From NCBI GenBank assembly GCA_001769805.1, contig MEPO01000011.1, positions 41,623-105,622 on the forward strand: a stretch of DNA of 64,000 nt. The letters run 5' to 3'. This DNA comes from Bdellovibrionales bacterium GWA1_52_35. Lineage in GTDB: Bacteria > Bdellovibrionota > UBA1018. A program made the position numbers and the translations under genes. Position 1 is the first letter of the stretch. Every line of letters starts with the position of its first letter. Of the stretch, positions 1 through 64,000 are shown piece after piece. The notes beneath the pieces are model-generated. The model did no database searches. It was not told where the DNA came from and saw only the letters and a list, made by a program, of their open reading frames with translations.

Positions 1-164
1 CGGCGGAACGTAAGGTTATAGATATAGGCGATTATTACAGCGATTTTTCGCTTATAGCTAAAGAACTGAACTGGGAACCGAAAGTTAATCTGAAATCTGG
101 GCTACATCGAACGATTACCTACTACCAAACACATCGTCGCCATTACTGGGGTGAGACCACATGA
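1..164 (+). CDS. 3' fragment of an upstream gene; C-terminus resembles NAD-dependent sugar epimerase/dehydratase family
   Basis: In-frame tail ...ELNWEPKVNLKSGLHRTITYYQTHRRHYW... ends in TGA at 162-164 and overlaps the ATG of the next gene (ATGA). The NWEPK..L..GL..T..W pattern is typical of GalE/RfbB-like C-termini. The window start truncates the gene. Confidence 0.4.
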   Translation, partial: AERKVIDIGDYYSDFSLIAKELNWEPKVNLKSGLHRTITYYQTHRRHYWGETT

Positions 165-1258
165 TTCAGATGAACGACTTTAAGTCAGAGCCGCAACAAT
201 TGCGCCAGGCAATGCTCGGCGCTGTACAGCGAGTACTAGAATCCGGCTGGTATGTACTCGGGAATGAAGTTATTGCTTTTGAAAAACAATGGGCCGCCGC
301 CTGTGGTGTTCCTTACGCTATTGGCGTGGGCAATGGAATGGACGCGATCGAGATTTCCTTGCGCGCACTAAAGATTGGACCAGGCGATGAGGTCATAACG
401 ACTCCGATGACCGCGTTTGCAACCGTGCTTGCAATTCTTCGCGCAGGAGCAACCCCCGTATTAGCGGATATAGACTCAGAAACAACCCTGCTGTCGATTG
501 AAAGTGCCGCACGATGCCTTACGTCCAAAACTAAAGCCGTCGTACTGGTGCATCTCTATGGACAGGTTCGCCAGATGGGCGCCTGGGTGGATTTCTGTGA
601 TGCACACAAAATAAACCTGATCGAGGATTGCGCACAAGCACATCTCGCCAGCTGGAAGGGCAAGTATGCCGGAAGTTTCGGAGCCACCGGCGCGTTCAGT
701 TTTTATCCAACAAAGAACCTGGGAGCACCGGGCGATGCCGGGATGATCGTTACCAGCAACGAAGAGGTAGCCAAGCTTGCGGCACGGCTTCGGAACTACG
801 GACAGAGTGTTCGCTATCATCATCCGGAAATCGGTATGAACAGCCGCTTGGACGAAATTCAGGCGGCAATTCTTGGAGAGCGGCTGAAATGGTTGCCAGA
901 ATTTTCAGAACGTCGCCGTCAAATTGTCGAATCCTACAAAAAAGGGATTTTAAATCCAATGGTTCGGTTACCCGCCCCACCGGAAGAACCAAGTGCCCAT
1001 GCATATCATCTTTTCGTACTGACGTGTGAACATCGCCCTGAACTGGAAGCACACTTGCAAAAGAATGGAGTACAATCACTTATTCATTATCCGATTCCCA
1101 TCCACAAGCAAACTTGTTGCGGATATCTAGCGCGGGATCGGCGGGGATTAACTAATAGCGAAAAACACGCGGCAACATGCCTTTCCCTGCCTTGTCATCC
1201 CCAGATGACGTCCAGTGACATTGCGACAGTCATTTCCGCAGTAAATTCATTTTCCTGA
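161..1258 (+). CDS. DegT/DnrJ/EryC1/StrS-family PLP-dependent sugar aminotransferase
   Basis: 365 aa. It has the family-typical N-terminus (..VLESGWYVLGNEV..FE..WA..CGVPYAIGVGNGMDAIE..), the ..SFYPTKNLGA.GDAG.. lysine region and the ..IHYPIPIH.Q.. motif. Confidence 0.85.
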   Translation: MIQMNDFKSEPQQLRQAMLGAVQRVLESGWYVLGNEVIAFEKQWAAACGVPYAIGVGNGMDAIEISLRALKIGPGDEVITTPMTAFATVLAILRAGATPVLADIDSETTLLSIESAARCLTSKTKAVVLVHLYGQVRQMGAWVDFCDAHKINLIEDCAQAHLASWKGKYAGSFGATGAFSFYPTKNLGAPGDAGMIVTSNEEVAKLAARLRNYGQSVRYHHPEIGMNSRLDEIQAAILGERLKWLPEFSERRRQIVESYKKGILNPMVRLPAPPEEPSAHAYHLFVLTCEHRPELEAHLQKNGVQSLIHYPIPIHKQTCCGYLARDRRGLTNSEKHAATCLSLPCHPQMTSSDIATVISAVNSFS

Positions 1259-1274
1259 AGAAACAATCCTTAAC

Positions 1275-2057
1275 TCATTTCTTTGGTCGGAAAAATAACT
1301 GAGATATTTTTCTAAGTGGCTTTAACACAACAGTCCACCACTTTGATTTTAATCCGTTCACTTCCCAGGCTTTCCGGTCATTACGGTTAGCTCTCCAGCG
1401 CGATTTCAACGAAGCCCCGCTTGCACCCCCCGTGCGCATTTTAACGAGCACCTGTGGGATGTATTCGCACCGAATTCGATTTTTAAATATGAATCGAAGC
1501 ATTAATTCATAATCCGCGGCCGTGCCCAAAGCCAAATTGAAAAGACCAAGGCGCTCGTAAACTCTCCGTTTTACAAAAAATGTTGGATGTGGCGGCATCC
1601 ATCCACTCAAGAATTTATCTACGTGTAGCGGACCGGCCCTCCAATACCGCACAACACTATCCTCGTTGGCAGACCTCACATAAACTAAGTCCCCATAACA
1701 GGCCTCGACCTCTTCGTCCGACAGTATTGAGCGCACCCATGTAAGAACACGGTCGTCCGCGTAATAGTCGTCTGAATTCAGAATTCCGATAATATTGCCG
1801 CGTGCAGCGATAATTCCAGAATTCATTGCAGCATAAATTCCTTTTGGTGGTTCAGAAATTATTCGAACCGATTTCGAGGACATTGACTCCACAGCAGTAA
1901 TAGTTCCGTCTGTAGATTGTCCATCAATAATCAAATGTTCCAGATCTGCTATTTTTTGAACAGCCACGCTTCTGATACAATCGCGAATCGTTTTTTCGCC
2001 ATTCTTGACTGCCGTAATGATTGAAATACTTGGACTATGATTCATTTGTATTGCCAT
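1275..2057 (-). CDS. Family 2 glycosyltransferase (soluble, WcaA-like)
   Basis: 260 aa. It has an N-terminal ISIITAVKNGEKTI...LIIDGQSTDGT GT-A fold signature, a DxD-like SDD and no long hydrophobic tail. Confidence 0.75.
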   Translation of the reverse strand: MAIQMNHSPSISIITAVKNGEKTIRDCIRSVAVQKIADLEHLIIDGQSTDGTITAVESMSSKSVRIISEPPKGIYAAMNSGIIAARGNIIGILNSDDYYADDRVLTWVRSILSDEEVEACYGDLVYVRSANEDSVVRYWRAGPLHVDKFLSGWMPPHPTFFVKRRVYERLGLFNLALGTAADYELMLRFIFKNRIRCEYIPQVLVKMRTGGASGASLKSRWRANRNDRKAWEVNGLKSKWWTVVLKPLRKISQLFFRPKK

Positions 2058-2814
2058 GACTATCGGTCAATCTGAAAAAAATCATAGAAATGCTGAGACC
2101 GGCACCGATAATGGCCGCCACTAGCACAAACATGCACAACCTCATGAACGTTGGCGGGGGCGTGACTCGCGGTTTATCGAGCAGGCGGGTAGGATAAGAT
2201 TCATTGGGACTGAGCAGCGCCTTTATCTGGTGCTGTCTGAATTTTAGAATTCCGACGTTCGAAAGCAACTCAACAGAAGCGAGTCTTGAATTCGGCATTC
2301 TCTTTTCTAAATCTGTAACAATTCTGTCAATATCTCGAAGGGCCGCCCTCGTCTCGCTCAGTTGCAAATCTGCCATTATCTTATGTTCCTGGATGATCAG
2401 TTCTGCAGCTCCCGAAAGGAATGCCTCAACCACTTCGCCCGACCGAGCGCGTGCAATCAATTCAATCCTTTCAGCGGGGTGCAGAACAGAAACAAATGAT
2501 TCCTGCAGCAACTGAATATCCTTACGATCTAGCCCTACTTTAAGACCGCTTATTATCCGCTCGCTAAACTCTTTCCTGCCGATCTTTGCCATAACATTAT
2601 GGGGCGAATCAACCGAACGAGAGGCAAAACCCTGCTCGAGTGTACCAGATCGACCGAGCACTAGAACAAGACTTCCAATATACATTGGCCGATATAACAG
2701 CACTGAAACACAACTGAATAATGCAAACACCAGCGCGATTCCAAAAATCCACCTTTTTCTGGAAATAATTGCCAGTACGAAATCACGCAACAAGGGCATC
2801 TCCTTTTTTGTCAA
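2035..2814 (-). CDS. Wzz-like polysaccharide chain-length determinant (short form)
   Basis: 259 aa with one N-terminal TM (IALVFALFSCVSVLLY) and one C-terminal TM (LCMFVLVAAIIGAGLSI). A predicted coiled-coil periplasmic middle lies between them. The gene sits beside wzy/wzx. Confidence 0.5.
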   Translation of the reverse strand: MTKKEMPLLRDFVLAIISRKRWIFGIALVFALFSCVSVLLYRPMYIGSLVLVLGRSGTLEQGFASRSVDSPHNVMAKIGRKEFSERIISGLKVGLDRKDIQLLQESFVSVLHPAERIELIARARSGEVVEAFLSGAAELIIQEHKIMADLQLSETRAALRDIDRIVTDLEKRMPNSRLASVELLSNVGILKFRQHQIKALLSPNESYPTRLLDKPRVTPPPTFMRLCMFVLVAAIIGAGLSISMIFFRLTDSHGNTNES

Positions 2815-4027
2815 TCAAATCGAAATCGGCCGCAAGCGCAACCGTGGCAAAAGAAAAATACCAGAAGTGTGGCGATAAGAACAAGGCGCCAGAAAGCATG
2901 GAATCAATTAGATATTGGAGGTATAGAATGGCAACCCATGCGGACTCGGAATGGCCCCGCACCGACTTAAGTGCCGACCCAACACCAATCGCAATCAATA
3001 TCATCATACAAATTCCGGATATCACACCGCCAGCCAAGAAACTTTCTATCAGAATATTATGAGGATATGTTCTGGAATTTTTTTCTACAAGGGCGCTCCC
3101 CAAGATGGGGGCACCCAGCGCTTGTTCAACTGAATTACGCAAAAGGTCTGACCGAATTGCATTCGAGGCATCCTGAGAAACTCCAGTCACCCGAATTATC
3201 GGCTTATAAATCGTATTCTGGTTTACAACCCACAGTATACCCAAAAGCAACCCACACACCGAAAAGGCCAACCCAATTCGCAAGACGAGTGGTTTACGAT
3301 TCCAGTATATCGATAGCAAAAAAGTGCACAGAACAAAAGCTAGCACGGGACCCTTGGAAGCAGCCATGGCTGTCGTCAACATTCCGCCCAAAAGGAAAGC
3401 AGAAGCAAGAACAAGCCTCCACCAACGCCAACCATCAAAACTGTCGAGAATTAATGTGAACAAAATCAAAAAAAAAGAAACCGACAAGTGACCTAACGAA
3501 ATAGGATTCAACACTTGAGTGGACATCCTACCAATCCACGGACTCTCAGCTTTAATGACAAAAACAATCCACCAGACAGCAACAATTGATATAGCTGAAA
3601 CCAGAAGCGTCATTTTGCGCGCTAAACGCAGCTCTTCAAAGCTAGAATTTATAAATGCCAAGGCAGGAATCCAGGCTACGGCCAGACCGTACATCAAGTA
3701 ATCTGAGGCACTCGGGACCATTGACACCCCTGCTACCCAGCCGTCCCAGATTAAACGCAGCAGAAGAATTGACCAAAAGAACAAAGCTAGGGCAGCAAAC
3801 CCCCGGCACCCGATCACTTGTATGGTCTTGAACCTATGCGTAATCAAGGCGCCTGATATAAGAAGAAACAACAACCTAAAAGTAATTGATATTGGACGAG
3901 AATCTTCAAAATGTAATAAAATACAGAGAGAAGAAAACAGGGGATAACCGGCTATTGCTAACGAATACAACAATGGAGTCAACCACAGGGACACCCCGGC
4001 ACGTCGCTGAATTTTTGCCGTAATCAT
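2783..4027 (-). CDS. wzy: O-antigen polymerase/ligase family membrane protein (Wzy_C-type)
   Basis: 414 aa with at least 10 TM segments. The large periplasmic loop contains ..RTYPHNILIESFLAGG.., matching the Wzy_C H-N-x-x-L-E motif. The gene is adjacent to wzx and wzz. Confidence 0.6.
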   Translation of the reverse strand: MITAKIQRRAGVSLWLTPLLYSLAIAGYPLFSSLCILLHFEDSRPISITFRLLFLLISGALITHRFKTIQVIGCRGFAALALFFWSILLLRLIWDGWVAGVSMVPSASDYLMYGLAVAWIPALAFINSSFEELRLARKMTLLVSAISIVAVWWIVFVIKAESPWIGRMSTQVLNPISLGHLSVSFFLILFTLILDSFDGWRWWRLVLASAFLLGGMLTTAMAASKGPVLAFVLCTFLLSIYWNRKPLVLRIGLAFSVCGLLLGILWVVNQNTIYKPIIRVTGVSQDASNAIRSDLLRNSVEQALGAPILGSALVEKNSRTYPHNILIESFLAGGVISGICMMILIAIGVGSALKSVRGHSESAWVAILYLQYLIDSMLSGALFLSPHFWYFSFATVALAADFDLIDKKGDALVA

Positions 4028-4158
4028 AAGACCCCGCTATAGCTGTGGCCGACTCGCATTTCAATTACCGCTAAGCAAGTGACTTGCAAAATCCCAGTCT
4101 TCCCCGCAATTTAAGGTTGATATCCGTTCAATTTCAGCTTAAAGGCAAATAAACACGA

Positions 4159-5487
4159 ATGCCTACTAAGTTCAACGCTATCTTTCAAGCACTCGGTAAA
4201 TTGTTACCACAAAGTGCTTTCGCTAAAAGCGTATCCATCATAGCCGGAAGCACCACCCTTTCCCAAATAATCGCATTCGCAGCCGCCCCCGCACTCACGC
4301 GACTGTATACGCCCAACGATTTCGGCCTTTTCCAGGCGTATTTATCGATTATCGTGTTCGGAACTGTTACGGCATCCTTCCGTTATGAACTAGCGATTTT
4401 TATACCTGAAAAGGACCGCGACGCCATTCAGCTCCTCGCTCTCTCGATTGGACTCACAATTCTGTCTTCGTCTTTATTTTTCGTTTTTCTTCGATTTCTT
4501 CAATGGGCATCTCTCATACCCGAAAAATATCAACCGTTAGCGTCATATTTTTGGATCGGCGCGCTTGCCGTGTGCGGGTTTGGAATATTCCAGGCACTCA
4601 ATAACTGGGCCTTGAGGAAAAAGGCATTCTCAGTCGTGGCAACTACTAAAATATATCAAACGATCAGCATGTTAGCTGTACAGCTGGTGGCCGGTTTTTA
4701 TGGCAAACCAACAGTCTCTTACCTGCTTGCTGGTGATTTAATTGGACGCATTACCAGCGTGTTTTCGCTTTTACGCACACACCGTAAAGAAAGCAGATCC
4801 CTAATCTCTGAAGTGAACGCTCAAGCAGTCCTTTGTCAAAGCCGACGGTATTTTAAATTTCCACTCGTCTCCACTCCATCAGCGCTCCTGAACGCGGCCG
4901 GAATATACCTCCCGATGCTGCTTTTGGGTGAATATTTCGGGTCATCAACCCTGGGTCATTTTGCTCTCGTAGAGCGCGTAATGGGGGCCCCCACAATATT
5001 AATAGGAGGCGCCATCGCTCAGGTTTATATGGAAAAAGTTGCACGCCTCGGAAAAGACAACCCCAAAGAGCTTCATCGCCTTTTTCTATCCACATGCTGG
5101 AAACTTCTAAAGCTCGGGATAATCCCCTATACGCTTGCGGCAATACTGGGTCCGTGGTTTTTTCGGACCGTCTTTGGTGCGCCGTGGAGTGAGTCTGGGC
5201 AATTCGCAATGATTCTGGCTCCGGCCTATTTAGTCGCTTTTGTTCTCTGGCCGTTGCTTTCGACGCTATCAATCCTGGAACACCAGTCTTGGCAGCTCGC
5301 ATGGGACATTTCGCGAATGGTTTTTACGTTAGGTGGGTTATGGATATGTCATCGGCTGAACGTAAAACCTACAATAGCGATTTTCATCTATGGAATGACT
5401 CTGAGCCTTTTTTATATGGTTCACGCACTCCTGTCTCAAGTGGCAATTAGGAAACGAATGCTCCTCTTCCTGGCAGCAAATAATTAA
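4159..5487 (+). CDS. wzx: Wzx-type oligosaccharide flippase (polysaccharide biosynthesis protein, MOP superfamily)
   Basis: 442 aa and about 12 TM segments. The N-terminal ..GKLLPQSAFAKSVSIIAGSTTLSQIIAFAAAPALTRLYTP..FG.. is typical of O-unit flippases. Confidence 0.75.
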   Translation: MPTKFNAIFQALGKLLPQSAFAKSVSIIAGSTTLSQIIAFAAAPALTRLYTPNDFGLFQAYLSIIVFGTVTASFRYELAIFIPEKDRDAIQLLALSIGLTILSSSLFFVFLRFLQWASLIPEKYQPLASYFWIGALAVCGFGIFQALNNWALRKKAFSVVATTKIYQTISMLAVQLVAGFYGKPTVSYLLAGDLIGRITSVFSLLRTHRKESRSLISEVNAQAVLCQSRRYFKFPLVSTPSALLNAAGIYLPMLLLGEYFGSSTLGHFALVERVMGAPTILIGGAIAQVYMEKVARLGKDNPKELHRLFLSTCWKLLKLGIIPYTLAAILGPWFFRTVFGAPWSESGQFAMILAPAYLVAFVLWPLLSTLSILEHQSWQLAWDISRMVFTLGGLWICHRLNVKPTIAIFIYGMTLSLFYMVHALLSQVAIRKRMLLFLAANN

Positions 5488-5616
5488 TTATTCGTATTAA
5501 GGCATATTTATTCAGCCCATTTCAAGAACACGACCGAGCGGTGAATAACTTCTTGTATAGTTAGACCTTTTACAGTATTTCGTTCCGTATATTCCCGAAC
5601 TTTAATTGGTGATGAC

Positions 5617-6579
5617 GTGGATCAACTTGCCCCAAATAACCGAACCCTCTCCATTGTCGTTCCCCTCTATAACGAGGAAGAAACCCTAGCCTATACTCAT
5701 CAGCGCCTTGCTCGGCTGTGCCTGAGTGAAAAACTGTCTGATATTTGTAAAATTGAAATCATCTATGTCGATGATGGTAGTGAGGATTCCTCCCCGGAGA
5801 TCCTGAAAGCAATTATAAATAGCAACACACCCGCGCTGGAGGCTCGGCATATCCGTTTTTCGAGGAATTTTGGACATTCTGCCGCCGTATTTGCCGGTTT
5901 AGAATTCGCAAAAGGAGATGTCATTGCGATTATTGATGCGGATTTGCAGGATCCACCGGAACTCATCCCACTCATGTATGAGCAGTTATGCAAGGGCGCT
6001 GATGTTATTTATGGCCAGCGGATAACCCGCGAGAGCGAGACACCGATCAAGCGGCTTACAGCATGGCTATTTTACAGAGTATTAGCTCTACTAACGGGCG
6101 TTAACATACCAAAAGATACTGGCGATTTTCGGATTATGGTTCGCGAAGTGGCGGAAGCGGTTCTCTCCTGTAAAGAGCATGAGCCATTTCTGCGCGGGCT
6201 GGTTGCCTGGGTAGGCTATCGTCAACGAGCATTCCAATACACTCGCGAAGGGCGCAAATATGGAACTACTAAATACCCATTTAAGAAGATGTTCCGCTTT
6301 GCTGCATTGGCCTTGGTAAGCTTTAGCTCTTTACCACTACGACTCGCACTTTACACAGGAGCGTTAGGATTAATTTTAAGTCTGGTATTTTTCCTTTGGG
6401 CGATTTTTGAGAGAGTTCACGGGCAGACGGTGCCAGGCTGGGCGTCTCTCTTTGTAGCGTTTACCTTTGGTCATTCGATGACATTGATGTTGGTCGGAAT
6501 AGTTGGAATCTACATTGGTCGACTCCATACTGAAACACAGGGACGGCCACGGTACATTGTGCGCCGAAGCCGCGGATAA
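5617..6579 (+). CDS. GtrB/ArnC-like polyprenyl-phosphate hexose synthase (GT2 with C-terminal TM pair)
   Basis: Has LSIVVPLYNEEETL, YVDDGSEDSS and IIDADLQDPPELI, matching the ArnC/GtrB DADLQ.PPE motif. Two C-terminal TM helices are present (ALVSFSSLPL..., LMLVGIVGIYIG). Confidence 0.8.
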   Translation: MDQLAPNNRTLSIVVPLYNEEETLAYTHQRLARLCLSEKLSDICKIEIIYVDDGSEDSSPEILKAIINSNTPALEARHIRFSRNFGHSAAVFAGLEFAKGDVIAIIDADLQDPPELIPLMYEQLCKGADVIYGQRITRESETPIKRLTAWLFYRVLALLTGVNIPKDTGDFRIMVREVAEAVLSCKEHEPFLRGLVAWVGYRQRAFQYTREGRKYGTTKYPFKKMFRFAALALVSFSSLPLRLALYTGALGLILSLVFFLWAIFERVHGQTVPGWASLFVAFTFGHSMTLMLVGIVGIYIGRLHTETQGRPRYIVRRSRG

Positions 6580-6613
6580 AGCATTCCCTCATTAAGGCAC
6601 TTGGAGGTGTTTT

Positions 6614-7369
6614 TTGAACAAGATTAAAGCTGAACCGACCGGGCTTCACGAGAGACTTTCTGAATTCGACGAGTATGCCGGTGATTACAATGCCGGAATG
6701 GAAAACCCGATCAAGCGACTCTTGGGCTCATCGGCGGACGACTACATTGACGTAAAGGCGAAATGGCTGATCAGGTATCTTGAAAAAGACAACAGAGGCC
6801 TGCCCGACAAACCGATGCGTATGCTCGATTTTGGTTGCGGACTTGGCGTATTGTTGCGCGCAGTACACCGACGCGGCTTTAAAGGTTCTTTGCATGGCTG
6901 CGATGTCTCGGAGCAGATGTTACAGCGCGCCGAAAAAATGGTGGGCTCCATAGCTGATTTTACCTTGATCAGCGAAAACGAGGTGCCGTTTCAGGATGAT
7001 ACTTTTGATGTCGTAGTTGCTAGTTCTGTTCTTCACCACATTCCCTCTGCCGACCGGGATAGATATTATAAAGAACTTATTCGCATCTTAGCGCCTGGGG
7101 GCGCCTTGGTAGTTTTTGAGCATAATCCCAGAAACCCCCTTGTTCGATGGGTAGTAAGTCGAACACCCATTGATAAGAACGCAGTTTTACTGGATTCATC
7201 CGAAGTACAACAGGCGTTTAAACACTTTCAAATGCTCAACGTGGACTGCCAATATATTTTATTCATGCCTCCGAGATTCAAGTGTATGCAGTCATTAGAG
7301 CGCCATCTAATACAAGTTCCTCTTGGTGGGCAATATGCCGTTTCTGGCTTGAAGCCTCCGATACGATAG
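6614..7369 (+). CDS. Class I SAM-dependent methyltransferase
   Basis: TTG start 6 nt after a GGAGGTG RBS. Motif I is MLDFGCGLGVLL. The acidic post-I CDVSE and motif IV-like LAPGGALVV are present. Confidence 0.75.
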   Translation: MNKIKAEPTGLHERLSEFDEYAGDYNAGMENPIKRLLGSSADDYIDVKAKWLIRYLEKDNRGLPDKPMRMLDFGCGLGVLLRAVHRRGFKGSLHGCDVSEQMLQRAEKMVGSIADFTLISENEVPFQDDTFDVVVASSVLHHIPSADRDRYYKELIRILAPGGALVVFEHNPRNPLVRWVVSRTPIDKNAVLLDSSEVQQAFKHFQMLNVDCQYILFMPPRFKCMQSLERHLIQVPLGGQYAVSGLKPPIR

Positions 7370-7377
7370 GTTCATAT

Positions 7378-8952
7378 ATGGAATTCAAAAAATGGCATTA
7401 CCTTTGGATTCTCGCACTATCGCTAACTGTTACCGTCTACTGTTTTGGCCCCAATATGAATGCAAGATGGTGGGGCGTAGATGACCACGAGATTATGGAC
7501 TTCTTGGGGCCAGCGCAAACAGTTAAGATCCGCGACATTCCCCAATTGTTAGTCACTAAAACAGAGGTCGGACAACCGGGATCCAACCTTAGGTATCGTC
7601 CATCATATTATATTATCAAGCTGCTGCAGGCGTCGTTTTTTGGTCTAGAACCCCAGCTGTGGTACGCATACAACCTGATCGTTTCATTTACGTTCTTCAC
7701 CGTTATTTTCTATTTGCTGATGGCTTGGATCGGCCCCGCCCTGGGGACGCTCTGCTGGATATGGATCGTGAGTCCGTATTATTGGTCAGACATATTTTCA
7801 CGTCTTGGTCCGGGAGAAATTCATGCGGCGCTTGGGGCCGCTCTCTTTTCATTCGGCTTTTATCACAGCTGGAATAGCACTAAACATAATATTAAAGTTG
7901 ATGTTGTTTGGCTTTTGACTGTCACAGGTGCCATTGTTGCTGCCGGTTCCAAAGAAAATTTCGTCCTTTTGCTTATCCCATTATTGCTGCTCCTTTATCG
8001 CACCCGGAAGAAAAAGCTCTTAACACCGCTCCGACTCATATCCCTGGGAGCTGCGATCATGTACATCGTCGGCATTGCATCTGTAGTTGTTATGGCATTG
8101 GTTCGTGCAAAGCATGACTTTTATGCAAATGCCGTGGGACCCGGAGATCGGTTATATTTACTCTTACACTATTTTACAAATTTGACGGAACACGCATTTT
8201 TAGTTTGCCTGACCTTAACCTTCAGCTTGGCGGCCTATGCTACCGGCTTTTTTTCAGAAAAATTTTACATTAGGCCGGAATTATCAAGACTCCGTCAGAT
8301 CTTCGGCCCGATTTTTGTGTTTCAATGCGTACTGCTTTCCATCTCTTTATCCCAATATGTATTCTATAATGGAAGCTGGCCCACTCAGATGCGATATGAC
8401 TTCCCGGGGGGAATGCTGCCAGCTCTTGGAGTTTTTGCAATTTTCCGGGGAACTGTAATTTTTTTCGAGGCCTCGAAAAGACATTGGAAATATTTGGCAC
8501 ATTTTGCCGCCGCTATATTGACACTCGCCGTCATCGCAAAGGAAAAACCCCAGAGGCTTCGGCTGGCAGCCCTAGAGAACGTTCAACGCACTTCAGTTTT
8601 TACCAAGTCAATCGAATCTATTCGCGATAAGATCAGCGGTAGGTTTGGAGTTCCGCTCGTGTTCTCTTCTCATTCTGTATGGGATTATGAGCTTACTTTC
8701 TCTATTCAAAGATTTTTAAATGTATATGGTGTAAGCAATCCAATGGCCTTAGAATTAGTTAAATATAAACCGGACACATTCCCAACTGGTTCCCTAGAAA
8801 GAAGCTTGAGCCAGCGATTAAAGGGGATTTCTGAAGTCGGCGGTTCTGGGTTTATTTCTAGCAAAACTGCAAAAAGCTCCGCTCCTTGCTTCGGTGTTGG
8901 CCTTAGTGGTCCTGCCGGTAAGGCTTGCGAAGATCTAGGACGGGCTTGGTAA
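7378..8952 (+). CDS. Large polytopic membrane protein (candidate GT-C-fold glycosyltransferase)
   Basis: About 525 aa from the internal ATG at 7378; the track ORF at 7282 overlaps the preceding methyltransferase. It has at least 11 hydrophobic segments and an extracytoplasmic loop with DHEIMDF near the first TM. It follows a GtrB-like GT2 and a methyltransferase. Confidence 0.5.
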   Translation: MEFKKWHYLWILALSLTVTVYCFGPNMNARWWGVDDHEIMDFLGPAQTVKIRDIPQLLVTKTEVGQPGSNLRYRPSYYIIKLLQASFFGLEPQLWYAYNLIVSFTFFTVIFYLLMAWIGPALGTLCWIWIVSPYYWSDIFSRLGPGEIHAALGAALFSFGFYHSWNSTKHNIKVDVVWLLTVTGAIVAAGSKENFVLLLIPLLLLLYRTRKKKLLTPLRLISLGAAIMYIVGIASVVVMALVRAKHDFYANAVGPGDRLYLLLHYFTNLTEHAFLVCLTLTFSLAAYATGFFSEKFYIRPELSRLRQIFGPIFVFQCVLLSISLSQYVFYNGSWPTQMRYDFPGGMLPALGVFAIFRGTVIFFEASKRHWKYLAHFAAAILTLAVIAKEKPQRLRLAALENVQRTSVFTKSIESIRDKISGRFGVPLVFSSHSVWDYELTFSIQRFLNVYGVSNPMALELVKYKPDTFPTGSLERSLSQRLKGISEVGGSGFISSKTAKSSAPCFGVGLSGPAGKACEDLGRAW

Positions 8953-8953
8953 A

Positions 8954-9886
8954 ATGATGAATACTACGGACTTGAACATTGCTGTCTTGATTCCCTGTTA
9001 CAACGAAGATCCCACGATTGAGGGCGTAATCACTGATTTTAGAAAGCATTTACCGAACGCTTTAATTTATGTTTTTGACAACAACTCTAAGGACAAAACG
9101 GCCGAAGTGGCGCAACGCGCCGGGGCAAACGTTATCCAATCTAAACAGCAAGGAAAGGGCCATGTCGTTCGCCATATGTTCGATTTGGTTGAAGCTGATT
9201 ATTACGTAATGGCTGACGGAGATTCCACCTATCCAGCCGACGCTGCCCCAGGGCTGATCAAGCTGGCGGTCGACTCTGGTGCCGATATGATTGTTGGCCA
9301 AAGACTTGAGCAGCACACCTTGGCCTCATTTAGGCGCTTTCATAAATTTGGGAATCATCTGATCAGTAAGATTATTAGACTACTATTCCAAGTGTCTGTA
9401 ACCGATGTTCTGTCCGGTTATCGGGTACTGTCACGACGGTTCGTCAAGAGTGTACCCCTTATTTCAAAGGGCTTTGAGGTCGAGACAGAGCTAACTTTGC
9501 AGGCGGCAATCAAGCGCTTTTTAATTCTTGAAACTCCGGTTCGCTACAAAGATCGGCCAGCAGGTAGCGTTTCAAAGCTCAACACTTTCAGCGATGGTAT
9601 TTTGATATTTAGAACGATTTTCTTCATTTTTAGGTATTACAGGCCATTTATATTTTTTGGATTTTGTAGCGCCTTATTGGCGCTAATATCGGTTGTTTTA
9701 GGCACCCCCGCGATTTTGGACTATATTAACAAGCAGTATGTATATCATCTGCCAAGTGCGGTACTAGCTGCCGCATTTGGTATTCTGTCGGTTTTGATGT
9801 TTTGCGTAGGCATGGTTCTCGAAACCGTTCACCGATATCATCAGGAGACTTTTTTATTGTGGAAGAGACTTCTCAATCTAAAATAA
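8954..9886 (+). CDS. Membrane-anchored family 2 glycosyltransferase (DPM1/GtrB-like)
   Basis: Has AVLIPCYNEDPTI, FDNNSKDKT and MADGDSTYP (DxD region). Two C-terminal TM helices are present (FIFFGFCSALLALISVVLG, VLAAAFGILSVLMFCVGMVL). Confidence 0.75.
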   Translation: MMNTTDLNIAVLIPCYNEDPTIEGVITDFRKHLPNALIYVFDNNSKDKTAEVAQRAGANVIQSKQQGKGHVVRHMFDLVEADYYVMADGDSTYPADAAPGLIKLAVDSGADMIVGQRLEQHTLASFRRFHKFGNHLISKIIRLLFQVSVTDVLSGYRVLSRRFVKSVPLISKGFEVETELTLQAAIKRFLILETPVRYKDRPAGSVSKLNTFSDGILIFRTIFFIFRYYRPFIFFGFCSALLALISVVLGTPAILDYINKQYVYHLPSAVLAAAFGILSVLMFCVGMVLETVHRYHQETFLLWKRLLNLK

Positions 9887-9921
9887 ATACTGCTTATAGC
9901 GGCGTAGATAATCTTGAAACC

Positions 9922-10581
9922 ATGAAATATGCCGTTAATTACAACGCGTATTTGTTAAGAAATATTTTCAGCGGCTGCGACAGCGCTGATTACGTATGCC
10001 TTGACTTCGGAGCTGGAAATGGTTTTTTTGCAAATGAGGTGCGCAAATCAGGTAAACGCCTTGTCTGTGTGGAAAAAGACGACACACTTCGGCAAGAACT
10101 CAGGGAGTCCTCCTTTGAAGTAAAAATGAGTCTCCAAGAAGTAGGGACAGAGGAAGTAGACTATGTCTATTCCTTAAACGTGTTGGAGCATATTGAAGAT
10201 GATTCACACATATTAGCTGAACTGTTTAGAGTCTTAAAACATGGGAAGCGCGCATTTATATATGTCCCTGCAATGACGATGCTTTATTCATCAATGGATC
10301 GCAAAGTCGGGCACATTCGTCGATATAGTCGTGACGAGCTTATAAGAAAGGTGAAGTCAGCTGGATTTCGCCTTGAGCACTGTACTTACTGCGACACCGT
10401 CGGTTTTGTGTCCACCTTGGTTTATAAATTCCTTGGTAACACGGATGGAAGCATTAATAGACGAACGGTGGTATTTTTTGATAGAGTATTGTTTCCGCTC
10501 AATAGATTCTTAGATTGGGTATTTGGAAATTGGCTTGGAAAAAATATTATTGTATTAGCACGAAAAGACGCCCCACTCTAA
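9922..10581 (+). CDS. Class I SAM-dependent methyltransferase
   Basis: The true start is taken as the ATG at 9922, after the stop of the upstream GT2; the track ORF at 9802 overlaps that gene. Has motif I VCLDFGAGNGFFA, then LVCVEKD and LKHGKRAFIYVP. Confidence 0.7.
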   Translation: MKYAVNYNAYLLRNIFSGCDSADYVCLDFGAGNGFFANEVRKSGKRLVCVEKDDTLRQELRESSFEVKMSLQEVGTEEVDYVYSLNVLEHIEDDSHILAELFRVLKHGKRAFIYVPAMTMLYSSMDRKVGHIRRYSRDELIRKVKSAGFRLEHCTYCDTVGFVSTLVYKFLGNTDGSINRRTVVFFDRVLFPLNRFLDWVFGNWLGKNIIVLARKDAPL

Positions 10582-12470
10582 AGCTTAAAGAGGTAGTTAT
10601 TCCCGTTCCCTTCCAGTCGGATTGCTGATTTTGAAATGACTTCGTCTATATGAATCATCAATGCAAGACTGTCTCTTTCGTCTTTGGTCAGGTTTTTAAT
10701 CCTAACAAGCCAGTCTTTTCTCCAGTCAACCGTTTGAGTATTGGTAAGCCAATAATATATCCCTTTTTTTCTAAGATGATCTTTTATTTGGTTATAGTCC
10801 GGCTTTCCCGAAAGTGTGTGAAGCTGAAGCTGTCTCCCATTCCGTAAAAATTCGTAATCATCGAAATATCGGAGACTTATTAGTTCAAACATATACCCAC
10901 ACTCGCGTGACAGTATTCGTCTAGACGATTTAAACACCGCAAGCGGATAATCGTGGAGGCTCTGCGTCAAGTAATCTGTAACTTTATTCGGATTAAGAAT
11001 ATACTGTGTAACTGCTAACGGCTCGCGGCCATTTTGAAGATATGCAAAACAAAAAATCGCGGCAGCCAAAAGCGATTTCCACTGGAATCTAAAGAAATAC
11101 AGAAATACCCCGGTAAGCAACACCCCAAGATAAAATGTCGACAAAATGTAGCGGGCCTGATGAGAACCCGTCCAAAAGTTGATGGTCAGAGCAAGAAAAT
11201 AGAAGATGGCCAGAAAGAGCAGGTCCTTCCTTTGATAAAGGCCCTTAAAGAACAGCACACATATTGAAAAAAATGCTCCAAATTCCGCGAGACGATAATT
11301 CATGACGCCACGTAAAGAGAAAGTAGATATTGCGTAGTTTTCAAAGTTTCCTGACAAGAGACGATATGGAGTCAATAAATAATTAATGAGAGTTCTCGGA
11401 AAAGTGAAGTGAGCCAAATTATCGTATACCAATTGCAGATACTCGGCATCGGGCATCCCCCTGTGCCCTAAATAGAACGGCCATACCGGGTTGCCAAATA
11501 AAATTAGATTTTTTGCATACCAAAACAAAGCAGGAACAATACCAACGATAATAGACAGGACCAAAGGTCTAACTTTCGTTGCATTTTTATGCCTGTCTGA
11601 AAACATGGCAAAGGACAGTGCAACAGAAAACGTAATCGCCGCGGGGATTAGTGCAGTATACTTAATCGCCAGAGCACCACCAGCCCCCAAACACAGAAGG
11701 CGGAAGAACGTTGGATCAGCCGTTCGGATCCAGAGGGCGCAACTTAAAATGGAAATCATCTCCATGCATGCTGCGCCGACATCAACGTAACAAGTATGCG
11801 CGATTTCGAAGCTAAAATGGTAAACCAGCACCAACAAGGCAACTAGCCGTGCAATTTTTGGAGTAGTTAATATTTTAAACGCGGAAAACACAAAAAGTGC
11901 CATTGCCACGAGATGGGACACGTGAAACAGCTTCGAAAGTGTGTAGTCGCTCGTTAAAGCATGGCCAAACCAATAAATAATATCCAGCCCTTTTGGCAGG
12001 GCACCGTAAAAATTCGGTTTTGTACTAAGCTCGTAATTTTTGGTAAGTGGCAAGTGATAAGCTAAAGCATCCCAACTAACCTCTGGAAGGGCCGCACGCA
12101 GGCAATGAATCGCCACAAAAAAACCGAACAGCACCGTGAACCAATTGAAATGAGCATATTCTCGGATAAACCTAATCGGCGATACGCCCCGCCTCGAAAC
12201 CAACAACATGACCACGGAGGCCGCAAGTATCAGGAAAAATATCAACGTCGCATTTGCCGAATTTAATTGAGCAAGCGTAACAGACGGAATGAGAATAATG
12301 GATAAAGTAATATTTCCACAAACTATCGCGATGCCCAGATTCCCAATTTTAAACTGTTGGTGCTCCACCCTCAGCTGGAGAGCCCGAGAAACAATGGAAC
12401 CCATAATCGCCGTAGTACTTACAACAAACAGCGATACCCCCAATATGGCCAATTGATAATGATAATTCAT
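10578..12470 (-). CDS. Large polytopic membrane protein (630 aa; candidate GT-C-fold glycosyltransferase, ArnT/PMT-like topology)
   Basis: At least 13 hydrophobic segments in the N-terminal 470 aa, then a soluble domain of about 150 aa. Its stop overlaps the stop of the convergent methyltransferase. Confidence 0.5.
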   Translation of the reverse strand: MNYHYQLAILGVSLFVVSTTAIMGSIVSRALQLRVEHQQFKIGNLGIAIVCGNITLSIILIPSVTLAQLNSANATLIFFLILAASVVMLLVSRRGVSPIRFIREYAHFNWFTVLFGFFVAIHCLRAALPEVSWDALAYHLPLTKNYELSTKPNFYGALPKGLDIIYWFGHALTSDYTLSKLFHVSHLVAMALFVFSAFKILTTPKIARLVALLVLVYHFSFEIAHTCYVDVGAACMEMISILSCALWIRTADPTFFRLLCLGAGGALAIKYTALIPAAITFSVALSFAMFSDRHKNATKVRPLVLSIIVGIVPALFWYAKNLILFGNPVWPFYLGHRGMPDAEYLQLVYDNLAHFTFPRTLINYLLTPYRLLSGNFENYAISTFSLRGVMNYRLAEFGAFFSICVLFFKGLYQRKDLLFLAIFYFLALTINFWTGSHQARYILSTFYLGVLLTGVFLYFFRFQWKSLLAAAIFCFAYLQNGREPLAVTQYILNPNKVTDYLTQSLHDYPLAVFKSSRRILSRECGYMFELISLRYFDDYEFLRNGRQLQLHTLSGKPDYNQIKDHLRKKGIYYWLTNTQTVDWRKDWLVRIKNLTKDERDSLALMIHIDEVISKSAIRLEGNGNNYLFKL

Positions 12471-12753
12471 ATGCGCGCTTTATACTAGTATACCGTCGAT
12501 CCATAGTTCACAAATAGTAGACTCTCTACTCCTATCGCGTACGGGCTGCTTAGCCCAGCCAAAACCGTGGCAACCCCTCCGCAACAAATGCCCCGCCCTA
12601 CTCGTTACATTCACAATAATGAGCGGAAACGTTTGCAAATATGGGACAGCGACTGCAATATGTCTAATTTCGCAATATCAGGAATCGAATGATCAACTGC
12701 GAACCATCTAACGCTCTAACACTGTCCCGACAAATTCGGCTGGACACTATTTT

Positions 12754-14391
12754 ATGAGACGACCCCATTACGGCACGCTCCGCTTTACCGATATCATTTC
12801 AGGCGTGATTACGAGATCAGTTGCACTATTTCTGGTGTTCTGGGGGACTGCCTACTTTATTCACGAGCCCATATTGGGTCACAATTCTCTTACAAATCTG
12901 ATTATGGGCGCCGCCCCGCTACATGGCATGGGCGCTCCTTATCGAGATTACTGGGACATTTATCCGCCAGGCATTTATATTATATATGGTCTTCTCGAAT
13001 TTCTTTTTAGCGGAAATATTTTAGCGTATAAACTGCTACACATAGGAACAGTATTGGCCGTCTGTGAAATGGCTTCCGGTTTAGTGCGGACGCGCATCGG
13101 CAATACGATTGGGTCGGCTGCGGACCGTATTGCTTACATCTTCTTTTCGGCAATCACATGCTTAATGCTGAACTCGCCCCACCTGAATACAATATTTTTT
13201 TCTAATGTATTGATCTGTGTTCTTATTTCGGTCGCCGGACTTTCTTTTTTTATCTATTCCCGCTCGCTTTTTTTTTGTTACGGTCTAAGTACATTCTTGT
13301 TTACTTTTTCCGGATTTGTAAAAGACCCGTTTATATTTACAGCGGTGCTCCCGGCCCTCTTTATTTTTCGTGAATTCAAGAGTAAAAACCGAACAATAAA
13401 AGCACTCGTCTGGACCTTTCTGGGCGCCACCGCGGCGGTTTTGATAAACGGTGCCTATCTCGTTAAACTTAATATCGCTGGTTCATACCTAGAGGTGTTT
13501 AAGTTTAAATATGACTACTTTATTAAAGATAAAACAGTGGGCGCCGGCGAAGGAAAGCCGCTTGATTTCCTCAGTGAGTATTTTGAATACACATTTTATT
13601 ATTCGGACGTAATTATTTATCTGATGTTTGCAGTATTTGGGATTTCAATAATTTTAGCTTTACGACAGTACTCGAAAAATTCTCGTTGTTCGTGTGACTA
13701 CTTGATATATCCAGCATTTTTTTTGTTAAACTATATTGGGTTTAAAGCACAGGGGCGCATAATCGGAACTTATTGTTTGCAAATGACAGTACCAACTGTA
13801 CTTGTTTGTTGTCAGATTTTTGTACTTTTTCGGAAAATTACTTTTAATGTTCAGTTCGGTTCGTTTGTTGCTCTGCTGACGCTGTTCGCCTTTTTACCGC
13901 AAAGAGAGGTTTTTGCTTCCTTCTTTAAACAGGAATTCCCTGCTCCAAGAGAGTACTACGAAGGCTTACGTGTCAAACGGGCTCAAGCGCCCGAAATCTA
14001 TTCTCCGCTACTAAAGCAACTCCTAAGCGAAGATAAGTCCATGTTGGCTCTTTACGGATGGGGCACACCAACTTATTACTATAAATTTAATGTTAAACCG
14101 TTTTCTAGATTTTTTGTTGTTCATCCGAATATCTTGGGTGACCACCAGCTAAAAGAGTGGGTAACGGCTTTTAAAAGCAAGCTCCCACGGGTTGTAATGT
14201 ATTTGTCAGATCCCCAGAATGCTGACATGGATGTTGAACTTTTCGAGAGGCAAACAATTAATATCGGAAAGCTTTTAAAAGATTGTTACAAGAATGTTGA
14301 TACTAAATTCTACGTTCTTCCCGCCGGCAAGTGCGCTTTGTTTGATTTAGATATTGGGGCATATATTAACCCAAAATACGTTAACAATTAA
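12754..14391 (+). CDS. Polytopic membrane protein, AT-rich, Phe-rich (function unknown; glycan-locus associated)
   Basis: 545 aa with at least 12 TM segments and a C-terminal soluble part of about 130 aa. Codon usage is very AT-biased, with several T8-T9 runs. Confidence 0.45.
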   Translation: MRRPHYGTLRFTDIISGVITRSVALFLVFWGTAYFIHEPILGHNSLTNLIMGAAPLHGMGAPYRDYWDIYPPGIYIIYGLLEFLFSGNILAYKLLHIGTVLAVCEMASGLVRTRIGNTIGSAADRIAYIFFSAITCLMLNSPHLNTIFFSNVLICVLISVAGLSFFIYSRSLFFCYGLSTFLFTFSGFVKDPFIFTAVLPALFIFREFKSKNRTIKALVWTFLGATAAVLINGAYLVKLNIAGSYLEVFKFKYDYFIKDKTVGAGEGKPLDFLSEYFEYTFYYSDVIIYLMFAVFGISIILALRQYSKNSRCSCDYLIYPAFFLLNYIGFKAQGRIIGTYCLQMTVPTVLVCCQIFVLFRKITFNVQFGSFVALLTLFAFLPQREVFASFFKQEFPAPREYYEGLRVKRAQAPEIYSPLLKQLLSEDKSMLALYGWGTPTYYYKFNVKPFSRFFVVHPNILGDHQLKEWVTAFKSKLPRVVMYLSDPQNADMDVELFERQTINIGKLLKDCYKNVDTKFYVLPAGKCALFDLDIGAYINPKYVNN

Positions 14392-14436
14392 TGACAATCA
14401 CCGGATTTTTCCAAAAAAAGCAGAACGCAATGAAGC

Positions 14437-15996
14437 CTACTTGTGGATCATATCTGACGCAGATACCTTGCGTTTAGCTCGCGAATTTTCAAGTTGCCTA
14501 ATGGCAGCTCTGAAGAAACCACTGACGAGAACTCTATGCTCGATATTAATATCTTCGGCGATTTGCCTCGGAAGAAACTTCCAATGAGCATTACTCCTGG
14601 AATCGGCAAGGGCTATCTGATCAATCAACTGCCCAGAAACATCTGCTTTTTGTATTAAGGGGATTTTTAGAATATTGCCGGGTTCATTTAGTGGATTTCT
14701 CCAAGTCAGGTGAGATCGTAGATGAGTACTGGGATTATTAATAGTGATGGCATACTCGGAAATACCAAATTCGATCGCCGTTTGGTGCACCAGCGCCTCA
14801 ATCTCTGAAAAATTTGCGGCAACCGTAAGGCGCGAAATCTGAAGAGCTGCAAAGTGGTTAGCAATGATAAAATGCGGTCGGCTATCGCGAAAACGCTTCG
14901 TGGTAAAGCCGCGGAGGTAGCCGCAGTAATGGAGCAAAATCCCCATAAGGGCTCCAGATAGCAAAAGCAGCCAGGCCGCTGCTCCCCGTGTATATGCCAG
15001 ATTAACCCAAAGAACACTACCAGCCACGAGTGAAACCACTGCGGCAGCTAACGAAATATTCGCCGCAGTCCAGGAATTTGCGAGTAATTTGTGATGGATG
15101 TGGCTTTGGTCCGCACTGCCAATAGGCTTACCCTTCAAAATTCGCCGTAGGACAGAAAGCATTACTTCAAGGACTGGGTAGAAAGCAATGAGGCTTGCTG
15201 CTGGTACATGAAATAAGAAAGGTTCCTGCTGTAAAGACGGCGAAAAACCCAGGTGACTAAATCGCATCGGGGATTTTGTTCCAAGCGAGATCAGCAGACA
15301 AGAAATAAACACACCGAGCCCCATGCTTCCAGAGTCGCCCAGGTATATTTTGGCGGGCCGCCAATTCAGCAGCAAAAAGCCTGAGAGAGCCCCAAATCCG
15401 GCGGAAGCAAGCGCAAGTCCTGTTTTGTCCCCTAAAATAGATGCGCTAATAGCAATAGATAAAAGTATGACAGCGGCGACACTGCCAGCAAGGCCGTCCA
15501 CCCCGTCGATTAGGTTTATTCCATTTGTAATGGTCAGAATCCAGAGAACTGTAAAGGGTACCTCAAGCACACCCAACAATAAGGGATCGATCCCGGGGAT
15601 TCGCACTACCTCAAAACGCCATGCAAAAACCGAAAACATTAACGCAAGAATAACCTGACCCAAGAGTTTATAGCGGGCGCGAATCTGAAATTTGTCATCA
15701 AGCAATCCAAGAATTGCTGCAGCACTGCTGATGCCGATAATCCAAAAAAGCTTGCCGCTTTCTATTTCAGAAAAGGAAACAGAATGGGTCTGACTAAAAA
15801 AACAGCCGCTTACGAAAATCCCCAAAAAAATTGCGCCGCCCCCCAGGAAAGGGATGGATTTCTCATGGATCTTCCGGTGGGCCGGTCGGTCTAATAAATC
15901 CAATCGAATCGCAAGCCTCATAATCAGGGGCAGTACCAATAGGGTAGATAAAAAAGCGATCACCGCAAATATGGAATAGGACCAAAACCCTGTCAT
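14437..15996 (-). CDS. WecA/WbpL/MraY-family polyprenyl-phosphate N-acetylhexosamine-1-phosphate transferase with about 170-aa C-terminal cytoplasmic extension
   Basis: Has ..GLLDDKFQI.. (DD motif), ..NGINLIDGVDGLAGSVA.. (the N-x-x-D-G-x-D-G-L signature) and ..GDSGSMGLG... There are 10-11 TM segments, followed by a soluble tail. Confidence 0.8.
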   Translation of the reverse strand: MTGFWSYSIFAVIAFLSTLLVLPLIMRLAIRLDLLDRPAHRKIHEKSIPFLGGGAIFLGIFVSGCFFSQTHSVSFSEIESGKLFWIIGISSAAAILGLLDDKFQIRARYKLLGQVILALMFSVFAWRFEVVRIPGIDPLLLGVLEVPFTVLWILTITNGINLIDGVDGLAGSVAAVILLSIAISASILGDKTGLALASAGFGALSGFLLLNWRPAKIYLGDSGSMGLGVFISCLLISLGTKSPMRFSHLGFSPSLQQEPFLFHVPAASLIAFYPVLEVMLSVLRRILKGKPIGSADQSHIHHKLLANSWTAANISLAAAVVSLVAGSVLWVNLAYTRGAAAWLLLLSGALMGILLHYCGYLRGFTTKRFRDSRPHFIIANHFAALQISRLTVAANFSEIEALVHQTAIEFGISEYAITINNPSTHLRSHLTWRNPLNEPGNILKIPLIQKADVSGQLIDQIALADSRSNAHWKFLPRQIAEDINIEHRVLVSGFFRAAIRQLENSRAKRKVSASDMIHK

Positions 15997-16167
15997 AAGA
16001 GTTTTTATTTTCTACCAAAGTTCCCACAAAAAGGCTATTGGAGCTTTCCCATATCTGATCTGTACCGACCGAGATATTTGCTCGGGACTAGACCGTCTTG
16101 TTCGGAAGTACCTTCAAAAATCATCCTCTTGCCAACTCCTAGAGATCTCTAGTAAACCATAGATTAT

Positions 16168-17172
16168 ATGAAACGCGCACTGATTACCGGCATTACCGGT
16201 CAAGACGGATCCTATTTGGCTGAGCTACTCTTAGAGAAAGGCTATGAAGTTCATGGCATTATTCGGCGCTCAAGCTCGTTCAATACAGACAGAATTGACC
16301 ATCTTTACAAAGACCCCCATTATAAAGATGCTCGCCTTTTTCTCCATTATGGCGACTTATCGGATTCGACGGGTTTAAACAGAACCCTTCGGCAAATTAA
16401 ACCTGCCGAAATTTACCACCTAGGCGCCCAGAGTCATGTCCGAGTCAGTTTCGATATTCCCGAATACACCGGAGACGTAACCGGACTGGGGACAATTCGT
16501 TTGCTGGACGCAATCTTAGATACCGGAATCGAAACCCGCTTTTATCAGGCATCCAGCTCTGAAATGTTCGGAAAAGTACTTGAAGTCCCCCAAAAAGAAA
16601 CTACTCCGTTTTATCCCCGCAGTCCCTACGGCTGCGCCAAAGTGTACGCCTACTGGATTACGGTTAATTATCGTGAGGGCTATAACCTGCATGCCTCTAA
16701 TGGGATCCTGTTTAATCACGAGTCCCCACGTCGCGGCGAAACTTTCGTTACGCGCAAAATTACCCGCGCCCTGGCCCGGATCCTCACTGGAAAGCAGAGC
16801 GAGCTATTTCTAGGTAACCTCGATGCGAAACGCGATTGGGGCTATGCTAAAGACTATGTTGAAGCCATGTGGATGATGCTTCAAACACCAAAAGGCGATG
16901 ATTATGTGATCGCCACGGGGGAAACGCATTCAATTAAGGACTTTTTAGATCTCTCCTTTGGTCTTGTCGATCGTGATTGGGCAGACTACGTCAAAATTGA
17001 CCCCAAATATTACCGCCCAACCGAAGTAGACCTCCTGATTGGTGATCCTTCCAAGGCGAAAAGCCAGCTGGGTTGGAAACCAAAATGCAGTTTTTCAGAG
17101 CTCGTTCGACTGATGGTCACTGAGGATCTGAAACTGGAGGGTTTGGATCCTGAAAAATGGATTAAGAAATGA
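16168..17172 (+). CDS. gmd: GDP-mannose 4,6-dehydratase
   Basis: [40 protein letters not shown] (YxxxK) and [18 protein letters not shown] are all present. These are near-canonical Gmd sequences. Confidence 0.95.
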
Positions 17173-18137
17173 GCAAACTTTCCATTATGGGACCTGATAG
17201 TCGGGTTTTTGTTGCCGGCCACTGCGGTTTGGTGGGGTCAGCGCTTGTACGATGTCTTGAGAAGAAACAATACACAAACATCGTAGTCCGTAAACGCGAT
17301 GAACTCGATCTCCTTAACCAATCAGCGGTAAATAAATTTTTTGCTGAGAATCAGATTGAGTTTGTATTTTTAGCCGCAGCCAAGGTCGGTGGCATTCAGG
17401 CAAACAACACCTACCCTGCCGATTTTTTGTACGAAAACTTAGTCATTGAGACGAACGTTATCCATGCAGCAGCAAGTCACAAAGTTTCAAAACTCCTTTT
17501 TCTGGGAAGTTCTTGTATTTATCCTCGTGAGGCGCCTCGGCCCATTCGAGAAGAGAGCCTTCTAACGGGGCCGCTTGAGTTTACCAATGAGGCATATGCA
17601 ATTGCTAAAATTGCAGGGCTTAAGATGTGTGAAACGTACAAACGCCAGTACGGCCACAGATTTATTTCAGCTATGCCCACCAACCTTTATGGGCCTTTCG
17701 ATAATTTTCATCCGGTAAATTCGCATGTCATTCCTGGGATGATGCGCAGATTTCATGAAGCAAAAATAGCGCGCGCCCCCACTGTTTCAGTCTGGGGTTC
17801 TGGGCTGCCCTTGCGTGAGTTTCTCCACGTAGATGAACTGGCCGATGCTCTTTACCTGCTGATGCAAAAATACGAAGCGCCCGAAACCATTAACGTTGGC
17901 ACTGGTGAGGACTGCAGCATTAGCGAACTAGCCGCAAAAATGAAAGCCGCCGTGGAGTACACCGGGGAAGTGATTTTTGACCCCTCCAAACCCGATGGAA
18001 CTTTTAGAAAAGTGCTTGAAATTTCGAAGATCAAGAGCCTTGGGTGGACTCCTCGTATTGCCCTCAGTAGCGGGTTAAGAGATACCTACCAATGGGCCCT
18101 CCGATCGGGCGTATTTAGCCTAACCAGCACCCAATGA
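17169..18137 (+). CDS. fcl: GDP-L-fucose synthase (GDP-4-keto-6-deoxymannose 3,5-epimerase/4-reductase)
   Basis: [14 protein letters not shown] and [16 protein letters not shown] are present. The start overlaps the gmd stop (ATGA). PTNLYGP.DNFHP matches the classic Fcl motif. Confidence 0.9.
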
Positions 18138-19411
18138 ATGCCTCAGTTACACTACTCTTAGTATTGGGGATGCTTCCTTCATTTACGGCATTATCGCAAT
18201 CGCTCGCAAAGACTCTTCCAGTTATCGGTCAATACCTTGGCCCCATTAACCCGTTAAAAATTTTTTTTCCGGTTCTGCTTTGGTTTGTTTGGAAAAACAG
18301 GGGGCTGATACCAAAACGCAACTGGACTCTACTGGGCCTGACACTTGGACTCGGGTCGGCTGGTACTTTGGTTGCTGCGATAAGTTGCTCCTTTCCTCCT
18401 GATCTCATTCGCGAATGGGCTGTGATCTGTATCGGGATTGCTGGAGCGCTGTCCCTTGCCGTTTTGCCTCAATCCCAATTTAGAAAAGTCATAATTTGTT
18501 GGAGCGTAATCATCTTCGGTTCAGTTGTCCTAAATCTCGTATTTCCAGAAGCACTCAATTTTATCAATGCTCACTTGTTTGACCCCATTCGACAAGTGCC
18601 CGATGATCCGAATAATATCAATTTTTTGATGGGTTTTTTCGACACTGCTTCTTTGGCAAAACTTCTCGTTTGGATTCCCTGGTTGCTCATGTGGAGCGAT
18701 TCTCGTCTTGAGACATCACCAGGCTACCGGCGAGTGCTCTTTTATCTCTCGATCCTTGGAGTTTGTGCAATATTGGCGCTAACCACAACTCAGCGCGGGC
18801 CTTTTGTTGGTTTGCTTGCTGGTGCTGTAGCCTTTTTGATCCATATTGCGCTGGTAGGACGCCGTTATCACCTTTTGAAACAAAGCGGGATCATTTTACT
18901 ACTTGCGCTGGCGTTAATACCTGTTTTTGTCCCAAAAAATGTTCTTATTTACCGCGTCTTTCCGCTGATTCACAAATCTAACCCCACTCTGTCCAACCCT
19001 GCCACTGCCTCGATCACCCAACGAGAACGGCACCTTAAGCTTGCATTTGAAACGATACGCGGAAATCCGTTGGGGTATCCCTGCATTGCTCCTGAAGAGT
19101 ACGCAAGACGACAAATCGCAGTCCCAGGGCATTCACATAATATTATTCTGGAACAGTTTCGTTCTCGTGGATGGATCTTTGGTCTATGGCATTTTGGAAT
19201 CTGGCTTTTCGCACTTCTGATCTACTGGCGAAGTCCCTCGTTACGACATTCTGCTCTGCTGGGTGGAGTGGTCACAACCTTGGTGCTAGGACTTGCCGAT
19301 CATCCTTGGTTCGTGATTAATCACGCTCTGGTTCTAGGAACATTCCTTTTTGGTTATATAAGACAGGATAAATCGCAACGTCCTCTAATCGATAGTGGTA
19401 GTGCCGTTTAA
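18134..19411 (+). CDS. O-antigen ligase-like membrane protein (Wzy_C domain)
   Basis: 425 aa with about 10 TM segments. The periplasmic loop carries ..HSHNIILEQFRSRGWIFGL.., matching the WaaL/Wzy_C H..N..LE signature. ATGA overlap with fcl. Confidence 0.6.
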   Translation: MNASVTLLLVLGMLPSFTALSQSLAKTLPVIGQYLGPINPLKIFFPVLLWFVWKNRGLIPKRNWTLLGLTLGLGSAGTLVAAISCSFPPDLIREWAVICIGIAGALSLAVLPQSQFRKVIICWSVIIFGSVVLNLVFPEALNFINAHLFDPIRQVPDDPNNINFLMGFFDTASLAKLLVWIPWLLMWSDSRLETSPGYRRVLFYLSILGVCAILALTTTQRGPFVGLLAGAVAFLIHIALVGRRYHLLKQSGIILLLALALIPVFVPKNVLIYRVFPLIHKSNPTLSNPATASITQRERHLKLAFETIRGNPLGYPCIAPEEYARRQIAVPGHSHNIILEQFRSRGWIFGLWHFGIWLFALLIYWRSPSLRHSALLGGVVTTLVLGLADHPWFVINHALVLGTFLFGYIRQDKSQRPLIDSGSAV

Positions 19412-19440
19412 TCAGCAGCAATCTATCTTCGCATAGTCCC

Positions 19441-20316
19441 ATGATAGAGCTGACAGTTAAGAAAAATATGGGAATCAACCTCGTTGATGCAAAACTAATT
19501 TTAGAAATTTTCGGCGAGCGGAAGAACCGCTTTGATCGAGTCCTGACCCTCGGACGTCAACAGCTGTTCTTTAATCCTCGCCGATTTGCTCACTGGGCTC
19601 AAAAGCACACAAATTGCGGAATCGGACGCGTCACAAATTTTTTAAACGAAGCTCAGGACGGAGGAGTGGCAGATCCTCTATTTAAGCTCTTGGGCGTCGG
19701 TCGTGTGGAGTCTTTGGACTATTCTTCATATGAAGGAGCTAGTATTTGCCACGACCTGAATAGGCCGATTCCTGATTCATTGAAGTCTCAGTTTGATCTG
19801 GTTTTTGATGGTGGAACACTGGAACACGTTTTTAATTTTCCTGTCGCCCTCAAGAACGCGATGGAACTCGTGCGACCAGGTGGATTTCTTCTTTCCATTC
19901 TTCCAGGCAATAATCAGGTAGGACATGGTTTTTATCAATTTAGCCCGGAGCTTTTCCACAATGCCCTTAACAAAGTGAATGGCTTTGAGCTACTCGAGCT
20001 TATTGCGATTGAGCTTTCGCCGTTTCATCGATGCTATCGGGTTACGGACCCGGCTACCTTGGGTGAGCGCGTAACCTTGACGAACCGCTGGCCTGTGAAC
20101 CTATTTATTCTGGCCGAAAAGATTTCTGACCAGCCCGTTTTTGCAACGCCTCCCCTTCAGTCCGATTATCAGCTTAAATGGAAGAACCAGAACCCAAGGG
20201 AGGCAACCTCCCCAGGCATGATGCGCCGGATTTTGAGGAAACTTTTTGGACTGTTCAGACCTGAAGGATCGGGCTTTCGAAATCCTCAACACTTTACGCG
20301 CATTCATTTGAAATAA
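19441..20316 (+). CDS. Putative SAM-dependent methyltransferase (class I-like)
   Basis: Has ..FDLVFDGGTLEHVFNF... and LVRPGGFLL.. like Methyltransf_11/23 members. Motif I is weak. Confidence 0.4.
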   Translation: MIELTVKKNMGINLVDAKLILEIFGERKNRFDRVLTLGRQQLFFNPRRFAHWAQKHTNCGIGRVTNFLNEAQDGGVADPLFKLLGVGRVESLDYSSYEGASICHDLNRPIPDSLKSQFDLVFDGGTLEHVFNFPVALKNAMELVRPGGFLLSILPGNNQVGHGFYQFSPELFHNALNKVNGFELLELIAIELSPFHRCYRVTDPATLGERVTLTNRWPVNLFILAEKISDQPVFATPPLQSDYQLKWKNQNPREATSPGMMRRILRKLFGLFRPEGSGFRNPQHFTRIHLK

Positions 20317-20343
20317 TGGGGTAAACATCATATCTCTCGTTCT

Positions 20344-21336
20344 ATGCGCTACCTCCAATATTCCAGTATTGATCTCGCAAACGGCTTGGGCGGCGTTGAG
20401 GTTCACGCACGATCGCTTGCACGAGAACTCAAACTTTTGGGCGTGGAAGCAGCGCTCTCATCCCGGCCGCACGATTTAGCTGGGAACTGGGACGTGATTC
20501 ACACACACGGTAGCGCACCGCTGCCTCTTGCTTTTAAGCGTTCTCATAAACGTACGATCTTGGTTCACACACTTCATGGCACGACTTTGGGCCGGATGGC
20601 TGCTTGTGGTGAATGGCTTTGGCCTGGCGGTTATCTTGCGTCACTCAGGGAACTTTGGGGGGTTTTAAGAGCTGATATCGTGCTCGCAGTGCATGGCGAT
20701 CTTTGGCTTTTCCGACTGGCTTGCGTTTTGGGGATCATTTCCCGGAAAAAGGCTGTTGTCTGCTGGAACGGCTGGGATTCTGACGGAGTGGCAGGAGATT
20801 TGACTGCGGATGTTGAATCGCGTCTGCCGGCTGAGCCTTTCTGGCTTTTCCTGGGCCGGGGAGAGGATCCGATGAAAGGGACCTACAGGATTGACGCCCT
20901 GTTAAATTCCTGTCCCAAGCTCAAGCTTGTTGCCGCTCCTGGGGACGGGTTTACGGCGTCTGCCCAGATCACGCTCACGGGTCGGCTAAATTCCGGACAA
21001 GTCCACTCGCTCCTAAAAAGGGCACGAGGGTTGTTGATTCCCTCTCTTTATGAAGGACTGCCCCTGGTTCTTCTTGAGGCATTGAGCGAAGGAACTCCCG
21101 TAATTGCAACTCCAGCAGGAGGCACACCCTTACTTCCAAAGGGGTTGGAGGGGTTTTTCTGTTTTCCCAATAATCGAGATGTTGATCTAGTTCCTGCGGT
21201 GACAGCGATTGAAGCAAACTACCCCATTTCTGAGAGCGCCCGCGAACTCCGAGCCAAACACAATCGCGCACTCCTTCCCTCGTGGAAGAATGTCGCCGAA
21301 ACAGTACTCAAAGCAGTCCAGGAGTATCGAAGATGA
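20344..21336 (+). CDS. GT-B fold glycosyltransferase (GT4 family)
   Basis: The C-terminal EX7E region PSLYEGLPLVLLEALSEGTPVIATPAGG is present. Confidence 0.75.
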   Translation: MRYLQYSSIDLANGLGGVEVHARSLARELKLLGVEAALSSRPHDLAGNWDVIHTHGSAPLPLAFKRSHKRTILVHTLHGTTLGRMAACGEWLWPGGYLASLRELWGVLRADIVLAVHGDLWLFRLACVLGIISRKKAVVCWNGWDSDGVAGDLTADVESRLPAEPFWLFLGRGEDPMKGTYRIDALLNSCPKLKLVAAPGDGFTASAQITLTGRLNSGQVHSLLKRARGLLIPSLYEGLPLVLLEALSEGTPVIATPAGGTPLLPKGLEGFFCFPNNRDVDLVPAVTAIEANYPISESARELRAKHNRALLPSWKNVAETVLKAVQEYRR

Positions 21337-22103
21337 CAAAGTCGGATACCCTTTACTCGCAGAATCTCTGGGATCGGGGATACGAAAACCTGAATTTCGA
21401 GAAAGTATCCCACGACGACATAGTCGCCCAATGGCTCACGGCTTCGGTCCCTTCAGCTATAGCGAACTCTTCGGATAAAAAACCGTCGTGTCTGGAGATT
21501 GGTTGTTTCCCTGGTCGCTATTTGGCGCTGATGGGAGATCGGGGCTTTGAGTTAAACGGGGTAGATCTCACCCCGCGCACGGACATAGAAATGGCCACCT
21601 GGCTTCGTGACTCTGGATATGTGACTGGACAGCTGGTACGTGAGGACTTTTTCACCTGGAATCCCGGGCGACAATTTGACCTGGTTTATTCGAACGGTTT
21701 CGTAGAACATTTTGAAGACTGGAAGAAAGTTCTCCTGCGTCATGCAGCGCTTGTAAGCCCAGGGGGGACTTTGCTGGTTGCGGTACCGAATTTCGCCGGG
21801 ACAGCGCAGCGATTCCTTCATCAGAAATTGGACGAAGAAAATTTTGCCCGACACTTTATTCCATCAATGGATCCAGCTCTCTGGGCCCGCGAACTGGGTC
21901 CTGAGTTTGAAATAGTCTGGCAAGGATATTTCGGGTCGTTCTATTTTTGGATAGGCGAGCAGAGGCGGACCTTGTTACAGAAATTGGCATTTTGGAGCGT
22001 GCGGGCGGCGATTCCTTTGCTTTCACGTTTACTCCCTAAAGGTCATCCGAGCTTCGCACCGTACTGTGGGTTGGTGGCGAAGAAGATTGCTATTAGGGGT
22101 TGA
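21333..22103 (+). CDS. Class I SAM-dependent methyltransferase
   Basis: Start taken at the internal ATG that overlaps the GT4 stop. Has motif I CLEIGCFPGRYLALM and then GVDL. LVSPGGTLLVAVPN is also present. Confidence 0.7.
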   Translation: MTKSDTLYSQNLWDRGYENLNFEKVSHDDIVAQWLTASVPSAIANSSDKKPSCLEIGCFPGRYLALMGDRGFELNGVDLTPRTDIEMATWLRDSGYVTGQLVREDFFTWNPGRQFDLVYSNGFVEHFEDWKKVLLRHAALVSPGGTLLVAVPNFAGTAQRFLHQKLDEENFARHFIPSMDPALWARELGPEFEIVWQGYFGSFYFWIGEQRRTLLQKLAFWSVRAAIPLLSRLLPKGHPSFAPYCGLVAKKIAIRG

Positions 22104-22583
22104 TCTGCTGGAGATCCGAGTCTTCGGTCGGCATCAACACTCACTTAAGCTTATGTCATCATTGCATTATTTAAATTACATGAAAACTCGGTGCTCGGAA
22201 CCGAATTTTCATGAACTACATTGATCGCTTCGAAGACCCAATGTTGGCAATATGTGCCGATGCTCAATGCGTTGTTATCGACGAAATGCAGAGACGTCCG
22301 ATTGAGGGGTCGCACTCTTGAGACGATTTAGGAATGCGTTTGGCTGACCAAATAAGTCGCCTTCGGGCGTAATAAGCGCAATGGTTTGGTCGGGTATGCT
22401 AACCATTTTTATCCCATTTACGTTTATCCCAACTTTATAAAAGAACTTCGCGATAACGGAAAAGTCCGTTCCAGTTCGAGCCTGCATTTGATCACATTTT
22501 CTTTCATTCTCTCTGGCGCACAACACACCCCGAAAGCAGGAGCTAGCAATTTGGTTGCTTAAATACAGTAAGTAGATCTTGAA

Positions 22584-23162
22584 TTGCACCGTCGTTCAGA
22601 AGATTCTAGTTTAATGAGCAAAACGTCGCCGTACGCCCTAAAAGATAGTGGACTCTTCGTTCCATCATCACCGCAGGAATTTTTTAAAACAGAAGTTAGA
22701 ACTGTTGATCAAGGGTATTTTGGCGTGTTTGCGATAGAGCAAATACCACAAGGAGCAATAATCGGGATAGACGGTGGCACAGTTGTGAGCTCAGTTGAAG
22801 ATGTTCCACCTGAGAAAAGGTACGCCGTTCTTATTACCGAGGGTCTTTTCTTGGCTCCTAACGACTATGAACATCTAGAGAACTTTTGGTATCTGAATCA
22901 CTCCTGTACCGCAAATGTTGCGAGAATCGGCGGCCTTGTCTTTGTCGCAAAGAAAATGATTACAATCGGCGAGCAACTTACAATTGACTACGCCCCTCTG
23001 ATAGCCGGCGTACCACAATGGACTATGGATTGTCTTTGCAAAGCACCGTCGTGCAGAGGACGAATATCCGGAGAAGACTGGCGCGATCCAAAAATAGCAG
23101 ATCATTTATGGCACGAATGGCTTCCATTTATCCAAAAACGAATTCTAGCGAATCGCTCATGA
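22584..23162 (+). CDS. SET-domain protein (putative protein-lysine methyltransferase)
   Basis: Has a GxG-rich N-SET region, NHSCTANV (the NHSC motif), EQLTIDYA (the ELxxDY motif) and a post-SET CLCKAPSC cysteine cluster. 192 aa. Confidence 0.8.
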   Translation: MHRRSEDSSLMSKTSPYALKDSGLFVPSSPQEFFKTEVRTVDQGYFGVFAIEQIPQGAIIGIDGGTVVSSVEDVPPEKRYAVLITEGLFLAPNDYEHLENFWYLNHSCTANVARIGGLVFVAKKMITIGEQLTIDYAPLIAGVPQWTMDCLCKAPSCRGRISGEDWRDPKIADHLWHEWLPFIQKRILANRS

Positions 23163-25429
23163 TTTCGGCATACATTTTTGGGGCACTTTTTCTTGCTGTT
23201 CCAGTTCTCGGCACAATTATATTTCCGGCGCAAAAAGATCTTATAATTGCAACTCACGAACTGATTTCAGAGGGGACCTTTGCTGCTATTCTTTTGTTCG
23301 CATATTTGAAACTTCAAAAAATAGCTTGGGGAAATTTTACTTGGATTGCTTTTGCTCTTATTGCATTGTTCATCTCTGATTCGCTGTATAGTGCTGGCGT
23401 TATTCGTGGCAACGGTCTTCCACCTCTTTTGGGCAACTTAAGCGAGTTCGGATACACGTTCTTTATGGTTTCTGCGCTTGGATTTTTTGCAGGCAAACGG
23501 AAGCTCATACTTAATGATCCAATTGCAAAATATATTTTTATCACCTGCCTGCTTGGGCATTTTTTGCTTTCCTATAAGTTTATACTTTCCGCGTTCTATA
23601 GCAGAGAAAGCACGCCAAGCGTATTTAACCTGCTCAACAGCACTATTTACGCCATTGCCAGCTCGCTGGTATTTGCGTTCTTAATTCCATTTATTTTGCG
23701 AATTTCAAAACGTTCCGAATACTGGTTTTTACAGTCTTTTCTGCTGCTGCTAATTTCTGATTTTGCAATTCGTTACCAATCAGCTTTCGTTTCGGAGAGC
23801 ATATTTTCTTTTGCGGAAAGCGGGTGGGCAGTCGCAACAGGGATATTCATGCTCGTGCTGTTTTTCAATAAACGAGCACCACAAGAGCTCTTTGCTCGAC
23901 TTTCCATACTACCCAGAATAATCAGCGTTAGGGTTATGCTGACTCTCGCAATTTCTAGCGCAAGTTTATTTCTCCTGGGCGGAGTGATTTTGATCAATAT
24001 ATTTTCGGTTCGAAACGCATTTCACCTAACGAATGCTTTATTTCTGATTTATGCGATCTGGGTAATTTCTAATGCGCTCGCTATCAAGGTATCTGAAGCA
24101 CTTTTGGAAGTTAGGAATCTAATGTTTTCTGGTGCTAACTCTGCGAGAGGGAGTACCAACTTAGAGGCGCTATCTGTCATCAACAAGCGCTTGGACCTGG
24201 CGGAAGTTGACCAACTTATCCTCGGCTATAACGATTTGGTCGGGGAGACCAATATTTTAATCACCGAATTAATTAACAAGGAACGGCTGGCAGCAATGGC
24301 AAATGTCGCCGCCCAAGTCGCCCACGACATTCGCTCGCCTCTGGCTGCGCTCGGTGCAATCGAGAAGGACCTTGTTCAAGTTCCGGAGAACACCCGTCAG
24401 ATTGTACGGCAGGCTGTGGGGCGAATACGCGACATCGCGAATAACCTGATAGAACAGCATGCAAAAGCTCCCAGTCGCGATCGGGGAAATTCGGAAGCCA
24501 AAGCATCTGGGATCCAAGAGCACGCGTCCACAGAGATGCCCACAGGCTTAGGCGTCAGTGATCAACATTTAGCCGAGCGCTGTCTCATTTCTACCTTGAT
24601 TGACGGACTGGTCACAGAGAAACGCCTCCAATATCGGGATCGTGCCGGGATAGAGATTGTCTTTGAACAGGATCGGGCAGGGTATGGACTATTTGCTGAT
24701 GTGGAGCTTGCCGAGTTCAAACGCGCGCTTTCAAATATCATTAACAACTCTGTCGAGGCGATCACTGGAGCAGGTCAAGTTTTGATCCGCACACACCCCG
24801 ATGGCGAACAGATCCAGATTCGAGTGATTGATAACGGACGCGGGATTCCCGCCAAGCTGCTTTCACGCTTAGGTGAGCGCGGGGCAACTTACGGCAAAGA
24901 GGGCGGCTCCGGACTTGGGCTTTTCCATGCAAAATCGGCATTAATAAAATGGCGCGGGACACTTTCTATTGAATCCAAGGAGGGTCACGGCACCACCGTC
25001 TCCTTGCACCTGCCCAAGGCTCCTACGCCACCTTGGTTTACAGAAAGGCTTCTGATTCCAAAGTCCGGGATTGTCGTTTCTTTGGATGACGACGTTTCAA
25101 TACATCATGTCTGGAAAGGCCGCCTGGAATCTGCCCGTGCACACGAGCAGGGCGTCACCCATCAGCAGTTCTTCACCCCTAAAGATTTCAAAACCTGGGT
25201 GCTGGGCAACATGCTTGATGTCGATCGCACCATATTTTTGGTGGATTACGAACTGCTGGGATTTAAGGAAACTGGACTTGATTTGCTCGAAGATCTCGCG
25301 ATTGGCGAACGGAGCATTCTTGTCACCAGCCGCTTTGAAGAGCACAGCCTGCTTGCGCGCGCGACACGATTGGGCGTACGTATCTTGCCCAAATCCATGG
25401 CCGGCTTTGTGCCGATCGAATCAGCCTGA
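23159..25429 (+). CDS. Hybrid sensor histidine kinase: about 10-TM membrane sensor, then HisKA, HATPase_c and a C-terminal receiver-like domain
   Basis: Start taken at the ATG that overlaps the SET stop (ATGA); the track ORF at 23018 lies inside SET. H-box AQVAHDIRSPLAAL. N/G boxes NNSVEAI, DNGRGIP and GGSGLGL. C-terminal VVSLDDDVSI...IFLVDYEL..., which is REC-like. Confidence 0.85.
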   Translation: MISAYIFGALFLAVPVLGTIIFPAQKDLIIATHELISEGTFAAILLFAYLKLQKIAWGNFTWIAFALIALFISDSLYSAGVIRGNGLPPLLGNLSEFGYTFFMVSALGFFAGKRKLILNDPIAKYIFITCLLGHFLLSYKFILSAFYSRESTPSVFNLLNSTIYAIASSLVFAFLIPFILRISKRSEYWFLQSFLLLLISDFAIRYQSAFVSESIFSFAESGWAVATGIFMLVLFFNKRAPQELFARLSILPRIISVRVMLTLAISSASLFLLGGVILINIFSVRNAFHLTNALFLIYAIWVISNALAIKVSEALLEVRNLMFSGANSARGSTNLEALSVINKRLDLAEVDQLILGYNDLVGETNILITELINKERLAAMANVAAQVAHDIRSPLAALGAIEKDLVQVPENTRQIVRQAVGRIRDIANNLIEQHAKAPSRDRGNSEAKASGIQEHASTEMPTGLGVSDQHLAERCLISTLIDGLVTEKRLQYRDRAGIEIVFEQDRAGYGLFADVELAEFKRALSNIINNSVEAITGAGQVLIRTHPDGEQIQIRVIDNGRGIPAKLLSRLGERGATYGKEGGSGLGLFHAKSALIKWRGTLSIESKEGHGTTVSLHLPKAPTPPWFTERLLIPKSGIVVSLDDDVSIHHVWKGRLESARAHEQGVTHQQFFTPKDFKTWVLGNMLDVDRTIFLVDYELLGFKETGLDLLEDLAIGERSILVTSRFEEHSLLARATRLGVRILPKSMAGFVPIESA

Positions 25430-25629
25430 ATCAGCCTGGAAACAAACCTCATAATTTCATTATGTTAGATTTATCGCCGGGAGTACCGTCATTTTTCTTG
25501 GAAATTTGACGACACTCCCGACAGTAAGCGCGGCCTTATCAGAAATATTTCGGCACCTCTGATTTGCCCACCTCGTTGCTGAGCTGATTAAAATTTGCCC
25601 CTCACCCGTTCTTATGCGAAACCCTGTAT

Positions 25630-27039
25630 ATGCCATTAGCTTTTGGAACTAGCGGGATCAGGGGACTTGCAACGGATTTTACAACCGATGAATGTGCGTG
25701 GCTCGTCCGCGCGTTCATCAAACACCTGGAGGCGATTGGAACTCCGGCTCGGGAGATTCTGATTGCCGGGGATTTCAGGGAGAGTACGCCCCGGCTTCTG
25801 GCGCAGATTGAAGCGGCACTTCGGGCGTCAGGCTGCGCATCCACTTACTGCGGACTGATCCCCACTCCTGCACTGGCTTATGCCTGCATCGTCGAGCAGA
25901 AGCCCGGGATCATGGTCACCGGGAGCCACATACCGGCCGACCGAAATGGAATTAAGTTCTATTTTGATTCAGGCGAAATTCTGAAAAAAGACGAAGCCGC
26001 GATTTTCGATTATTACCAGAAATTCAAATCTCAGCTCGAGACCCCCGCGCTCGAACTCCGCTCACTTTGCAAAGTGAACCCTTTCGCGTCGCAAGGTTTC
26101 GTCCAGCGCTACGTCGATATGTTCGGCCCGGGCGCGCTTGCCGGGGTGCGCACCTTGTTCTTCGAACATTCCAGTGCCGCAAAACACCTCCTGCCAGAAA
26201 TCCTGGAAAAACTCGGAGCCACGGTTGTGCGCTTCGGAGCAACCGCGCACTTCACACCGGTCGACACGGAGAACGTCGAAAATGTTGACGAACTCAAAGC
26301 CCAGCTTGCCGGCGCTTCGGCTGACGCCCTCATCAGCACTGACGGAGACGCGGATCGCCCGATGATGGTGGCAGAAAATGGCGAACTTATTCCGGGAGAT
26401 CTCATTGGACTGATTGCCGCGCGCGCGCTCGGAGCCCGCGAAATCGTCGTTCCGGTGAGTTGCAATACCGCGCTTGAGATGTCCGGACACTTTGAAAAGG
26501 TCCATCGCACGCGCATCGGATCGCCGTATGTACTTGAGAAAATGCTGGAGCGCGGGGCCGGTAAAAACAGCTCTGCCGGGATAGTCATAGGTTTTGAGGC
26601 GAACGGTGGATTTTTCCACGCCCCCCTTCTCACGCGTGATTCGATATTGCCGATTTTACTGGTTCTAGCAGAAATTAAACGCCAGGGCCGGCCACTTTCC
26701 CAGATTTTGGCCGATCTACCCCCGCGCTTCACTGCGAGCGGTTTAATCCGCAACGTTCCGGCCGAAAGCAGTCGTAAGATTTTGGAAAAGCTCGGCAACG
26801 CAAAGATTGGAAATGCGCTCGCTCCTGAACTTGCGGGTTTTGGGGCAGTCATGTCAGTGGACCGCACCGATGGCCTGAGGTTCACCCTCGCAAAATCCCC
26901 GCAGAGCGCGGTCGCGGGTGGCATTGTTCACTTTAGGCCCTCGGGGAATGCCCCGGAGTTCCGGGTTTATGCCGAAAGCTCAACGCGCGAAGAGGCGCGG
27001 GCACTCTGCCAGGCGGCGCTCATGTTTTTGGGGAAATAA
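25630..27039 (+). CDS. Phosphomannomutase/phosphoglucomutase (alpha-D-phosphohexomutase family)
   Basis: Has active-site-like TGSHIPADRNGIKF (compare TASHNP..NG), metal loop STDGDADRPMMV and the sugar-binding GFEANGG. Confidence 0.85.
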   Translation: MPLAFGTSGIRGLATDFTTDECAWLVRAFIKHLEAIGTPAREILIAGDFRESTPRLLAQIEAALRASGCASTYCGLIPTPALAYACIVEQKPGIMVTGSHIPADRNGIKFYFDSGEILKKDEAAIFDYYQKFKSQLETPALELRSLCKVNPFASQGFVQRYVDMFGPGALAGVRTLFFEHSSAAKHLLPEILEKLGATVVRFGATAHFTPVDTENVENVDELKAQLAGASADALISTDGDADRPMMVAENGELIPGDLIGLIAARALGAREIVVPVSCNTALEMSGHFEKVHRTRIGSPYVLEKMLERGAGKNSSAGIVIGFEANGGFFHAPLLTRDSILPILLVLAEIKRQGRPLSQILADLPPRFTASGLIRNVPAESSRKILEKLGNAKIGNALAPELAGFGAVMSVDRTDGLRFTLAKSPQSAVAGGIVHFRPSGNAPEFRVYAESSTREEARALCQAALMFLGK

Positions 27040-27089
27040 CTTATTTACTGTAGCAACGGAGTCCTGTTCGAGGCTAGTGGTTTAAGTTT

Positions 27090-28229
27090 TTAGACAAGAC
27101 CCTCATTTTTGCAGAAGACTGAAAACGGCAGAATCTCAACGCGATCCATGGGGCTTCGGTGTAATTTCCCCAAATGCACTTGGTAGAATTTTGGGATTGG
27201 GGTGCGCTCCAGAAAATATGGAATATGCGGCGATAGCTGCTTCTCGCCCGTTTTACATTCCACTGCAAAAACCGGTTTTTGATCTTTTAAGACGACGAAG
27301 TCGACTTCTCGTTTGTTAACATCTCGCAAAAAGCGCAGTTCCATCCGATGACCTTCGGTATCTTCCAGATAATGGCAGTACTTTAAAAGGTGGCTGGCAA
27401 CAAGGTTTTCAAATCGCGGCCCGGGAGCTATGACTTGACTCCAATCCCAAAGATAAAGCTTCTGCTCTTTCTTTACAGCCCGGAGCTTGGGTGCGCCATA
27501 AGGCGGAATACGATAGGCAAAGTATACGTTTTCGAGAAGACCGATCCATCGCTGAGCAGTTTTGAAATCAACTTCGAGATCACGCGCAAGATTTTTGACC
27601 GATAGAGGTGCCCCCACCCGATCGGGCAAAGCCTCGGCCAGGCGCTCAAGCAGTGACGCCTCCCTGACTCGCTCAAGATCCAGTAAATCCTGGTGAATCA
27701 CTCGATCCATCCTTTGAAGATGCCAGCGGCGCAGCTCTTTTTCACTTTGACCTAAAAATGGTTCAGGGAAACCACCAAATCGTAGAAGTCCGCTGAGTGC
27801 ACCTGGCTCATAACCCACCTCAGGAAGTGAAAGCGGATGCATGCGATAGTAGTGATATCGGCCCAGGAGAGAATCCCCCCCTCTTCTGTAGTGATTTAGA
27901 CGTGCTGAGCCGGTCACCAGGAAGGTATGAGTCTGCTTCTGGGTATCGTAAAATCCCTTTAGCAAGCCACGCCAACGCGCGTACTTGTGAACCTCGTCCA
28001 AAACGATAAGCCGCTCGGTTGTTGGCCAGTTTTTGTTGAGAATACTGCGTCGCTGTTCCAGATCATCCCAGTTCAGATAAGCCGGGTGTCCCGCATTGTA
28101 TTTGTGCAACAGCCCTTGGCAAAAGGTGGTTTTTCCCACTTGGCGCGGGCCACCGAGAAATACCATCTTCTTCTTCAGATCATCAATCACCGGAGTCTTC
28201 AGATAGCGTTCTAGTAGTAAAGTGGACAT
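27090..28229 (-). CDS. AAA-family ATPase with C-terminal DUF4143-like domain
   Basis: Walker A is GGPRQVGKTT and Walker B is LIVLDEV. 379 aa with an architecture typical of the widespread ATPase/DUF4143 proteins. Confidence 0.7.
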   Translation of the reverse strand: MSTLLLERYLKTPVIDDLKKKMVFLGGPRQVGKTTFCQGLLHKYNAGHPAYLNWDDLEQRRSILNKNWPTTERLIVLDEVHKYARWRGLLKGFYDTQKQTHTFLVTGSARLNHYRRGGDSLLGRYHYYRMHPLSLPEVGYEPGALSGLLRFGGFPEPFLGQSEKELRRWHLQRMDRVIHQDLLDLERVREASLLERLAEALPDRVGAPLSVKNLARDLEVDFKTAQRWIGLLENVYFAYRIPPYGAPKLRAVKKEQKLYLWDWSQVIAPGPRFENLVASHLLKYCHYLEDTEGHRMELRFLRDVNKREVDFVVLKDQKPVFAVECKTGEKQLSPHIPYFLERTPIPKFYQVHLGKLHRSPMDRVEILPFSVFCKNEGLV

Positions 28230-28285
28230 AAGTCTACTTTACTACGAACCAAAGTGGAGTCAAGTCCACTTTAGTATCAAAGGGA

Positions 28286-29233
28286 TCACTGCCCCACGGC
28301 CCGGTCGATCCGTTGCTCCTGCAGCTTTTGGGCGTCTTGGACTTTTTTCAAATAATAATTCCCAGAACTTTTACCTGCTGCCCCAGGCCCGGCAGAGGAA
28401 GGTGCGGAGTTCAGAGGCTCACTGAATGCCTCGGGCAAGGGTTTTTCCAGAAGTAAATTCATATCGGGCTGCTGAATCGAGAGTTGCTGCAAGTACTGGT
28501 CGGGATTGTAAGACTGAGGAGCAGGCAGCGTCGCTTGGCCTTGCGTAACGGTGACAAACTGGTTGCGATCCACCGTCACGAAATCCACCCCGGGCCGCCC
28601 CTCCGCCTTTCTCAAACGCTTGGGATCAAGGCCCACATCAACCTGGCCGGAGATCGCGTGCAGCTCAAAGCGCTGGTCAACGGGTGAAGCCACAACAAAA
28701 TCAGTGCCGCGCACACCCAGTACAGCCGCCCGGGTTTTGACCACGAAACGATAACGTTTGCGCATATTCATCATTCCGCTCTTACGCACTACAAAACGGA
28801 TCTGACCGTGCACCAGCTCGCCCCCCTGAACATCGTTTGAGCTTTGCCTGGACGGGAGGTGAACGACATAAAATTTACTGGACCTGCCGATGACCGCAAT
28901 CGACCCATCGGGATAGATTACGCGTGCCGACACTGATGGCCCCGTCTGAAGCAGATCATCTGATTGAAGTTTCGCCCCAGCCTTGAGCTCGACGGATTTT
29001 TGATCAGTTTTCCCGGCTGGGTTCACAAAAGTGCGTCGGATCGTAATCGTCTTTGCGCCCTGAATTGAATCCAGAATAAATGCACCGCCGTTAGCCCATG
29101 CCGCAGCCGGTAATCCCAGTAATCCCAGCAATCCAAGACAAACACCAATGGCACAGCGCCTCCTCGCGCGGCAGATCGAAATCAGAAGCGAAATAATGGT
29201 GCGCCACCCATTCGACAAATTCGTTTGTGCCAT
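28286..29233 (-). CDS. Secreted FecR-domain protein
   Basis: Has an N-terminal signal/TM (CLGLLGLLGLPAAAWA). The FecR-type beta-rich domain contains ..RAAVLGVRGTDFVVAS... Confidence 0.55.
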   Translation of the reverse strand: MAQTNLSNGWRTIISLLISICRARRRCAIGVCLGLLGLLGLPAAAWANGGAFILDSIQGAKTITIRRTFVNPAGKTDQKSVELKAGAKLQSDDLLQTGPSVSARVIYPDGSIAVIGRSSKFYVVHLPSRQSSNDVQGGELVHGQIRFVVRKSGMMNMRKRYRFVVKTRAAVLGVRGTDFVVASPVDQRFELHAISGQVDVGLDPKRLRKAEGRPGVDFVTVDRNQFVTVTQGQATLPAPQSYNPDQYLQQLSIQQPDMNLLLEKPLPEAFSEPLNSAPSSAGPGAAGKSSGNYYLKKVQDAQKLQEQRIDRAVGQ

Positions 29234-29324
29234 GTTCTTGATCCTACCATTTCATAATGGGAAATCCATCGCGCTGCCTTGAATATATGATGTCAACGGC
29301 ACGGCTTTCGAATAAAACTTCCTG

Positions 29325-29708
29325 ATGCGCTATCTTCACACGATGCTTCGGGTCATCAATTTGGACAAATCACTGCACTTCTACACCGAAGGCCTCGGCT
29401 TCGAGCTCGTCAGCCGCTCCGATTACGAAAAAGATCGCTTCACTCTGGCATTTTTGAAATCCAAAGATGATCCTTCGGGCGGCCCACTGATCGAACTGAC
29501 TCATAACTGGGACACTGACGCCTACACCCGGGGCGATGCTTTCGGACACCTGGCCTACAGTGTTGGCTCAATCGATGAAATTCAAAAAAGACTGCGACAG
29601 CACGGATATGACCTGAGCTGGGGACCGGGGTTGACCCCGAACGGCAAAACAAAAATGGCGTTTGTCGATGATCCCGACGGCTACGAAATTGAATTACTGG
29701 AAAAATGA
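29325..29708 (+). CDS. gloA: Lactoylglutathione lyase (glyoxalase I)
   Basis: LHTMLRV.NLDKSL.FYTE.LGF.L and ..GHLAY.V..ID... are present. 127 aa, VOC fold. Confidence 0.8.
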   Translation: MRYLHTMLRVINLDKSLHFYTEGLGFELVSRSDYEKDRFTLAFLKSKDDPSGGPLIELTHNWDTDAYTRGDAFGHLAYSVGSIDEIQKRLRQHGYDLSWGPGLTPNGKTKMAFVDDPDGYEIELLEK

Positions 29709-29718
29709 GGAAATACGA

Positions 29719-30771
29719 ATGATCAAAACTTTGGGTTATGCAGCCATGAATTCAAAATCTCCCCTGGCTCCCTTTCAATTTGAAAGAAGAGAAATCGGAG
29801 CGACGGATGTTCAAATTGATATTCTGTATTGCGGTGTCTGCCATTCCGATATTCATCAGGTACGGGATGAGTGGGGCGGTTCGATTTTCCCGATGGTGCC
29901 CGGGCATGAAATTGTCGGAAAAGTCCTGAAAGTGGGTCCTAAGGTAACGCGGTTCAAGCCAGGGGATCTGGCTGGAGTGGGATGTCTCGTTGATTCGTGC
30001 CGGACCTGCGATAATTGCAAAGATGGGCTTGAGCAGTTCTGCCTGAATGGCTGGGTTGGGACCTACAATAGCGTTGAGAAAGACGGGGCTCCAACCTACG
30101 GCGGCTACTCCAAAACAGTTGTCGTCAAAGAAGATTTCACTCTGAAGATTTCGCCCAAAATGGATCTGGCCAGGACCGCCCCCCTTCTCTGCGCGGGCAT
30201 CACCACCTATTCGCCTCTTCGCCATTGGAAAGTACAGGCTGGTCAACGCGTCGGAGTCGTCGGCTTAGGCGGTCTAGGACATATGGGAGTCAAGTTCGCG
30301 AAGTCTTTCGGAGCCAATGTCACTGTTTTCACCACCTCGAGTGCGAAGAAGGCGGATGCGCTGAAGCTTGGGGCGCACGAGGTGATTGTCACTACGGGAC
30401 CAGAGGCGCAAAAAGAGTTTGCCTCTCACTCCGGAGCATTTGATTTTATTTTGGATACCGTGTCGGCTCCACATGACCTGAACGCGTACCTTCAGCTTCT
30501 CAAACGGGACGGGTCCATGGTCTTGGTCGGAGCGCCTCCCAAGGCGCCGGAGGTCGCGGCCTTCAGCCTCATCATGAATCGCAGACAGCTCGGCGGCTCA
30601 CTCATCGGTGGTCTTCCCGAAACGCAAGAGATGCTGGACTACTGTGCCGAGCACGGGATTGCTTCGGATGTGGAAATCATTCCCATTCAGAAAGTGAACG
30701 AAGCGTACGAGCGGATGTTGCGCGGGGACGTGAAGTACCGGTTCGTGATTGATCTGGGGTCGTTGAAGTAA
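29719..30771 (+). CDS. Zinc-dependent alcohol dehydrogenase (YahK/cinnamyl-ADH-like, NADP-type)
   Basis: Start at the ATG after the gloA stop, with GAGG upstream. Has CGVCHSD, GHEIVGKV and Rossmann GVVGLGGLGHMGVKFAK. Confidence 0.85.
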   Translation: MIKTLGYAAMNSKSPLAPFQFERREIGATDVQIDILYCGVCHSDIHQVRDEWGGSIFPMVPGHEIVGKVLKVGPKVTRFKPGDLAGVGCLVDSCRTCDNCKDGLEQFCLNGWVGTYNSVEKDGAPTYGGYSKTVVVKEDFTLKISPKMDLARTAPLLCAGITTYSPLRHWKVQAGQRVGVVGLGGLGHMGVKFAKSFGANVTVFTTSSAKKADALKLGAHEVIVTTGPEAQKEFASHSGAFDFILDTVSAPHDLNAYLQLLKRDGSMVLVGAPPKAPEVAAFSLIMNRRQLGGSLIGGLPETQEMLDYCAEHGIASDVEIIPIQKVNEAYERMLRGDVKYRFVIDLGSLK

Positions 30772-30780
30772 AGCGGAGCA

Positions 30781-32001
30781 TTAGGACTTCGCCTTTAGAT
30801 ACGCTTCCATCTTCCCCAATCCATAGGTCTGGATCGCTTGCCATTGATTGTGATGCCGGCAGAGCAGTCTCAGGTTTTCGGGGTCTTTTGAACTTCCGCC
30901 GAGTGCGTGGGGTTTGCAGTGCTCGATTTCGAGTCCAAAAGTCGAGTTGCAACGTCTTCCGGTCTCAGCGCTGATGAATGCACAGCGGCCACCGTACTGC
31001 TTCCAGATCTGGGTACGCACAGAAGCGGGGATCGCGCGCGAGGTCTGGGCGACGATTCCCCTCTCTCCCTGGCTCCCGACTGAAACCGCCGTTGCCTCCG
31101 ACGTAATAAGCGCAACGTTTTGGTCGACTTTTAGCGAGACTGAACCCGCCGCTCGATTGTCCGATTCAACTTCTGATTCATTTTCTGGTTCTTTCTTCTG
31201 TTCTTTTTGATGAGTCTTCCGCTCCCGCACGACCTTCCTCAATGGATCAATTTCATCGAGAGTCACCTCACTCATCAGCTCAACCAGTTCGGGGTAAGAC
31301 CCGGGATTCCGGAGCCTGGCGGCACTCAGATCTCTCACCCGATGAATTTTATTCAGTTGCCCGGCATCCACGATGAAGCGAATCTCTGTTCGATCTTCGG
31401 TGATGACGCGTTCTTTTTGGACCTTGAGAGCCAAAGGCGAAATGGCGGCCAGCTCCCGCGTGACCTCTCGTGAGCTCTTGTTCTCACACTGGGCAAAGAG
31501 GGCGGAAGTCTCAGACTTGGTATATGTTTTGTGAGCTTGCTCACGCTCGGCCTTCAGGAAACCCTGAATCTGGCTGACGGCCGAAACTGAAAGAACTCCG
31601 CGCTCGATCTTGCCCTGAATTTCTGGATGGGTTTTGAGTGCCCGCATGGCAGAAATCCTCCGGTAAGCCGCAGCCTCCGAGTACTTCAGCTCCTTGATCG
31701 CGTAGTCCCAAAGACTGGGGTACCCGAGCCGGGCATAGGCTCGCCGCTTTTCGATTTCCGCCAAGTGATGCAGAATTTGGATCGTAATCCGCCTTTCAGT
31801 TTCCGCCAAGTTCCGCGTTTTGGACAAGAGCTCGTCAATTGATAAGCGCGAAACCTGCCCGGGAGCGGTGGAACCTGAAAACCCCTGACTTTTATCATCC
31901 GTCGAGTGCTGCATGAGTGACTCCTTTTGACCCGTCTGGGTGCAAATCAGGCGCCCACTATCAAAAGGTGGCAAAAGGTGGGGACCACCATTTTCCGGCA
32001 C
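30781..32001 (-). CDS. DUF222 + HNH endonuclease-domain protein
   Basis: The C-terminal ..GGRCAFISAETGRRCNSTFGLEIEHCKPHALGGSSKDPENLRLLCRHHN.. carries the H-N-H and Cys4 motifs. The N-terminal part is like the DUF222 / 13E12-repeat family. Confidence 0.75.
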   Translation of the reverse strand: MPENGGPHLLPPFDSGRLICTQTGQKESLMQHSTDDKSQGFSGSTAPGQVSRLSIDELLSKTRNLAETERRITIQILHHLAEIEKRRAYARLGYPSLWDYAIKELKYSEAAAYRRISAMRALKTHPEIQGKIERGVLSVSAVSQIQGFLKAEREQAHKTYTKSETSALFAQCENKSSREVTRELAAISPLALKVQKERVITEDRTEIRFIVDAGQLNKIHRVRDLSAARLRNPGSYPELVELMSEVTLDEIDPLRKVVRERKTHQKEQKKEPENESEVESDNRAAGSVSLKVDQNVALITSEATAVSVGSQGERGIVAQTSRAIPASVRTQIWKQYGGRCAFISAETGRRCNSTFGLEIEHCKPHALGGSSKDPENLRLLCRHHNQWQAIQTYGLGKMEAYLKAKS

Positions 32002-32038
32002 TTGCCCCCCCGTAGCCTTTCAGGTAAACCCGACTTCT

Positions 32039-33088
32039 ATGACATCAACTTCAAGAAATCTCCTGGTCACAGGAGCCTGTGGTTTCATTGGCAGCAACTT
32101 CGTCAGACAGCGCGTAGCCGAAGGTCACAACGTGACCGTGCTTGATGCCCTGACCTATGCCGGACATAAGGAAAATCTCGACGGAATCTCAGGCCCGGGC
32201 TCAGTGGAACTCGTGGTTGGCAATATCTGTAACGGGCCGCTTGTCGCCGAGCTTCTCACCCGCAACAAGATCAATGGTCTGATCAACTTCGCTGCCGAAT
32301 CCCATGTCGATCGCTCGATTGATGCACCCTCAGCTTTCATCGAGACGAACATCAACGGGACCTTCACTCTTTTGAATGCTTCTTACGAGTATTGGAAGAC
32401 GCTTCCGGAGAGTGAAAAGAATCAGTTCCGCTACGTTCAAATTTCGACTGACGAAGTGTACGGATCTCTGGGCACGACCGGAAAATTCCACGAGAAGCTT
32501 CCTTACGAACCGAACTCACCCTATTCCGCCTCCAAAGCCGCCGCAGATCACCTCGTGCGCGCCTGGCATCATACCTATGGCCTGCCCACGGTGACGACCA
32601 ACTGTTCAAATAACTACGGACCCCGCCAATTCCCGGAAAAGCTGATTCCTCATATGATTTTCTGCGCTTTGAACGGCAAACCCCTTCCCGTATACGGAGA
32701 CGGCGGAAATATCCGCGATTGGATCCACGTCGAAGACCACTGCAACGGGATCTGGCTCGCCCTGACCAAAGGCAAGCCCGGCGGGACTTACTGCTTCGGC
32801 GGAAATTCCGAACGCAATAACCTCGACGTCGTCCGCAACATCTGCCGAGCGCTGGACAAGCTCAGCCCCCGCAAAGACGGCAAATCGCATGACACTTCGA
32901 TCACCTTTGTTAAAGACCGCCTCGGCCATGACAGGCGGTATGCAATCGATGATTCCCTGGCTCAGCGAGAACTCGGATTCACGCGCGTCTATAAAGATTT
33001 CGAAGCCGGATTGGGCGCCACGATTCAGTGGTATCTCGAAAATGGCGCCTGGGTGCGTGCTGTAACGGGAAAGGCGGCCACAAAATGA
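32039..33088 (+). CDS. rfbB: dTDP-glucose 4,6-dehydratase
   Basis: Start at the ATG in frame with the track ORF but downstream of the HNH start. Has [15 protein letters not shown] and ..[13 protein letters not shown]... [13 protein letters not shown] is also present. Confidence 0.9.
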
Positions 33089-33969
33089 AAGGCATCATCC
33101 TCGCTGGCGGAAGTGGAACCCGGCTTTATCCTCTGACCCGGTGCTTGAGCAAACAGCTCCTGCCGGTTTATGACAAGCCGACGATTTACTATCCCCTCTC
33201 GACTTTGATGCTTTCGGGAATCCGCGAGATCCTGATCATCAGCACCCCTCGCGATCTACCCATGATTCGCGATCTTCTGGGCGATGGTAGTGAGCTGGGG
33301 CTCCGGCTCGAGTACGCCGAGCAGCCTAAACCTGCGGGCATTGCCCAGGCCTTCACTATTGGTGCGAACTTCATTGGCAAAGACGCCGTCTGTCTGATCC
33401 TCGGCGATAATATTTTCTATGGCCATGATCTGGTAACCTCGCTCGGCAGATCAGCGAAGCTGACACGTGGCGCCGAAGTGTATGCCTACCATGTGCAGGA
33501 CCCTGAACGGTATGGCGTCGTGGAATTCGATCAAAAAGGGCTGGCCATCAGTGTGGAAGAAAAGCCTAAAAAGCCGCGCTCCAACTGGGCCATTACCGGA
33601 CTTTATTTTTATGACAACGAAGTGGTCGAGATCGCAAAAAATCTGAAGCCCTCCGCCCGTGGTGAGCTGGAAATCACGGATATCAATCTCACGTACATGA
33701 AAAGAAATCAGCTCCAGGTGAAAAAAATGGGTCGAGGCGTAGCCTGGCTTGACAGCGGCACCTACGATTCATTGCTGGCCGCCTCGCAATTCGTACAAAC
33801 AATTGAGCTCAGGCAGGGCCTCAAAATCGCCTGTATTGAAGAGATCGCCTATACTCAGGGCTATATCGGGTCTGCGCAGATGGAGAAGCTTGCGGAAGTC
33901 TACAACAAGAGCTCCTACGGCGCGTACCTCAAGCAGGTTCTGCTGGAAAACCCTGATCGGCAATCATAA
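33085..33969 (+). CDS. rfbA: Glucose-1-phosphate thymidylyltransferase
   Basis: [26 protein letters not shown] and ..[17 protein letters not shown]... are present. ATGA overlap with rfbB. Confidence 0.95.
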
Positions 33970-33972
33970 GGA

Positions 33973-34896
33973 TTGAGCGTGATGACCTTGTCTCACCTGC
34001 AGCTTCCAGGAAAAATAGTGGTCTTTGGCACCTCAGGACAGGTCGGGGGCTCTCTTTTGAAGCTACTTGGGGAAAGAGGCATCGGCCTGGATTACCCTCA
34101 AGTGGATCTCTCCAAGCCTGAATCGCTAGCCCAGCATCTGGATCGCCTTCAACCAGACGCTGTCATCAATGCGGCGGCTTACACGCAAGTCGACAAGGCC
34201 GAGACCGAAGAGAAGCTTGCATATCTGATCAATGCCGAATCGCCCGGCGCTATCGCCCGGTGGTGCGCCGAAAAGAAAATTCCTTTTATTCATTATTCCA
34301 CCGATTACGTTTTTTCTGGAGAAGGGGAGCGGGCTTGGAATGAGGAAGACGAACCGCACCCCCTGAACAAGTATGGCCTGAGCAAACTCTTGGGTGAACA
34401 GGCGATCGCAAAGGCCGGCGGACAATGGCTTTTATTCCGGACTTCATGGATCTACGGAGCAACCGGCGTCAATTTTTTTAAAACAATGTTAAAGTGCGGA
34501 GCAGAACGAGAGGACCTTCGGATCGTCAATGACCAGTACGGTTCCCCGACCTATGCCCCTGAGCTTGCCGAAGCAACACTCAAGGGCCTTCACACTGCGC
34601 TGCTACAGAAGAGTGCAGGACCAGGAAGTACTTTTCCATCCGGAATTTATCATCTGACCGGGTCAGGCGTCACAACCTGGTTTGATTTTGCGAATGCTAT
34701 TTTCGAAGAGGCCAGAGTTTTTAAAATACCGTTGAAAATCCAAAAGCTGGTACCCATAACCTCAGCGGAGTACCCTACCCCGGCCCGCCGCCCTAGAAAT
34801 TCGCGTATGAACAACGAAAAAGCCCGTGGGGTCCTCGGCGTCAGCCTGCCGCACTGGAAAACGAGTCTGATCGAGTGTATGCTGCATTTCCAATGA
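33973..34896 (+). CDS. rfbD: dTDP-4-dehydrorhamnose reductase
   Basis: IVVFGTSGQVGGSL, ..NAAAYTQVDKAE.. and ..YGLSKLLGEQA.. (YxxxK) are present. Confidence 0.85.
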   Translation: MSVMTLSHLQLPGKIVVFGTSGQVGGSLLKLLGERGIGLDYPQVDLSKPESLAQHLDRLQPDAVINAAAYTQVDKAETEEKLAYLINAESPGAIARWCAEKKIPFIHYSTDYVFSGEGERAWNEEDEPHPLNKYGLSKLLGEQAIAKAGGQWLLFRTSWIYGATGVNFFKTMLKCGAEREDLRIVNDQYGSPTYAPELAEATLKGLHTALLQKSAGPGSTFPSGIYHLTGSGVTTWFDFANAIFEEARVFKIPLKIQKLVPITSAEYPTPARRPRNSRMNNEKARGVLGVSLPHWKTSLIECMLHFQ

Positions 34897-35453
34897 AAAT
34901 CACACCTCTCAAGCCAGTCGGTCTGGCCCTGATTGAACTCTCCCTTTATGGTGACGAGCGCGGATTTTTTGTTGAAAGATTTCATGAAGAGCGCTTCCAT
35001 GATGCCGGACTTTTCGCCCATTTTGTTCAGGACAATCACTCCCGCTCCGCCCCGGGTGTTTTGCGCGGTTTGCATTATCAGGTAAGCCCCCCACAAGGGA
35101 AGCTGGTCGGTGTGGTCCGCGGCGCGATCTGGGATGTTGTGGTGGATATTCGCCCTGAATCACCCACCTTCGGACAGCACTACGGAGTCGAACTCAGTGA
35201 TATGAATGGCCGACTCCTCTGGATTCCTGCCGGTTTTGCCCATGGTTTTTGCGTTCTCGGCGAGAGCCCCGCTGATGTCCTTTATAAAACAGACGGAATT
35301 TATAACGCAAGTACGGAGGGCGGGATTACCTGGAACGATCCCGAGCTGAAACTCCCATGGCCAATTGCCAACCCCATCGTTTCCAAACGAGATCAGGAGC
35401 AACCCTCATTTTCTGAGTACCGCAAGAAGGCGCCGAAATGGGCGCTCCTTTGA
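34893..35453 (+). CDS. rfbC: dTDP-4-dehydrorhamnose 3,5-epimerase
   Basis: Start at the ATG overlapping the rfbD stop. ..DERGFF.E.F.. and ..RGLHYQ.. are present. ..LWIPAGFAHGF.. is the RmlC signature. Confidence 0.9.
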   Translation: MKITPLKPVGLALIELSLYGDERGFFVERFHEERFHDAGLFAHFVQDNHSRSAPGVLRGLHYQVSPPQGKLVGVVRGAIWDVVVDIRPESPTFGQHYGVELSDMNGRLLWIPAGFAHGFCVLGESPADVLYKTDGIYNASTEGGITWNDPELKLPWPIANPIVSKRDQEQPSFSEYRKKAPKWALL

Positions 35454-36808
35454 TCCGGCTTCTTAAGTCGAACCGACCTTTTTTTGCTCTGCTGCTCGGG
35501 ATTACCGTTTTGATCGCGCTCCGGAATCTGCCGGTTTTTCACCAGATCAGCTTCTGGGCGGAAGATGCGGACGAGTTCTTTATTGGTTCTCTGAATCTGG
35601 GGCTGAAAAGTCTGATTACTCCGATTTACGGATATCACTTTCTGCTAGGCCGCACCCTTGCTTACATAATCAGCTTGCTCCCGCTTGCTTGGGCGCCACT
35701 CCTGTATGCAGTGATTGCAATGTTTTTGAACGCATTAGTCCTCAGCTATTTTTCCCGGGAAGGTTTTGCCTGGATTATCGAATCACAGAGGGCGCGAATC
35801 CTCGTTTGTATTTTGCTCGTTTTTGCTCCGGGCTCTCCTGAGGTCTTCCTGAATCTGGTGAACTTGAGTACCCCCTTGGGATTTTTCGCGCTTTTACTGC
35901 TCCTGGAAAAGCCATTCCGTCCAAGCGCTTTGAAGATCGCGTTTTTTGGCCTGCTGGTCCTTTCCTCGGGCCAGGTTTTCCTTTTCACACCTCTGGTTGC
36001 GTATCTCTGGTTCGTCACCCGCCAAAGCCGTTATCTGTATCTACTTGGAATCATTCTGCCGGTCACGGCCATCAATTTCCTGGGTAATCACTCGATCGGG
36101 CAGAAGACAGGACTCCTCAATTACGACCACGTCTTCAGCGCCCCAAAAATAATCTGGGAACAGGGCTTTATTCGGTTTTTCTTTGCGCCTTTGCTGGGTT
36201 CCGGACTGACCGAGCACCTGATGCAAATGCCTGGACTCCTGTTCTGGCCGCTATCGATTGGAATAACCAGCCTGTTTTTCCATACTCTCGTGAAGAAGAC
36301 GATAGCCAGCCGGGAGCAGATGATCACGCTGACATTGGCTTACCTCTGTTGTGCAGCCAGCTTCGGCGTCATCGCTATTACCCGGAGCTATGCCTTCGGT
36401 CAGGTCTCCCGCGAATCGGGCTATGTTGGGTGGGATGGACGCTATGCTTTCCTGACCGGTGCACTCGCACTGGTAATCTGGTCCTCGCTCTTCAGCAAGG
36501 TCGTGAAGAGTCCATTCAGAATGGGCTCTAAAAAAAACCGCTTGGTCCAGGCGGCCTTGCTTCTGATTGTGTTTCATCACTTGGGGCACTTCAATACACG
36601 GAACATGCGCCCCGATCCCGAGTTTGACTTCAAAGCGGCGCAGCTCGAAGCCGCTATTTATACGGTCAAGCAGCGCTCGACAACTTTGACTTTGACGACA
36701 GATCCGTTCCTGGTTGGACCAGAATACTACCACCACAGTCAAATGACGGTCTTGGTCCATCCCGATGGGTCCATTACGTCCACAGGCAAGAATGATCCGC
36801 CGCGTTAA
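35438..36808 (+). CDS. Polytopic membrane protein (456 aa; candidate GT-C-fold glycosyltransferase)
   Basis: About 11 hydrophobic segments, a soluble tail of about 90 aa and a periplasmic-loop WAEDADEFF near TM1. Confidence 0.45.
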   Translation: MGAPLIRLLKSNRPFFALLLGITVLIALRNLPVFHQISFWAEDADEFFIGSLNLGLKSLITPIYGYHFLLGRTLAYIISLLPLAWAPLLYAVIAMFLNALVLSYFSREGFAWIIESQRARILVCILLVFAPGSPEVFLNLVNLSTPLGFFALLLLLEKPFRPSALKIAFFGLLVLSSGQVFLFTPLVAYLWFVTRQSRYLYLLGIILPVTAINFLGNHSIGQKTGLLNYDHVFSAPKIIWEQGFIRFFFAPLLGSGLTEHLMQMPGLLFWPLSIGITSLFFHTLVKKTIASREQMITLTLAYLCCAASFGVIAITRSYAFGQVSRESGYVGWDGRYAFLTGALALVIWSSLFSKVVKSPFRMGSKKNRLVQAALLLIVFHHLGHFNTRNMRPDPEFDFKAAQLEAAIYTVKQRSTTLTLTTDPFLVGPEYYHHSQMTVLVHPDGSITSTGKNDPPR

Positions 36809-37152
<344 letters not shown>

Positions 37153-38403
37153 ATGTATCAGGAAATAAATAAATGCAGAATCTGCGGCAACACGGAACTC
37201 ATTCCGGTTCTGAATCTCGGAAGTCAGGCTTTGACTGGCATTTTCCCGGAAACCAAAGAGCGCTCGGTAGGAACAATGCCGCTTGTGCTCGTCAAATGCC
37301 TGGACAAGGATCACGCGGACCGCTGCGGGCTTTTGCAGCTAAAGCATACCGGTAATCTCACTGAACTTTACGGCAAGGATTACGGCTACCGTTCTGGTCT
37401 GAACCGCTCGATGGTTCTCCACCTGCATGGTAAGGTGAAAAAAATCCTCGCTCAGACCCGCCTTACGAAAGACGATCTGGTCATCGACATTGGAAGCAAT
37501 GACAGCTCCCTTCTTCAGGCTTATCCGAACGAAGGCCTTAACCTCGTCGGGATTGATCCTACAGGCGTGAAGTTCAGCAAATATTATCCCGCTCATATCC
37601 AGCTTATCCCGGATTTTTTCTCAGCCGCCAAGGTTCAGGAAACTTTTGGAAACCGTAAAGCCAAAATCGTCACTTCCTGCTCGATGTTCTATGACCTGGA
37701 AGATCCGATGGCCTTCATGCAGCAAGTTCACGACGTCCTGGACGAACAGGGAGTTTGGGTCTTTGAACAGAGCTACATGCCGACGATGCTCGAACGCAAC
37801 TCGTACGATACCGTCTGCCATGAGCACCTCGAATATTACGCTCTGAAGCAGATTCAGTGGATGGCAGAGCGCGTGGGGCTCAAAATCCTGGATGTCGAAT
37901 TCAACGACATCAATGGCGGCAGTTTCTCGGTTACGGTTGCGAAGAAGGGTTCGGCCACCCAGCCCAACTCCGCCCGGATCAAGCAGATCCTGCAGCAGGA
38001 GCACGAGCTGGGCCTGCACACCCTGAAGCCTTACGAGGAATTCAAGACCCGCGCTTACAAACAACGTGATGAACTTCTGGCTTTTATCCGAAAGGCCAGT
38101 GCCGAGGGTAAAACTGTCTTCGGCTACGGCGCCTCAACCAAAGGTAATGTGCTTCTTCAGTTCTGCGGTCTTTCGGAAAAGGACCTTCCCTGTATCGCTG
38201 AAGTGAATCCGGATAAGTTCGGCTGTTTCACGCCGGGCACCCTGATTCCCATCACCTCCGAGCAGGAAGCCAAGAAAATGAATCCCGATTACTTTCTGGT
38301 CCTGCCGTGGCATTTCCGGGACAATATTCTGGCTCGTGAACAGGAATACCGCAACAATGGCGGTCAGTTTCTTTTCCCCCTGCCGCACGTCGAAGCCGTT
38401 TAA
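37153..38403 (+). CDS. NDP-hexose C-methyltransferase (TylCIII/EvaC-like: Zn-ribbon, SAM-MTase and C-terminal C-methyltransferase domain)
   Basis: Has an N-terminal CRICGN..(x)..C..C zinc-ribbon, a central VIDIGSNDSSLL..LVGIDP SAM fold and a C-terminal ..VFGYGASTKGNVLLQF... (Methyltransf_14-like). 416 aa. Confidence 0.75.
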   Translation: MYQEINKCRICGNTELIPVLNLGSQALTGIFPETKERSVGTMPLVLVKCLDKDHADRCGLLQLKHTGNLTELYGKDYGYRSGLNRSMVLHLHGKVKKILAQTRLTKDDLVIDIGSNDSSLLQAYPNEGLNLVGIDPTGVKFSKYYPAHIQLIPDFFSAAKVQETFGNRKAKIVTSCSMFYDLEDPMAFMQQVHDVLDEQGVWVFEQSYMPTMLERNSYDTVCHEHLEYYALKQIQWMAERVGLKILDVEFNDINGGSFSVTVAKKGSATQPNSARIKQILQQEHELGLHTLKPYEEFKTRAYKQRDELLAFIRKASAEGKTVFGYGASTKGNVLLQFCGLSEKDLPCIAEVNPDKFGCFTPGTLIPITSEQEAKKMNPDYFLVLPWHFRDNILAREQEYRNNGGQFLFPLPHVEAV

Positions 38404-38406
38404 GTC

Positions 38407-39369
38407 ATGAGAACCGCCCTGATTACCGGCAGCCAAGGACAGGACGGCAAGCTTCTGTTCGAGCTTCTCAAGAGCAAGGGTTATGGCGTGCTTGGCCTCG
38501 ACCTGAATAAAACGGAGGCACATGGAGTTCAAATTCCACTACCTGCCTCAACTGATCTGACCATCAGCAAAGAGGTAATTGCCCTGGTTGCACAATTCCA
38601 ACCGGATGAAATCTACCACCTTGCAGCGGTACATCATTCTTCGGAGGAAAACTCCTCCGAGAATGCCTCGGCATTCCGCCGGGCTTATGAGGTCAATTTT
38701 TTTGCGCTGATTAACCTGCTTGAGGGTGTGCGCCTGCATTCACCGCAGACCCATGTTTTCTACGCTGCGTCTTCACATATTTTTGGCCATTCTGAAGCGG
38801 ATATCCAGGACGAATCCACCCCGCTCAATCCTGACTCGCCTTACGCATTTTCAAAAGTCGATGGACTTCAGGCCAGTCGACTTTACCGCAGCAAGTATGG
38901 AATTCATGCCTCAGTCGGTATTTTGTACAATCACGAATCAGAATATCGGGCTTCAAAATTTCTATCCAAAAAAATCACCTCCGCCGTCGTTAGAATTAAT
39001 AACGGAAGCAACGAGAAATTGACGCTAGGCGATCTTTCGGCGGTGATCGACTGGGGCTACGCCCGGGACTATGTGGAGGCAATGCACAGAATCAACACAC
39101 TCACGGAATCACCGGAGTCCGATGATTTCATTGTTGCTAGCGGCACGCGGCACACCGTCGAGGACTTTGTACAAACGGCCTTTCGTCATGCCGGTCTGGA
39201 TTGGCGCTCGCATGTTGTTGAAAACCCTTCTTTGCTTGGCCGCCGTAATCCGCTCCGAATTGGCAACCCTGTAAAATTAATGAAGCGGACAGGCTGGACG
39301 CCTTCCGTATCCTTCGAGCAGATGATCAAATTGCTGTTGATATCCGAAGGACTTCCAATTGATAAATGA
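38407..39369 (+). CDS. Gmd/Rmd-family short-chain dehydrogenase (GDP-4-keto-6-deoxyhexose reductase-like)
   Basis: ALITGSQGQDGKLLFELLKSKGY is Gmd-like. SPYAFSKVDG..LY is the YxxxK region. YNHESEYRASKF is present and no dehydratase-type insertion is seen. 320 aa. Confidence 0.75.
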   Translation: MRTALITGSQGQDGKLLFELLKSKGYGVLGLDLNKTEAHGVQIPLPASTDLTISKEVIALVAQFQPDEIYHLAAVHHSSEENSSENASAFRRAYEVNFFALINLLEGVRLHSPQTHVFYAASSHIFGHSEADIQDESTPLNPDSPYAFSKVDGLQASRLYRSKYGIHASVGILYNHESEYRASKFLSKKITSAVVRINNGSNEKLTLGDLSAVIDWGYARDYVEAMHRINTLTESPESDDFIVASGTRHTVEDFVQTAFRHAGLDWRSHVVENPSLLGRRNPLRIGNPVKLMKRTGWTPSVSFEQMIKLLLISEGLPIDK

Positions 39370-39382
39370 AACTGAGCGCCCT

Positions 39383-40855
39383 ATGAAAAATCCACTCGTT
39401 TTTGTTCCCACTTACAATGAAAGTGAAAATGTTCGCACCCTTTGCGCGCAATTACTGGATTTGAACACAGACCTCGATATTCTTTTCATGGATGACAACT
39501 CTCCGGATGGTACCGGCAAGGTGCTTGAGGAACTCTCAAGTCAGCACCCGAATGTCAAAGTCGTCCATCGCCCGGGCAAGCTTGGTGTCGGAAGCGCGCA
39601 TTTCGACGGTATTCAATGGGCTTATGCGAACGGCTATCAGCGACTCATCACCATGGATTGTGACTTCACCCACCCCCCTCATTACATCCTGGACATCATC
39701 AAAGTTGAGAATGCCGATATCGTAGTGGGCTCCCGTTATTTGAAAGAAAAAAGCCTCCGTGGCTGGAACCTGCTCCGGAAGACCTTGACGAGAACCGGGC
39801 ACTTTTTGACCAAGACCCTTCTGGGTATGGACTATGATGCGACCGGCGGCTTCAGGATGTACAGGCTGGACCGGCTGCCACGGGGCTTGTTTTCTCTGGT
39901 CGGTTCCAAAGGGTATTCGTTTTTTTTCGAGAGCCTTTATGTGATTCACTTCAACAAATTCCTGATCTGCGAAATTCCGATTTCGCTCCCGCCCCGTACT
40001 TACGGCCACTCCAAAATGACCCTTGCCGAAGTTAAACGGAGTGTGAAACTTCTGTTTTCCATTTTCATGAACCAGCTTCTTTATCCCGAGCGCTTTCTGC
40101 TTGCAGGCGGTGTGGACGTCGCCGTCAACCCGGCCTTGAATGACCCCCAGGGTTGGGAAGAGTACTGGAAGGCGCAAAAAATTTCGACCGGTGGAATTGT
40201 GTATGATTCAATCGCCGCATTCTACCGGAAATTTATTATCAAACGCACGCTGAACTATTTTGTTCGCAAGTATTTTACCAAAGGCTCAAGGATTCTTCAT
40301 GCCGGGTGCGGCAGTGGCCAGGTCGACACAGATATTTCAAAGCACGTGTCGATTACCGGCATGGATATCTCGGTCAACGCCCTCCGTTATTACGGAAAAC
40401 TGAATCAGAACTGTGCAACCCTGCACGGAAGCATTTTCAGCATCCCGCTACCGGATCGCTCCGTGGATGGTATTTACAATCTTGGGGTCATGGAGCATTT
40501 CACGGAGAAGGAAATTTCCGAGATTTTTTCGGAATTCAAACGGGTACTGAAAGACGATGGTCGCATGATCATCTTCTGGCCTCCTGAATTCGGAGCCAGC
40601 GTGATTTTTCTCAAAGGCGTCAAATGGGGGCTTGAAAATATTTTTGGCAAAAAAGGTGTTAAAATTCATCCCGACGAGATCACCCGGGTACAATCCAAAG
40701 AACACGTGGCCCGCCTTTTTCAAAAAGGTGGATTCATGGTGACAAAATACTATTTTGGTCCGATGGACTTCTTTACGTACTCCGTGATCATTGCCGACAA
40801 GCACTCGCTGTCGACTGCAAAAGAGCCGCTGGTTGCACTCGGCCCTACGGTTTAA
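39383..40855 (+). CDS. Fusion protein: polyprenyl-phosphate mannose synthase (DPM1/Ppm1-like GT2) N-domain plus class I SAM methyltransferase C-domain
   Basis: The N-domain has VFVPTYNESENV, FMDDNSPDGT and ITMDCDFTHPP (the DPM1 signature; compare MDADLSHHP). The C-domain has ILHAGCGSGQVD...GMDIS (motif I) and ..LKDDGRMIIF... No TM segments. Confidence 0.75.
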   Translation: MKNPLVFVPTYNESENVRTLCAQLLDLNTDLDILFMDDNSPDGTGKVLEELSSQHPNVKVVHRPGKLGVGSAHFDGIQWAYANGYQRLITMDCDFTHPPHYILDIIKVENADIVVGSRYLKEKSLRGWNLLRKTLTRTGHFLTKTLLGMDYDATGGFRMYRLDRLPRGLFSLVGSKGYSFFFESLYVIHFNKFLICEIPISLPPRTYGHSKMTLAEVKRSVKLLFSIFMNQLLYPERFLLAGGVDVAVNPALNDPQGWEEYWKAQKISTGGIVYDSIAAFYRKFIIKRTLNYFVRKYFTKGSRILHAGCGSGQVDTDISKHVSITGMDISVNALRYYGKLNQNCATLHGSIFSIPLPDRSVDGIYNLGVMEHFTEKEISEIFSEFKRVLKDDGRMIIFWPPEFGASVIFLKGVKWGLENIFGKKGVKIHPDEITRVQSKEHVARLFQKGGFMVTKYYFGPMDFFTYSVIIADKHSLSTAKEPLVALGPTV

Positions 40856-42323
40856 GATTAATTCCAGAATAACAGCTGTAAGCCGGACGCCCCGGGCCCG
40901 CTGCAAAGTCGCGTCTTTTCTCAAATGATTCAGGATGGCTCCGCTCTGAATCTTTGGCCCAGCAACCCGCCTGCTTTTTGCCTGTAGGATCGAAGTACGG
41001 AACCGGCTTCCAGTCCGACCAAAGTGAATTCAATGCAAGTCGGTTCTTGGAATAGAATTTAAGCGGCCAATAGCTTGCGTAACCATCAGAGTAGGCCACA
41101 CAAGTGCCAGACGGACACTCATCCATTAGCCAGGCAGCCGCAGGCTTGAGTGGGTCTTCTTGCTTTGCGAATTGGACAAGAGGCAAAGCCAATCGCACAA
41201 GAAAAAACAAAAACAGACCTCCAAGGACCACCCAAGCGCGAAGTCCTTCGATTGTGAAGCGTTGCCGTGCCCGGAAAAGCAAATCGCTCTGCAGGAAAAT
41301 CCATCCGGGAAGTAAAGATAGAAAATATCGCTCAGTTCCAAGATCCATCAAGGTCCGTCCACGGTAGCACATAAACAGTAGAAACAACGTTCCGGCGCCA
41401 GTTGCGAGTCCGTGGTGCAAGAAATGCCGGTCGAGGCGATTTGTGCGTCCTTTCACGAGTACGCTGAAATGCCAGACAAAAGCGCCGATCAGCAGGATTA
41501 AGAACCCCACGAGAAGAAACACAGGCGCTGCATCCTTTGTAAGCATGAACCTGAAAGGTTGATGACCGCTGAGGATGTTCAGAAAACTTCGTACCTCGAT
41601 ATACCAATGCACTCCCGGAGTCGCCGATATGGGTAAGGGGAAATTCCGCATAACCGGCCAAGCGAGACCAATCAGAAGCGCCAGCCCGAGCGCAAAGTGG
41701 TGAAAGCGTCGCCGGGCACCGGCAACAAGATGTCTCAGTACTGGAAGGAATATGGCTCCAAGCCCAACGACTGCTGTGATATGTGCCTCAATTGCAAGTC
41801 CAGCAAGTAATGCGATCCTTAGCCACCGGACTTCCGAGGTTCGGTGAACCCGGAGAGCTTCCGCAAAGAGCACCAAGAACAATCCCAGCATAAAGGATTG
41901 TGGAAAAGCCACGCGCGAAAAAACAAGAACCATTGGACTGATCGACAGAACAAAGGCAAAACTGCTTTTACGTTCGGGAAACTGCTGCTCAATTTCACGG
42001 TAGAGAACCCAAGCCCCCCAGGTGACGGCAATCAGCGGCACAGCCCTGAAGAGCCATGGGCTGGGATTCATGCCCAGGATCGAATGAAATATTGTAAAAA
42101 TAGAGCCCAGAATCCAAAAATCCAAAGGACCTTCGTAGGGAACCAAGGGGTTCAGAGCCGGCCATTGGCCGTGCGTGATCTTGCCAAGCTCTTCCACGAT
42201 CAGCTGATACAGGGTTTCGTCAGCATTCAGGCTCATAATATTAAGAGTGAGCACCTGAAACACAAGTACGACTACCGGCGCGAAGAGCGCCCAGCGCCAA
42301 GGATCCATTTTCAACTTCTTCAT
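40845..42323 (-). CDS. Polytopic membrane protein (492 aa; candidate GT-C-fold glycosyltransferase)
   Basis: At least 11 hydrophobic segments and a soluble C-terminal domain of about 110 aa. The first periplasmic loop carries ..SLNADETLY... Confidence 0.45.
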   Translation of the reverse strand: MKKLKMDPWRWALFAPVVVLVFQVLTLNIMSLNADETLYQLIVEELGKITHGQWPALNPLVPYEGPLDFWILGSIFTIFHSILGMNPSPWLFRAVPLIAVTWGAWVLYREIEQQFPERKSSFAFVLSISPMVLVFSRVAFPQSFMLGLFLVLFAEALRVHRTSEVRWLRIALLAGLAIEAHITAVVGLGAIFLPVLRHLVAGARRRFHHFALGLALLIGLAWPVMRNFPLPISATPGVHWYIEVRSFLNILSGHQPFRFMLTKDAAPVFLLVGFLILLIGAFVWHFSVLVKGRTNRLDRHFLHHGLATGAGTLFLLFMCYRGRTLMDLGTERYFLSLLPGWIFLQSDLLFRARQRFTIEGLRAWVVLGGLFLFFLVRLALPLVQFAKQEDPLKPAAAWLMDECPSGTCVAYSDGYASYWPLKFYSKNRLALNSLWSDWKPVPYFDPTGKKQAGCWAKDSERSHPESFEKRRDFAAGPGRPAYSCYSGINLKP

Positions 42324-42395
42324 TAGTAATTTTTGCCATCGCGGCTTGAGGATTACAATTAGTATCCACAGGTTAGCTCGATTTTAGGTTGGAAT

Positions 42396-44300
42396 TTGAG
42401 AACACGTGCAGTAGCTTTTGTATTCCAGATGAAACCCAAGAACCTCTCTCCTTCTCGCGAATTTTTCGTCTTCCTCTCAGGAGTCGTGCTGATTCTGGCC
42501 TACTGGATTTTGGTCAAACCCTTGAATCCGGGACCCGGGTACTTTGAGGACTTCTGTATCGAAATGAGTCGACGGGCCATGTCCGATTCAATCGAGCGCT
42601 TCGGGAAACCCACATTTGTTACAGACCTCTTCATGGCACCGTTCGGGATGCCGGTTCCCTTTTTCTCCTGGTCCATTGAGCGCGACTGGATGGGTGCGTG
42701 GTTTTGGAAATGGAATAAGTTCTTTCCTTTTATTTGGGCTTACTTCCTCGCCTCCCTGTTTCTCACGTATGCAGCGCTCGGCTATATTTTCAAGAAAATG
42801 AAACTGAGTGCCAGCTGGGCTTGGGCGATCGCAGCGCTGATTTGTGTCTTCAATATTCCGCGGCACTTCAAAATTTGGTACCACATCGAATATCTGGCGC
42901 AACATTGGCTGGTGATTTCCATTTTCCTCGACGCCTGGATCTGGGCCAAATGGACTCGCGAACGCAAATGGTCCTGGATTCTGGAACTCTGGCGGGCTTT
43001 CCTGATCCTGGCGGTCTTGGGTACGCCGGGCTACTTTTGGGCCATGTCCGCTCTCGTCTGGATGATCTTGCGTCTGAGCATGCTCCTTTCACTCCGAAAA
43101 CCTCAGGGAATGTCACTGCAGATCGAAGGCTCCTGGAGAGCGGCGATTCTTCCTTCGGTGCTTTGCCTGCTTTGGCTGTCATTTGAGCTGCGCTGGTTTA
43201 TTCCTCTCATCACCGAAATGCGGAAGCTCGGAACGGTTTCGCAGGGGCTCGGTTGGTGGGCAAACATCGGGTATGTATTCAGACCTCTTTGGCTTGATAT
43301 TTTAGCGGGCCCTCTGGCTTTCAGTCATATCCTGGCACCTCTGGACAGGCCCGAGACTGTTGTAACCGCCGGATGGTTCTATTGGGTTCCTGCCGTCACC
43401 GCCTTGGTTTTGCTTCGAAAAAAAGCGGGTGGTTCCGGATTAAAGACAGTTTTTCCTTTCGTCCTGCTCTTGGTTTTGACCATCGCCTACTTTGCATCCG
43501 AGCCGATCTTCAAGCAAGTGCGCTGGCTGATTCACTGGCCCATGCAGCATCTTGTGCCATTCATGTCGTTCTTTCGCGCGACGAGTCGCTGGGGAATTGT
43601 TCTGCCCTATTTTCTTGGTGCGATCATCATTCTGAGCTGGCCGGAGCTTTCTGCCTGGGCGAAGGCGCTGTATAAAAGACGGCCTAAAATGGTCAACGCT
43701 GTCGTTGCCGTATTCGCCTTGTCTTCAATTGCGGAAGCGGCATGGCTATTCCACCCCGTGATGATGCAACCGCCTCTGGCTTCTTCCATGGTATCGCTTC
43801 TTGATCAGGTTCGCGCGAAACCGGGTACCACCGTGCTTGACATGCCTTTCTGTGTCGCGGGCGGAAACGGCGTCTGCACCGCTGAGCAATGTCCGAATTA
43901 CCCCCTGTCCACCGTTTCTGGATGCCTGAGCAGCTGGCACGACAAGAAAATATACGGGCTTTATCAGGCGCGTCTTGCCCCCGAACAATGTCAATATTAC
44001 GGAAAAGCACCATTCACTCACTGGTTCTCCGCCTGGAAAGAACAGCGCTGCCTGAGCGATGACGAGTGGCAGGAGTTCTGTACCTATCTCGAGGGACAGC
44101 CCGACATTTCTTCCATCCTGATTTATCCCGATATCTGGAAAGCTGCGGGCCACCCCGCCTGCCGAGCTGAAATTGAACAGCGCTTGGGCGCACCTTTGGC
44201 CGAGTCAGTATTTCTCGCCCGTCCCACGCGAGGCGGTGCGGGTTCTGATCCTTCCAGAATCTGGCTATTCCCCGGGAAATGCTCGACTCAGGCGCGTTGA
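42396..44300 (+). CDS. Polytopic membrane protein with C-terminal Cys-rich extracytoplasmic domain (paralogue A)
   Basis: 634 aa. It has about 11 TM segments and a C-terminal domain of about 170 aa with 8 Cys (PFCVAGGNGVCTAEQCPNYP...SGCLSSWH..QCQYY...QRCL...EFCTYL...HPAC). It aligns along its whole length with 50881-52788. Confidence 0.55.
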   Translation: MRTRAVAFVFQMKPKNLSPSREFFVFLSGVVLILAYWILVKPLNPGPGYFEDFCIEMSRRAMSDSIERFGKPTFVTDLFMAPFGMPVPFFSWSIERDWMGAWFWKWNKFFPFIWAYFLASLFLTYAALGYIFKKMKLSASWAWAIAALICVFNIPRHFKIWYHIEYLAQHWLVISIFLDAWIWAKWTRERKWSWILELWRAFLILAVLGTPGYFWAMSALVWMILRLSMLLSLRKPQGMSLQIEGSWRAAILPSVLCLLWLSFELRWFIPLITEMRKLGTVSQGLGWWANIGYVFRPLWLDILAGPLAFSHILAPLDRPETVVTAGWFYWVPAVTALVLLRKKAGGSGLKTVFPFVLLLVLTIAYFASEPIFKQVRWLIHWPMQHLVPFMSFFRATSRWGIVLPYFLGAIIILSWPELSAWAKALYKRRPKMVNAVVAVFALSSIAEAAWLFHPVMMQPPLASSMVSLLDQVRAKPGTTVLDMPFCVAGGNGVCTAEQCPNYPLSTVSGCLSSWHDKKIYGLYQARLAPEQCQYYGKAPFTHWFSAWKEQRCLSDDEWQEFCTYLEGQPDISSILIYPDIWKAAGHPACRAEIEQRLGAPLAESVFLARPTRGGAGSDPSRIWLFPGKCSTQAR

Positions 44301-44308
44301 AGTCTTGC

Positions 44309-45937
44309 TCAGTTCTTGACGAGCAAGACGACGTCTTTTCCAGAAAGCCGGTCCACGGCAATGGCGCTGCGGGTACAATTTTCTGAGACTTCCTGCCAAC
44401 TCGGCCCGTTCACGGAAGGCTCAGAGGTCATTTTTTCGATCATGCCCCGGACCTGCTCGGGATTCATTTCCCACCTGGAAATCGTTGGCGTGAGTAAAAG
44501 ATAATTGATCGACTTCCACATGGAATGAGTCGGTGGTGGAAATTTTTCGCTCAAGATCGTTTCTTCAAAGCCGGTCTCTCCAAAAGGCGTCCGTAGTACC
44601 CCAATCAGCGCGGGCGAGACAATCCCTTTGGCATTTGAACTGGGTAAGCATTTCAGAAGTGCCTGCGTATGGGATCGAAGATCTTGGGCAGCCGAAGAGG
44701 GAACGGTAAAAAACGGCGCACCACTCCCGAGAGCCAGAACCGAGAATAACAACCAGCTCCGCTTCCCCGGCATGAGTGCGACCGCAAGCCAAAAGCCGCC
44801 GAGCAAAGATGCGGAGTAATAATTCACAAGTGTTGCAGGCTGCCCGCCTAAAGTGGCCAGGACTGCTGCAATCGGAAGCACCCAGAACCAAAAGCGGGCT
44901 TTAAGTGAAACCCAGGGAGCAAATATCAAAAGCGAAAGCCAAGGTCGTGAAACAAGAAAAAATGCGATTTTTCGCAAGACAGAAGTAATATCCAGATCAA
45001 CGGCCCGGAGATACGGCATTGCCGAAGGAAGCTGCACAGCCATTCCCGAAAATTCCTGAACTCCCCATTCTCCTGTACTGAAGCGACGGATGGATAGAAA
45101 CAAAACCGTACTGATAGCTGATCCCAGCAAGATCGCCGCCACTGATGAAAAGAGTTGTGTCTTCGCGCGTTTTTGCCAGACACTTGCTGCAAACCAGAGA
45201 AGGACCGGGAATAAAATAAAAGGCGCATCCACCTTGGTCCCAAAGCCAAGGAGAATCCCGGCCATCCACGCCCAGTGGCGTAGCTTCCCATCGGCGACTC
45301 CCAATCCCCAACAAGTCAGCAAAACAGAAAATGGATAAACGACCTCAGGGTGAACATCGTAACCCAGGATTCGCCCCACCTGCGTGGACGACAGGAAACA
45401 GAACGCAACAATCCAGGCACCCAGCGGTCCCCACAAGGGTTTGGCCAAATTGGCAAGAACCACAGCAGCAAACGCGAGTGCAAGCGGTGCCAGAAGCAGT
45501 GCTGTTAATGTGGACCCGAAAAGCCACGTCAGCGGCAGAAATCCATAAAGGCTCCAGAAAGGATGAACGGCTCCATGCTGCATGAGCCCCGTCGTTTGTG
45601 GAGCAAAGTGAGTGAGAAATGGCACTCCTTTAACGAGGCTCCTGAGCATGTCCTCAAAAAGCCAGAAATCCTGCGCGTTGAGTGTAAGGGAGTACCATTG
45701 CAAAAATTTCTGAAAAGCTCCTATTGCGGAAAATGCCAGGGCGAGAATCCAGACGCTCGCATGGAAGTGGCTTTGAAGGGCTTTTGAAGCCCGCTCTTCC
45801 CAAGCAGTCCGGAGCGAACCGAGGCGGGTACGCAAGGCTTCGGGAGCGAAACGACTGGCCAGAACCACGCAAGCAAGAGCAATAGCCCCGGCCCACAAGA
45901 TCCACCGCAAACGAAGTTCGAGCTCAACGAGATTCAT
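44309..45937 (-). CDS. Polytopic membrane protein (about 542 aa; candidate GT-C-fold glycosyltransferase)
   Basis: Start taken at the internal ATG (MNLVELELRL...) to avoid overlap with the divergent gene. At least 12 hydrophobic segments and a soluble C-terminal region of about 110 aa. Confidence 0.45.
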   Translation of the reverse strand: MNLVELELRLRWILWAGAIALACVVLASRFAPEALRTRLGSLRTAWEERASKALQSHFHASVWILALAFSAIGAFQKFLQWYSLTLNAQDFWLFEDMLRSLVKGVPFLTHFAPQTTGLMQHGAVHPFWSLYGFLPLTWLFGSTLTALLLAPLALAFAAVVLANLAKPLWGPLGAWIVAFCFLSSTQVGRILGYDVHPEVVYPFSVLLTCWGLGVADGKLRHWAWMAGILLGFGTKVDAPFILFPVLLWFAASVWQKRAKTQLFSSVAAILLGSAISTVLFLSIRRFSTGEWGVQEFSGMAVQLPSAMPYLRAVDLDITSVLRKIAFFLVSRPWLSLLIFAPWVSLKARFWFWVLPIAAVLATLGGQPATLVNYYSASLLGGFWLAVALMPGKRSWLLFSVLALGSGAPFFTVPSSAAQDLRSHTQALLKCLPSSNAKGIVSPALIGVLRTPFGETGFEETILSEKFPPPTHSMWKSINYLLLTPTISRWEMNPEQVRGMIEKMTSEPSVNGPSWQEVSENCTRSAIAVDRLSGKDVVLLVKN

Positions 45938-46028
45938 AGGTATTATCGGCGATCTAACCACAACGAAGCATCTTTTAAAATGAAATTGACTAGACGCGGC
46001 GACCACTGCAACAGTAGCGAGAACGGCT

Positions 46029-47681
46029 ATGAAGAAATATTCAGCTCTCCTATTTGACGTGGTGATCGCGGTCCTGCTCGGGCTGTCTCTGAGTGGAGGC
46101 ATCGAGTGGGACGGTAGAACGATCCTGCGCCATGCGGCCGATCCGCGTCGCGCAGCCCTGATTCTGCTGGGCCTCGGGTATTTCTTTGTTCAGGAATTTA
46201 AAGTGCGAAGCATCTTCCTTCGTCTGGCCTCGCTTCTGATTCACAAACTCTCGACGATTCCTCATTGGCGTTGGGGATTTTTTGGCGCGGCATTTCTGCT
46301 CGCGGAAACGCTGTCGATCCTGCAGGTCCTGGCGCTCCGGGTTCGCCTTTATGACGTTGGGATTTTTCACCAGATTCTCTGGAGTCTGACTGAAGGTCTT
46401 GGCTTCCACAGTACGATCAGTGGGGCTGGCAATTTCTTGCTGGATCACTCAGCGGTATCGGTCGCACTCCTCGCGCCCTTTGCCTGGTTATCCGGGAATT
46501 CACCGCTATTTCTGCCCATCTTGCAACCCGTACTGCTATTCGGCGGGGCCGCTGCGTGGATCAGACTTGCCGAAAGATTGCCCGCTGTTTCGATCGAAAT
46601 TCGTGGTCGAATCGCAGCATATACGTTACTTGTGGTCGTCAGCTTTCAAAGCATCTGGGGAAATATTGAGTGGGGTTTCCACGAAAATGCCATCGCCTTC
46701 TTTTCACTCTCCTGGGCTTTCACGTGGATGTACCTGGGGAAGAACACCTGGGTCACGGGTCTGTTGCTGCTGATTGCCGCCGGTTCTAAAGAGATCTTGC
46801 TGGTCAGTGTCGGTTTTGGATTTTTCTTCTGGGCCTCTCTGAGCTGGAAAGACCGGGCCCGGGCCTGGCCGGGCATGCTTTCTAAGGTCGTAACGGGGAT
46901 TCTTTTAATCGCGCTCTTTGTGTTCTTCGAGAAACTTCCGCACCCGGCGGATAAAAATTATTTTCTCCGTTATTATTCATATCTGGGAACGGGACTCACT
47001 GATTTCTTCAAAACCCTTCTGCTGAATCCCTTCAGTGTCGTGCAAAACGTCGGAGCAGTGGAGCTGGCGAACTATTTTAAGACCGTTTTTCTTCCCTGGC
47101 TTGGAATCCCCCTGCTGCTCTCGGTTTGGCCGCGCGCACGGCCCGTCCGAAAATGGGGAGGACTCCTGCTTGTTATCCTTCCCTCTTTTGCAAGTGCCGC
47201 AATCGCGACTTACCCACCGCTTCGAGGCATAAATTATCATTATGTTCTGGAGCTCTGGCCTGCTTTGGCGGTCAGCACTTTAATTGGAATTTCATTTTTC
47301 AGAGAAAGTGCCATTCGGCGTATTCTGCAGATCTGGCTACTCCTTGCCCTTCTGGGGCTTGACTTCGATCCGATTTCCTCGATTCGGGAGAACTTCTCAG
47401 GTGCGATCCGTCAGAGTGACGCCCGCCAGGCCATGAGCAACATTCCAAACGAGAGCACGGTCATGGCAGACGAATTGGCCGGAACCTGGGTGGCGGGACG
47501 CAGGATCGTCACCCGATGGCCGGATCTCCATTTCCTGGAAAATGGCTGTCCCGATTGGCTCGTGCTTGAACGATCACAGGATAAAGACAACCAGAAGTCG
47601 CAAATATTCACTTGCCCGAACAATCGCAAACCGGTGCTTCAGTGGGAGCACGGCGATTGGGCCGCGTACCGGCTGCTCTGA
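46029..47681 (+). CDS. Polytopic membrane protein (550 aa; candidate GT-C-fold glycosyltransferase)
   Basis: About 12 hydrophobic segments and a soluble C-terminal domain of about 100 aa. Confidence 0.45.
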   Translation: MKKYSALLFDVVIAVLLGLSLSGGIEWDGRTILRHAADPRRAALILLGLGYFFVQEFKVRSIFLRLASLLIHKLSTIPHWRWGFFGAAFLLAETLSILQVLALRVRLYDVGIFHQILWSLTEGLGFHSTISGAGNFLLDHSAVSVALLAPFAWLSGNSPLFLPILQPVLLFGGAAAWIRLAERLPAVSIEIRGRIAAYTLLVVVSFQSIWGNIEWGFHENAIAFFSLSWAFTWMYLGKNTWVTGLLLLIAAGSKEILLVSVGFGFFFWASLSWKDRARAWPGMLSKVVTGILLIALFVFFEKLPHPADKNYFLRYYSYLGTGLTDFFKTLLLNPFSVVQNVGAVELANYFKTVFLPWLGIPLLLSVWPRARPVRKWGGLLLVILPSFASAAIATYPPLRGINYHYVLELWPALAVSTLIGISFFRESAIRRILQIWLLLALLGLDFDPISSIRENFSGAIRQSDARQAMSNIPNESTVMADELAGTWVAGRRIVTRWPDLHFLENGCPDWLVLERSQDKDNQKSQIFTCPNNRKPVLQWEHGDWAAYRLL

Positions 47682-47684
47682 ATT

Positions 47685-48701
47685 TTACCAATAATGAGAT
47701 TGATGCTGGCGGTAATAGTCATGAGTTCGCTCAATTCCATCTGCCAGCTGTATCTGGGGATTCCAGGCCAGAACTTTCTTGAGCTTGGTAATATCTGAAA
47801 CATAGTCGCCGGTCTCAACATTGATGTAGGCCTCGGGCCAGGGCACGAATTGCACCTGGCCTTTGCGGACGACTTTCACGATGGTTTCGACCATCTCCTT
47901 GAAGTGGGTCCCGATTCCGCTACCGAGATTGAAGACCTCGCCAAAGCACCCCTCGGTGACTGCGCTTTGAATCATGGCATCGGCAAGATCGTCAACATAG
48001 ATATAATCTCGCACCTGCTCACCTGTCCCAAAGACTTTCAAGGTATGACCTTCCATCGCCTGACGAATAAACCAGTTGATCATCGAATATTTGTTATGTC
48101 GCATCTGCGAGCGCGGTCCATAGGGATTGGCGATCCGGAAGAGGACACAGCGGATGCCATGAATCTGGTGGTAAAAGAGGTAACTGTTTTCGGCCGCTGT
48201 CTTGTTCAGGGCATACGGCGTGCGGGGGCGGAGTGGATGCTTTTCGTCGACCGGATTGTATTCGATCTTGCCGAACTGAAGTCTCGAGCCCGAATGGATG
48301 ATGACCGCCTCCGGGCTGTGGCGACGCACATTTTCCAGGACATTCAGATGCCCGATATAATTGATATCGGCATCGAGCGCGGGATTCTGCATACTATCGT
48401 TATGGCTGACTTGCGCGGCAAGATTGAAGATGATGTCCTTGCCTTGCACCAGGGCCTTCATGGCTTCGGTGTCACGAATATCACAAACGCTGACGGTCAC
48501 CTGCTCACGAATTCCTTCGATATTAAAAAGATTCGCACCGTAAACAGCACTGTTCACGTCCGCGAGCGTGACGTTCGCCCCACCCTGGACCAGCTTCCTG
48601 GCAATAGTGGTGCCGATCATTCCGAGCCCGCCGGTGATCAGAACGTTCTTTGACCGGAATTTATCGCCAATCGGATGCATCACGGGCTTTTCCCTGAACA
48701 A
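47685..48701 (-). CDS. NAD-dependent epimerase/dehydratase (extended SDR)
   Basis: Rossmann VLITGGLGMIGTTIARKL and catalytic ..TPYALNKTAAE..Y (YxxxK) are present. 338 aa; the first ATG may be internal at MHPIG. Confidence 0.75.
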   Translation of the reverse strand: MFREKPVMHPIGDKFRSKNVLITGGLGMIGTTIARKLVQGGANVTLADVNSAVYGANLFNIEGIREQVTVSVCDIRDTEAMKALVQGKDIIFNLAAQVSHNDSMQNPALDADINYIGHLNVLENVRRHSPEAVIIHSGSRLQFGKIEYNPVDEKHPLRPRTPYALNKTAAENSYLFYHQIHGIRCVLFRIANPYGPRSQMRHNKYSMINWFIRQAMEGHTLKVFGTGEQVRDYIYVDDLADAMIQSAVTEGCFGEVFNLGSGIGTHFKEMVETIVKVVRKGQVQFVPWPEAYINVETGDYVSDITKLKKVLAWNPQIQLADGIERTHDYYRQHQSHYW

Positions 48702-49674
48702 CGTTCAGCTTGGTTTTCACGATATACTTGGGCCGCTGTTTCACTTCATCGTAAATTCGAGCAATGTACTCACCGATGATGCCGATAGCGACAAGCTGCA
48801 GCCCCGAAAGAAAAAGGACTGCAACGGTGAGATAAGCCCAGCCCGGTACATCCGGAATATGTCCGGTCAATTTGCCGTAAACAATCCGGATACTTTCTTC
48901 GATACTGAGAATTGCAACCAGTACCCCGATAAAAGTCACGTACTTCAGCGGTTTGTATGAAAAAGAAAAAATTCCGTTGAAAGCGAGTTCGAAATATTTA
49001 TTGAGACTATACCCGGATTCGTCAGCAAAACGCGCGCAGCGCTCGTACTCGACTCCAGTCTGTTTGAACCCGGACCAGGCCCGCATTCCGCGCAGGTACC
49101 GGTTGTTCTCCGGCATGGAGACCAGGATTTCGCGAACACGAGCGGACATCACGCAAAAATCACCGGCATCGTTCGGAATCTTGGTATCCATCAACAATCC
49201 CGAAATCCGGTAAAAAAGGCGGTAAAGGGCGCGGTGAACCAAAGAACGCTTCCGCTTTCGGCGCACGCCATAGACCACATCAAACCCTTCCCGCGCTTTT
49301 GCTACAAACTGGGGAAGAATTTCTGGCGGGTCTTCCAGGTCATCGTCAATGATGGCAACCCATTTTCCGCGAGCGTGATTCAGGCCTGCCGTCAAGGCGG
49401 CCTGGTGACCAAAATTTCTGGAAAATTCGAGCACTTTCAGCCTGGAATCCTGAGCTGCGCGTGCGCTGATCACCTCGAAAGAAGCATCACGGCAGCCATC
49501 CAAAACGGCAATGATTTCAAAAGTTGAGAAGGCCGGCTCCAGAGCGGTAATCAGTCGCTTGTAGAGTTCCGGAAAAATATTTGCTGAATTATAGATCGGC
49601 ACAATGACCGAAAAGTCAGGCGAAATTTCGGAGTGGGAGGCACTGTTCGGCTGGAGTTCATCGGAAGTTGCCAT
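48661..49674 (-). CDS. GtrB/ArnC-like polyprenyl-phosphate hexose synthase (GT2 with C-terminal TM pair)
   Basis: Has FSVIVPIYNSANIF, LDGCRDAS and AIIDDDLEDPPEIL. Two C-terminal TM helices are present (FIGVLVAILSI, LQLVAIGIIGEYIA). Confidence 0.8.
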   Translation of the reverse strand: MATSDELQPNSASHSEISPDFSVIVPIYNSANIFPELYKRLITALEPAFSTFEIIAVLDGCRDASFEVISARAAQDSRLKVLEFSRNFGHQAALTAGLNHARGKWVAIIDDDLEDPPEILPQFVAKAREGFDVVYGVRRKRKRSLVHRALYRLFYRISGLLMDTKIPNDAGDFCVMSARVREILVSMPENNRYLRGMRAWSGFKQTGVEYERCARFADESGYSLNKYFELAFNGIFSFSYKPLKYVTFIGVLVAILSIEESIRIVYGKLTGHIPDVPGWAYLTVAVLFLSGLQLVAIGIIGEYIARIYDEVKQRPKYIVKTKLNVVQGKARDASDWR

Positions 49675-49766
49675 AGGTTAAAACTGTTGAAATACTAATG
49701 ATATCGGTGAGTCAAAGTCAATCTTTAGTAGCAACCTGACTGAGTTTGCACTAGTTTTGAAACAGC

Positions 49767-50891
49767 ATGACCAACCAGGTGACCGTGATATTTCTGCTTT
49801 ACAACGCCGAGGATACAGTCCGGGCGCTCGTTGATTCAGCCCTGGGCCAAAAGTCCGCTCCCGAGAGCCCTCCTGCAACAATACTCTTTGTCGATGATTG
49901 CTCGAAGGACCGGACTCTGACTGTGCTCAAAGCTTATTTAGAAGAGAAGGGCAACCCAAAACATATCCGGTGGATTTCCCATGAACAGAATTTCGGGCTC
50001 TCACGCACTCTAAATGAAACTTTTGAGGCGCTCGAAACCCCTTACGCGCTGACCTGCCATTGCGACTGCTTTTTCGGGCGGGAGGATTACGTTGCCCAAA
50101 TGGTAACCCTGATGGACGCCCATCCCGAAGCCGCCACCATAACCGGCCAGCCGCAGATTTCTCCCACTGGCCGAATTCCTTTCGCCGAGAAGGTAAGCTT
50201 GACCGAAAACCTGATGGACATATTTCAAAAGCCGATTCCTCCCGGTGTCAGTCCCGAACAGTGGGTGATCCCCGTGGGCTTTGCCGAAGGGCGTTGTGAT
50301 ATTTTCCGTAAATCAGCACTCCAAGCAGTTGGCTATTATGATACGACGGTACGTCTTTCTGGCGAAGATCAACTGATTGCAGCCCGCATGCGGCAAAAGG
50401 GGTTTGCAATTTATCAGGCCCCCGCAATGCCTTACACCCTTTCTGTCTCTGATTCCCAAAACAGCACCTGGAAGTTGCTCAAGCATCAGCACCTGCTGGC
50501 GCGAACATCTCCTTACGTCATGTTCAAGAATCGCGAGACCCTGCAAGGAATGGTCGGGGAGACCGCTGGAAATAATCGCAAAAAACGAACCCTGCTCCGG
50601 CTTCATCATCTTTTCAGTTCTGTCGTTTACTGCTGGCTTGCCCTGTTTATGATTCTGGGCCTGAGCCCGCAACACAGAGCTTTCTGGATTCCACTATTGC
50701 TGGTGATTGCAATCAAGGCCTGGCTTTTTGCTGATCATTGCCCGGCAACGCGGATGAAACCACTGGATCTGGCTGGATTTGCGCTCCTGCAGCCTCCTTT
50801 TGACTTGATTTATACCGTCGGATTCACCCAAGGACTCTACGCAACTGCTCTCTTGAAAATTTTCCCCGACCGAAAGCACACTATTCAGTAG
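49767..50891 (+). CDS. Membrane-anchored family 2 glycosyltransferase
   Basis: Has VTVIFLLYNAEDTV and FVDDCSKDRT. C-terminal hydrophobic segments are present (LFSSVVYCWLALFMILGL, IPLLLVIAIKAWLF). Confidence 0.7.
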   Translation: MTNQVTVIFLLYNAEDTVRALVDSALGQKSAPESPPATILFVDDCSKDRTLTVLKAYLEEKGNPKHIRWISHEQNFGLSRTLNETFEALETPYALTCHCDCFFGREDYVAQMVTLMDAHPEAATITGQPQISPTGRIPFAEKVSLTENLMDIFQKPIPPGVSPEQWVIPVGFAEGRCDIFRKSALQAVGYYDTTVRLSGEDQLIAARMRQKGFAIYQAPAMPYTLSVSDSQNSTWKLLKHQHLLARTSPYVMFKNRETLQGMVGETAGNNRKKRTLLRLHHLFSSVVYCWLALFMILGLSPQHRAFWIPLLLVIAIKAWLFADHCPATRMKPLDLAGFALLQPPFDLIYTVGFTQGLYATALLKIFPDRKHTIQ

Positions 50892-52788
50892 CCGCTTTTC
50901 TGCATTTTGGAGCGTAATGCCAGATCCTTGCGGACTGCTCGCCCTCTCCGCCTCTGGGTCCCTTTCGCGTGGCTTCGGCAAAATAATAGCCCTGCTGGAC
51001 CGGAGCCCCCAGATGTTTTTCGAATTGCGCCACACAGGCCGGGGTTCCGGCCGCCTTCCAGATATCCGGATAAACCAGTACGGCTGAGGTCTCAGTATGG
51101 GTATCGAGATAACGGCAGAGTTCATCCCATTCCCCTTCGGCAAGACAGCGCTGGTCTTTCCAAGCTGAAAACCAGGACAAATACGGACTGCGATTGTAAA
51201 TCTGGCATTGAACATCAGTCAGGCGCGATTGATAGAGACCATAGACTTTCTTCTCATGCCAGCTGCTCAGACAGCCAGAAATAGTGGAATTCGGGTAATT
51301 GGGGCACTGTTCGGAAGTACAGACTCCATTTCCGCCCGCCACGCAGAACGGCATGTCCAGAACGGTTGTTCCAGGCATTTTCTGGATGTTTTTTAAAAGA
51401 GTTTGTGACGACTCTAGAAGCGGCGGTTGCATCAGCAGCGGCTCAAGAAGCCAGGTTAGCTCGACTGCTGCGATCAGAACAAAGCTTAGCAATACGGTTC
51501 TCGAGAAACGCCGATGAACTTTATGATTCCACTGGATCCTGATCCAGCCCGAAATTTCTGGCCAGGCCAGCACAATCATCACGGCGGCGAAATACGGCAG
51601 GAAATGTCCCCAACGTGAGGCCACACGGAAGAAAGTCATGAAGGGGATCAGCGTCCGAACCGGCCAATGGACCAAAGGAAAGGGACCAAAACCAAAATAG
51701 GCAATCGCAAGAAGCGTCAAAAATACAAAGGGCCCGATGACTTTGATTCCGGGTCCGCCTTTTTTACGCCTTAACAGATAAGCCCCGAGCAAAGCCGGGA
51801 GCCAGTAAACCCAACCAATCGTCACAACTGTTTCGGGTTTATTGATCGGAGGCCACCCGAGAGACATCCCGGACCACTCCAAGATCCGTTCCAGCCAAAG
51901 CGGGCGGATTACGTTCAAGGGATTGGCCCACCAACTCATCGGTTGGGGAATCGTGCCCAACTTTCTCATCTCGGTGACGAGCGGAATAAACCAGCGCAAC
52001 TCAAAGCTGATCCAGATCATGCAAAGAACGAGTGGCAAAACAGCATCACGCCAACGCCCCTCAATCAGAATTTCAGGCAGAATTTCAGATCGCCTCTTTC
52101 GCTGCCAGGCATAAGGCAGAAGCGCCAGCATGAAGCCACGCACTACGACCCATTCCAGAGCCATCGGGCCCCAAAAATATCCAGGCGAACCCAGCACCGC
52201 GACCAGGAGGAATATTCGCCAAAGTTCGAGGTTCCAGGACCATTTCTGATGCCGGATAAACCGCTGCCAGATCCAGGCATCCAGAAAAATACTGATGATC
52301 GCCCAGTGCTGGGACAGGTATTCAACGTGATACCAGGTGGCAAAATGCCGCGGCACATGAAAGGTGACGAAGAATGCAGAAAGCATCCAGGCCGGAAGCC
52401 GCTGAAGGCCCATTTTTGAAAGGATGAAACCCACACTCAAATATGACAGCAGGAGTGCCGCGAGATAATAGATCCAGATGAACGGAAACTCTTTCCATTG
52501 CCAGAAGTACGCGCCCAGCCAGTCCCGCTCAATGGACCAGGAAAAGAACGGAATCGACATTCCAAAAGGAGCCATGAACAAATCAGAGCTGAACTCCGGC
52601 TTTCCGAAACGAAAAAGATTGTCTGCCATTGCGCGGCGACTCATGTCCCAGCAAAAATCCTCGAGATAACCCGGGCCCATATTCAGAGGACGGACCCAGT
52701 ACCAATAGATCAGAACAAAAATCAGGCCCGTCAGGAATGGTAAAAGTGAACCAATCAATCCTCGAATTGCCAAGCTTCTCGAGCTCAA
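50881..52788 (-). CDS. Polytopic membrane protein with C-terminal Cys-rich extracytoplasmic domain (paralogue B)
   Basis: 635 aa and collinear with 42396-44300. Shared stretches include PLNxGPGYxEDFCxxMSRRAM, LFMAPFGM, FFSWSIERDW, ISIFLDAWIW and GTTVLDMPFCVAGGNGVCT.EQCPNYP. All 8 C-terminal Cys are conserved. Confidence 0.55.
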   Translation of the reverse strand: MSSRSLAIRGLIGSLLPFLTGLIFVLIYWYWVRPLNMGPGYLEDFCWDMSRRAMADNLFRFGKPEFSSDLFMAPFGMSIPFFSWSIERDWLGAYFWQWKEFPFIWIYYLAALLLSYLSVGFILSKMGLQRLPAWMLSAFFVTFHVPRHFATWYHVEYLSQHWAIISIFLDAWIWQRFIRHQKWSWNLELWRIFLLVAVLGSPGYFWGPMALEWVVVRGFMLALLPYAWQRKRRSEILPEILIEGRWRDAVLPLVLCMIWISFELRWFIPLVTEMRKLGTIPQPMSWWANPLNVIRPLWLERILEWSGMSLGWPPINKPETVVTIGWVYWLPALLGAYLLRRKKGGPGIKVIGPFVFLTLLAIAYFGFGPFPLVHWPVRTLIPFMTFFRVASRWGHFLPYFAAVMIVLAWPEISGWIRIQWNHKVHRRFSRTVLLSFVLIAAVELTWLLEPLLMQPPLLESSQTLLKNIQKMPGTTVLDMPFCVAGGNGVCTSEQCPNYPNSTISGCLSSWHEKKVYGLYQSRLTDVQCQIYNRSPYLSWFSAWKDQRCLAEGEWDELCRYLDTHTETSAVLVYPDIWKAAGTPACVAQFEKHLGAPVQQGYYFAEATRKGPRGGEGEQSARIWHYAPKCRKAATE

Positions 52789-52815
52789 GTAATCTCTCCT
52801 CTGGAAGGTCCGTAG

Positions 52816-54531
52816 ATGAACAATCTGAAAAGCAGTTTAAGACGGCGCTGGATTCAAAGCGACCTAAAAGTCAAATTGCTCAGCATCCTGCTTGGACTGA
52901 TCCCGGTGGGAATTGCGCTTTGGGTCTGGTTATCACCACTGGCTTTTGTTCCGGTGCCCTGGCCTGATGACTCAGCCTTCTATTTCGTCGGACGCGACTT
53001 TTTTCAGTGGCCCCCCCGCTGGGTAATGATTCCTCAAGCTCCGTTTGAACCCTCCTATCGGATTTTCAATTTCAATACGATGCCTCTTTACCCGATTCTG
53101 ATCGGATTGGGTCGCTTCGTTGGAATCGATGGAAGTTTTGGAATTAAATTCTGGCCACTTTGTGCCTGGGCTTTGACGGGCTCCCTCCTTTCTGTTGTGC
53201 TTTTTCGTTCAGGTCTTCCTATTCTCATTTCGGCACTCCTTGGGCTTGCGGTCGGTCTGGATCCGATCCTTCGTTGGGCCTCGGTCCTGGTGCGGCCCGA
53301 ATCTTTGATTGGTCTGATCGGGATGGCGTTGGTCCTGGGTCTGGCTTTAGGTATTCCTGCAAAATTCAGAACCAAAGGACTCTGGGATCCCGTCGCAGCC
53401 CTTCTGGCTTTGGCCGCTTATTCACATTTCAACGCCATTCATCTGCTTTTTCCGGTAATTGTTTTCCATTTCCTGGAACCCCTCCGTCTTTTTGCCATTG
53501 CCTGGCGCACGGCGCTCTACCTGCTACCCTGGCTGGTCCTTGTCCTGTGGCATTGGGGCTTGTTCGTTCATCAGATGACTACCCAGTGGACGCGACTGGC
53601 GGTTGCCAACAATTGGCTCGATTCAATCGCCTCGGCAATCAACGGCCTGCTTCAGAACCTTGGCAGTCCGGAAGCCTGGCCCGCTCAGATTTACTTGCTG
53701 GGAATGGGCCTCTGGCTCCTGATTTTTTGCGCGGCGGTTTTTGCTCTTTGCGATTTGTATCTGGCCTTCTGGAAACCAGAGCGCAGAACAACGCGGCGTC
53801 TCGCTCCAGCAGCAACCTGGGTGCTCAGCTCAGTCTGGCTCTGGCATACCAAGCCTGAAGTCTGGTTCGTCTATTACATCCATATTGCCCTTTGGTGCTT
53901 CGCGGGCCTTGTACTGCTGGAAGCATGGCGAAACCGGAAACAGTTTTTCGGAAAATTCACCTTTGCCGCAGGAGCCCTCCTCCTTGTCACGCTCACCTCC
54001 GTTTCCGGCTATGTCGACGGCGTGCAGTTTATAAAATTGCGCTCGTCTTCTTCCTGGAACAGGGACACCTACCACGAATTCATCAGCTGCATCGATCAGC
54101 GGCTCGAAGAGGAATGGCGGCGCGTTCGTGCAATATTGCCCGACAGAACTTTCACAGTCTGGAACCCGACTTTTCCCGATGTGACGGTCGAGCTTTCACG
54201 CAGACATCCCGACTGGGAGTTCACCCGCACGAACGACTTTTCAGAAAGAAGCCAGTTGGCTTTGCAGCACGGGCGGGACGTGGACGCAGTCGTCGTCTCG
54301 GAAACCCTGCAATGGCAGGAGCGCGACATTTCCGGTCCCCTTGAAGAGCATCCTGAGATCAGTTCCGTCTGGATGAACTGGGGTGGCTATTTTCTGAAGA
54401 CGTTGTGGACCGAAAAAGGATGGAAGCCGGTACGTTATTTATGCCAGAGAGGCCGCTGGCAGGCCTTCATGTTCATGAACGCACCCAGACCAAGGCTCTC
54501 CACTCATTCAGCTCCCGGCGAACAGGAGTAA
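52816..54531 (+). CDS. Polytopic membrane protein (571 aa; candidate GT-C-fold glycosyltransferase)
   Basis: About 12 hydrophobic segments, followed by a soluble domain of about 160 aa. The first loop carries PWPDDSAFYF. Confidence 0.45.
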   Translation: MNNLKSSLRRRWIQSDLKVKLLSILLGLIPVGIALWVWLSPLAFVPVPWPDDSAFYFVGRDFFQWPPRWVMIPQAPFEPSYRIFNFNTMPLYPILIGLGRFVGIDGSFGIKFWPLCAWALTGSLLSVVLFRSGLPILISALLGLAVGLDPILRWASVLVRPESLIGLIGMALVLGLALGIPAKFRTKGLWDPVAALLALAAYSHFNAIHLLFPVIVFHFLEPLRLFAIAWRTALYLLPWLVLVLWHWGLFVHQMTTQWTRLAVANNWLDSIASAINGLLQNLGSPEAWPAQIYLLGMGLWLLIFCAAVFALCDLYLAFWKPERRTTRRLAPAATWVLSSVWLWHTKPEVWFVYYIHIALWCFAGLVLLEAWRNRKQFFGKFTFAAGALLLVTLTSVSGYVDGVQFIKLRSSSSWNRDTYHEFISCIDQRLEEEWRRVRAILPDRTFTVWNPTFPDVTVELSRRHPDWEFTRTNDFSERSQLALQHGRDVDAVVVSETLQWQERDISGPLEEHPEISSVWMNWGGYFLKTLWTEKGWKPVRYLCQRGRWQAFMFMNAPRPRLSTHSAPGEQE

Positions 54532-55456
54532 ATCCCAGCAATTCTGAGAAGCGCGCTGAAACGGCTTCGAGATCTTTTTCGATCAGGCCAGAAAGAATCA
54601 AGACGCCCTTGGGGCTAAGCCGGTTCACGAGTTCCTCTGAAAATTGCAGGAGAACTGGTTTAAGGATATTTGCGATCACCATTCCAAATGGCCCGTTAGC
54701 ACCGTCCAGAGTGGTCTGAAAAGTAATCTGAGTTTCCAACTGGTTCAAACGCGCATTATCAAGCGCATTGTCAATCGCGAGAGTATCAATCTCCACAGCG
54801 GTGACTTTGGCACCCAGCTTGGCTGCCGCAATCGCGAGAATTCCAGATCCGCTGCCGAAGTCCAGAACCCCTGGCCAGGCGCGTGGTACCGCCAACCAGC
54901 AATCCGCAATTGCCCCAAGACATAGCTGGGTGGTCTCATGGGTTCCGGTTCCGAAACCCGCACCTGGATTGATTCGCAAAACACTCACGTCCGGATTTAC
55001 GGGCACGCTCGACCAAGGTGGCAATATCCTCCAGAACGGAGGCACCACTATGCCATCAGGCGTGTTCAGAAAGGACGCTTTCCATTTAGCATCCCAATCT
55101 TCGGGTCTCTGTTCGGTAATCCCCCCGATGACGAGACGCTCAATTCCGCTCAAGATCTCTGCTGCGCCGCGGGCATGGTCCTCAGAATCAAAATAGAGCT
55201 CCGCGGTAGTTTCTTTCTGAGATTCAATCCAATCACGTTCACGGGGTGCTTCTGCCGCATCCACCGTCCACGACTCGGTTTCCAGACCCTGCTCCGAAGC
55301 TTCCTCCGTAAGCATGGTGCCTTCATGAACCCCCAGCAAGCCTGCATGAGTAAAATTCTGCCAGATCCAGTCGAACATTTCCTCGCGACTCAGCCTTTTA
55401 TGATTGACCGATAAATCACGGGGTACCGTCACCTGAAGGCGAAAGGTCGAACTCAC
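54473..55456 (-). CDS. prmA: Ribosomal protein L11 methyltransferase
   Basis: Has the PrmA layout with an N-terminal substrate domain, motif I VLDFGSGSGILAIAAAKLGA and ..AVEID..A... Confidence 0.8.
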   Translation of the reverse strand: MSSTFRLQVTVPRDLSVNHKRLSREEMFDWIWQNFTHAGLLGVHEGTMLTEEASEQGLETESWTVDAAEAPRERDWIESQKETTAELYFDSEDHARGAAEILSGIERLVIGGITEQRPEDWDAKWKASFLNTPDGIVVPPFWRILPPWSSVPVNPDVSVLRINPGAGFGTGTHETTQLCLGAIADCWLAVPRAWPGVLDFGSGSGILAIAAAKLGAKVTAVEIDTLAIDNALDNARLNQLETQITFQTTLDGANGPFGMVIANILKPVLLQFSEELVNRLSPKGVLILSGLIEKDLEAVSARFSELLGFTPVRRELNEWRALVWVRS

Positions 55457-55459
55457 TTT

Positions 55460-58400
55460 TTACACCGGAGGCTGAGAATGCTCACCGCCACCGCCAGCGC
55501 CGCCGCCAGTGTCACCACCGGAATTGCCGCCAGCACCTGAGTCGCCCGATCCGCCATGGCCACCATGATTACCGGAGTCCTTGGGACTGATCACTCCGGA
55601 CCCTTCCTGACCCGGTCCTTGAGGTCCCCCAAAGTCTTTGCGATTATCTCTGCGAAATCGTCCGCCCCGTCGACCTCGGCGCTTGCGCGCATTGCGATCG
55701 CGGTCCTGATCACGGTCCCGGTTACGATCGCCTGGTTTACCGCCCGCCCCCCGGCCAGGCGCTGCAGCATTCGGACCACCAGCTGCTCCATGATATTTCG
55801 CCAGAGCCGCGTCCTGTGCTGCTTGCGCCCGCAGAAAAGCCAGTCTGTCCTCTTCGGTCATGTCATGATCCGGCTCCATGCGAGGCTGGATCACCATATT
55901 TCCTGGAGAAGTTTCTCCTTCAGGTCCTGGGCCTGCCTCTCGCGCGTGTTCGACTTCGCTTGGACGAACCGGCAGCGGTAACGGATGAGCCAGAGGTGTG
56001 ATCACACCTCTTGTGACCGGCTTTTCAGGTTTTTCGGGTTGACCCGCAATAACCGGTTGAATGATCACTCGAGCTTTCGGTTGACGCTGCTGTTCACGAT
56101 CGCGACCACCCCGGTCTCGGCCTCCGCGGCCACGATCCCGCTGTTCACGATGATCCGAGCGGTGATCGGAACCTTGCTCGCGGCTCTTCTCTGAGCGCGG
56201 GCCCTTGTCACCGACCACTTCAAACTGCTCGATATGAAACTCCGCTGCAGCCTGCAGATAGATTTGCTTGCGATAGCGGCGCTCCATATGATCCAGGGTT
56301 TCGCGCTCGTCAATGGCGAGCGTATCAATGACATCCGGATGAGCCTGGACCAGAATTTTACCGATGTCCTTTTCGATTCCTTCACGTTCCAGTTCGCGGA
56401 GCACCTCATAAGCAACCGTCTGTTTGCTCTTGATGTATCCCTTGCCCTCACAAACCGTACAGGACTCACAAAGCGTGCGGACCATCGTGTCCCGCGTTCG
56501 TTTGCGGGTCATCTCCACGAGTCCCAAATCAGAAATCTTCATGATCGTCGGACGTGCGCGATCTTTCTTCAGCGCCTCTTCGAGTGCCCGATAAACACGA
56601 TGCTTATTTTCTTCCTTTTCCATATCGATCAAATCGAGAATGATGATTCCACCGGCATTTCTCAACCTGAGCTGGTAGGCGATCTCCTCGACGGCTTCGA
56701 GGTTCGTCTTCAAAATCGTGTCTTCAAGGTTTTTCTTTCCAACAAAGCGGCCGGTATTGACGTCAATCGCGACCAGAGCTTCAGCTTGATCGATCACGAG
56801 ATAGCCGCCCGATTTCAGCCAGACCTTGCGTTCAAGAGCCCGGGCGAGTTCGGTCGAAATTCCATAAGCGTCAAAAACGGGGACGTCCCCGTGATAAAGA
56901 TCGATCTTTTGACGAAGTGACGGCATGAAGTGCGCGACAAAGCGTTGAATTTCATTAAAGTGATAACGGGAATCGACTACGATCTTGTCGATATCCTCGG
57001 TCACCCAGTCACGAATGGCACGCAGAACCGGATTGAGATCCTCGTAAACCATGGCCGGCGCTGTCACTTCCGCGGCTTTTTCCCGGATTTCAGTCCAGAG
57101 ACGTGCCAGGTAGTCGATATCCTGTTTGATGCGCTTTTCGGATTGTTGACGGCCGCTGGCCGTACGAACAATGAATCCCAGATTTTTGGGCCGGTAACGT
57201 TCAACATGCTCGCGCAGTTTGCGCCGTTCATCATCGCGTTCAATGCGGCGGGAAACCCCGACATGATCGATGGTGGGCATACAAACCAGGTGACGCCCCG
57301 GAAGGCTGATGTGACAGGTGAGTCGTGCCCCCTTGGTGGCAATGGGCTCTTTGGCAACCTGAACGAGGACTTCCTGACCTTCCTTTAAAAGATCCTGGAT
57401 ATTGACTTGGCCGCGAACCGAACGCTGAACCTTGGGCTTGATGCGGCGATCCCGAGAACGCGTTTCGCGGAATTCCGGGCGACGCCCTCCCTTTGAATCA
57501 ACGGGTTGGACCGGACTGGTCGCTTGAGCTTGCGGCTGCGCTTCTGTTGGACGATCTGCGGGAATACCAGCTGTTTCGCCTTCACTCATCATGGAAGAAC
57601 GATCCGAGCCAAGGTCACCACCGGTCTCGGCTACCTGTTCGACGTAATTTTCTGGGTAATCCGTTGAGGCGGCCTCAGTACCGGGAGCCGCTGCTGCATT
57701 TGGGCTGCGCTCCTTCCGGCGATAGCGCCCACCACGCCGTCCACGACGACCACGGCGAGATGCCCGATCACCCCCTTCACCTTCGGCTGAATCCTGACCT
57801 TCTCCGGCAGGAGAGACGTCTTTTGCTTCTTTAGATTCTTGGGATTCTTGGGATTCTCGAGATTCTGGCGACTGCTCGGGCGCGCTTGCTTCACGCTCGG
57901 GAGCAACAGTTCCTTCGGGAGTTCCTGATTTATCTTCAGGATCCTGTTCCATGCCAATGGGCCCATGGTCATCTTCATCTTCGGGATCTTCGTCGTCCTC
58001 TTCATCATCTGCATCATTCAGGAAATCCTGGGCAAGATTTTCTGCATCTTCTTTCTCTTGCCGGTCCCGATCAGCATCTGTAACGCTATCCGGAGCCTGT
58101 TCAGGTTCTGCTGAAACACTGCCCGAGGGCTCGTCCTGCACGGAGCCCGCAATTACTGCGGCAACTTGCACCACACCCTCTGCGCCGGATTCGGTATTCG
58201 GAGTGATCGTGCCTTCTGATCCTTCTGCCGTTTCCAACAAATCCTGAGTGCCTTCTTCTTCTTCCCAGATTTCCGAGTGCACAAAAACATCATCGACATA
58301 CAGGAAGGCAGCTTTTTCCAGTCCGATATCGACAAAAGCCGCCTGCATGCCGGGGAGAACACGGGTCACTCTCCCTTTATAAATATTTCCTGCCACTCCC

Positions 58401-58504
58401 TTACCCGAGGGGCGCTCAATGACCATGTCCTGAATCTCGCCATTTTCCATCAGCGCGATCCGGGTTTCCGGTAGTGAAGCATTAATTATCAATTCTGTAG
58501 ACAT
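55460..58504 (-). CDS. rne: RNase E/G-family endoribonuclease with about 330-aa acidic insertion in the S1 domain and Arg/Gly-rich C-terminal tail
   Basis: Has S1 start ..GNIYKGRVTRVLPGMQAAFVDIG..AFLYV... and, after the insert, ..LKEGQEVLVQVAKEPIATKGARLTCHISLPGRHLVCMP... Catalytic blocks GGIIILDLIDM, DLGLVEMTRKR and Zn-link CESCTVCEGKGY are present. C-terminal RDRGRGGRDRGGRD and G-rich tail. Confidence 0.9.
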   Translation of the reverse strand: MSTELIINASLPETRIALMENGEIQDMVIERPSGKGVAGNIYKGRVTRVLPGMQAAFVDIGLEKAAFLYVDDVFVHSEIWEEEEGTQDLLETAEGSEGTITPNTESGAEGVVQVAAVIAGSVQDEPSGSVSAEPEQAPDSVTDADRDRQEKEDAENLAQDFLNDADDEEDDEDPEDEDDHGPIGMEQDPEDKSGTPEGTVAPEREASAPEQSPESRESQESQESKEAKDVSPAGEGQDSAEGEGGDRASRRGRRGRRGGRYRRKERSPNAAAAPGTEAASTDYPENYVEQVAETGGDLGSDRSSMMSEGETAGIPADRPTEAQPQAQATSPVQPVDSKGGRRPEFRETRSRDRRIKPKVQRSVRGQVNIQDLLKEGQEVLVQVAKEPIATKGARLTCHISLPGRHLVCMPTIDHVGVSRRIERDDERRKLREHVERYRPKNLGFIVRTASGRQQSEKRIKQDIDYLARLWTEIREKAAEVTAPAMVYEDLNPVLRAIRDWVTEDIDKIVVDSRYHFNEIQRFVAHFMPSLRQKIDLYHGDVPVFDAYGISTELARALERKVWLKSGGYLVIDQAEALVAIDVNTGRFVGKKNLEDTILKTNLEAVEEIAYQLRLRNAGGIIILDLIDMEKEENKHRVYRALEEALKKDRARPTIMKISDLGLVEMTRKRTRDTMVRTLCESCTVCEGKGYIKSKQTVAYEVLRELEREGIEKDIGKILVQAHPDVIDTLAIDERETLDHMERRYRKQIYLQAAAEFHIEQFEVVGDKGPRSEKSREQGSDHRSDHREQRDRGRGGRDRGGRDREQQRQPKARVIIQPVIAGQPEKPEKPVTRGVITPLAHPLPLPVRPSEVEHAREAGPGPEGETSPGNMVIQPRMEPDHDMTEEDRLAFLRAQAAQDAALAKYHGAAGGPNAAAPGRGAGGKPGDRNRDRDQDRDRNARKRRGRRGGRFRRDNRKDFGGPQGPGQEGSGVISPKDSGNHGGHGGSGDSGAGGNSGGDTGGGAGGGGEHSQPPV
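57834..57869. repeat. Four degenerate 9-bp tandem repeats (gattcttgg-like) inside rne, encoding an ESQ/ESK repeat
   Basis: gattcttgg gattcttgg gattctcga gattctggc are read directly. They encode ..SRESQESQESKE.. on the minus strand. Confidence 0.6.
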
Positions 58505-58933
58505 ATCGACTCCCTATTGTTTTCCCAGCCAGCCGTCAGAGACGCCATCTGTTCAGCACGTTAGGGAAACTAAAGGCATCTGGTGACGCGAGAGGAGAAG
58601 AGAAGCCCGACAACCGGGCCCAGAATCAAACGATTTTCTGACTAAACGCTGCTCAAGAGTTCTGATCGAGTATGAAAACCCAGCGGCACCGGTGGCGCCT
58701 GTCCCGAGCTGCCAAAACCTGTTTGGCGAATGCTTTTCTAGCTGATCAAAAAAGGGCAACGTAAATGCTCCCAAAACCTTACCCACGGCAAATTTTCTTA
58801 CGCCGATGGTTTCCAAAAACGAATTTTTTAATTTGGCGCTCGCTTTTTCCTGCGCCGAAACTTTCTCCCATAAGACCCCCATCACAAGGGCCGAAGGTGC
58901 TCGAGTCTTCTATTCAGTCCGAGACTCAATCCG

Positions 58934-58957
58934 AAAGGGCTGCAAAAGCCGCCCTTT
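58934..58957 (+). terminator. Stem-loop (7-bp stem AAAGGGC/GCCCTTT, 10-nt loop) followed by a T-rich run; terminator-like on the plus strand
   Basis: aaagggc tgcaaaagcc gcccttt atTcTT. No plus-strand gene upstream is identified, so its role is unclear. Confidence 0.25.
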
Positions 58958-58963
58958 ATTCTT

Positions 58964-58979
58964 CCTATAGAACTATAGG
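58964..58979. promoter_or_regulatory. 16-bp palindrome CCTATAG-AA-CTATAGG about 77 bp upstream of deoC; candidate operator
   Basis: Perfect 7+7 inverted repeat read directly. It lies in the rne/deoC divergent intergenic region. Confidence 0.3.
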
Positions 58980-59055
58980 TTCCCACTTGACACTTCAAGC
59001 AAAAAGTAAAAACTCAATGGTTTCTCAGGTATTTCCTTGATACAGTAGGCATTAC

Positions 59056-59847
59056 ATGGCGCATCAAACCGCATTTGCATCAGTCGGCTTAGCTATAGAC
59101 CAGTTACTCAGTTCTCTGAAAAGCGGGGGGCTCGCGGTTCAAACACCTTCCGCATCCGGAAAGACCTTGCTGGAGAAAGAGGGGCTGGCGCGCATGATTG
59201 ATCACACCCTTCTGAAACCAGACGCGACTGCCACTGATATCCGGAAGCTCTGTGAAGAAGCTTGTGCTTACAAATTTGCAACCGTCTGCGTGAATTCATC
59301 CTGGATTCCACTCGCTGCGGAACTTCTGCGTGACTCTCAGACCCAGCCCATTGCTGTTGTGGGATTTCCGCTGGGAGCCTGTCTGACGAGCGCCAAAGCT
59401 TTTGAAACAAAAGAAGCGATTCACCTCGGAGCCCGTGAAATTGATATGGTCCTTCAGATTGGCGCATTGAAAGATGGCAATCATGCCGCAGTTTTCGAGG
59501 ATATCCAGCAGGTCGTCGCGGCAGCCGGTCCCATTCTTGTTAAAGTTATTTTGGAGACCGCCCTCTTGAGCCAGGAACAGAAGGTAGTCGCCTGTGCTCT
59601 AGCCAAGGCTGCGGGAGCCGCCTTCGTAAAAACCTCAACCGGGTTCGTGCCCGGAGGTGCCACCGTCGAAGATATTTCCCTCATGAGGCAGGTTGTAGGA
59701 CCGACCCTGGGTGTGAAGGCTTCGGGTGGAATTCGATCCCATACGGATGCAATAAAAATGATTGAGGCAGGAGCAACCCGCATTGGAGCCTCCGCAAGCA
59801 TCACCATTGTCACACAGACCGGCGCCGCCCAAGCGGGTCAATACTGA
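59056..59847 (+). CDS. deoC: Deoxyribose-phosphate aldolase
   Basis: ..[12 protein letters not shown].. and ..VCVN.. are present, with Schiff-base lysine context ..AFVKTSTGF... 263 aa (long DeoC form). Confidence 0.9.
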
Positions 59848-59858
59848 AAACCTTATCC

Positions 59859-61127
59859 ATGAATACAATAAACAAAGACTCTGAAATTTCCCTTTTTGAT
59901 CGCGTGATCTGGGTAGTTCTCGACGGCGTGGGGGCCGGAGAACTCCCAGACGCCAAACTCTATGGCGACCACGGCGCAAATACGCTCGGTAATCTTTCAC
60001 GCGCCCTGAAAACGCAAACCGGACGCCGCCTCGCGCTCCCGAATATGCAGGCTTGGGGTCTGGGCTCAATCACCTCGGTCGAAGGAATTGAACCCAAGCA
60101 CATCAGTTTCGGCGGCGAAGGCGCTTTCGGCCGCGCTCTCGAAAAGTCCCGAGGCAAAGATACTTCTTCCGGACACTGGGAAATGGCCGGACTCGTTGTC
60201 ATGAAACCATTTGCAACCTTTCCCAACGGCTTCTCGCAGGAAATCGTGGACCGCTGGGTGAAAGAAAACAATCTTCCCGGCGTTCTGGGCAACAAGGCTG
60301 CCAGTGGCACGGAGATCATCGAAGAACTCGGGCGGGAGCACCTCGAAACGGGCAAACCCATCCTGTATACCAGCGCGGACAGTGTCTGGCAGGTGGCGGC
60401 CCACGAAGAATTCTTCGGGCTCGAGCGGCTCTACTCCATTTGCAGATCGGCCCGAAAAATCTGTGATGAACTGCAGATCGGGCGCGTGATTGCCCGGCCC
60501 TTCATCGGGAATCCAGCGGAAGGCAAACCCTTCAAGCGCACTTATCACCGCAAAGATCTGTCCCAGCCCCCTTACAGTCCGACGTATCTGGACAAGCTCG
60601 TCAGCAATGGAATCCCCACTTTGGGCATTGGCAAGATTTCCGCGATTTTTGCGGGTCATGGCGTGGTCGACAATATCGATACCGCTGGAAATGCGGATGG
60701 CCTTCGCGTGCTGATTGAACAGCTGAAGATCGTGAAACGCGGCCTGATCTTCTGCAACCTCATCGATTTTGACATGCTCTATGGGCATCGCCGGGATGTT
60801 AAGGGTTTTGCCGAAGCCCTGGAGGAGTTTGACCGCGCCATTCCTGAAATCAAAGCCCAGATGAACCAACGCGATCTTCTGATTCTGGTTGCTGATCACG
60901 GCAATGATCCCACTTTTCGGGGGACGGACCATACGCGAGAATTTGCTCCGATTCTTGCTTACTCGCCGGTTCAGCAGGCTAAAGGACCCATTGATCTGGG
61001 AACCCGGGATACTTTCGCCGATCTCGGCGCGACAGTTTGTGAGGCGCTCTTGGGCAAAACCGGTCCGACCGAACTTGCGGGACGATCCTTTTTAAATGAG
61101 TTTTTGGGTGGAGCTTTGAATGATTAG
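59859..61127 (+). CDS. deoB: Phosphopentomutase
   Basis: Has ..[24 protein letters not shown].. and the metal site ..[11 protein letters not shown].. (DHG.DPT). 422 aa. Confidence 0.9.
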
Positions 61128-62448
61128 TCCAGTCTGGATCATCGAGAAAAAGAGAGACGGCAAAGAGCTGACTGGGGATGAAATCCGCGGCTTTGTTCAG
61201 GGTTTAAAAACCGGAGACACCACCGATTATCAGGCAACGGCTTTTCTGATGGCAGTTTATTTCAACGGCATGACGCTGCAGGAAACGGTCGCATTGACCG
61301 AAGCCATGCTCAACAGCGGAGAGCGCTACAAGCTTTCACATATTCCGGGAGCCAAGGTGGACAAGCATTCCACGGGTGGTGTCGGCGATAAGGTTTCCCT
61401 GATCCTCGCGCCACTGGCGGCAGCCTGTGGTCTGAAAGTTCCGATGATGTCCGGACGCGGCCTGGGCCATAGCGGGGGCACACTGGACAAACTCGAAGCC
61501 ATTGCTGGTTTCACCGTGAACCTTTCGCAGGATCGTTTCGAAAAAATTCTCGCGGACACGGGTGTTGCCATGATTGGCCAGAGCGACAAAATCGCTCCGA
61601 TTGACAAAAAGCTCTATGCCTTGCGAGATGTCACCGGAACCGTCGAATGCATCCCCCTGATTGTCGCCTCGATTCTTTCAAAGAAGCTTGCCGAGGGCAC
61701 TGAGGCGCTGGTGCTGGACGTGAAAACCGGAAGTGGCGCCTTCATGAAGACACGCGATCAGGCCAAAAAGCTCGCAAAAACCCTTATTCAGGTCGCAAGG
61801 AAAATGGATCTCCCCTCCCGGGCGCTCGTCACCAACATGGGTCAACCGCTGGGCTTCGCTGTCGGAAACTCCCTGGAGGTTCTGGAATCCATTCAGATTC
61901 TGCGAAACGAGAAGCAGGGCGACCTGGGTTCCGCAGACCTCAAGGAACTTACAATCCAGCTCTGTGCCCATATGCTGGATGTTGGCAAGGCGGTAAAGAA
62001 TCTGACTGAAGGCCGTGCGCTTGCGCGGAAGAAGCTGGCCAACGGGAGTGCCTGGAAGGTTTTCCAGGAAATGGTCAAAATCCAGGGCGGATCCCTGGAG
62101 CAGATTCACGATACGTCCCTCTTGCCTCTTGCGCCCAATGTTCTGCAGCTCAAGACCAAAAAGCGGGGCTACGTGAACACGATGGACACCGAAGTGATCG
62201 GCAAGATTCTGGTCGAGCTCGGTGGCGGACGCAAAAAGGCCTCCGACAAAGTCGATCCAGGTGTCGGCATGCTCTTTCACAAGAAGATGGGGGCACGAGT
62301 GCAACCCGGAGACACCTTGGTTACCCTCTACGCGGCAGACCGCACCAGCACTGACGAGATCGAGCAAATTCTGGATACGCTCGGTGGCGCCATTCACATT
62401 GGAGAACTTCGCAAACCCATTCCGAAATTGATTTTGGAAGTATTTTAA
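61120..62448 (+). CDS. deoA: Thymidine/pyrimidine-nucleoside phosphorylase
   Basis: Has ..[14 protein letters not shown].. (phosphate loop) and ..[16 protein letters not shown]... 442 aa. Confidence 0.9.
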
Positions 62449-62469
62449 AAAGCACGGAGAGCTTTTCAT

Positions 62470-63327
62470 ATGATTCATCCCGGCGTTTATCAAAAGATCA
62501 GAGAAGCGGTGGAAGCCATCCAGGAGCGGACCCCCATCAAGCCGGAAGTCGGCGTGATTCTGGGATCCGGCCTGGGAAGTGTTGCCGAGCAGGTGACCGA
62601 AGGGGTCACGATCGCTTACAATGAAATCCCTCATTTTCATGGAACCAGCATTGAAGGGCATGCGGGCCGCATGGTGGTTGGCAAGTTCAAAGGTGTTCCG
62701 ACGGTTTTTCTGCAGGGCCGCTTTCATCTTTATGAAGGTTACCCCATGGAAGACGTCGCCTTCCCGACCCGCGCCGTCTGCGGGCTGGGAATTCACACGA
62801 TCGTCCTGACCAATGCGGCGGGAGGGGTCAATCCGAATTTCAAATCGGGCGATCTGATGCTGATTCAGGATCACTTGAATCTCATGGGCGACAACCCCCT
62901 GAAGGGACCCAATCTTGCGCAACTCGGTCCACGGTTCCCAGATTTGACCGAAGCCTATCACCGGGACTGTCTCAAGATTCTCGAAGACTGCGCCCAGGAA
63001 ATCGGAATTCCGGTGAACAAGGGCATTTATGCCGGACTTCTCGGGCCCACGTACGAAACCCCTGCAGAAATCAGAATGTATCGAACGCTCGGGGCTGATG
63101 CGGTCGGAATGTCGACCGTGCCCGAAAGCATTGTCGCGAATCACCTCGGAGTGCGTGTTTGCGGAATCAGCTATATCTCCAATCTCGCCGCGGGGCTTTC
63201 GCCCGATAAACTCACGCACGAAGAAGTCATGCGGAACTCGAGTATCGGTGCCGGCAAACTATCCAGCCTTCTGCAACTCGCAATCCCGCGACTCACATTG
63301 AACCCAAAGACAAAGGGGGGCGTATGA
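62470..63327 (+). CDS. Purine nucleoside phosphorylase (trimeric PNP/PunA family)
   Basis: Has ..VILGSGLG.., ..GRFHLYEG.. and ..TNAAGG..; also ..VGMSTVPE... 285 aa. Confidence 0.85.
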   Translation: MIHPGVYQKIREAVEAIQERTPIKPEVGVILGSGLGSVAEQVTEGVTIAYNEIPHFHGTSIEGHAGRMVVGKFKGVPTVFLQGRFHLYEGYPMEDVAFPTRAVCGLGIHTIVLTNAAGGVNPNFKSGDLMLIQDHLNLMGDNPLKGPNLAQLGPRFPDLTEAYHRDCLKILEDCAQEIGIPVNKGIYAGLLGPTYETPAEIRMYRTLGADAVGMSTVPESIVANHLGVRVCGISYISNLAAGLSPDKLTHEEVMRNSSIGAGKLSSLLQLAIPRLTLNPKTKGGV

Positions 63328-63743
63328 AGAAAATGGCTCCTTCCATTCGCAAACTTTTTGACGCCGCCAAAAAAGCGCGTCTTCATTCCTACAGCCCCTA
63401 CAGCAATTGCAAGGTGGGTGCTGCGATCCGCACGAAGTCCGGAAAAATCTACGGCGGTTGCAACGTGGAAAACTCCTCTTACGGCGGGGCCATCTGTGCT
63501 GAACGCGGAGCGATCCAGACAGCAGTTGCCGCCGAGGGTAAAATACAAATTCGGGAGCTTCTGGTCGTTACGGATGCGAACCCACCCTGGCCGCCCTGCG
63601 GTTTGTGCCGACAGATCATTTCGGAATTTGCCGCTCCTGATCTGACCGTTCACCTGATGAACCTCAAGGGTCAGCAGATATCCGTCGCTTTTGACGCCAT
63701 CATGCCCCAGGCTTTCACTCCTGAACATTTGAACAAAGAATGA
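63324..63743 (+). CDS. cdd: Cytidine deaminase
   Basis: Zn ligands are CAERGAI and PCGLCRQ. 139 aa. ATGA overlap with the PNP stop. Confidence 0.9.
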   Translation: MKKMAPSIRKLFDAAKKARLHSYSPYSNCKVGAAIRTKSGKIYGGCNVENSSYGGAICAERGAIQTAVAAEGKIQIRELLVVTDANPPWPPCGLCRQIISEFAAPDLTVHLMNLKGQQISVAFDAIMPQAFTPEHLNKE

Positions 63744-64000
63744 AAACCCAGGAACAGTGGATTATCAACGGCACCCTGCTCACGCAGGACCAAAAACGCC
63801 GCGCGCTCAAGGCAAACCTTCAGCTCATCAACGGGCACATTGTGGCGATCACAAAGCGCCTGCCCCGTCGATCTGGAAGAACGACAATCATTGACGCCTC
63901 TGGGCTTACGATTCTTCCAGGTTTTGTCCAGGCGCATGTTCATCTCTGCCAAACGCTGTTTCGCAATCAGGCGGATGACATGGAGCTGCTCGACTGGCTT
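63740..64000 (+). CDS. Amidohydrolase-superfamily nucleobase/nucleoside deaminase (5' partial; guanine/adenosine-deaminase-like)
   Basis: Has ..LPGFVQAHVHLCQTLFRNQADDMELLDWL, which matches the N-terminal metal-binding HxH region of the TRZ/ATZ-SsnA/GuaD family. Truncated by the window end. Confidence 0.6.
   Translation, partial: MKTQEQWIINGTLLTQDQKRRALKANLQLINGHIVAITKRLPRRSGRTTIIDASGLTILPGFVQAHVHLCQTLFRNQADDMELLDWL

Follow-up and report, generated by a model that had tools for sequence, protein, structure and literature searches.

Gene content of the window

What are three sets of genes, each encoding a polyprenyl-phosphate-sugar synthase of the GT2 type, a SAM-dependent methyltransferase (MT) and a large membrane protein, doing in a groundwater Bdellovibrio-like bacterium? 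All eight open reading frames that a preliminary description assigned to these sets are present, at the positions given for them, in the stretch of 64,000 nucleotides analysed here (the window; Table 1). Our best reading, to which we give moderate confidence, is that each set is an independent module for periplasmic glycosylation, of the Gtr/Arn 'three-component' type and with an added MT, through which a methylated sugar would be delivered. No published description of GT2-MT-GT-C modules for methylated sugars was found in the literature.

Table 1. Features of the window, with their position, strand, assignment and supporting match
Feature	Position	Strand	Assignment	Match
Wzy_C gene	2783-4027	-	Wzy_C	Pfam Wzy_C (precomputed)
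Wzx	4159-5487	+	Wzx-type flippase	Pfam Polysacc_synt (precomputed)
GT2_1	5617-6579	+	GtrB/ArnC/PgfS-like polyprenyl-phosphate-sugar synthase	Pfam Glycos_transf_2, 3.6e-33
MT_1	6614-7369	+	Soluble class I SAM-dependent methyltransferase	Pfam Methyltransf_25/11, about 1e-20
MEM_1	7378-8952	+	GT-C fold glycosyltransferase, unnamed family	
GT2_2	8954-9886	+	AglJ/DolP-hexose-transferase-like polyprenyl-phosphate-sugar synthase	Pfam Glycos_transf_2, 3.7e-17
MT_2	9922-10581	+	Soluble class I SAM-dependent methyltransferase	Pfam Methyltransf_23/11, about 1e-12
MEM_2	10578-12470	-	Predicted GT-C (PMT_2/ArnT-type) glycosyltransferase, convergent to GT2_2-MT_2	
WecA-like	14437-15996	-	WecA-like initiator	Pfam Glycos_transf_4 (precomputed); WecA family, 1.6e-28
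Wzy_C gene	18134-19411		Wzy_C	Pfam Wzy_C (precomputed)
MT gene	19441-20316		Methyltransferase	
MT gene	21333-22103		Methyltransferase	
C-MT	37153-38403	+	TylCIII-type sugar C-methyltransferase, Methyltransf_13/14	Pfam PF08421/PF08484 (precomputed)
SDR	38407-39369	+	GMD-like short-chain dehydrogenase	NCBIfam GDP-mannose 4,6-dehydratase, 2e-56 (below cut-off)
FUS	39383-40855	+	DPMS-like polyprenyl-phosphate glycosyltransferase fused to class I methyltransferase	Pfam domains
MEM_3	40845-42323	-	ArnT-like GT-C fold glycosyltransferase, rare family, convergent to FUS	
DUF2079 pair (divergent, 44309-47681)	44309-46102	-	DUF2079	Pfam DUF2079, 1.5e-11
	46029-47681	+	DUF2079	Pfam DUF2079, 1.6e-25
GT2_4	48661-49674	-	Fourth GtrB/ArnC-like synthase, paralogue of GT2_1	Pfam GT2, 2.8e-28

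When the 50 gene units were shuffled, three or more GT2-MT-GT-C triplets arose by chance with P of about 1e-4. The MTs of the sets barely detect each other, and because the GT2s share only 22–26% identity and the GT-Cs, unrelated by BLAST, come from different families, the three sets are, judged by sequence, not duplicates of one another. The earlier statement that the first two are present in tandem thus holds for gene type, not for duplicated genes.

The Wzx flippase, the Wzy_C genes and the WecA-like initiator mark a Wzx/Wzy pathway, the probable source of the acceptor glycan, and the island has two further MT genes that do not adjoin a polyprenyl-P GT2 (Table 1). A GtrA-, ArnE/F- or MATE-like flippase gene was not found near the modules in the window; this lack of a dedicated flippase counts against our reading and leaves the earlier proposal of a flipped methylated donor without an accompanying gene.

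A fourth GtrB-like GT2/GT-C module, this one without an MT, had been overlooked. Along its whole length the synthase of this module, GT2_4, is 36% identical to GT2_1 (E 2e-66); it has 2 C-terminal TM helices, and the two DUF2079 genes, from a family that is presumably a member of the GT-C clan, are candidate transferases for its product.

Synthases and methyltransferases of the first two sets

The Pfam search proposed for the triads returned Glycos_transf_2 and Methyltransf domains and left the membrane proteins without a match of their own. All NCBIfam matches for GT2 subtypes lie under the curated cut-offs; with this limit, GT2_1 resembles, from end to end, PgfS (5e-69) and ArnC (1e-39), GT2_2 resembles AglJ (4e-68) and DolP-hexose transferase (1e-26), and FUS resembles PpgS. 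C-terminal TM segments are found at 228–294 in GT2_1 and, as 2 helices, at 229–280 in GT2_2.

MT_1, which has no TM helix, carries the motif I DFGCGLG, and among solved structures it is closest to MitM, PH0226 and RebM (3bus, 6.8e-9). In MT_2 motif I reads DFGAGNG, and the stops of MT_2 and MEM_2, which converge, share 4 bases. The sugar O-methyltransferase RebM is thus among the nearest solved relatives of the MTs; the MTs match generic class I profiles only, a point against our reading. Ubiquinone or rRNA MTases had been named as identities that would undo the proposed role; matches to UbiE, UbiG and rRNA MTases fall far under the curated cut-offs.

GT-C folds of the membrane proteins

As the preliminary description had supposed, the membrane proteins are of the GT-C type, not transporters or acyltransferases. 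MEM_1, MEM_2 and MEM_3 belong to unnamed GT-C families, and an acidic motif is conserved in the first external loop of all three. In MEM_1 this periplasmic loop contains an invariant IDDHE motif, and in MEM_3 a DE motif follows TM1, with D35/E36 nearly invariant. In Foldseek comparisons both proteins match ArnT best; for the AF2 model of MEM_3 (pLDDT 88), the match has an E value of 4e-7 and a TM-score of 0.60, with ALG9 at 0.58. The MEM_3 family is rare, with 34 representatives among 1.84 billion proteins. MEM_2, with 12 predicted TM helices, is placed by its homologues, 11 of 13 of which match Pfam PMT_2 (best 7.5e-13) and 4 PMT. It also matches the NCBIfam LIC_10190 family (6e-9) and the MEM_3 family (E 5.6e-5, hhalign), and its best PDB profile match is yeast Pmt2 (E 0.38). 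MEM_1 and MEM_2 are unrelated by profile comparison as well as by BLAST. Neither MEM_2 nor MEM_3 is co-directional with its own GT2-MT partners; both converge on them, which also weighs against our reading.

The fused synthase-methyltransferase

FUS is a single polypeptide without a TM helix, in which Pfam places Glycos_transf_2 at residues 6–161 and Methyltransf_11 at residues 305–397. Its best solved relative is PfDPMS (5mlz, 1.6e-28). Like Pyrococcus furiosus DPMS and eukaryotic DPM1 (PMC5526996), the N-terminal domain keeps E13, D38 (the guanine-binding Asp39), the DxD motif (D92/D94), the Dol-P phosphate site (H97, R118, R132 and T136) and the A-loop residues R205 and K211. It differs from PfDPMS in that the MT domain replaces the four-helix TM domain and Gln93 is replaced by Thr96, and its donor is probably a modified 6-deoxyhexose, not mannose. 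We collected 2211 homologues, and the best 120 of these all have the GT2+MT architecture. The family is conserved at 46–82% identity, is encoded in 375 species genomes of at least eight phyla, and its motifs are invariant in both domains, including the catalytic and SAM-binding ones.

The real conserved partners of the fusion, previously overlooked, lie upstream of it. Of 80 fusion loci, 64 have a homologue of the TylCIII-type C-methyltransferase (median identity 55%) and 52 have one of the GMD-like short-chain dehydrogenase (median identity 44%). This dehydrogenase is a candidate GDP-4-keto-6-deoxyhexose reductase. In other genomes, more MT and B12-radical-SAM genes follow downstream, and one fusion locus belongs to a Coxiellaceae genome.

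No MEM_3 homologue adjoins the fusion in the 80 genomes examined, a further point against our reading. By a crude criterion (a length of 380 aa or more and no fewer than seven hydrophobic segments), a large polytopic protein adjoins the fusion in 27 of 79 loci, against about 12 expected (P 4e-5); when the distance is extended to three genes, the count is 56 of 79, against about 32 expected (P 3e-8). Pfam could classify 17 of these 56, all as GT87, PMT_2, YfhO, PTPS_related, PIG-V or ALG3, families that carry the names of transferases for lipid-linked sugars or of related membrane proteins and all of which we take to be GT-C.

Recurrence of the triad

The triad recurs in other genomes and across phyla, as does the fusion as a conserved family, in line with the recurrence that the preliminary description had anticipated. 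GT2-MT-GT-C arrays that include a MEM_1 relative occur in Geobacter, Leptospira, Methylopumilus and metagenomes; the Geobacter arrays also carry an EamA/TMEM234-like small membrane protein, and a 1.3-Mb streamlined genome retains the triad. A GT2-MT pair also adjoins a MEM_2 relative, after FdtA and DegT genes. In the loci of MEM_1 relatives, the density of MT genes is 1.82 per 10 kb up to 1 kb from the GT-C and 0.41 per 10 kb at 1–6 kb (4.4-fold), and at least six unrelated MT lineages fill this position. A GT2 is found without a detectable MT in 23 of 39 GT2-positive MEM_1-family loci, many of them truncated, which speaks against our reading; given these loci and the fourth module of the window, the MT is optional.

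Comparison with known systems

As in O-antigen glucosylation by GtrA/GtrB/GtrC and other systems of the 'three-component' periplasmic glycosylation concept of Mann and Whitfield (Kelly et al. 2024, PMC11127046), the window combines GT2 polyprenyl-P-sugar synthases with GT-C proteins in a polysaccharide locus, the presumed donor being a lipid-linked monosaccharide. Unlike those systems, its modules contain a SAM methyltransferase, once fused to the synthase, its GT-Cs are of unnamed families without a Pfam match, and it holds no GtrA-like flippase gene. Tailoring of a polyprenyl-P-monosaccharide between synthesis and GT-C transfer links the proposed modules to ArnC/ArnD/ArnE-F/ArnT, Francisella NaxD, DprE1/E2 and the ORF13 epimerases, ArnD and NaxD being examples of such tailoring. 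In the Arn lipid A aminoarabinose pathway, ArnC is close to GT2_1, ArnT is what MEM_1 and MEM_3 match best in structure, and ArnE/F is comparable to the small membrane protein of the Geobacter-type loci. Here, the tailoring would be methylation instead of deformylation, deacetylation or epimerisation.

In WsaE and WbdD-type proteins, MT activity is physically coupled to enzymes that assemble lipid-linked glycans, a coupling shared with the present modules. Those proteins cap Und-PP-linked polymers of ABC-transporter pathways, whereas the partner here is a DPMS/GtrB-type synthase in a Wzx/Wzy-type locus, and no ABC transporter, kinase or coiled-coil domain of that kind was seen. WbdD is mentioned in PMC11127046. 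In Haloferax volcanii, AglD/AglR/AglS (the DolP-mannose branch) and AglJ/AglP likewise join a DolP-hexose synthase to a GT-C-type transferase, and GT2_2 is AglJ-like; that system differs in being archaeal protein N-glycosylation. AglP is a SAM methyltransferase in lipid-carried glycan assembly, as proposed here, and acts on the hexuronic acid of the oligosaccharide, not on a separate monosaccharide donor. It takes part in assembling the dolichol-phosphate-carried N-glycan (PMC3871713). The virenose-type pathway proposed for Coxiella burnetii leads from GDP-mannose through GMD and a TylCIII-like C-methyltransferase to a reductase (PMC3539893). It shares the Methyltransf_13/14 C-methyltransferase and the GMD-like dehydrogenase found upstream of the fusion, and differs in that neither a monosaccharide donor on a lipid nor an additional methylation is part of it.

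Proposed pathway and alternatives

The same steps are proposed for all three modules. At the cytoplasmic face, the GtrB/ArnC-, AglJ- or DPMS-like GT2 would load polyprenyl phosphate with a single sugar, taken from a nucleotide sugar. The neighbouring or fused MT would then methylate that sugar, most likely once lipid-bound, since sugar O-methyltransferases usually act after glycosyl transfer; the nucleotide sugar might instead be methylated just before transfer, which the data fit equally well. The methylated polyprenyl-P-sugar would be flipped across the membrane, and the GT-C would transfer the sugar to a periplasmic acceptor, probably the Wzx/Wzy-made polysaccharide of the same island. The sugar of set 3 is probably a GDP-derived 6-deoxyhexose, previously C-methylated by the TylCIII-type enzyme and reduced by the GMD-like one. 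The central chemical claim is that the MT would act on a polyprenyl-P-linked monosaccharide at the cytoplasmic face, and the pentofuranose epimerases are a reported precedent for tailoring such a lipid ahead of flipping (PMC11127046). The GT-C folds and the recurrence of the triad favour the Gtr/Arn-type delivery of methylated sugars put forward earlier; the substrate of the MT, the order of the steps, the identities of the sugars, the flipping route and the acceptor are the parts that we infer.

The modules and their methylated lipid-linked donor could be the same with the MT acting earlier, on the nucleotide sugar, so that the GT2 transfers an already methylated sugar; we consider this possible, if unlikely. 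The MTs are soluble, without a membrane segment, and the GT2-MT pair after FdtA and DegT near the MEM_2 relative is reminiscent of pathways for N-methylated amino sugars, whose synthesis takes place at the nucleotide level (TylM1/DesVI). The pathway of set 3 also already has a methylation at that level, by the TylCIII-type C-methyltransferase (PMC3539893). However, GtrB-type GT2s that are close relatives are found beside MTs of different lineages or without any MT, a pattern that is simpler to account for if the donor reaching the GT2 is unmethylated, and fusion to a membrane-surface enzyme puts the MT where the lipid-linked product appears. Characterised sugar O-methyltransferases, including RebM, also mostly act after glycosyl transfer.

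The MT may also have a different substrate. That the MTs are ordinary cytoplasmic O-antigen tailoring enzymes, acting on the Und-PP-linked repeat unit or another substrate and brought next to the GT2/GT-C pairs in crowded, shuffled clusters, seems rather doubtful to us. The MT sequences do not indicate a substrate, two MT genes of the island lie away from polyprenyl-P GT2s, and many GT2/GT-C pairs, like the fourth module, lack an MT; moreover, many MTs of polysaccharide clusters act on Und-PP-linked repeat units, which counts against the reading we prefer. Mere crowding, however, fits poorly with a GT2-MT fusion that is conserved between phyla and in which neither active site varies, with the 4.4-fold enrichment beside the GT-C over the flanks of the same loci, with one position taken by so many MT lineages, with a triad kept in a streamlined genome, and with the small probability of three ordered triads per window by chance. 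We think it very improbable that the MT domains are not sugar enzymes (methylating the lipid carrier or the acceptor, or having a SAM-sensing or structural role) or that the polyprenyl-P-(methyl)sugar is an end product instead of a donor. Weak, sub-threshold likeness to the lipid-acting MTs UbiE/UbiG, PmtA and CFA synthase and the lack of a fixed GT-C partner of the fusion point that way, but the invariant SAM-binding motifs argue for catalysis, the conserved neighbours of the fusion are sugar-nucleotide enzymes and more MTs, and GT-C enzymes are enriched beside it. Under the preferred reading of Gtr/Arn-type modules with an added MT, the three gene sets of this bacterium probably serve to decorate surface glycans with methylated sugars outside the cytoplasm.

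Composition of the three gene sets

The reading frames of all three sets lie where the preliminary description had placed them (see table), and Pfam confirmed three GT2 domains (candidate polyprenyl-phosphate sugar synthases) and three class I SAM methyltransferase (MT) domains, one pair of which is fused in a single 490-aa protein, FUS. Against NCBIfam models, GT2_1 aligned along its whole length with PgfS (5e-69) and ArnC (1e-39), and GT2_2 aligned with AglJ (4e-68) and DolP-hexose transferase (1e-26); these scores are below the equivalog cut-offs and thus denote membership at the family level, not orthology. Both synthases carry C-terminal TM helices, which are typical of GtrB-type enzymes.

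The N-terminal domain of FUS was closest to the structure of the Pyrococcus dolichol-phosphate mannose synthase, PfDPMS (profile E 1.6e-28). Compared with the site residues described for DPMS (PMC5526996), FUS has D92/D94 for D89/D91 of the DxD motif, D38 for the guanine-binding D39, H97 for H94, R118, R132 and T136 for R117, R131 and S135 of the Dol-P phosphate site, and R205 and K211 for R202 and K208 of the A-loop, with T96 taking the place of Q93. Among 20 aligned family members, the DPMS-equivalent residues are invariant or nearly so, and their retention supports the prediction that FUS takes a GDP-sugar as donor and polyprenyl phosphate as acceptor. Although alike in catalytic residues, FUS differs from DPMS/DPM1 in lacking the C-terminal TM domain of PfDPMS: there is no hydrophobic segment in its 490 aa, and its C-terminal half is the MT domain.

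All three MTs match Pfam Methyltransf_11/23/25, a Rossmann-type SAM-binding domain, and their sequences show a glycine-rich motif I and, beyond strand 2, an acidic residue, both of which are invariant across the fusion family. They fit no specific characterised subfamily among UbiE/UbiG, rRNA MTases, BioC and others, with NCBIfam scores far below the cut-offs (UbiG, 41 vs 103 bits; BioC, 52 vs 185). The sequences carry no substrate-specific signature; the closest relatives of solved structure include RebM.

Coordinates of the three gene sets and of other features of the glycan island
Feature	Coordinates	Strand
Envelope-glycan island	161 to about 54,500	
Wzy_C gene 1	2783-4027	-
Wzx	4159-5487	
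GT2_1 (set 1)	5617-6579	+
MT_1 (set 1)	6614-7369	+
MEM_1 (set 1)	7378-8952	+
GT2_2 (set 2)	8954-9886	+
MT_2 (set 2)	9922-10581	+
MEM_2 (set 2)	10578-12470	-
Large polytopic protein	12754-14391	
WecA-like initiator	14437-15996	-
GMD + Fcl (intact GMD 16168-17172)	16168-18137	
Wzy_C gene 2	18134-19411	
MT-like gene	19441-20316	
MT-like gene	21333-22103	
Interruption by unrelated genes	22584-32001	
rmlBADC	32039-35453	
Large polytopic protein	35438-36808	
83-aa ORF	36860-37111	
TylCIII-type C-methyltransferase	37153-38403	
GMD-like SDR	38407-39369	
FUS, GT2-MT fusion (set 3)	39383-40855	+
MEM_3 (set 3)	40845-42323	-
Large polytopic protein (paralogue pair)	42396-44300	
GT2/GT-C module without MT	44309-49674	
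SDR epimerase/dehydratase	47685-48680	-
GT2_4	48661-49674	-
Large polytopic protein (paralogue pair)	50881-52788	
Large polytopic protein	52816-54531	

The membrane proteins adopt a GT-C fold

The membrane proteins MEM_1, MEM_2 and MEM_3 matched no Pfam family, PMT_2 and PMT included, even at E 10. Searching PDB sequences with profiles gave nothing informative for MEM_1 and a marginal match for MEM_2 (Pmt2, E 0.38), so that their folds had to be considered. The family to which MEM_3 belongs is rare (34 representatives in 1.84 billion proteins). The MEM_3 model (pLDDT 88) had ArnT as top fold match (E 4e-7, TM-score 0.60), followed by ALG9, ALG12, STT3, PglB, AftA/D and Emb. Among 13 MEM_2 homologues, 11 matched PMT_2 and four PMT in Pfam, and the MEM_2 family profile aligns to that of MEM_3 across 343 columns (hhalign E 5.6e-5). 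The first external loop of each protein contains a conserved acidic motif: IDDHE (34-38) in MEM_1, WDALAYHLP (WDxxxYH) with an invariant D134 in MEM_2, and D35-E36 in MEM_3. In the structure models of MEM_1 and MEM_3, the motif follows the first helix. A transporter or acyltransferase fold, which according to the preliminary description would have spoken against its reading, was not found: the MEM_3 model, the MEM_2 homologues and the conserved acidic motifs all point to GT-C, the polytopic periplasmic transferase type. MEM_1, MEM_2 and MEM_3 are GT-C by fold and lie outside any curated family, and two membrane-protein families so far without annotation are thereby assigned to this fold. The genes of MEM_2 and MEM_3 are convergent to their GT2-MT partners.

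Relation between the sets and recurrence in other genomes

Sets 1 and 2 had been described as one module present twice in tandem. The gene types are indeed common to them, but sequence comparisons indicate no recent common ancestry: the GT2s are 22-26% identical and MT_1 and MT_2 align with E 0.47, and tandem duplication of paralogous modules was rejected. The GT-Cs of the three sets have no BLAST similarity to each other, and comparison of profiles likewise shows MEM_1 to be unrelated to MEM_2 (hhalign probability 0.4%). When 50 gene units were shuffled, at least three ordered GT2-MT-GT-C triplets arose with P about 1e-4 under what is a simplistic null model, and recurrence in other genomes is therefore the stronger test. 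The triad did recur, with the fusion family conserved and relatives of MEM_1 and MEM_2 found in GT2-MT-GT-C arrays.

FUS had 2211 matches in the protein collection, and the best 120 of these 2211 all combine GT2 and MT at 55-82% identity. Both active sites are invariant in the family and the linker, QGW..YW, is conserved. Relatives are encoded in 375 species genomes, with carriers in Bdellovibrionota, Oligoflexia, Myxococcota, Planctomycetota, Verrucomicrobiota, Acidobacteriota, Omnitrophota, Gemmatimonadota and Gammaproteobacteria. The two genes that directly precede FUS are conserved partners of the fusion: homologues of the TylCIII-type C-methyltransferase occur in 64 of 80 fusion loci (median identity 55%) and of the GMD-like SDR in 52 of 80 (44%). 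An 83-aa ORF with Epimerase/GDP_Man_Dehyd matches lies just 5' of the C-methyltransferase gene; since a full-length GMD-like gene occupies this position in many other genomes, it may be the remnant of such a gene.

BLAST detected no MEM_3 homologue in any of the 80 fusion loci, which led us to abandon the idea that FUS and MEM_3 are constant partners and to regard FUS as combined with a variable GT-C. With expectations drawn from the outer genes of the same loci, a large polytopic protein is encoded directly beside the fusion in 27 of 79 loci vs about 12 expected (P 4e-5), and within three genes of it in 56 vs about 32 (P 3e-8). Those among the 56 that Pfam could name belong to GT87 (5), PMT_2 (5), YfhO (3), PTPS_related (2), PIG-V (1), ALG3 (1) and PMT (1), families whose names refer to transferases of lipid-linked sugars or to related membrane proteins and all of which we take to be GT-C families; none is a Wzy, Wzx or transporter.

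An extra Methyltransf_23 gene lies 3' of the fusion in 14 loci (L020:3563-4468, L025:11503-12915 and related loci), and B12-binding radical-SAM genes flank it in Scalindua and Omnitrophota, which suggests that the sugars of these loci carry several methyl groups. Taken together, set 3 appears to be a conserved cassette for building a GDP-derived, C-methylated 6-deoxyhexose, which would be loaded onto polyprenyl phosphate, receive further methyl groups and then be passed to whichever GT-C the host has available. Such a route would resemble that proposed for virenose in Coxiella (PMC3539893); a search of the Coxiella LPS literature for a homologue of the fusion or a connection to an MT yielded only this analogy of virenose C-methylation.

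Relatives of MEM_1 are found in arrays of different composition: epimerase, GT2, MT, a 114-aa EamA/TMEM234-like membrane protein, GT-C and Wzx in Geobacter sp. FeAm09; MT, GT2 and GT-C in Leptospira adleri; and rml genes, WecA, GT2, MT and GT-C in the 1.3-Mb genome of Ca. Methylopumilus universalis. Our neighbourhood statistics, for the fusion as well as for MEM_1, were obtained with crude calling of ORFs, a count based on hydropathy and detection of MTs from seeds. Of 80 metagenome loci, a good many of which are truncated, 39 had a GtrB-like GT2 within 3.5 kb of the MEM_1-type GT-C, 24 had an MT there and 16 had both. Where at least 2.5 kb was available on both sides (19 loci), six had both genes, four GT2 only, one MT only and eight neither. 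MT genes are concentrated near the GT-C (21 within 1 kb, or 1.82 per 10 kb, vs 11 at 1-6 kb, or 0.41 per 10 kb), and the adjacent MTs fall into at least six lineages that detect each other not at all or barely. One MEM_2 relative lies in an array of FdtA, DegT, GT2, MT, GT-C and PMT_2, and another (locus L173) has housekeeping surroundings from which GT2 and MT are absent. The MT is a frequent but optional insert within GT2/GT-C pairs.

The window itself holds a fourth GtrB/ArnC-like synthase, GT2_4, which is 36% identical to GT2_1, has two C-terminal TM helices and has no MT nearby. Together with the neighbouring SDR and two divergent DUF2079 genes, it forms a GT2/GT-C module without methyltransferase that the preliminary description had missed.

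The glycan island

The sets belong to a large envelope-glycan island, which ends at prmA and RNase E (window G+C, 50%) and also encodes several GT1 and GT2 proteins and about ten large polytopic proteins. At 519 aa, the initiating transferase of the WecA/MraY family far exceeds the 346 positions of the WecA profile and has a C-terminal extension. MTs are common in the island, and two MT-like genes flank a GT1 gene without adjoining any polyprenyl-P GT2; these look like ordinary repeat-unit tailoring enzymes. Besides MEM_1-3 and the DUF2079 pair, five more large polytopic proteins (456-635 aa, 6-9 hydrophobic segments) matched nothing in Pfam or NCBIfam, two of them being paralogues (55% identical); about ten candidate GT-C-like proteins thus stand against only four lipid-sugar synthases. 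The island is split by unrelated genes encoding a HATPase_c kinase, PMM/PGM, an AAA_14/DUF4143 ATPase, a FecR-like protein, a zinc alcohol dehydrogenase and a 406-aa ORF with a weak HNH match, an interruption that hints that two halves were joined or that the island was invaded.

For a dedicated flippase of GtrA, ArnE/F or MATE type, no ORF of 70-220 aa with at least three hydrophobic segments was found in the whole window, and the genes of sets 1 and 2 abut, leaving no space for one. In other genomes, a small membrane protein (about 112-139 aa) is encoded between MT and GT-C (L090:6622-6966 in Geobacter sp. FeAm09, L097:2750-3127, L102, L117 and L133). The Geobacter protein is EamA/TMEM234-like (Pfam E 9.5e-7) and the L097 copy has no Pfam match; these proteins are candidate flippases comparable to ArnE/F, and no counterpart is present across the window.

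Proposed methylation of a lipid-linked sugar

The gene anatomy fits the scheme of three-component periplasmic glycosylation, in which a synthase acts first, flipping follows and a GT-C completes the transfer (PMC11127046). Judging from genes and folds, the synthase would make a polyprenyl-P-sugar that is flipped and then transferred in the periplasm by the GT-C. The preliminary description had proposed that a lipid-linked sugar is methylated, flipped and transferred by the GT-C; its gene anatomy is borne out, and its chemistry is an inference. SAM is found in the cytoplasm, so that methylation of a sugar that takes this route must precede flipping. Support for the MT and the GT2 working on the same sugar comes from their fusion, from the enrichment of MT genes by position and from unrelated MTs having been recruited repeatedly. 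Delivery of a methylated sugar via a polyprenyl-P donor to the GT-C is, in our judgement, slightly the better bet, and the obvious candidate for the acceptor is the Wzx/Wzy polysaccharide of the island.

The stage of methylation is a narrower matter. The MT might act on the nucleotide sugar, before the synthase, a reading that we favour less than methylation at the lipid-linked stage. Most sugar O-methyltransferases characterised so far act once the glycosyl group has been transferred, and RebM is one of the closest relatives of solved structure; moreover, the fusion brings the MT to the site on the membrane surface at which the product appears, and close GT2 relatives occur with different MTs or with none, all of which favours the lipid-linked stage. 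Methylation of the lipid-linked monosaccharide itself nevertheless stays a tentative proposal, to which we give roughly one chance in three. Other tailoring of polyprenyl-P-monosaccharides before flipping includes deformylation by ArnD and deacetylation by NaxD. Epimerisation of such lipid-linked sugars before flipping has been reported (PMC11127046), and AglP, a SAM methyltransferase, helps to assemble the dolichol-phosphate-carried N-glycan of Haloferax (PMC3871713).

Comparison with known systems and significance

Two of the three defining gene features of Gtr/Arn-type modules, the GT2 synthase and the GT-C, are present here, whereas the dedicated flippase is missing from the window. Chain-terminating MTs of the WbdD/WsaE type act on an Und-PP-polymer, whereas the pathway genes of the island are Wzx/Wzy, and the ABC transporter, kinase and coiled-coil ruler of those systems do not appear in its Pfam lists. 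In the literature covered, which was incomplete especially for subscription journals, we found neither methylated Und-P or polyprenyl-P-monosaccharide donors nor GT2-MT-GT-C modules. The data may point to an undescribed class of donors across many phyla, polyprenyl-P-monosaccharides O- or N-methylated on the carrier by synthase-dedicated or fused MTs, although we regard this as rather less than an even prospect. Culturable carriers such as Oligoflexus tunisiensis, Geobacter sp. FeAm09 and Leptospira adleri are candidates in this regard.

Three-component glycosylation in the periplasm underlies much of the variety of side branches in O-antigens, teichoic acids and mycobacterial walls, and the tailoring of lipid-linked donors is, to our knowledge, so far limited to deformylation, deacetylation and epimerisation. 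If the proposal is true, methylated sugars could be installed in the periplasm, where SAM is unavailable, and the GT2-MT fusion would be the first bifunctional lipid-sugar synthase that both makes and methylates its product. Such a methylation step would account for the addition of methylated sugars outside the cytoplasm and would bring to this toolbox a widespread enzyme family, the fusion alone being encoded in 375 species genomes.

Follow-up and report, generated by a model that had tools for sequence, protein, structure and literature searches.

We found a SET-domain methyltransferase gene whose stop codon overlaps the start codon of a membrane-bound hybrid histidine kinase gene in a 64-kb window (the whole stretch of DNA analyzed) from a groundwater MAG of the Bdellovibrionales. 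The same pair occurs in about a dozen very distant bacteria, and the two proteins therefore almost certainly function together in an undescribed signaling module. A literature search found no published SET–kinase module, in line with the novelty claimed in the earlier note, though a review of prokaryotic SET gene contexts may mention one in passing. This cytoplasmic methyltransferase–kinase module probably uses methyl-lysine inside the signaling pathway. Our preferred reading, to which we give a little less than an even chance, is that SET and kinase form a dedicated two-gene module, both proteins being produced from a single transcript through translational coupling, with the SET enzyme methylating its own pathway.

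Conservation of the adjacency, which the earlier note had proposed as a check, was clearly positive. A SET gene is followed directly on the same strand by a kinase homologue, usually with a 4-nt overlap, in 12 deeply diverged lineages (the window, L022, L001, L010, L023, L016, L019, L026, L017, L020, L109, and L110), and the kinase homologues of these lineages cover the transmembrane (TM), catalytic, and receiver (REC) parts. In a 13th lineage, L006, the two genes are convergent, and the kinase is absent in three of the 16 informative SET lineages (L014, L018, and L021). Between lineages, identity is 40–59% for SET (about 50%) and 24–44% for the kinase (about 30%), so the adjacency has been kept far beyond normal synteny decay. 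The pairing does not reflect chance: the kinase TM family is so small (222 clusters among 1.84 billion proteins in an exhaustive search with a profile of 11 homologues) that chance adjacency is negligible. The pair is also present in an Elusimicrobiota MAG. Pairwise SET and kinase identities correlated with a Pearson r of 0.49, driven by one close pair, and the Spearman coefficient was not significant; this mirror-tree comparison shows deep, star-like divergence and nothing beyond it.

The conservation extends to the junction itself. In the window, A23159 T G A23162 (+) can be read directly as the SET TGA and the kinase ATG, the ATGA coupling that had been described for this pair. Comparable junctions are ATGA in L020 and L110, GTGA in L010 and L017, and TTGA in L023; L109 has a 4-nt overlap, L022 has TGAaATG, and L001 has TAAATG, so that in most lineages the genes overlap or are separated by at most 1 nt. 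No third gene, such as one for an Hpt protein, a response regulator, or a substrate, is conserved around the pair across lineages, nor are biosynthetic, transporter, or secretion genes. SET–kinase fusion proteins, which would have supported a physical complex independently, were not found among about 260 family members. The kinase is likewise missing next to more than 450 more distant SET relatives; at 74 loci of the more distant SET clade there is neither such a kinase nor a recurrent neighbor. Neither protein matched a PADLOC defense-system model.

The SET open reading frame runs from a TTG at 22584 or an ATG at 22614 to the TGA at 23160–23162 on the forward strand. Because MSxxSPY opens all homologues, we placed the start at ATG 22614, which gives a 182-aa product (22614–23162, +), the length also found in the NCBI annotation. 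GenBank lists both the SET and the kinase gene as "hypothetical". Pfam SET (PF00856) matched the protein over aa 36–126 at 39.3 bits, well above the gathering score of 22.4, and was present in 7/7 close homologues. All catalytic and post-SET motifs are there on the forward strand: the GxG SAM motif GYFGVFA (aa 34–40; 22713–22733), NHSC (aa 95–98; 22896–22907), the catalytic-Tyr motif IDY within QLTIDY (aa 124–126, with Y126; 22983–22991), and the post-SET CxCx4C as CLCKAPSC (aa 140–147; 23031–23054), followed by a conserved C-terminal helix, WHEWLPFIQ (23109–23135). N95, H96, C98, D125, and Y126 are invariant in a seven-sequence alignment, as are C140, C142, and C147, which with C98 make up a predicted post-SET zinc cluster. 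The SET protein has kept all residues required for SAM binding, methyl transfer, and the zinc cluster. A profile search against the PDB matched the SET domain of MLL1 at 1.3e-12 over aa 31–150. For the predicted SET beta-fold with pseudoknot, an AF2 model of moderate confidence (mean pLDDT 61, from a shallow seven-sequence MSA) gave only SET domains among the 50 PDB matches listed by Foldseek, with TM-scores of only 0.41–0.55. The SET protein carries no signal peptide or other recognizable export feature and its N-terminus is hydrophilic, which points to a cytoplasmic site of action.

With eukaryotic-type SET protein-lysine methyltransferases (MLL1/KMT2A, EHMT2, SETD2, and NSD1) and with stand-alone prokaryotic SET proteins such as Methanosarcina Go1-SET (PMC3980110), this enzyme has in common the predicted fold and the catalytic and cofactor motifs, namely GxG, NHxC, the xDY tyrosine, and the post-SET CxCx4C. 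It differs from both in its minimal size (182 aa), in having a conserved stretch of 25 aa at the N-terminus and a C-terminal WxEWLPxIQ helix of its own, and in being genetically locked to a sensor kinase with no chromatin-like substrate evident. Bacterial SET proteins had been described for this locus as uncommon and mostly effector-like, which does not hold: free-living bacteria are known to carry SET genes (PMC3980110), and the SET protein of the window has more than 450 relatives, mostly from soil metagenomes. The hosts of the family seen here are non-pathogen groundwater and soil bacteria.

The kinase is a 756-aa hybrid histidine kinase (23159–25429, +; stop codon 25427–25429). Its L022 orthologue, 64% identical, begins MIFNYIFG, which corresponds to MISAYIFG at 23159 in the window. 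Some public annotations start the kinase at 23018 (803 aa) or 23108 (773 aa); these starts are unsupported because the L022 protein begins at the equivalent of 23159 and the in-frame stretch upstream is unconserved relative to it. The same orthologue refutes the feared start at ATG 23018, which would have lain inside the SET gene. The N-terminal polytopic membrane sensor domain (aa 1–312; 23159–24094, +) has no Pfam match and contains about 10 TM segments predicted by hydropathy alone, seven strong and three weaker, with the family-signature motif ISDFAIRYQ at 23753–23779 (+). A cytoplasmic linker, the DHp domain, and the catalytic domain follow at 24095–25021 (+), with the H-box AHDIRSPL at 24320–24343 (His389 at 24323–24325), the N box at 24734–24760, G1 at 24830–24847, and G2 at 24902–24922, all on the forward strand. 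HATPase_c (PF02518) matched aa 520–621 at 76.3 bits; Pfam HisKA fell below threshold (E 0.062), though the H-box is nonetheless present. Across 110 family members, the His column is invariant, and those of Asn and Gly vary little or not at all.

The C-terminal domain (about aa 622–756; 25022–25429, +) was assigned by AF2, Foldseek, and conserved columns. Pfam, phmmer, and a profile search against the PDB gave no match for it, nor did hhalign against a CheY sequence. AF2 predicted a (beta-alpha)5 fold with a pLDDT of 94.2, and the best 31 Foldseek matches, and nearly all of the 50 listed, were receiver domains, including those of KdpE, QseB, CKI1, and Sln1. The model thus identifies a divergent receiver, detected by structure prediction only. 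Its acidic pocket DDD (D643–645; 25085–25093, +), Asp696 at the phospho-acceptor position (25244–25246, +), Thr/Ser (T723/S724; 25325–25330, +), and Lys745 (25391–25393, +) are all conserved in homologue columns. His389, the ATP-binding boxes, and the receiver acidic pocket, Thr, and Lys set are accordingly all kept in this kinase. Most kinase relatives carry a second REC-like domain that is absent here. A scan that covered the kinase and most of the larger ORFs in the window found no Hpt or response-regulator domain; such proteins may be encoded elsewhere in the genome. These results bear out what the earlier note had read from the letters, namely a genuine SET domain, detectable with PF00856, next to a 10-TM hybrid kinase with a HisKA/HATPase core and a receiver-like C-terminus, the last by structure (pLDDT 94) and not by sequence.

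Sln1, CKI1, and RcsC/ArcB-type hybrid kinases likewise combine an H-box DHp domain, HATPase_c, and a C-terminal receiver with Asp/Thr/Lys, and the receiver model superposes on those of Sln1 and CKI1. Unlike them, the window kinase has an undescribed sensor of about 10 TM segments for which there is no Pfam model, a receiver too divergent for Pfam Response_reg, and no Hpt domain in the protein.

Upstream of the SET gene lies an intergenic region of 510 bp (22104–22613). It had been described as an AT-rich gap of about 480 bp; measured to the ATG it is 510 bp long, and its AT bias is only mild (GC 0.435 versus 0.50 for the window). A terminator-like hairpin lies at 22188–22204 (+), past the glycan methyltransferase gene on the upstream side, and directly before the SET ATG there is a short motif common to the window and the orthologous L022 locus. 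No Rfam family, riboswitch or otherwise, matched this leader, and a sigma-70 promoter scan of it gave nothing convincing. Glycan genes stand on either side of the pair, so it lies inside the glycan locus and not at its edge, where it had been placed. The neighbors of the pair differ in every other lineage, which makes the glycan context specific to the window genome and leaves the suggested link to envelope signaling or the glycan locus unsupported.

The family was also sampled with the kinase as the starting point. When only the TM domain was used as the query, a word-indexed search yielded no homologues, probably because hydrophobic words swamped it; among the long TM-family members found by profile, 109/110 were histidine kinases by local BLAST classification. 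The upstream contexts sampled from the kinase side were SET (five), an LSD-like oxidase (two), an FkbH-like protein (one), a C39-like protein (one), and an unknown (one), and the enzymes other than SET and the oxidase that precede family kinases are a C39-like peptidase, an FkbH-like protein, and a PF00144 serine-hydrolase-like protein. None of the partner enzymes has a signal peptide. At the two sister kinases, the upstream position of SET is taken by an LSD1/LSD2-like flavin amine oxidase that matched LSD2 (7e-62) and LSD1 (2e-53) better than spermine oxidase (1e-43). This oxidase aligns over its full length with the amine-oxidase domain of LSD2, but in contrast to LSD1/LSD2 (KDM1A/B) it consists of the oxidase domain only, with no SWIRM or Tower, and it is absent from the window. 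The oxidase-linked kinases are 41–45% identical to SET-linked ones and nest among them in an unbootstrapped, star-like NJ tree. Within the flanks read, each locus has a putative writer or a putative eraser, never both, and a separate receiver protein adjoins some loci (REC-HTH in L104, REC-like in L110). Because polyamine oxidases have the same fold, we put forward lysine demethylation by the sister-locus oxidase as a hypothesis.

The preferred reading, a SET enzyme that methylates its own kinase pathway, is a proposal, as is the suggestion in the earlier note that lysine methylation feeds into or reports on envelope signaling. It would run in the following steps. The 10-TM domain would sense a membrane or envelope cue, upon which the kinase would autophosphorylate on His389 and pass the phosphoryl group to Asp696 of its own receiver. 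The co-produced SET enzyme would place a methyl-lysine mark on a component of the same pathway, either the cytoplasmic domains of the kinase or an immediate phosphorelay partner, and this mark would determine the gain of the signal or its memory, much as CheR acts on chemoreceptors, although the chemistry is not the same. A search of the kinase for a lysine specific to the SET-linked group gave no convincing candidate: none is both invariant among SET-linked kinases and missing from the rest, and K678 (56% versus 5%) and position 630 (62% versus 17%, Arg in the window) come closest. The LSD-like oxidase in the position of SET at sister kinases fits reversible N-methyl-lysine chemistry as a theme of the family, and a further possibility, which we consider rather unlikely, is a writer/eraser system in which SET and the LSD1/LSD2-like oxidases of sister lineages add and remove a methyl group on a lysine of the kinase or its relay partner, providing adaptation or memory.

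The likeness to CheR/CheB and CheA would be an analogy of logic only: a methyltransferase, with a putative demethylating enzyme in sister loci, appears dedicated to a histidine-kinase pathway in both. CheR has a Rossmann fold and O-methylates glutamates of MCPs, and CheB is a receiver-fused esterase, whereas the window enzyme has a predicted SET fold, from which N-methylation of lysine is expected, and a flavin amine oxidase would be the eraser. Among the ORFs scanned, the window has no MCP, CheR, or CheB. CheR itself has been reported to methylate PhoP (PMC8546571).

Alternatively, the kinase may be the sensor and SET its effector, with receiver phosphorylation recruiting or activating SET to methylate a third-party cytoplasmic target, for example a nucleoid, ribosomal, or envelope-biosynthesis protein, and with the sensor driving other enzymes in sister lineages. 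The chemically unrelated partners agree no less well with an interchangeable output enzyme than with a kinase modifier: the upstream enzyme (SET, LSD-like, C39-like, FkbH-like, or PF00144) is swappable, often with a 4-nt overlap, while the kinase is constant. SET also occupies the position that a response-regulator gene usually has in two-component operons, the window kinase ends in a receiver with no Hpt or response regulator found in the ORFs scanned, and SET is more conserved (about 50%) than the kinase (about 30%), as expected if its target is external and conserved. Against this, no REC–SET or kinase–SET fusions occur although receiver-fused output enzymes are common, no gene that might encode a target is conserved next to the pair, and the separate receiver proteins adjoining the L104 and L110 loci suggest that a conventional output exists. 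We regard this explanation as unlikely, if credible.

A second alternative is that SET, not being a protein methyltransferase, methylates a free amine or thioether metabolite, that the sister oxidases act on a related amine, and that the 10-TM kinase senses the metabolite or its product. BurB, a Burkholderia SET methionine S-methyltransferase (PDB 9l4t), methylates free methionine, which shows that small molecules, too, can be substrates for the SET fold (PMC12542666). Like the window SET, BurB is small, stand-alone, and of similar size, and the two have the NHxC to post-SET region in common; it was among both the sequence matches (1.4e-8) and the fold matches. Polyamine and spermine oxidases belong to the oxidase family, and FkbH-like, PF00144, and C39-like partners are typical of small-molecule or peptide metabolism. 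The BurB match is partial, however, covering only aa 90–155, and is weaker than those to protein-lysine methyltransferases such as MLL1, which was both better and longer. The substrate of BurB is a free amino acid and its setting a biosynthetic cluster, whereas the surroundings of the SET–kinase pair show no conserved biosynthetic or transporter genes, and the oxidase is closer to LSD2 and LSD1 than to polyamine oxidases, all of which makes a metabolite substrate distinctly improbable.

Still less probable is that the two genes share only an operon and inheritance, with no action on each other, SET methylating a housekeeping protein while expressed from the promoter of the kinase operon. Three SET lineages without the kinase, and half of the sampled kinases without SET, fit this explanation, but tight stop–start coupling has been kept in a dozen lineages at 24–59% identity, and linkage seldom persists for such a time if it has no function. 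Another point against it is that the more distant SET clade has neither kinase nor recurrent neighbor.

Legionella RomA/LegAS4 and Chlamydia NUE are secreted bacterial SET effectors, and they are set apart from the window SET by context, not by sequence comparison: the window SET lacks an export signal and is operonic with a kinase, and its organism is no intracellular pathogen. That SET is secreted to methylate prey or host proteins as these effectors do, a notion favored by the predatory group to which this Bdellovibrionales MAG belongs and by the mostly host-directed nature of the characterized bacterial SET proteins (PMC3980110), is hardly tenable given the absence of any recognizable export feature, an obligate coupling to a kinase with cytoplasmic domains that is unexpected for an effector, the occurrence of the pair in Elusimicrobiota, and the lack of conserved secretion genes nearby.

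Most of what is known about protein-lysine methylation in bacteria concerns ribosomal proteins, flagellin and pilin, and effectors directed at the host, and we know of no established role for it inside two-component signaling. A SET enzyme locked to a sensor kinase offers a concrete and testable entry point: only two genes are involved, both small, and one candidate for the substrate is obvious. The pair also brings to light two uncatalogued domains missed by annotation pipelines, a rare sensor domain of about 10 TM segments and a receiver variant invisible to Pfam. A writer/eraser system, if true, would parallel CheR/CheB with lysine as the modified residue, and it would mean that both enzyme classes of eukaryotic histone methylation are already tied to signal transduction in prokaryotes. 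Should the LSD-like oxidases prove to be demethylases, writers and erasers of the "histone code" type would be at work in bacterial signaling, which would be relevant to an old question, the roles that SET and LSD-type enzymes had before chromatin existed.

We read the sequence directly and found a first open reading frame running from TTG 22584 or ATG 22614 to the TGA at 23160-23162, followed in a different frame by a second whose ATG (23159-23161) overlaps that stop and which ends at 25429. An earlier note on this DNA had described just such an ATGA overlap between a SET-domain protein gene (SET, forward strand) and a histidine kinase gene. Because all aligned SET homologues begin with MSxxSPY and the NCBI annotation gives a length of 182 aa, we place the SET start at 22614. 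Public annotations of the kinase differ in length (756, 773, and 803 aa). Its orthologue at locus L022 (64% identical) has the N-terminus MIFNYIFGTIYLIIPILGT, which aligns with MISAYIFGALFLAVPVLGT of the window at 23159, and the in-frame stretch 5' of 23159 is not conserved against that orthologue; we therefore take the ATG of the ATGA as the kinase start, and not the upstream ATG at 23018 that the earlier note had named as incompatible with the pairing. Both products are "hypothetical protein" in the public annotation of Bdellovibrionales bacterium GWB1_52_6 and GWA1_52_35, which are groundwater MAGs.

The SET domain claimed for the upstream gene was recovered by Pfam at 39.3 bits (threshold 22.4) with a complete motif set, namely GYFGVFA, NHSC, QLTIDY (containing Tyr126), and a post-SET CLCKAPSC, and NCBIfam has no model for the protein. 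Residues N95, H96, C98, D125, Y126, C140, C142, and C147 were invariant across seven homologues. Searched against the PDB, the homologue profile matched the SET domains of MLL1/KMT2A best (1.3e-12), followed by EHMT2, ASH1L, and SETD2, and the match to BurB, a small-molecule SET enzyme (1.4e-8), was limited to aa 90-155. The AF2 model was moderate (pLDDT 61, seven-sequence MSA), and all 50 of the Foldseek matches listed from the PDB were SET domains (TM-scores 0.41-0.55). SET is thus predicted to be a catalytically intact, cytoplasmic SET methyltransferase.

The downstream protein had been described as a hybrid kinase with a polytopic N-domain and a receiver-like C-terminus, and our analysis upholds this. 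Hydropathy indicated about 10 transmembrane (TM) segments in aa 1-312, which match no Pfam family. HATPase_c was found at 76 bits (aa 520-621); HisKA fell below the Pfam threshold, with the H-box AHDIRSPL (His389), N box, G1, and G2 all present and their columns invariant or nearly so among 110 members of the kinase family. Sequence methods gave no receiver match for the last ~135 aa, which AF2 modeled from a 23-sequence alignment as a (beta-alpha)5 fold (pLDDT 94.2). Receiver domains made up the best 31 Foldseek matches of this model and almost all of the 50 that were listed, among them KdpE, QseB, CKI1, Sln1, and CheY, and the alignment showed conservation of the DDD pocket, Asp696, Thr/Ser723-724, and Lys745. 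Fold, structural matches, and pocket residues together make this a genuine hybrid kinase. A second receiver-like domain of ~110-150 aa occurs in most relatives and is absent from the window kinase and its closest orthologue. The receiver variant itself (window 25022-25429 and its relatives, alignment A2) is invisible to Pfam Response_reg, has a conserved PPWF lead-in, and is widespread among kinases of Elusimicrobiota and Bdellovibrionota, most of which carry a second such domain.

We collected SET relatives from a protein search (7 clusters) and the contigs of those clusters, and by scanning 185,579 species genomes (6 loci) as well as metagenomes (>460 matches, best 80 retained), and queried all loci by tblastn with SET and three parts of the kinase. 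In the close SET clade (≥42% identity), almost all lineages with sufficient flank carry a homologue of the same kinase directly downstream on the same strand, spanning TM, catalytic, and receiver parts, so the adjacency is kept in relatives. These lineages are window/L015, L022, L001-5, L010-13, L023, L026, L017, L020, an Elusimicrobiota MAG (L016=L024), and Bacteriovoracaceae UBA4573 (L019=L025), and starting from kinase homologues yielded two further pairs, L109 and L110. The junction is ATGA in the window, L020, and L110, GTGA in L010 and L017, TTGA in L023, a 4-nt overlap in L109, TGAaATG in L022, and TAAATG in L001. At L006 the kinase is convergent to SET, with a kinase paralogue 2 kb upstream, and in three lineages (L014, L018, L021) it is absent. 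One MAG, Deltaproteobacteria bacterium nXXbin1, holds two SET copies, one kinase-coupled (L020:5959-6546) and one alone beside unrelated genes (L021:5965-6540). At 74 distant-clade loci (30-40% identity, mostly soil), tblastn detected no such kinase, and the loci share no recurrent neighbor; one metagenome contig of this clade has tandem SET genes (L075:185-694 and 745-1167).

Between lineages, identity is 40-59% for SET and 24-44% for the kinase, so the linkage has outlived ordinary synteny. When the TM domain was used as a profile in an exhaustive search, just 222 clusters emerged among 1.84 billion representatives, a family so small that chance adjacency is out of the question; 109 of its 110 long members are kinases. 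SET and the kinase are thus both intact as enzymes, they are co-translated, and selection has preserved them as a pair.

We scored the gene upstream of the kinase in 10 kinase lineages: it is SET in five, a flavin amine oxidase in two (L102/103 and L107), an FkbH/HAD-IIIC-like protein with a 4-nt overlap in one (L108:1331-3004), an overlapping Peptidase_C39_2 protein in one (L106:3348-4001), and off the contig end in one (L104/L105). The oxidases (L103:2569-3867, before kinase P0010, and L107:1681-2961, before kinase P0012) occupy the slot held by SET in the window and are orthologues (58% identity). In the PDB they matched LSD2/KDM1B over the full length (7e-62) and LSD1/KDM1A (2e-53), with spermine oxidase (1e-43) and then polyamine oxidases (1e-38) ranking lower. 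Across their full length, the oxidase-linked kinases share 41-45% identity with the SET-linked kinases of L110 and L010, more than most SET-linked kinases share among themselves, and they nest among SET-linked kinases in a rough NJ tree; within one kinase lineage, then, the slot holds either a lysine-methyltransferase-type or a lysine-demethylase-type enzyme. Transposase fragments (rve, HTH_21) lie downstream of the oxidase-kinase locus L102/L103. At L110 (4280-5203, reverse strand, and 6399-7254, forward strand), the SET-kinase pair adjoins a convergently encoded protein of 307 aa whose N-terminus is receiver-like, and VirB3/VirB4 type IV secretion genes are found in the vicinity. The SET-kinase or oxidase-kinase module may travel on mobile elements.

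The AT-rich intergenic region of ~480 bp reported before SET is present, but measures 510 bp and is just mildly AT-rich (GC 0.435). Within this leader, a hairpin resembling a terminator follows the upstream gene, and there is no Rfam element. A motif shared, shortly before the SET start, by the two closest loci, the window (22575-22616) and L022 (3960-4003), TCTTGAATT followed after 22 nt by TAKTTTWATG, could on these two sequences be a promoter very near the start codon. The leader also contains a 104-aa antisense ORF (22275-22589, reverse strand), a 70-aa gene in one public assembly, with no Pfam or PADLOC match and no conservation at the L022 locus.

The pair does not sit at the edge of a glycan locus as proposed, since glycan-biosynthesis genes flank it on both sides: GT4, GDP-mannose dehydratase, Wzy_C, and GT1 genes upstream, and PGM/PMM (25630), rmlABCD-type genes (31940-35453), and more glycosyltransferases to ~51 kb downstream. 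Other lineages have unrelated neighbors, so we regard this setting as incidental. The proposal that lysine methylation is tied to envelope signaling is supported in part: a functional link between SET and the kinase is strongly supported by their conserved adjacency, while the mechanism and a tie to the envelope are conjectural. The surface-glycan region is very large (161-22103 and 25630-~51000), with two Wzy_C proteins, several GT2/GT4 glycosyltransferases, GDP-mannose dehydratases, epimerases, C- and O-methyltransferases, and a divergent DUF2079 membrane-protein pair (44309-47681). GC is lower in the first ~24 kb (0.40-0.47) than in the remainder (0.50-0.58). An AAA_14/DUF4143 ATPase (27090-28229, reverse strand) gave a match at 2.6e-48 to PDC-S01, a candidate defence family of PADLOC. 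A lysine methyltransferase of the PrmA type, acting on ribosomal protein L11 (54473-55456, reverse strand), adjoins RNase E/G (55460-58504, reverse strand), so the genome encodes at least one further lysine methyltransferase, of a conventional kind.

We infer that SET and the kinase act in one pathway. Because writer and eraser alternate in sister loci and SET holds an accessory-gene position, we tentatively favor a model in which SET would put methyl-lysine onto the cytoplasmic domains of the kinase or its nearest phosphorelay partner, and this mark would tune the signal. Counting against it, we found no lysine specific to SET-linked kinases, no SET fusion among 110 long TM-family members, and, in the flanks covered, no locus with both writer and eraser. 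Its main rival, rather doubtful overall, is that the kinase receiver controls a swappable output enzyme, which better explains the C39-like, FkbH-like, and PF00144 partners. Action of SET on a small molecule has a precedent in BurB (PMC12542666) and fits the polyamine-oxidase relatives of the sister-locus oxidase; we consider it improbable. Mere co-expression is quite unlikely. A secreted effector role is very unlikely; no signal peptide was found in SET or in any upstream partner enzyme. The view that bacterial SET proteins are uncommon and mostly effector-like is outdated, such genes being documented in free-living bacteria and archaea (PMC3980110).

The known cases in which two-component proteins are methylated all involve CheR-type enzymes, as for PhoP (PMC8546571). 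The earlier note was aware of no described SET-kinase module, and our full-text literature search likewise found no such operon within its coverage. The components belong to known families; to our knowledge, no description exists of their conserved pairing, of the TM sensor domain, or of the cryptic receiver. C39_2-like and FkbH/HAD-IIIC-like genes, which encode unrelated cytoplasmic enzymes, overlap other kinases of the family, as does a PF00144 beta-lactamase-like gene upstream of the L006 paralogue (L006:2416-3492), which suggests that an enzyme coupled to a kinase may be a general architecture.

Follow-up and report, generated by a model that had tools for sequence, protein, structure and literature searches.

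A conserved bacterial fusion of a polyprenyl-phosphate glycosyltransferase-type domain with a SAM-dependent methyltransferase and its probable role in cell-surface decoration

The stretch of DNA analysed here (the window) covers 64,000 nucleotides of contig MEPO01000011.1 of Bdellovibrionales bacterium GWA1_52_35, and contains an open reading frame in which a glycosyltransferase resembling dolichol-phosphate mannose synthases (DPMS) runs directly into a methyltransferase. Is this a genuine gene, which sugar would its product load on a lipid carrier, and what would be methylated?

One intact gene and a widespread family

The fusion gene lies at 39383-40855 on the forward strand and encodes 490 amino acids from its ATG as one uninterrupted open reading frame. 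An alternative TTG start at 39359, with AGGA 7 nt upstream, would lengthen the protein to 498 amino acids and create an overlap of 11 nt with the gene before it. A sequence-only reading had proposed that a DPMS-like GT2 glycosyltransferase and a class I SAM methyltransferase are fused in a single gene, and Pfam, the comparison with the structure 5mlz, and Foldseek all confirm this. The DPM1 and GCGSGQ motifs that it quoted are present, with DILFMDDNSPDGTG at residues 32-45, LITMDCDFTHPP at residues 88-99, and LHAGCGSGQVD at residues 305-315. The AlphaFold2 (AF2) model of the whole protein has a pLDDT of 87.2 and a pTM of 0.80. It was also right that the protein lacks transmembrane (TM) segments: the highest Kyte-Doolittle score of any 19-residue window is 1.3, and this window is a beta-strand within the methyltransferase core. 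In this protein, Pfam finds only GT2-type and methyltransferase domains, with no Lnt-type domain, which sets it apart from the mycobacterial Lnt-Ppm1 as had been suggested.

Could two adjacent genes have been wrongly joined by assembly or annotation? Split arrangements do occur, rarely, in other metagenomes, and might be taken in favor of such an artefact; in these, the order GT2 gene then methyltransferase gene is kept, the two genes abut or overlap, and one case has a membrane protein downstream. However, our reading of the open reading frame revealed no stop or frameshift anywhere in it, including between the halves, and the identical fusion protein is found on 10 contigs, among them two NCBI MAG assemblies and one ENA assembly. 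Its NCBI entry is 'hypothetical protein A2Z97_09960' of Bdellovibrionales bacterium GWB1_52_6. The search for the same architecture in databases, which the sequence-only reading had recommended, gave full-length proteins with both domains for all of the best 120 matches, and none of the 80 fusion sequences that we aligned (the window protein and 79 genome-derived orthologues) has an internal stop. The artefact is thus refuted, and we give it practically no probability. The fusion is a real, intact gene, in which a methyltransferase is joined to a sugar transferase of the lipid-carrier type.

The sequence-only reading had called the gene a Rosetta-stone fusion; it is not an isolated event. Full-length orthologues are encoded by at least 173 species-level genomes, which belong to more than 12 phyla, including Bdellovibrionota, Verrucomicrobiota, Planctomycetota, Acidobacteriota, and Myxococcota. 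The family is conserved and widespread. We found no paper in the literature that characterizes it or that describes a fusion of a DPMS-type GT2 with a methyltransferase.

The glycosyltransferase half and the sugar it may load

The GT2 polyisoprenyl-phosphate glycosyltransferase domain spans 39383-40117 on the forward strand (residues 1 to approximately 245; Pfam, 5mlz, and Foldseek). Glycos_transf_2 matches residues 6-161 with an E-value of 3.4e-23 and 82.8 bits (cutoff 23.3). The best solved relative, over residues 6-214, is the Dol-P-Man synthase of Pyrococcus furiosus (PfDPMS, 5mlz; E 7e-20), and the top Foldseek matches of the N-terminal half are DPMS, ArnC, and GtrB, with 23-25% identity to PfDPMS in the Foldseek alignments. 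Twelve residues invariant in the 80 sequences can be placed on this structure: E13, D38, R63, G68, D92, and D94 correspond to PfDPMS E12, D39, R63, G68, D89, and D91, and H97, R118, R132, T136, R205, and K211 correspond to H94, R117, R131, S135, R202, and K208. They include the PfDPMS residues that bind nucleotide and metal. The acceptor-phosphate triad of DPMS is therefore kept as R118, R132, and T136, with a Ser to Thr replacement, and the A-loop residues R205 and K211 are invariant.

The interface helices (residues 130-147 and 214-233) are retained in the AF2 model. The protein had been supposed to associate with the membrane either peripherally or by means of a partner protein. A peripheral association agrees with our reading, whereas the partner seems unnecessary given these helices and the observation that PfDPMS truncated to a TM-less form is still membrane-targeted and fully active (PMC5526996).

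The sugar itself had been taken to be mannose, in which case the protein would be a genuine polyprenyl-phosphate mannose synthase of the DPM1/Ppm1 type and its product, or a downstream mannan, would be O-methylated, giving for example a methyl-mannosyl-phosphoprenol. A Dol-P-Man synthase is indeed the closest solved relative, the guanine-binding residues (D38, G68) and those contacting O2 and O3 of mannose (D92, H97) are conserved, the window encodes a phosphomannomutase, and JGI labels the homologues as dolichol-phosphate mannosyltransferases. However, this label is an automatic KO assignment, and no NCBIfam equivalog for a named polyprenyl-phosphate hexose synthase comes near its cutoff: the scores are 43 bits for PpgS (cutoff 370), 17.6 for DPhHxTase_Halo (375), and 28.5 for ArnC (529). 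Two positions also depart from the mannose enzymes. In DPMS, K178 contacts O4 and O6 of mannose and Gln93 is the metal ligand of the DADLQH motif (PMC5526996). Of the 80 sequences, 56 have Ser and 23 have Ala at the position of K178, which fits a 6-deoxy sugar as substrate, and 77 have Thr in place of Gln93.

The operon also points away from mannose. The order conserved around the fusion is GDP-mannose 4,6-dehydratase (GMD, not always present), sugar 3-C-methyltransferase, GMD-derived 4-ketoreductase, fusion, and polytopic GT-C-like protein. In 39 of 64 loci, the genes for the C-methyltransferase and for the reductase (an SDR) directly precede the fusion and share its strand. Among the 45 fully flanked loci, 37 have the C-methyltransferase within 10 kb of the fusion and 8 do not, and only 15 have a GMD nearby. 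In the window, the gene at 37153-38403 (forward strand) encodes an NDP-sugar 3-C-methyltransferase of the TylC3/TcaB9/KijD1 family (Pfam Methyltransf_13, 23, and 14), whose PDB matches are the mycarose 3-C-methyltransferase 4rv9 (E 3e-60) and TcaB9 (E 4e-51). It is followed at 38407-39369, on the same strand, by the GMD-derived SDR (Pfam GDP_Man_Dehyd, 2e-67; PDB 1rpn, E 1e-57), which we predict to be an RMD-like GDP-4-keto-sugar 4-reductase. As its closest PDB match is a short GMD, we considered that it could be a 4,6-dehydratase. We rejected this possibility because the SSE motif of GMD, with its catalytic Glu, reads mostly SSH or SSL in the 49 orthologues and has the Glu in none of them; YxxxK is kept, and SSE is present in the 15 neighboring GMD sequences that were aligned.

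Just upstream of these two genes, at 36860-37150 (forward strand), lies a decayed GMD pseudogene with the first 40 or so amino acids, some pieces from the interior, and a C-terminal tail shifted in frame. An 83-residue remnant is called identically in three assemblies, and loci of Oligoflexus and Verrucomicrobiae have an intact GMD at this position. Since the cassette's own copy is decayed, the probable supplier of GDP-4-keto-6-deoxymannose is the intact GMD at 16168-17172 (forward strand; SSSE, YGCAK; Pfam GDP_Man_Dehyd E 2.8e-146, 488 bits). The pseudogene, together with an rmlBADC operon directly upstream in the window, leads us to keep the possibility that the donor may be made by a dTDP-sugar route. 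Altogether, the cassette, the replacements at K178 and Gln93, and the NCBIfam scores indicate that mannose is probably the wrong sugar, and we regard a true mannose synthase as improbable. The product is probably a methylated, unusual deoxysugar that is carried on a membrane lipid and used to decorate the cell surface.

The methyltransferase half and the timing of methylation

The class I SAM-dependent methyltransferase domain lies at 40130-40810 on the forward strand (Pfam Methyltransf_11/25/12/31 and Foldseek). Its identity had been correctly recognized, but its limits had not: with its N-terminal helices it covers residues 250-476 approximately, instead of 300-490. Methyltransf_11 matches residues 305-397 (E 2.1e-15, 57.5 bits, cutoff 21.2). 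The landmarks of the domain are motif I (305-315), the beta2 Asp328, NLGVMEHF (366-373), FWPPEFG (398-404), and HPDE (429-432). The SAM-binding residues are intact, with LHAGCGxGQVD and D328 invariant in the 80 sequences, and invariance reaches well past the SAM pocket to NLGVMEHF, FWP, HPxE, W258, and W262. The conservation of motif I, of the beta2 Asp, and of many other residues shows a catalytic-type constraint on the domain.

The fold points to no particular acceptor. Foldseek matches the C-terminal half with a probability of 1.0 to many class I methyltransferases acting on small molecules (3l8d, 3sm3, RebM, AtmM, MitM, ChlM), and these generic matches include O-, N-, and C-methyltransferases alike. 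No NCBIfam methyltransferase subfamily with a defined acceptor fits, the best being the DVU_1556 family with 36 bits for a cutoff of 155 and the others scoring far below. One could then imagine that this half is not a sugar methyltransferase, being either a module that binds SAM for regulation or scaffolding and takes the place of the TM domain, or an enzyme that methylates a lipid or another metabolite. The matches to prenyl and lipid C-methyltransferases (GPP C-MT, TleD) and a marginal CMAS match in Pfam go in this direction. However, the CMAS match is confined to the generic Rossmann core (residues 298-397), and invariance beyond the SAM pocket is what one expects of a catalytic site that binds a substrate. 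Family members also exist as stand-alone proteins of approximately 220-240 amino acids which, like the split forms, argue against a purely structural role. We thus give little credence to this alternative.

If the methyltransferase acts on the sugar, it may do so before or after transfer. O-methyltransferases of NDP-sugars are known, and the fused enzyme could first O-methylate GDP-6-deoxy-3-C-methylhexose and then load the finished sugar, with the fusion serving to channel the substrate from the methyltransferase to the glycosyltransferase. The fusion comes directly after the genes for the nucleotide sugar, and all are read in the same direction as one operon, which is in line with this order of events; so is the methyltransferase fold, a soluble type of class I in which no lipid-binding element stands out. 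Some points weigh against it, none of them decisively: the glycosyltransferase comes first and the methyltransferase second even in the split forms, O-methylation in characterized C-methyl sugar pathways usually follows glycosyl transfer (EryG, NovP), and WsaE methylates after transfer. Methylation before transfer seems unlikely to us, although less so than the loading of mannose. We prefer to place it on the lipid carrier, at least tentatively: the fused methyltransferase would act on the polyprenyl-phosphate monosaccharide to give polyprenyl-phosphate-(O-methyl-6-deoxy-3-C-methylhexose), an undescribed class of donor, and methylation could possibly be the signal that commits the sugar to flipping or to recognition by varied, novel GT-C transferases. 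We think this outcome possible, with somewhat less confidence than the general scheme given below.

Membrane neighbors, proposed pathway, and known systems

Polytopic membrane proteins, candidates for the GT-C partner that the sequence-only reading had suggested, do lie next to the fusion. In 45 of 69 loci, an open reading frame with at least 7 TM segments begins no further than 3 kb past the end of the fusion, and the gap to its stop codon is often just 0-3 nt. In the window, the candidate for a GT-C-like acceptor-side transferase is M1 (35438-36808, forward strand), a polytopic protein of 456 amino acids with at least 7 TM segments and an invariant FWAEDADEFF in its first loop. Its orthologue (E 8e-79) in three loci is the membrane protein near the fusion, whose gene stands directly after the fusion (L008) or 0.2-0.5 kb downstream, behind a gene for a 302-residue methyltransferase (L007 and L009). 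This 302-residue methyltransferase is not a duplicate of the fused one, as their identity is 19%. The AF2 model of M1, built from only 3 sequences, has a pLDDT of 42.9 and a pTM of 0.29, too low for it to be of use.

On the other side, the polytopic membrane protein M2 (40845-42323, reverse strand; 492 amino acids, 6 TM segments by Kyte-Doolittle scan) is convergent with the fusion, overlaps its 3' end by 11 nt, and has a weak NCBIfam match to Agl23 (E 0.004). Neither M1 nor M2 has a match in Pfam. Three further large polytopic proteins, recognized by their TM counts, are encoded on both strands at 42396-47681: M3 (42396-44300, forward) and two DUF2079 proteins (44309-46102, reverse, Pfam 1.5e-11; 46029-47681, forward, 1.6e-25). 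We found nothing relevant in the literature on DUF2079 as a glycosyltransferase. In the largest family of downstream membrane partners, 2 of the 17 members match PMT_2 (6.5e-6) and the first loop carries an invariant WRDE; the profile of the family gave no meaningful match to PDB sequences. A search of 80 loci and the window revealed no recurrent small multi-TM open reading frame near the fusion that could be a dedicated flippase of the GtrA, MATE, or SMR type, and a flippase gene would not fit in the cluster of the window (31.9 to 54.5 kb).

These neighbors also bear on the idea of a cytoplasmic enzyme similar to WsaE or WbdD, in which the GT2 would not load polyprenyl phosphate but would add the last sugar of a lipid-linked glycan under elongation, and the methyl cap would stop its growth. 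Fusions of a methyltransferase with a GT2 that follow such logic exist (WsaE), and O-antigen-type genes are abundant in the window. However, the conserved partner of our fusion is a polytopic membrane protein and not an ABC transporter, there is a single glycosyltransferase domain, the AF2 model lacks a coiled-coil ruler, and the acceptor-phosphate triad and the interface helices of DPMS are invariant. A capping enzyme of this kind is, in our opinion, very improbable.

We favor, with about even confidence, a reading where the fusion is a bifunctional, peripherally membrane-bound enzyme of lipid-carrier glycosylation: its GT2 half would load the sugar of GDP-6-deoxy-3-C-methylhexose and its methyltransferase half would O-methylate this sugar. 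The pathway that follows is inferred with regard to the sugar, to the substrate and timing of the methyltransferase, to flipping, and to the acceptor at its end. A GMD, probably the copy at 16168-17172, would convert GDP-mannose to GDP-4-keto-6-deoxymannose, which the TylC3-type enzyme (37153-38403) would methylate at C3. The Glu-less GMD-like SDR (38407-39369) would reduce the 4-keto group to give GDP-6-deoxy-3-C-methylhexose. The GT2 half, docked at the cytoplasmic face of the membrane through its two amphipathic interface helices, would move the 6-deoxy-3-C-methylhexose onto polyprenyl (undecaprenyl) phosphate, and the methyltransferase half would O-methylate one hydroxyl of this sugar, most likely when it has just been joined to polyprenyl phosphate, at the membrane interface. 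The methylated lipid-linked monosaccharide would then be flipped, and the neighboring polytopic GT-C-like proteins would use it to modify an envelope glycan or protein.

If this model is true, it defines a widespread and unstudied module of envelope decoration across many bacterial phyla, with a new lipid-linked donor (a branched, methylated 6-deoxyhexose) and a new organization of carrier-level tailoring, where the tailoring enzyme is fused to the one loading the carrier. It would also implicate several un-annotated families of polytopic transferases as users of the donor, provide testable functions for thousands of entries named "hypothetical protein" or "glycosyltransferase", correct the automatic label of dolichol-phosphate mannosyltransferase, and offer new parts for glycoengineering. 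Should methylation indeed take place on the lipid, it would be the first sugar methylation at the level of the lipid-carrier monosaccharide, in a module present in more than 12 phyla. The model overturns no principle.

How does this fusion compare with known systems? It shares with DPMS (PfDPMS 5mlz, yeast Dpm1, human DPM1, and domain D2 of mycobacterial Ppm1) the GT-A/GT2 fold, the DxD motif, the nucleotide-binding Asp and Gly, the Arg/Arg/Ser(Thr) acceptor-phosphate triad, the A-loop Arg and Lys, and the two interface helices. Human DPM1 and Ppm1-D2 also lack TM helices. However, the fusion has a C-terminal SAM methyltransferase where DPMS have TM helices, DPM2/3 partners, or Lnt, and its operon points to 6-deoxy-3-C-methylhexose instead of mannose. 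The mycobacterial Lnt-Ppm1 carries an N-terminal apolipoprotein N-acyltransferase domain (CN-hydrolase and TM parts), neither of which is present here.

The modification of a sugar on its lipid carrier has a precedent in the ArnD deformylase. Carrier-linked sugars are also modified by the epimerases DprE1/E2 and ORF13, in a literature that describes three-component systems made of a PI-GT, a flippase, and a GT-C (PMC11127046). We found no description of a methylation step at this level in the literature searched. In the systems of GtrB, ArnC, CsbB/GtlA, and PpgS with their GT-C partners, a GT2 at the cytoplasmic face loads a single sugar on polyprenyl phosphate, and GT-C enzymes, polytopic and encoded close by, consume the donor outside the cytoplasm, as we propose for the fusion. 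These GT2 end in TM helices and carry no fused domain for modification, the reverse of what we observe, and the fusion has no linked gene for a GtrA, MATE, or SMR flippase.

In WsaE, which acts on the S-layer glycan of Geobacillus stearothermophilus, a methyltransferase fused to GT2 methylates the sugar that the protein adds (PMC2943079). The logic of a SAM methyltransferase covalently joined to GT2 and acting on the sugar handled by the same protein is thus shared, but WsaE has an N-terminal methyltransferase and two rhamnosyltransferase domains, whereas the fusion has a C-terminal one and a single DPMS-type domain. WsaE terminates a growing glycan for export by an ABC transporter, while the acceptor site of the fusion suits polyprenyl phosphate. 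More generally, WsaE and WbdD work with multiple glycan-elongating glycosyltransferases and/or a coiled-coil ruler and an ABC transporter, in contrast to the single GT2 without a long coiled coil of the fusion.

Finally, a route to virenose through GMD, a C-methyltransferase, and a reductase was proposed in silico for Coxiella burnetii, with the TylCIII-like CBU_0691 (PMC3539893). The upstream chemistry predicted from our cassette matches that of this proposed GDP-virenose pathway: GDP-mannose would be converted to the 4-keto-6-deoxy sugar, methylated at C3, and reduced at C4. Virenose is thought to enter the O-antigen by means of cytoplasmic glycosyltransferases, and that work describes no fusion of a lipid-carrier transferase with a methyltransferase. 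A Coxiellaceae MAG among our loci encodes the fusion next to a C-methyltransferase and an SDR.

The fusion gene and its family

From either of two possible starts, TTG at 39359 or ATG at 39383, the fusion gene runs on the + strand to 40855 as a single open reading frame, without stop or frameshift. The sequence-only reading had described it as a DPM1/Ppm1-type mannose synthase joined to a methyltransferase (MT), and the motifs that it quoted are all found in this ORF. Pfam recognizes a domain in both halves, each far over the curated cutoff: Glycos_transf_2 covers aa 6-161 (E 3.4e-23), and Methyltransf_11 covers aa 305-397 (E 2.1e-15). The MT domain stands, but its limits, previously put at about residues 300-490, move to about aa 250-476 when the N-terminal helices are counted. 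There is no TM helix, as had been claimed, since the hydrophobicity maximum (Kyte-Doolittle, 19-residue window) is only 1.3 and is situated in the MT core.

The ATG chosen by the gene callers lacks a clear Shine-Dalgarno sequence. An AGGA lies 7 nt ahead of the TTG, and a start at this TTG would overlap the stop codon of the preceding SDR gene, allowing translational coupling (window 39345-39383). As judged from these signals, the real start may lie 8 codons upstream of ATG 39383. At the other end, the last 11 nt (40845-40855) overlap the 3' end of a membrane-protein gene that converges on the fusion (40845-42323, -). Many other genomes instead have a downstream partner in the same orientation, beginning 0-3 nt past the fusion stop.

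An identical protein is encoded by 10 contigs from groundwater metagenomes and MAGs, and is named "hypothetical protein A2Z97_09960" at NCBI (Bdellovibrionales bacterium GWB1_52_6). Searching 5.8 billion proteins by word index gave 2211 matches at E <= 1e-5; the best 120 of them (470-563 aa, identity 55-82%) have both domains in every case, which is the architecture that the earlier reading had proposed to look for. When one genome per GTDB species was scanned, 173 genomes encoded a relative, and nearly all of the 80 best loci, which were retained, cover query residues about 5-473. These loci belong to Bdellovibrionota/Oligoflexia, Verrucomicrobiota, Planctomycetota, Acidobacteriota, Myxococcota, Gemmatimonadota, Omnitrophota, Elusimicrobiota, Chloroflexota, Bacteroidota, Gamma- and Betaproteobacteria (including a Coxiellaceae MAG), Desulfovibrionaceae, and others. 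An alignment of 79 of these orthologues plus the window protein contains no internal stop. Full-length relatives across these taxa and the lack of internal stops therefore show an old, conserved orthologous family, and rule out an assembly artefact. Public records call its members "hypothetical protein", "glycosyltransferase", or, automatically, "dolichol-phosphate mannosyltransferase".

The two predicted catalytic halves

The closest solved structure to the glycosyltransferase half is the P. furiosus Dol-P-Man synthase (PfDPMS; 5mlz, E 7e-20), followed by GtrB and ArnC at about 1e-6 to 1e-5. The AF2 model of the fusion is confident (pLDDT 87.2, pTM 0.80), and the top Foldseek matches of this half are again DPMS, ArnC, and GtrB. 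Residues were mapped by HMMER alignment (chain index minus 22), with roles taken from PMC5526996. Invariant in all 80 sequences are the counterparts (PfDPMS=fusion) of the nucleotide and metal site (E12=E13, D39=D38 for guanine, R63=R63, G68=G68, and the DxD pair D89=D92 and D91=D94), of the sugar O3 contact (H94=H97), of the acceptor-phosphate site (R117=R118, R131=R132, S135=T136), and of the A-loop (R202=R205, K208=K211). Two family-wide departures concern the metal ligand Gln93, which is Thr in 77/80, and Lys178, which is Ser in 56 and Ala in 23 of the 80. In PfDPMS, Lys178 contacts mannose O4/O6 and the phosphoester oxygen (PMC5526996). The retention of the other DPMS residues together with these replacements therefore indicates a DPMS-type polyisoprenyl-phosphate glycosyltransferase with a sugar pocket unlike that of mannose synthases. 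We predict with high confidence that the GT2 domain is a polyprenyl-P glycosyltransferase; its identification as a mannose synthase is made unlikely by these replacements and by the NCBIfam equivalogs, none of which scores near its cutoff. Of the two modes of membrane association that had been suggested, through the partner GT-C protein or peripheral, the former is not needed: both interface helices are kept (aa 130-147 and 214-233), and PfDPMS truncated of its entire TM domain is still about 80% membrane-targeted, with activity equal to wild type (PMC5526996), so the missing TM helices are no obstacle.

Across the same 80 sequences the MT half keeps LHAGCGxGQVD (motif I), the beta2 Asp328, NLGVMEHF, FWP, HPxE, W258, W262, Y281, and R282. 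The SAM-binding residues, on which the earlier reading had made its case depend, are thus in place, and constraint of this kind fits a working enzyme that has a specific substrate; the MT is very probably catalytically competent. Its AF2 model resembles generic small-molecule class I MTs in Foldseek (the sugar O-MTs RebM and AtmM as well as N- and C-MTs), and no NCBIfam functional subfamily model matches it, so the methyl acceptor is not readable from homology.

When aa 240-476 were searched exhaustively with phmmer against 1.84 billion representatives, a delimited MT family emerged: 309 clusters at E <= 1e-10 (100 at E <= 1e-30), made of fusions and of stand-alone proteins of about 217-241 aa that look complete. 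Of five such stand-alone proteins with retrievable context, four are split versions of the same gene pair, whereas a marine one (L090) has no adjoining GT2 gene. The GT2 and MT genes are separated by an in-frame stop in the contigs L087/L088 and L092; in L089 and L093 they occupy different frames and overlap by 4 nt, and in L093 a polytopic membrane ORF comes next. GT-then-MT order is preserved in every split case. The in-frame stops of these metagenome contigs fall in the linker (L087 about 1370-1385); in L087/L088 the stop codon is TGA, followed two codons on by an ATG immediately before the conserved QxWDxYW helix. These interruptions could be true gene splits, or else the host lineage may have reassigned TGA to Gly (code 25).

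The sugar cassette and its candidate membrane partners

The fusion is the final gene of a co-directional block. It follows a sugar 3-C-methyltransferase of the TylC3/TcaB9/KijD1 type (C-MT; 37153-38403, +; best PDB match mycarose 3-C-MT, E 3e-60) and an SDR similar in sequence to GDP-mannose 4,6-dehydratase (GMD; 38407-39369, +). All 49 cassette SDR orthologues lack the dehydratase Glu of the SSE motif (mostly SSH or SSL) and keep YxxxK, so this SDR is most plausibly an RMD-like 4-ketoreductase; SSE is present in the 15 true GMD sequences from neighbouring genes that were aligned. Oligoflexus tunisiensis and a Verrucomicrobiae MAG have the block in the order GMD, C-MT, SDR, fusion, (extra MT), membrane protein. 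In the window the cassette keeps only a GMD pseudogene (36860 to about 37150, +), the same in three assemblies, which consists of the first ~40 residues, short pieces of the interior, and a C-terminal tail that reads only in another frame. This looks like the decay of a redundant copy: an intact GMD (16168-17172, +; SSSE and YGCAK motifs), 20 kb upstream and followed by a GMER-like SDR (17169-18137), could be the source of the 4-keto intermediate.

We propose that GMD would convert GDP-mannose to GDP-4-keto-6-deoxymannose, which would be 3-C-methylated and then 4-reduced to a GDP-6-deoxy-3-C-methylhexose. The GT2 domain would move this sugar onto polyprenyl phosphate, the fused MT would O-methylate it, and the flipped product would serve as donor for GT-C-like proteins. 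C-MT and SDR lie immediately upstream of the fusion, on the same strand, in 39/64 of the best 80 loci with sufficient flank, and a C-MT lies within 10 kb in 37/45 fully flanked loci; its absence from the other 8 speaks against a cassette-linked sugar. A dTDP-sugar route is conceivable too, given the rmlBADC operon directly upstream in the window. We nevertheless consider that the MT quite likely acts on the cassette-derived sugar, and that the donor is probably this C-methyl-6-deoxyhexose, not mannose. As to timing, the GDP-sugar could be methylated first and transferred afterwards. In natural-product pathways of C-methyl sugars glycosyl transfer normally precedes O-methylation, and this, with the GT-MT domain order, favours methylation after transfer. 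That the MT acts on the lipid-linked form is a tentative proposal, and a new class of lipid-linked donor arising from such carrier-level methylation is more tentative still.

A separate 302-aa Methyltransf_11/23 protein often directly follows the fusion (L005 11550-12458 and about 12 further loci, e.g. L007, L016, L021, L028, L029, L067, L086). It is unrelated to the fused MT (19% identity), and suggests more than one O-methyl group on the sugar in some lineages.

In 45/69 loci, an ORF with at least 7 TM segments begins no more than 3 kb downstream of the fusion. The largest such family (27 members, 21 loci) usually starts 0-3 nt past the fusion stop, and WRDE is invariant in the first loop of its members. 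Of 17 members tested, two match PMT_2, a GT-C family (best E 6.5e-6); a profile of the downstream family found nothing among PDB sequences. The window's membrane protein M1 (35438-36808, +), directly upstream of the cassette block, is orthologous (E 8e-79) to the protein immediately downstream of the fusion in three genomes (L007-L009); its AF2 model (pLDDT 43) is too low to show a GT-C fold. Five further large polytopic proteins, two of them DUF2079, lie downstream of the fusion. No conserved flippase linked to the fusion was found in the 80 loci or the window. The 634/635-aa polytopic paralogues at 42396-44300 (+) and 50881-52788 (-), 55% identical over 622 aa and without Pfam match, have in common a Cys-rich soluble domain at the C-terminus (…MPFCVAGGNGVCT.EQCPNYP…) and are possibly GT-C-like transferases with differing acceptors.

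Within 47685-49674 (-), the gene of a 337-aa GT2 overlaps the end of an SDR epimerase/dehydratase gene; a 374-aa GT2 (49767-50891) follows. The 337-aa protein, for which two TM segments are predicted at the C-terminus (GtrB/ArnC-like architecture), is a second carrier-loading candidate, so that two systems of lipid-carrier glycosylation may be present in this region. Window 1-22100 is a distinct Wzx/Wzy-type glycan cluster (DegT aminotransferase, four GT2, GT1, two Wzy_C, Wzx-like flippase, GT4 phosphoglycosyl transferase, three stand-alone methyltransferases), whose lower GC (0.42-0.48, mostly 0.50-0.56 elsewhere) suggests lateral acquisition. Beyond it lie a 192-aa bacterial SET-domain protein (22584-23162, +; Pfam SET, E 1e-9) and, just downstream, a large histidine-kinase-like protein (23018-25429).

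Comparison with known systems

We found no paper on a DPMS-type GT2 fused to a methyltransferase, nor on methylation at the level of polyprenyl-P-monosaccharides. The fusion has no Lnt domain and is therefore not Ppm1-type, in agreement with the difference from mycobacterial Lnt-Ppm1 fusions that had been pointed out. WsaE, an MT-GT2 fusion, adds a sugar and then methylates it (PMC2943079); a WsaE/WbdD-type terminator was rejected as the identity of the fusion. The virenose route, itself an in-silico one, parallels the proposed GDP-sugar chemistry (PMC3539893). As a predicted carrier-loading enzyme the fusion resembles DPMS, GtrB, and ArnC in its fold and in its nucleotide, acceptor-phosphate, and A-loop residues, and departs from mannose synthases at Gln93, at Lys178, and in its equivalog scores. 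The family offers a solid, testable hypothesis for a widespread module. Its proposed pathway would follow the logic of the three-component systems, since reviewed and extended, for which DprE1/E2 and the ORF13 epimerase are precedents of sugar tailoring on the carrier lipid (PMC11127046).
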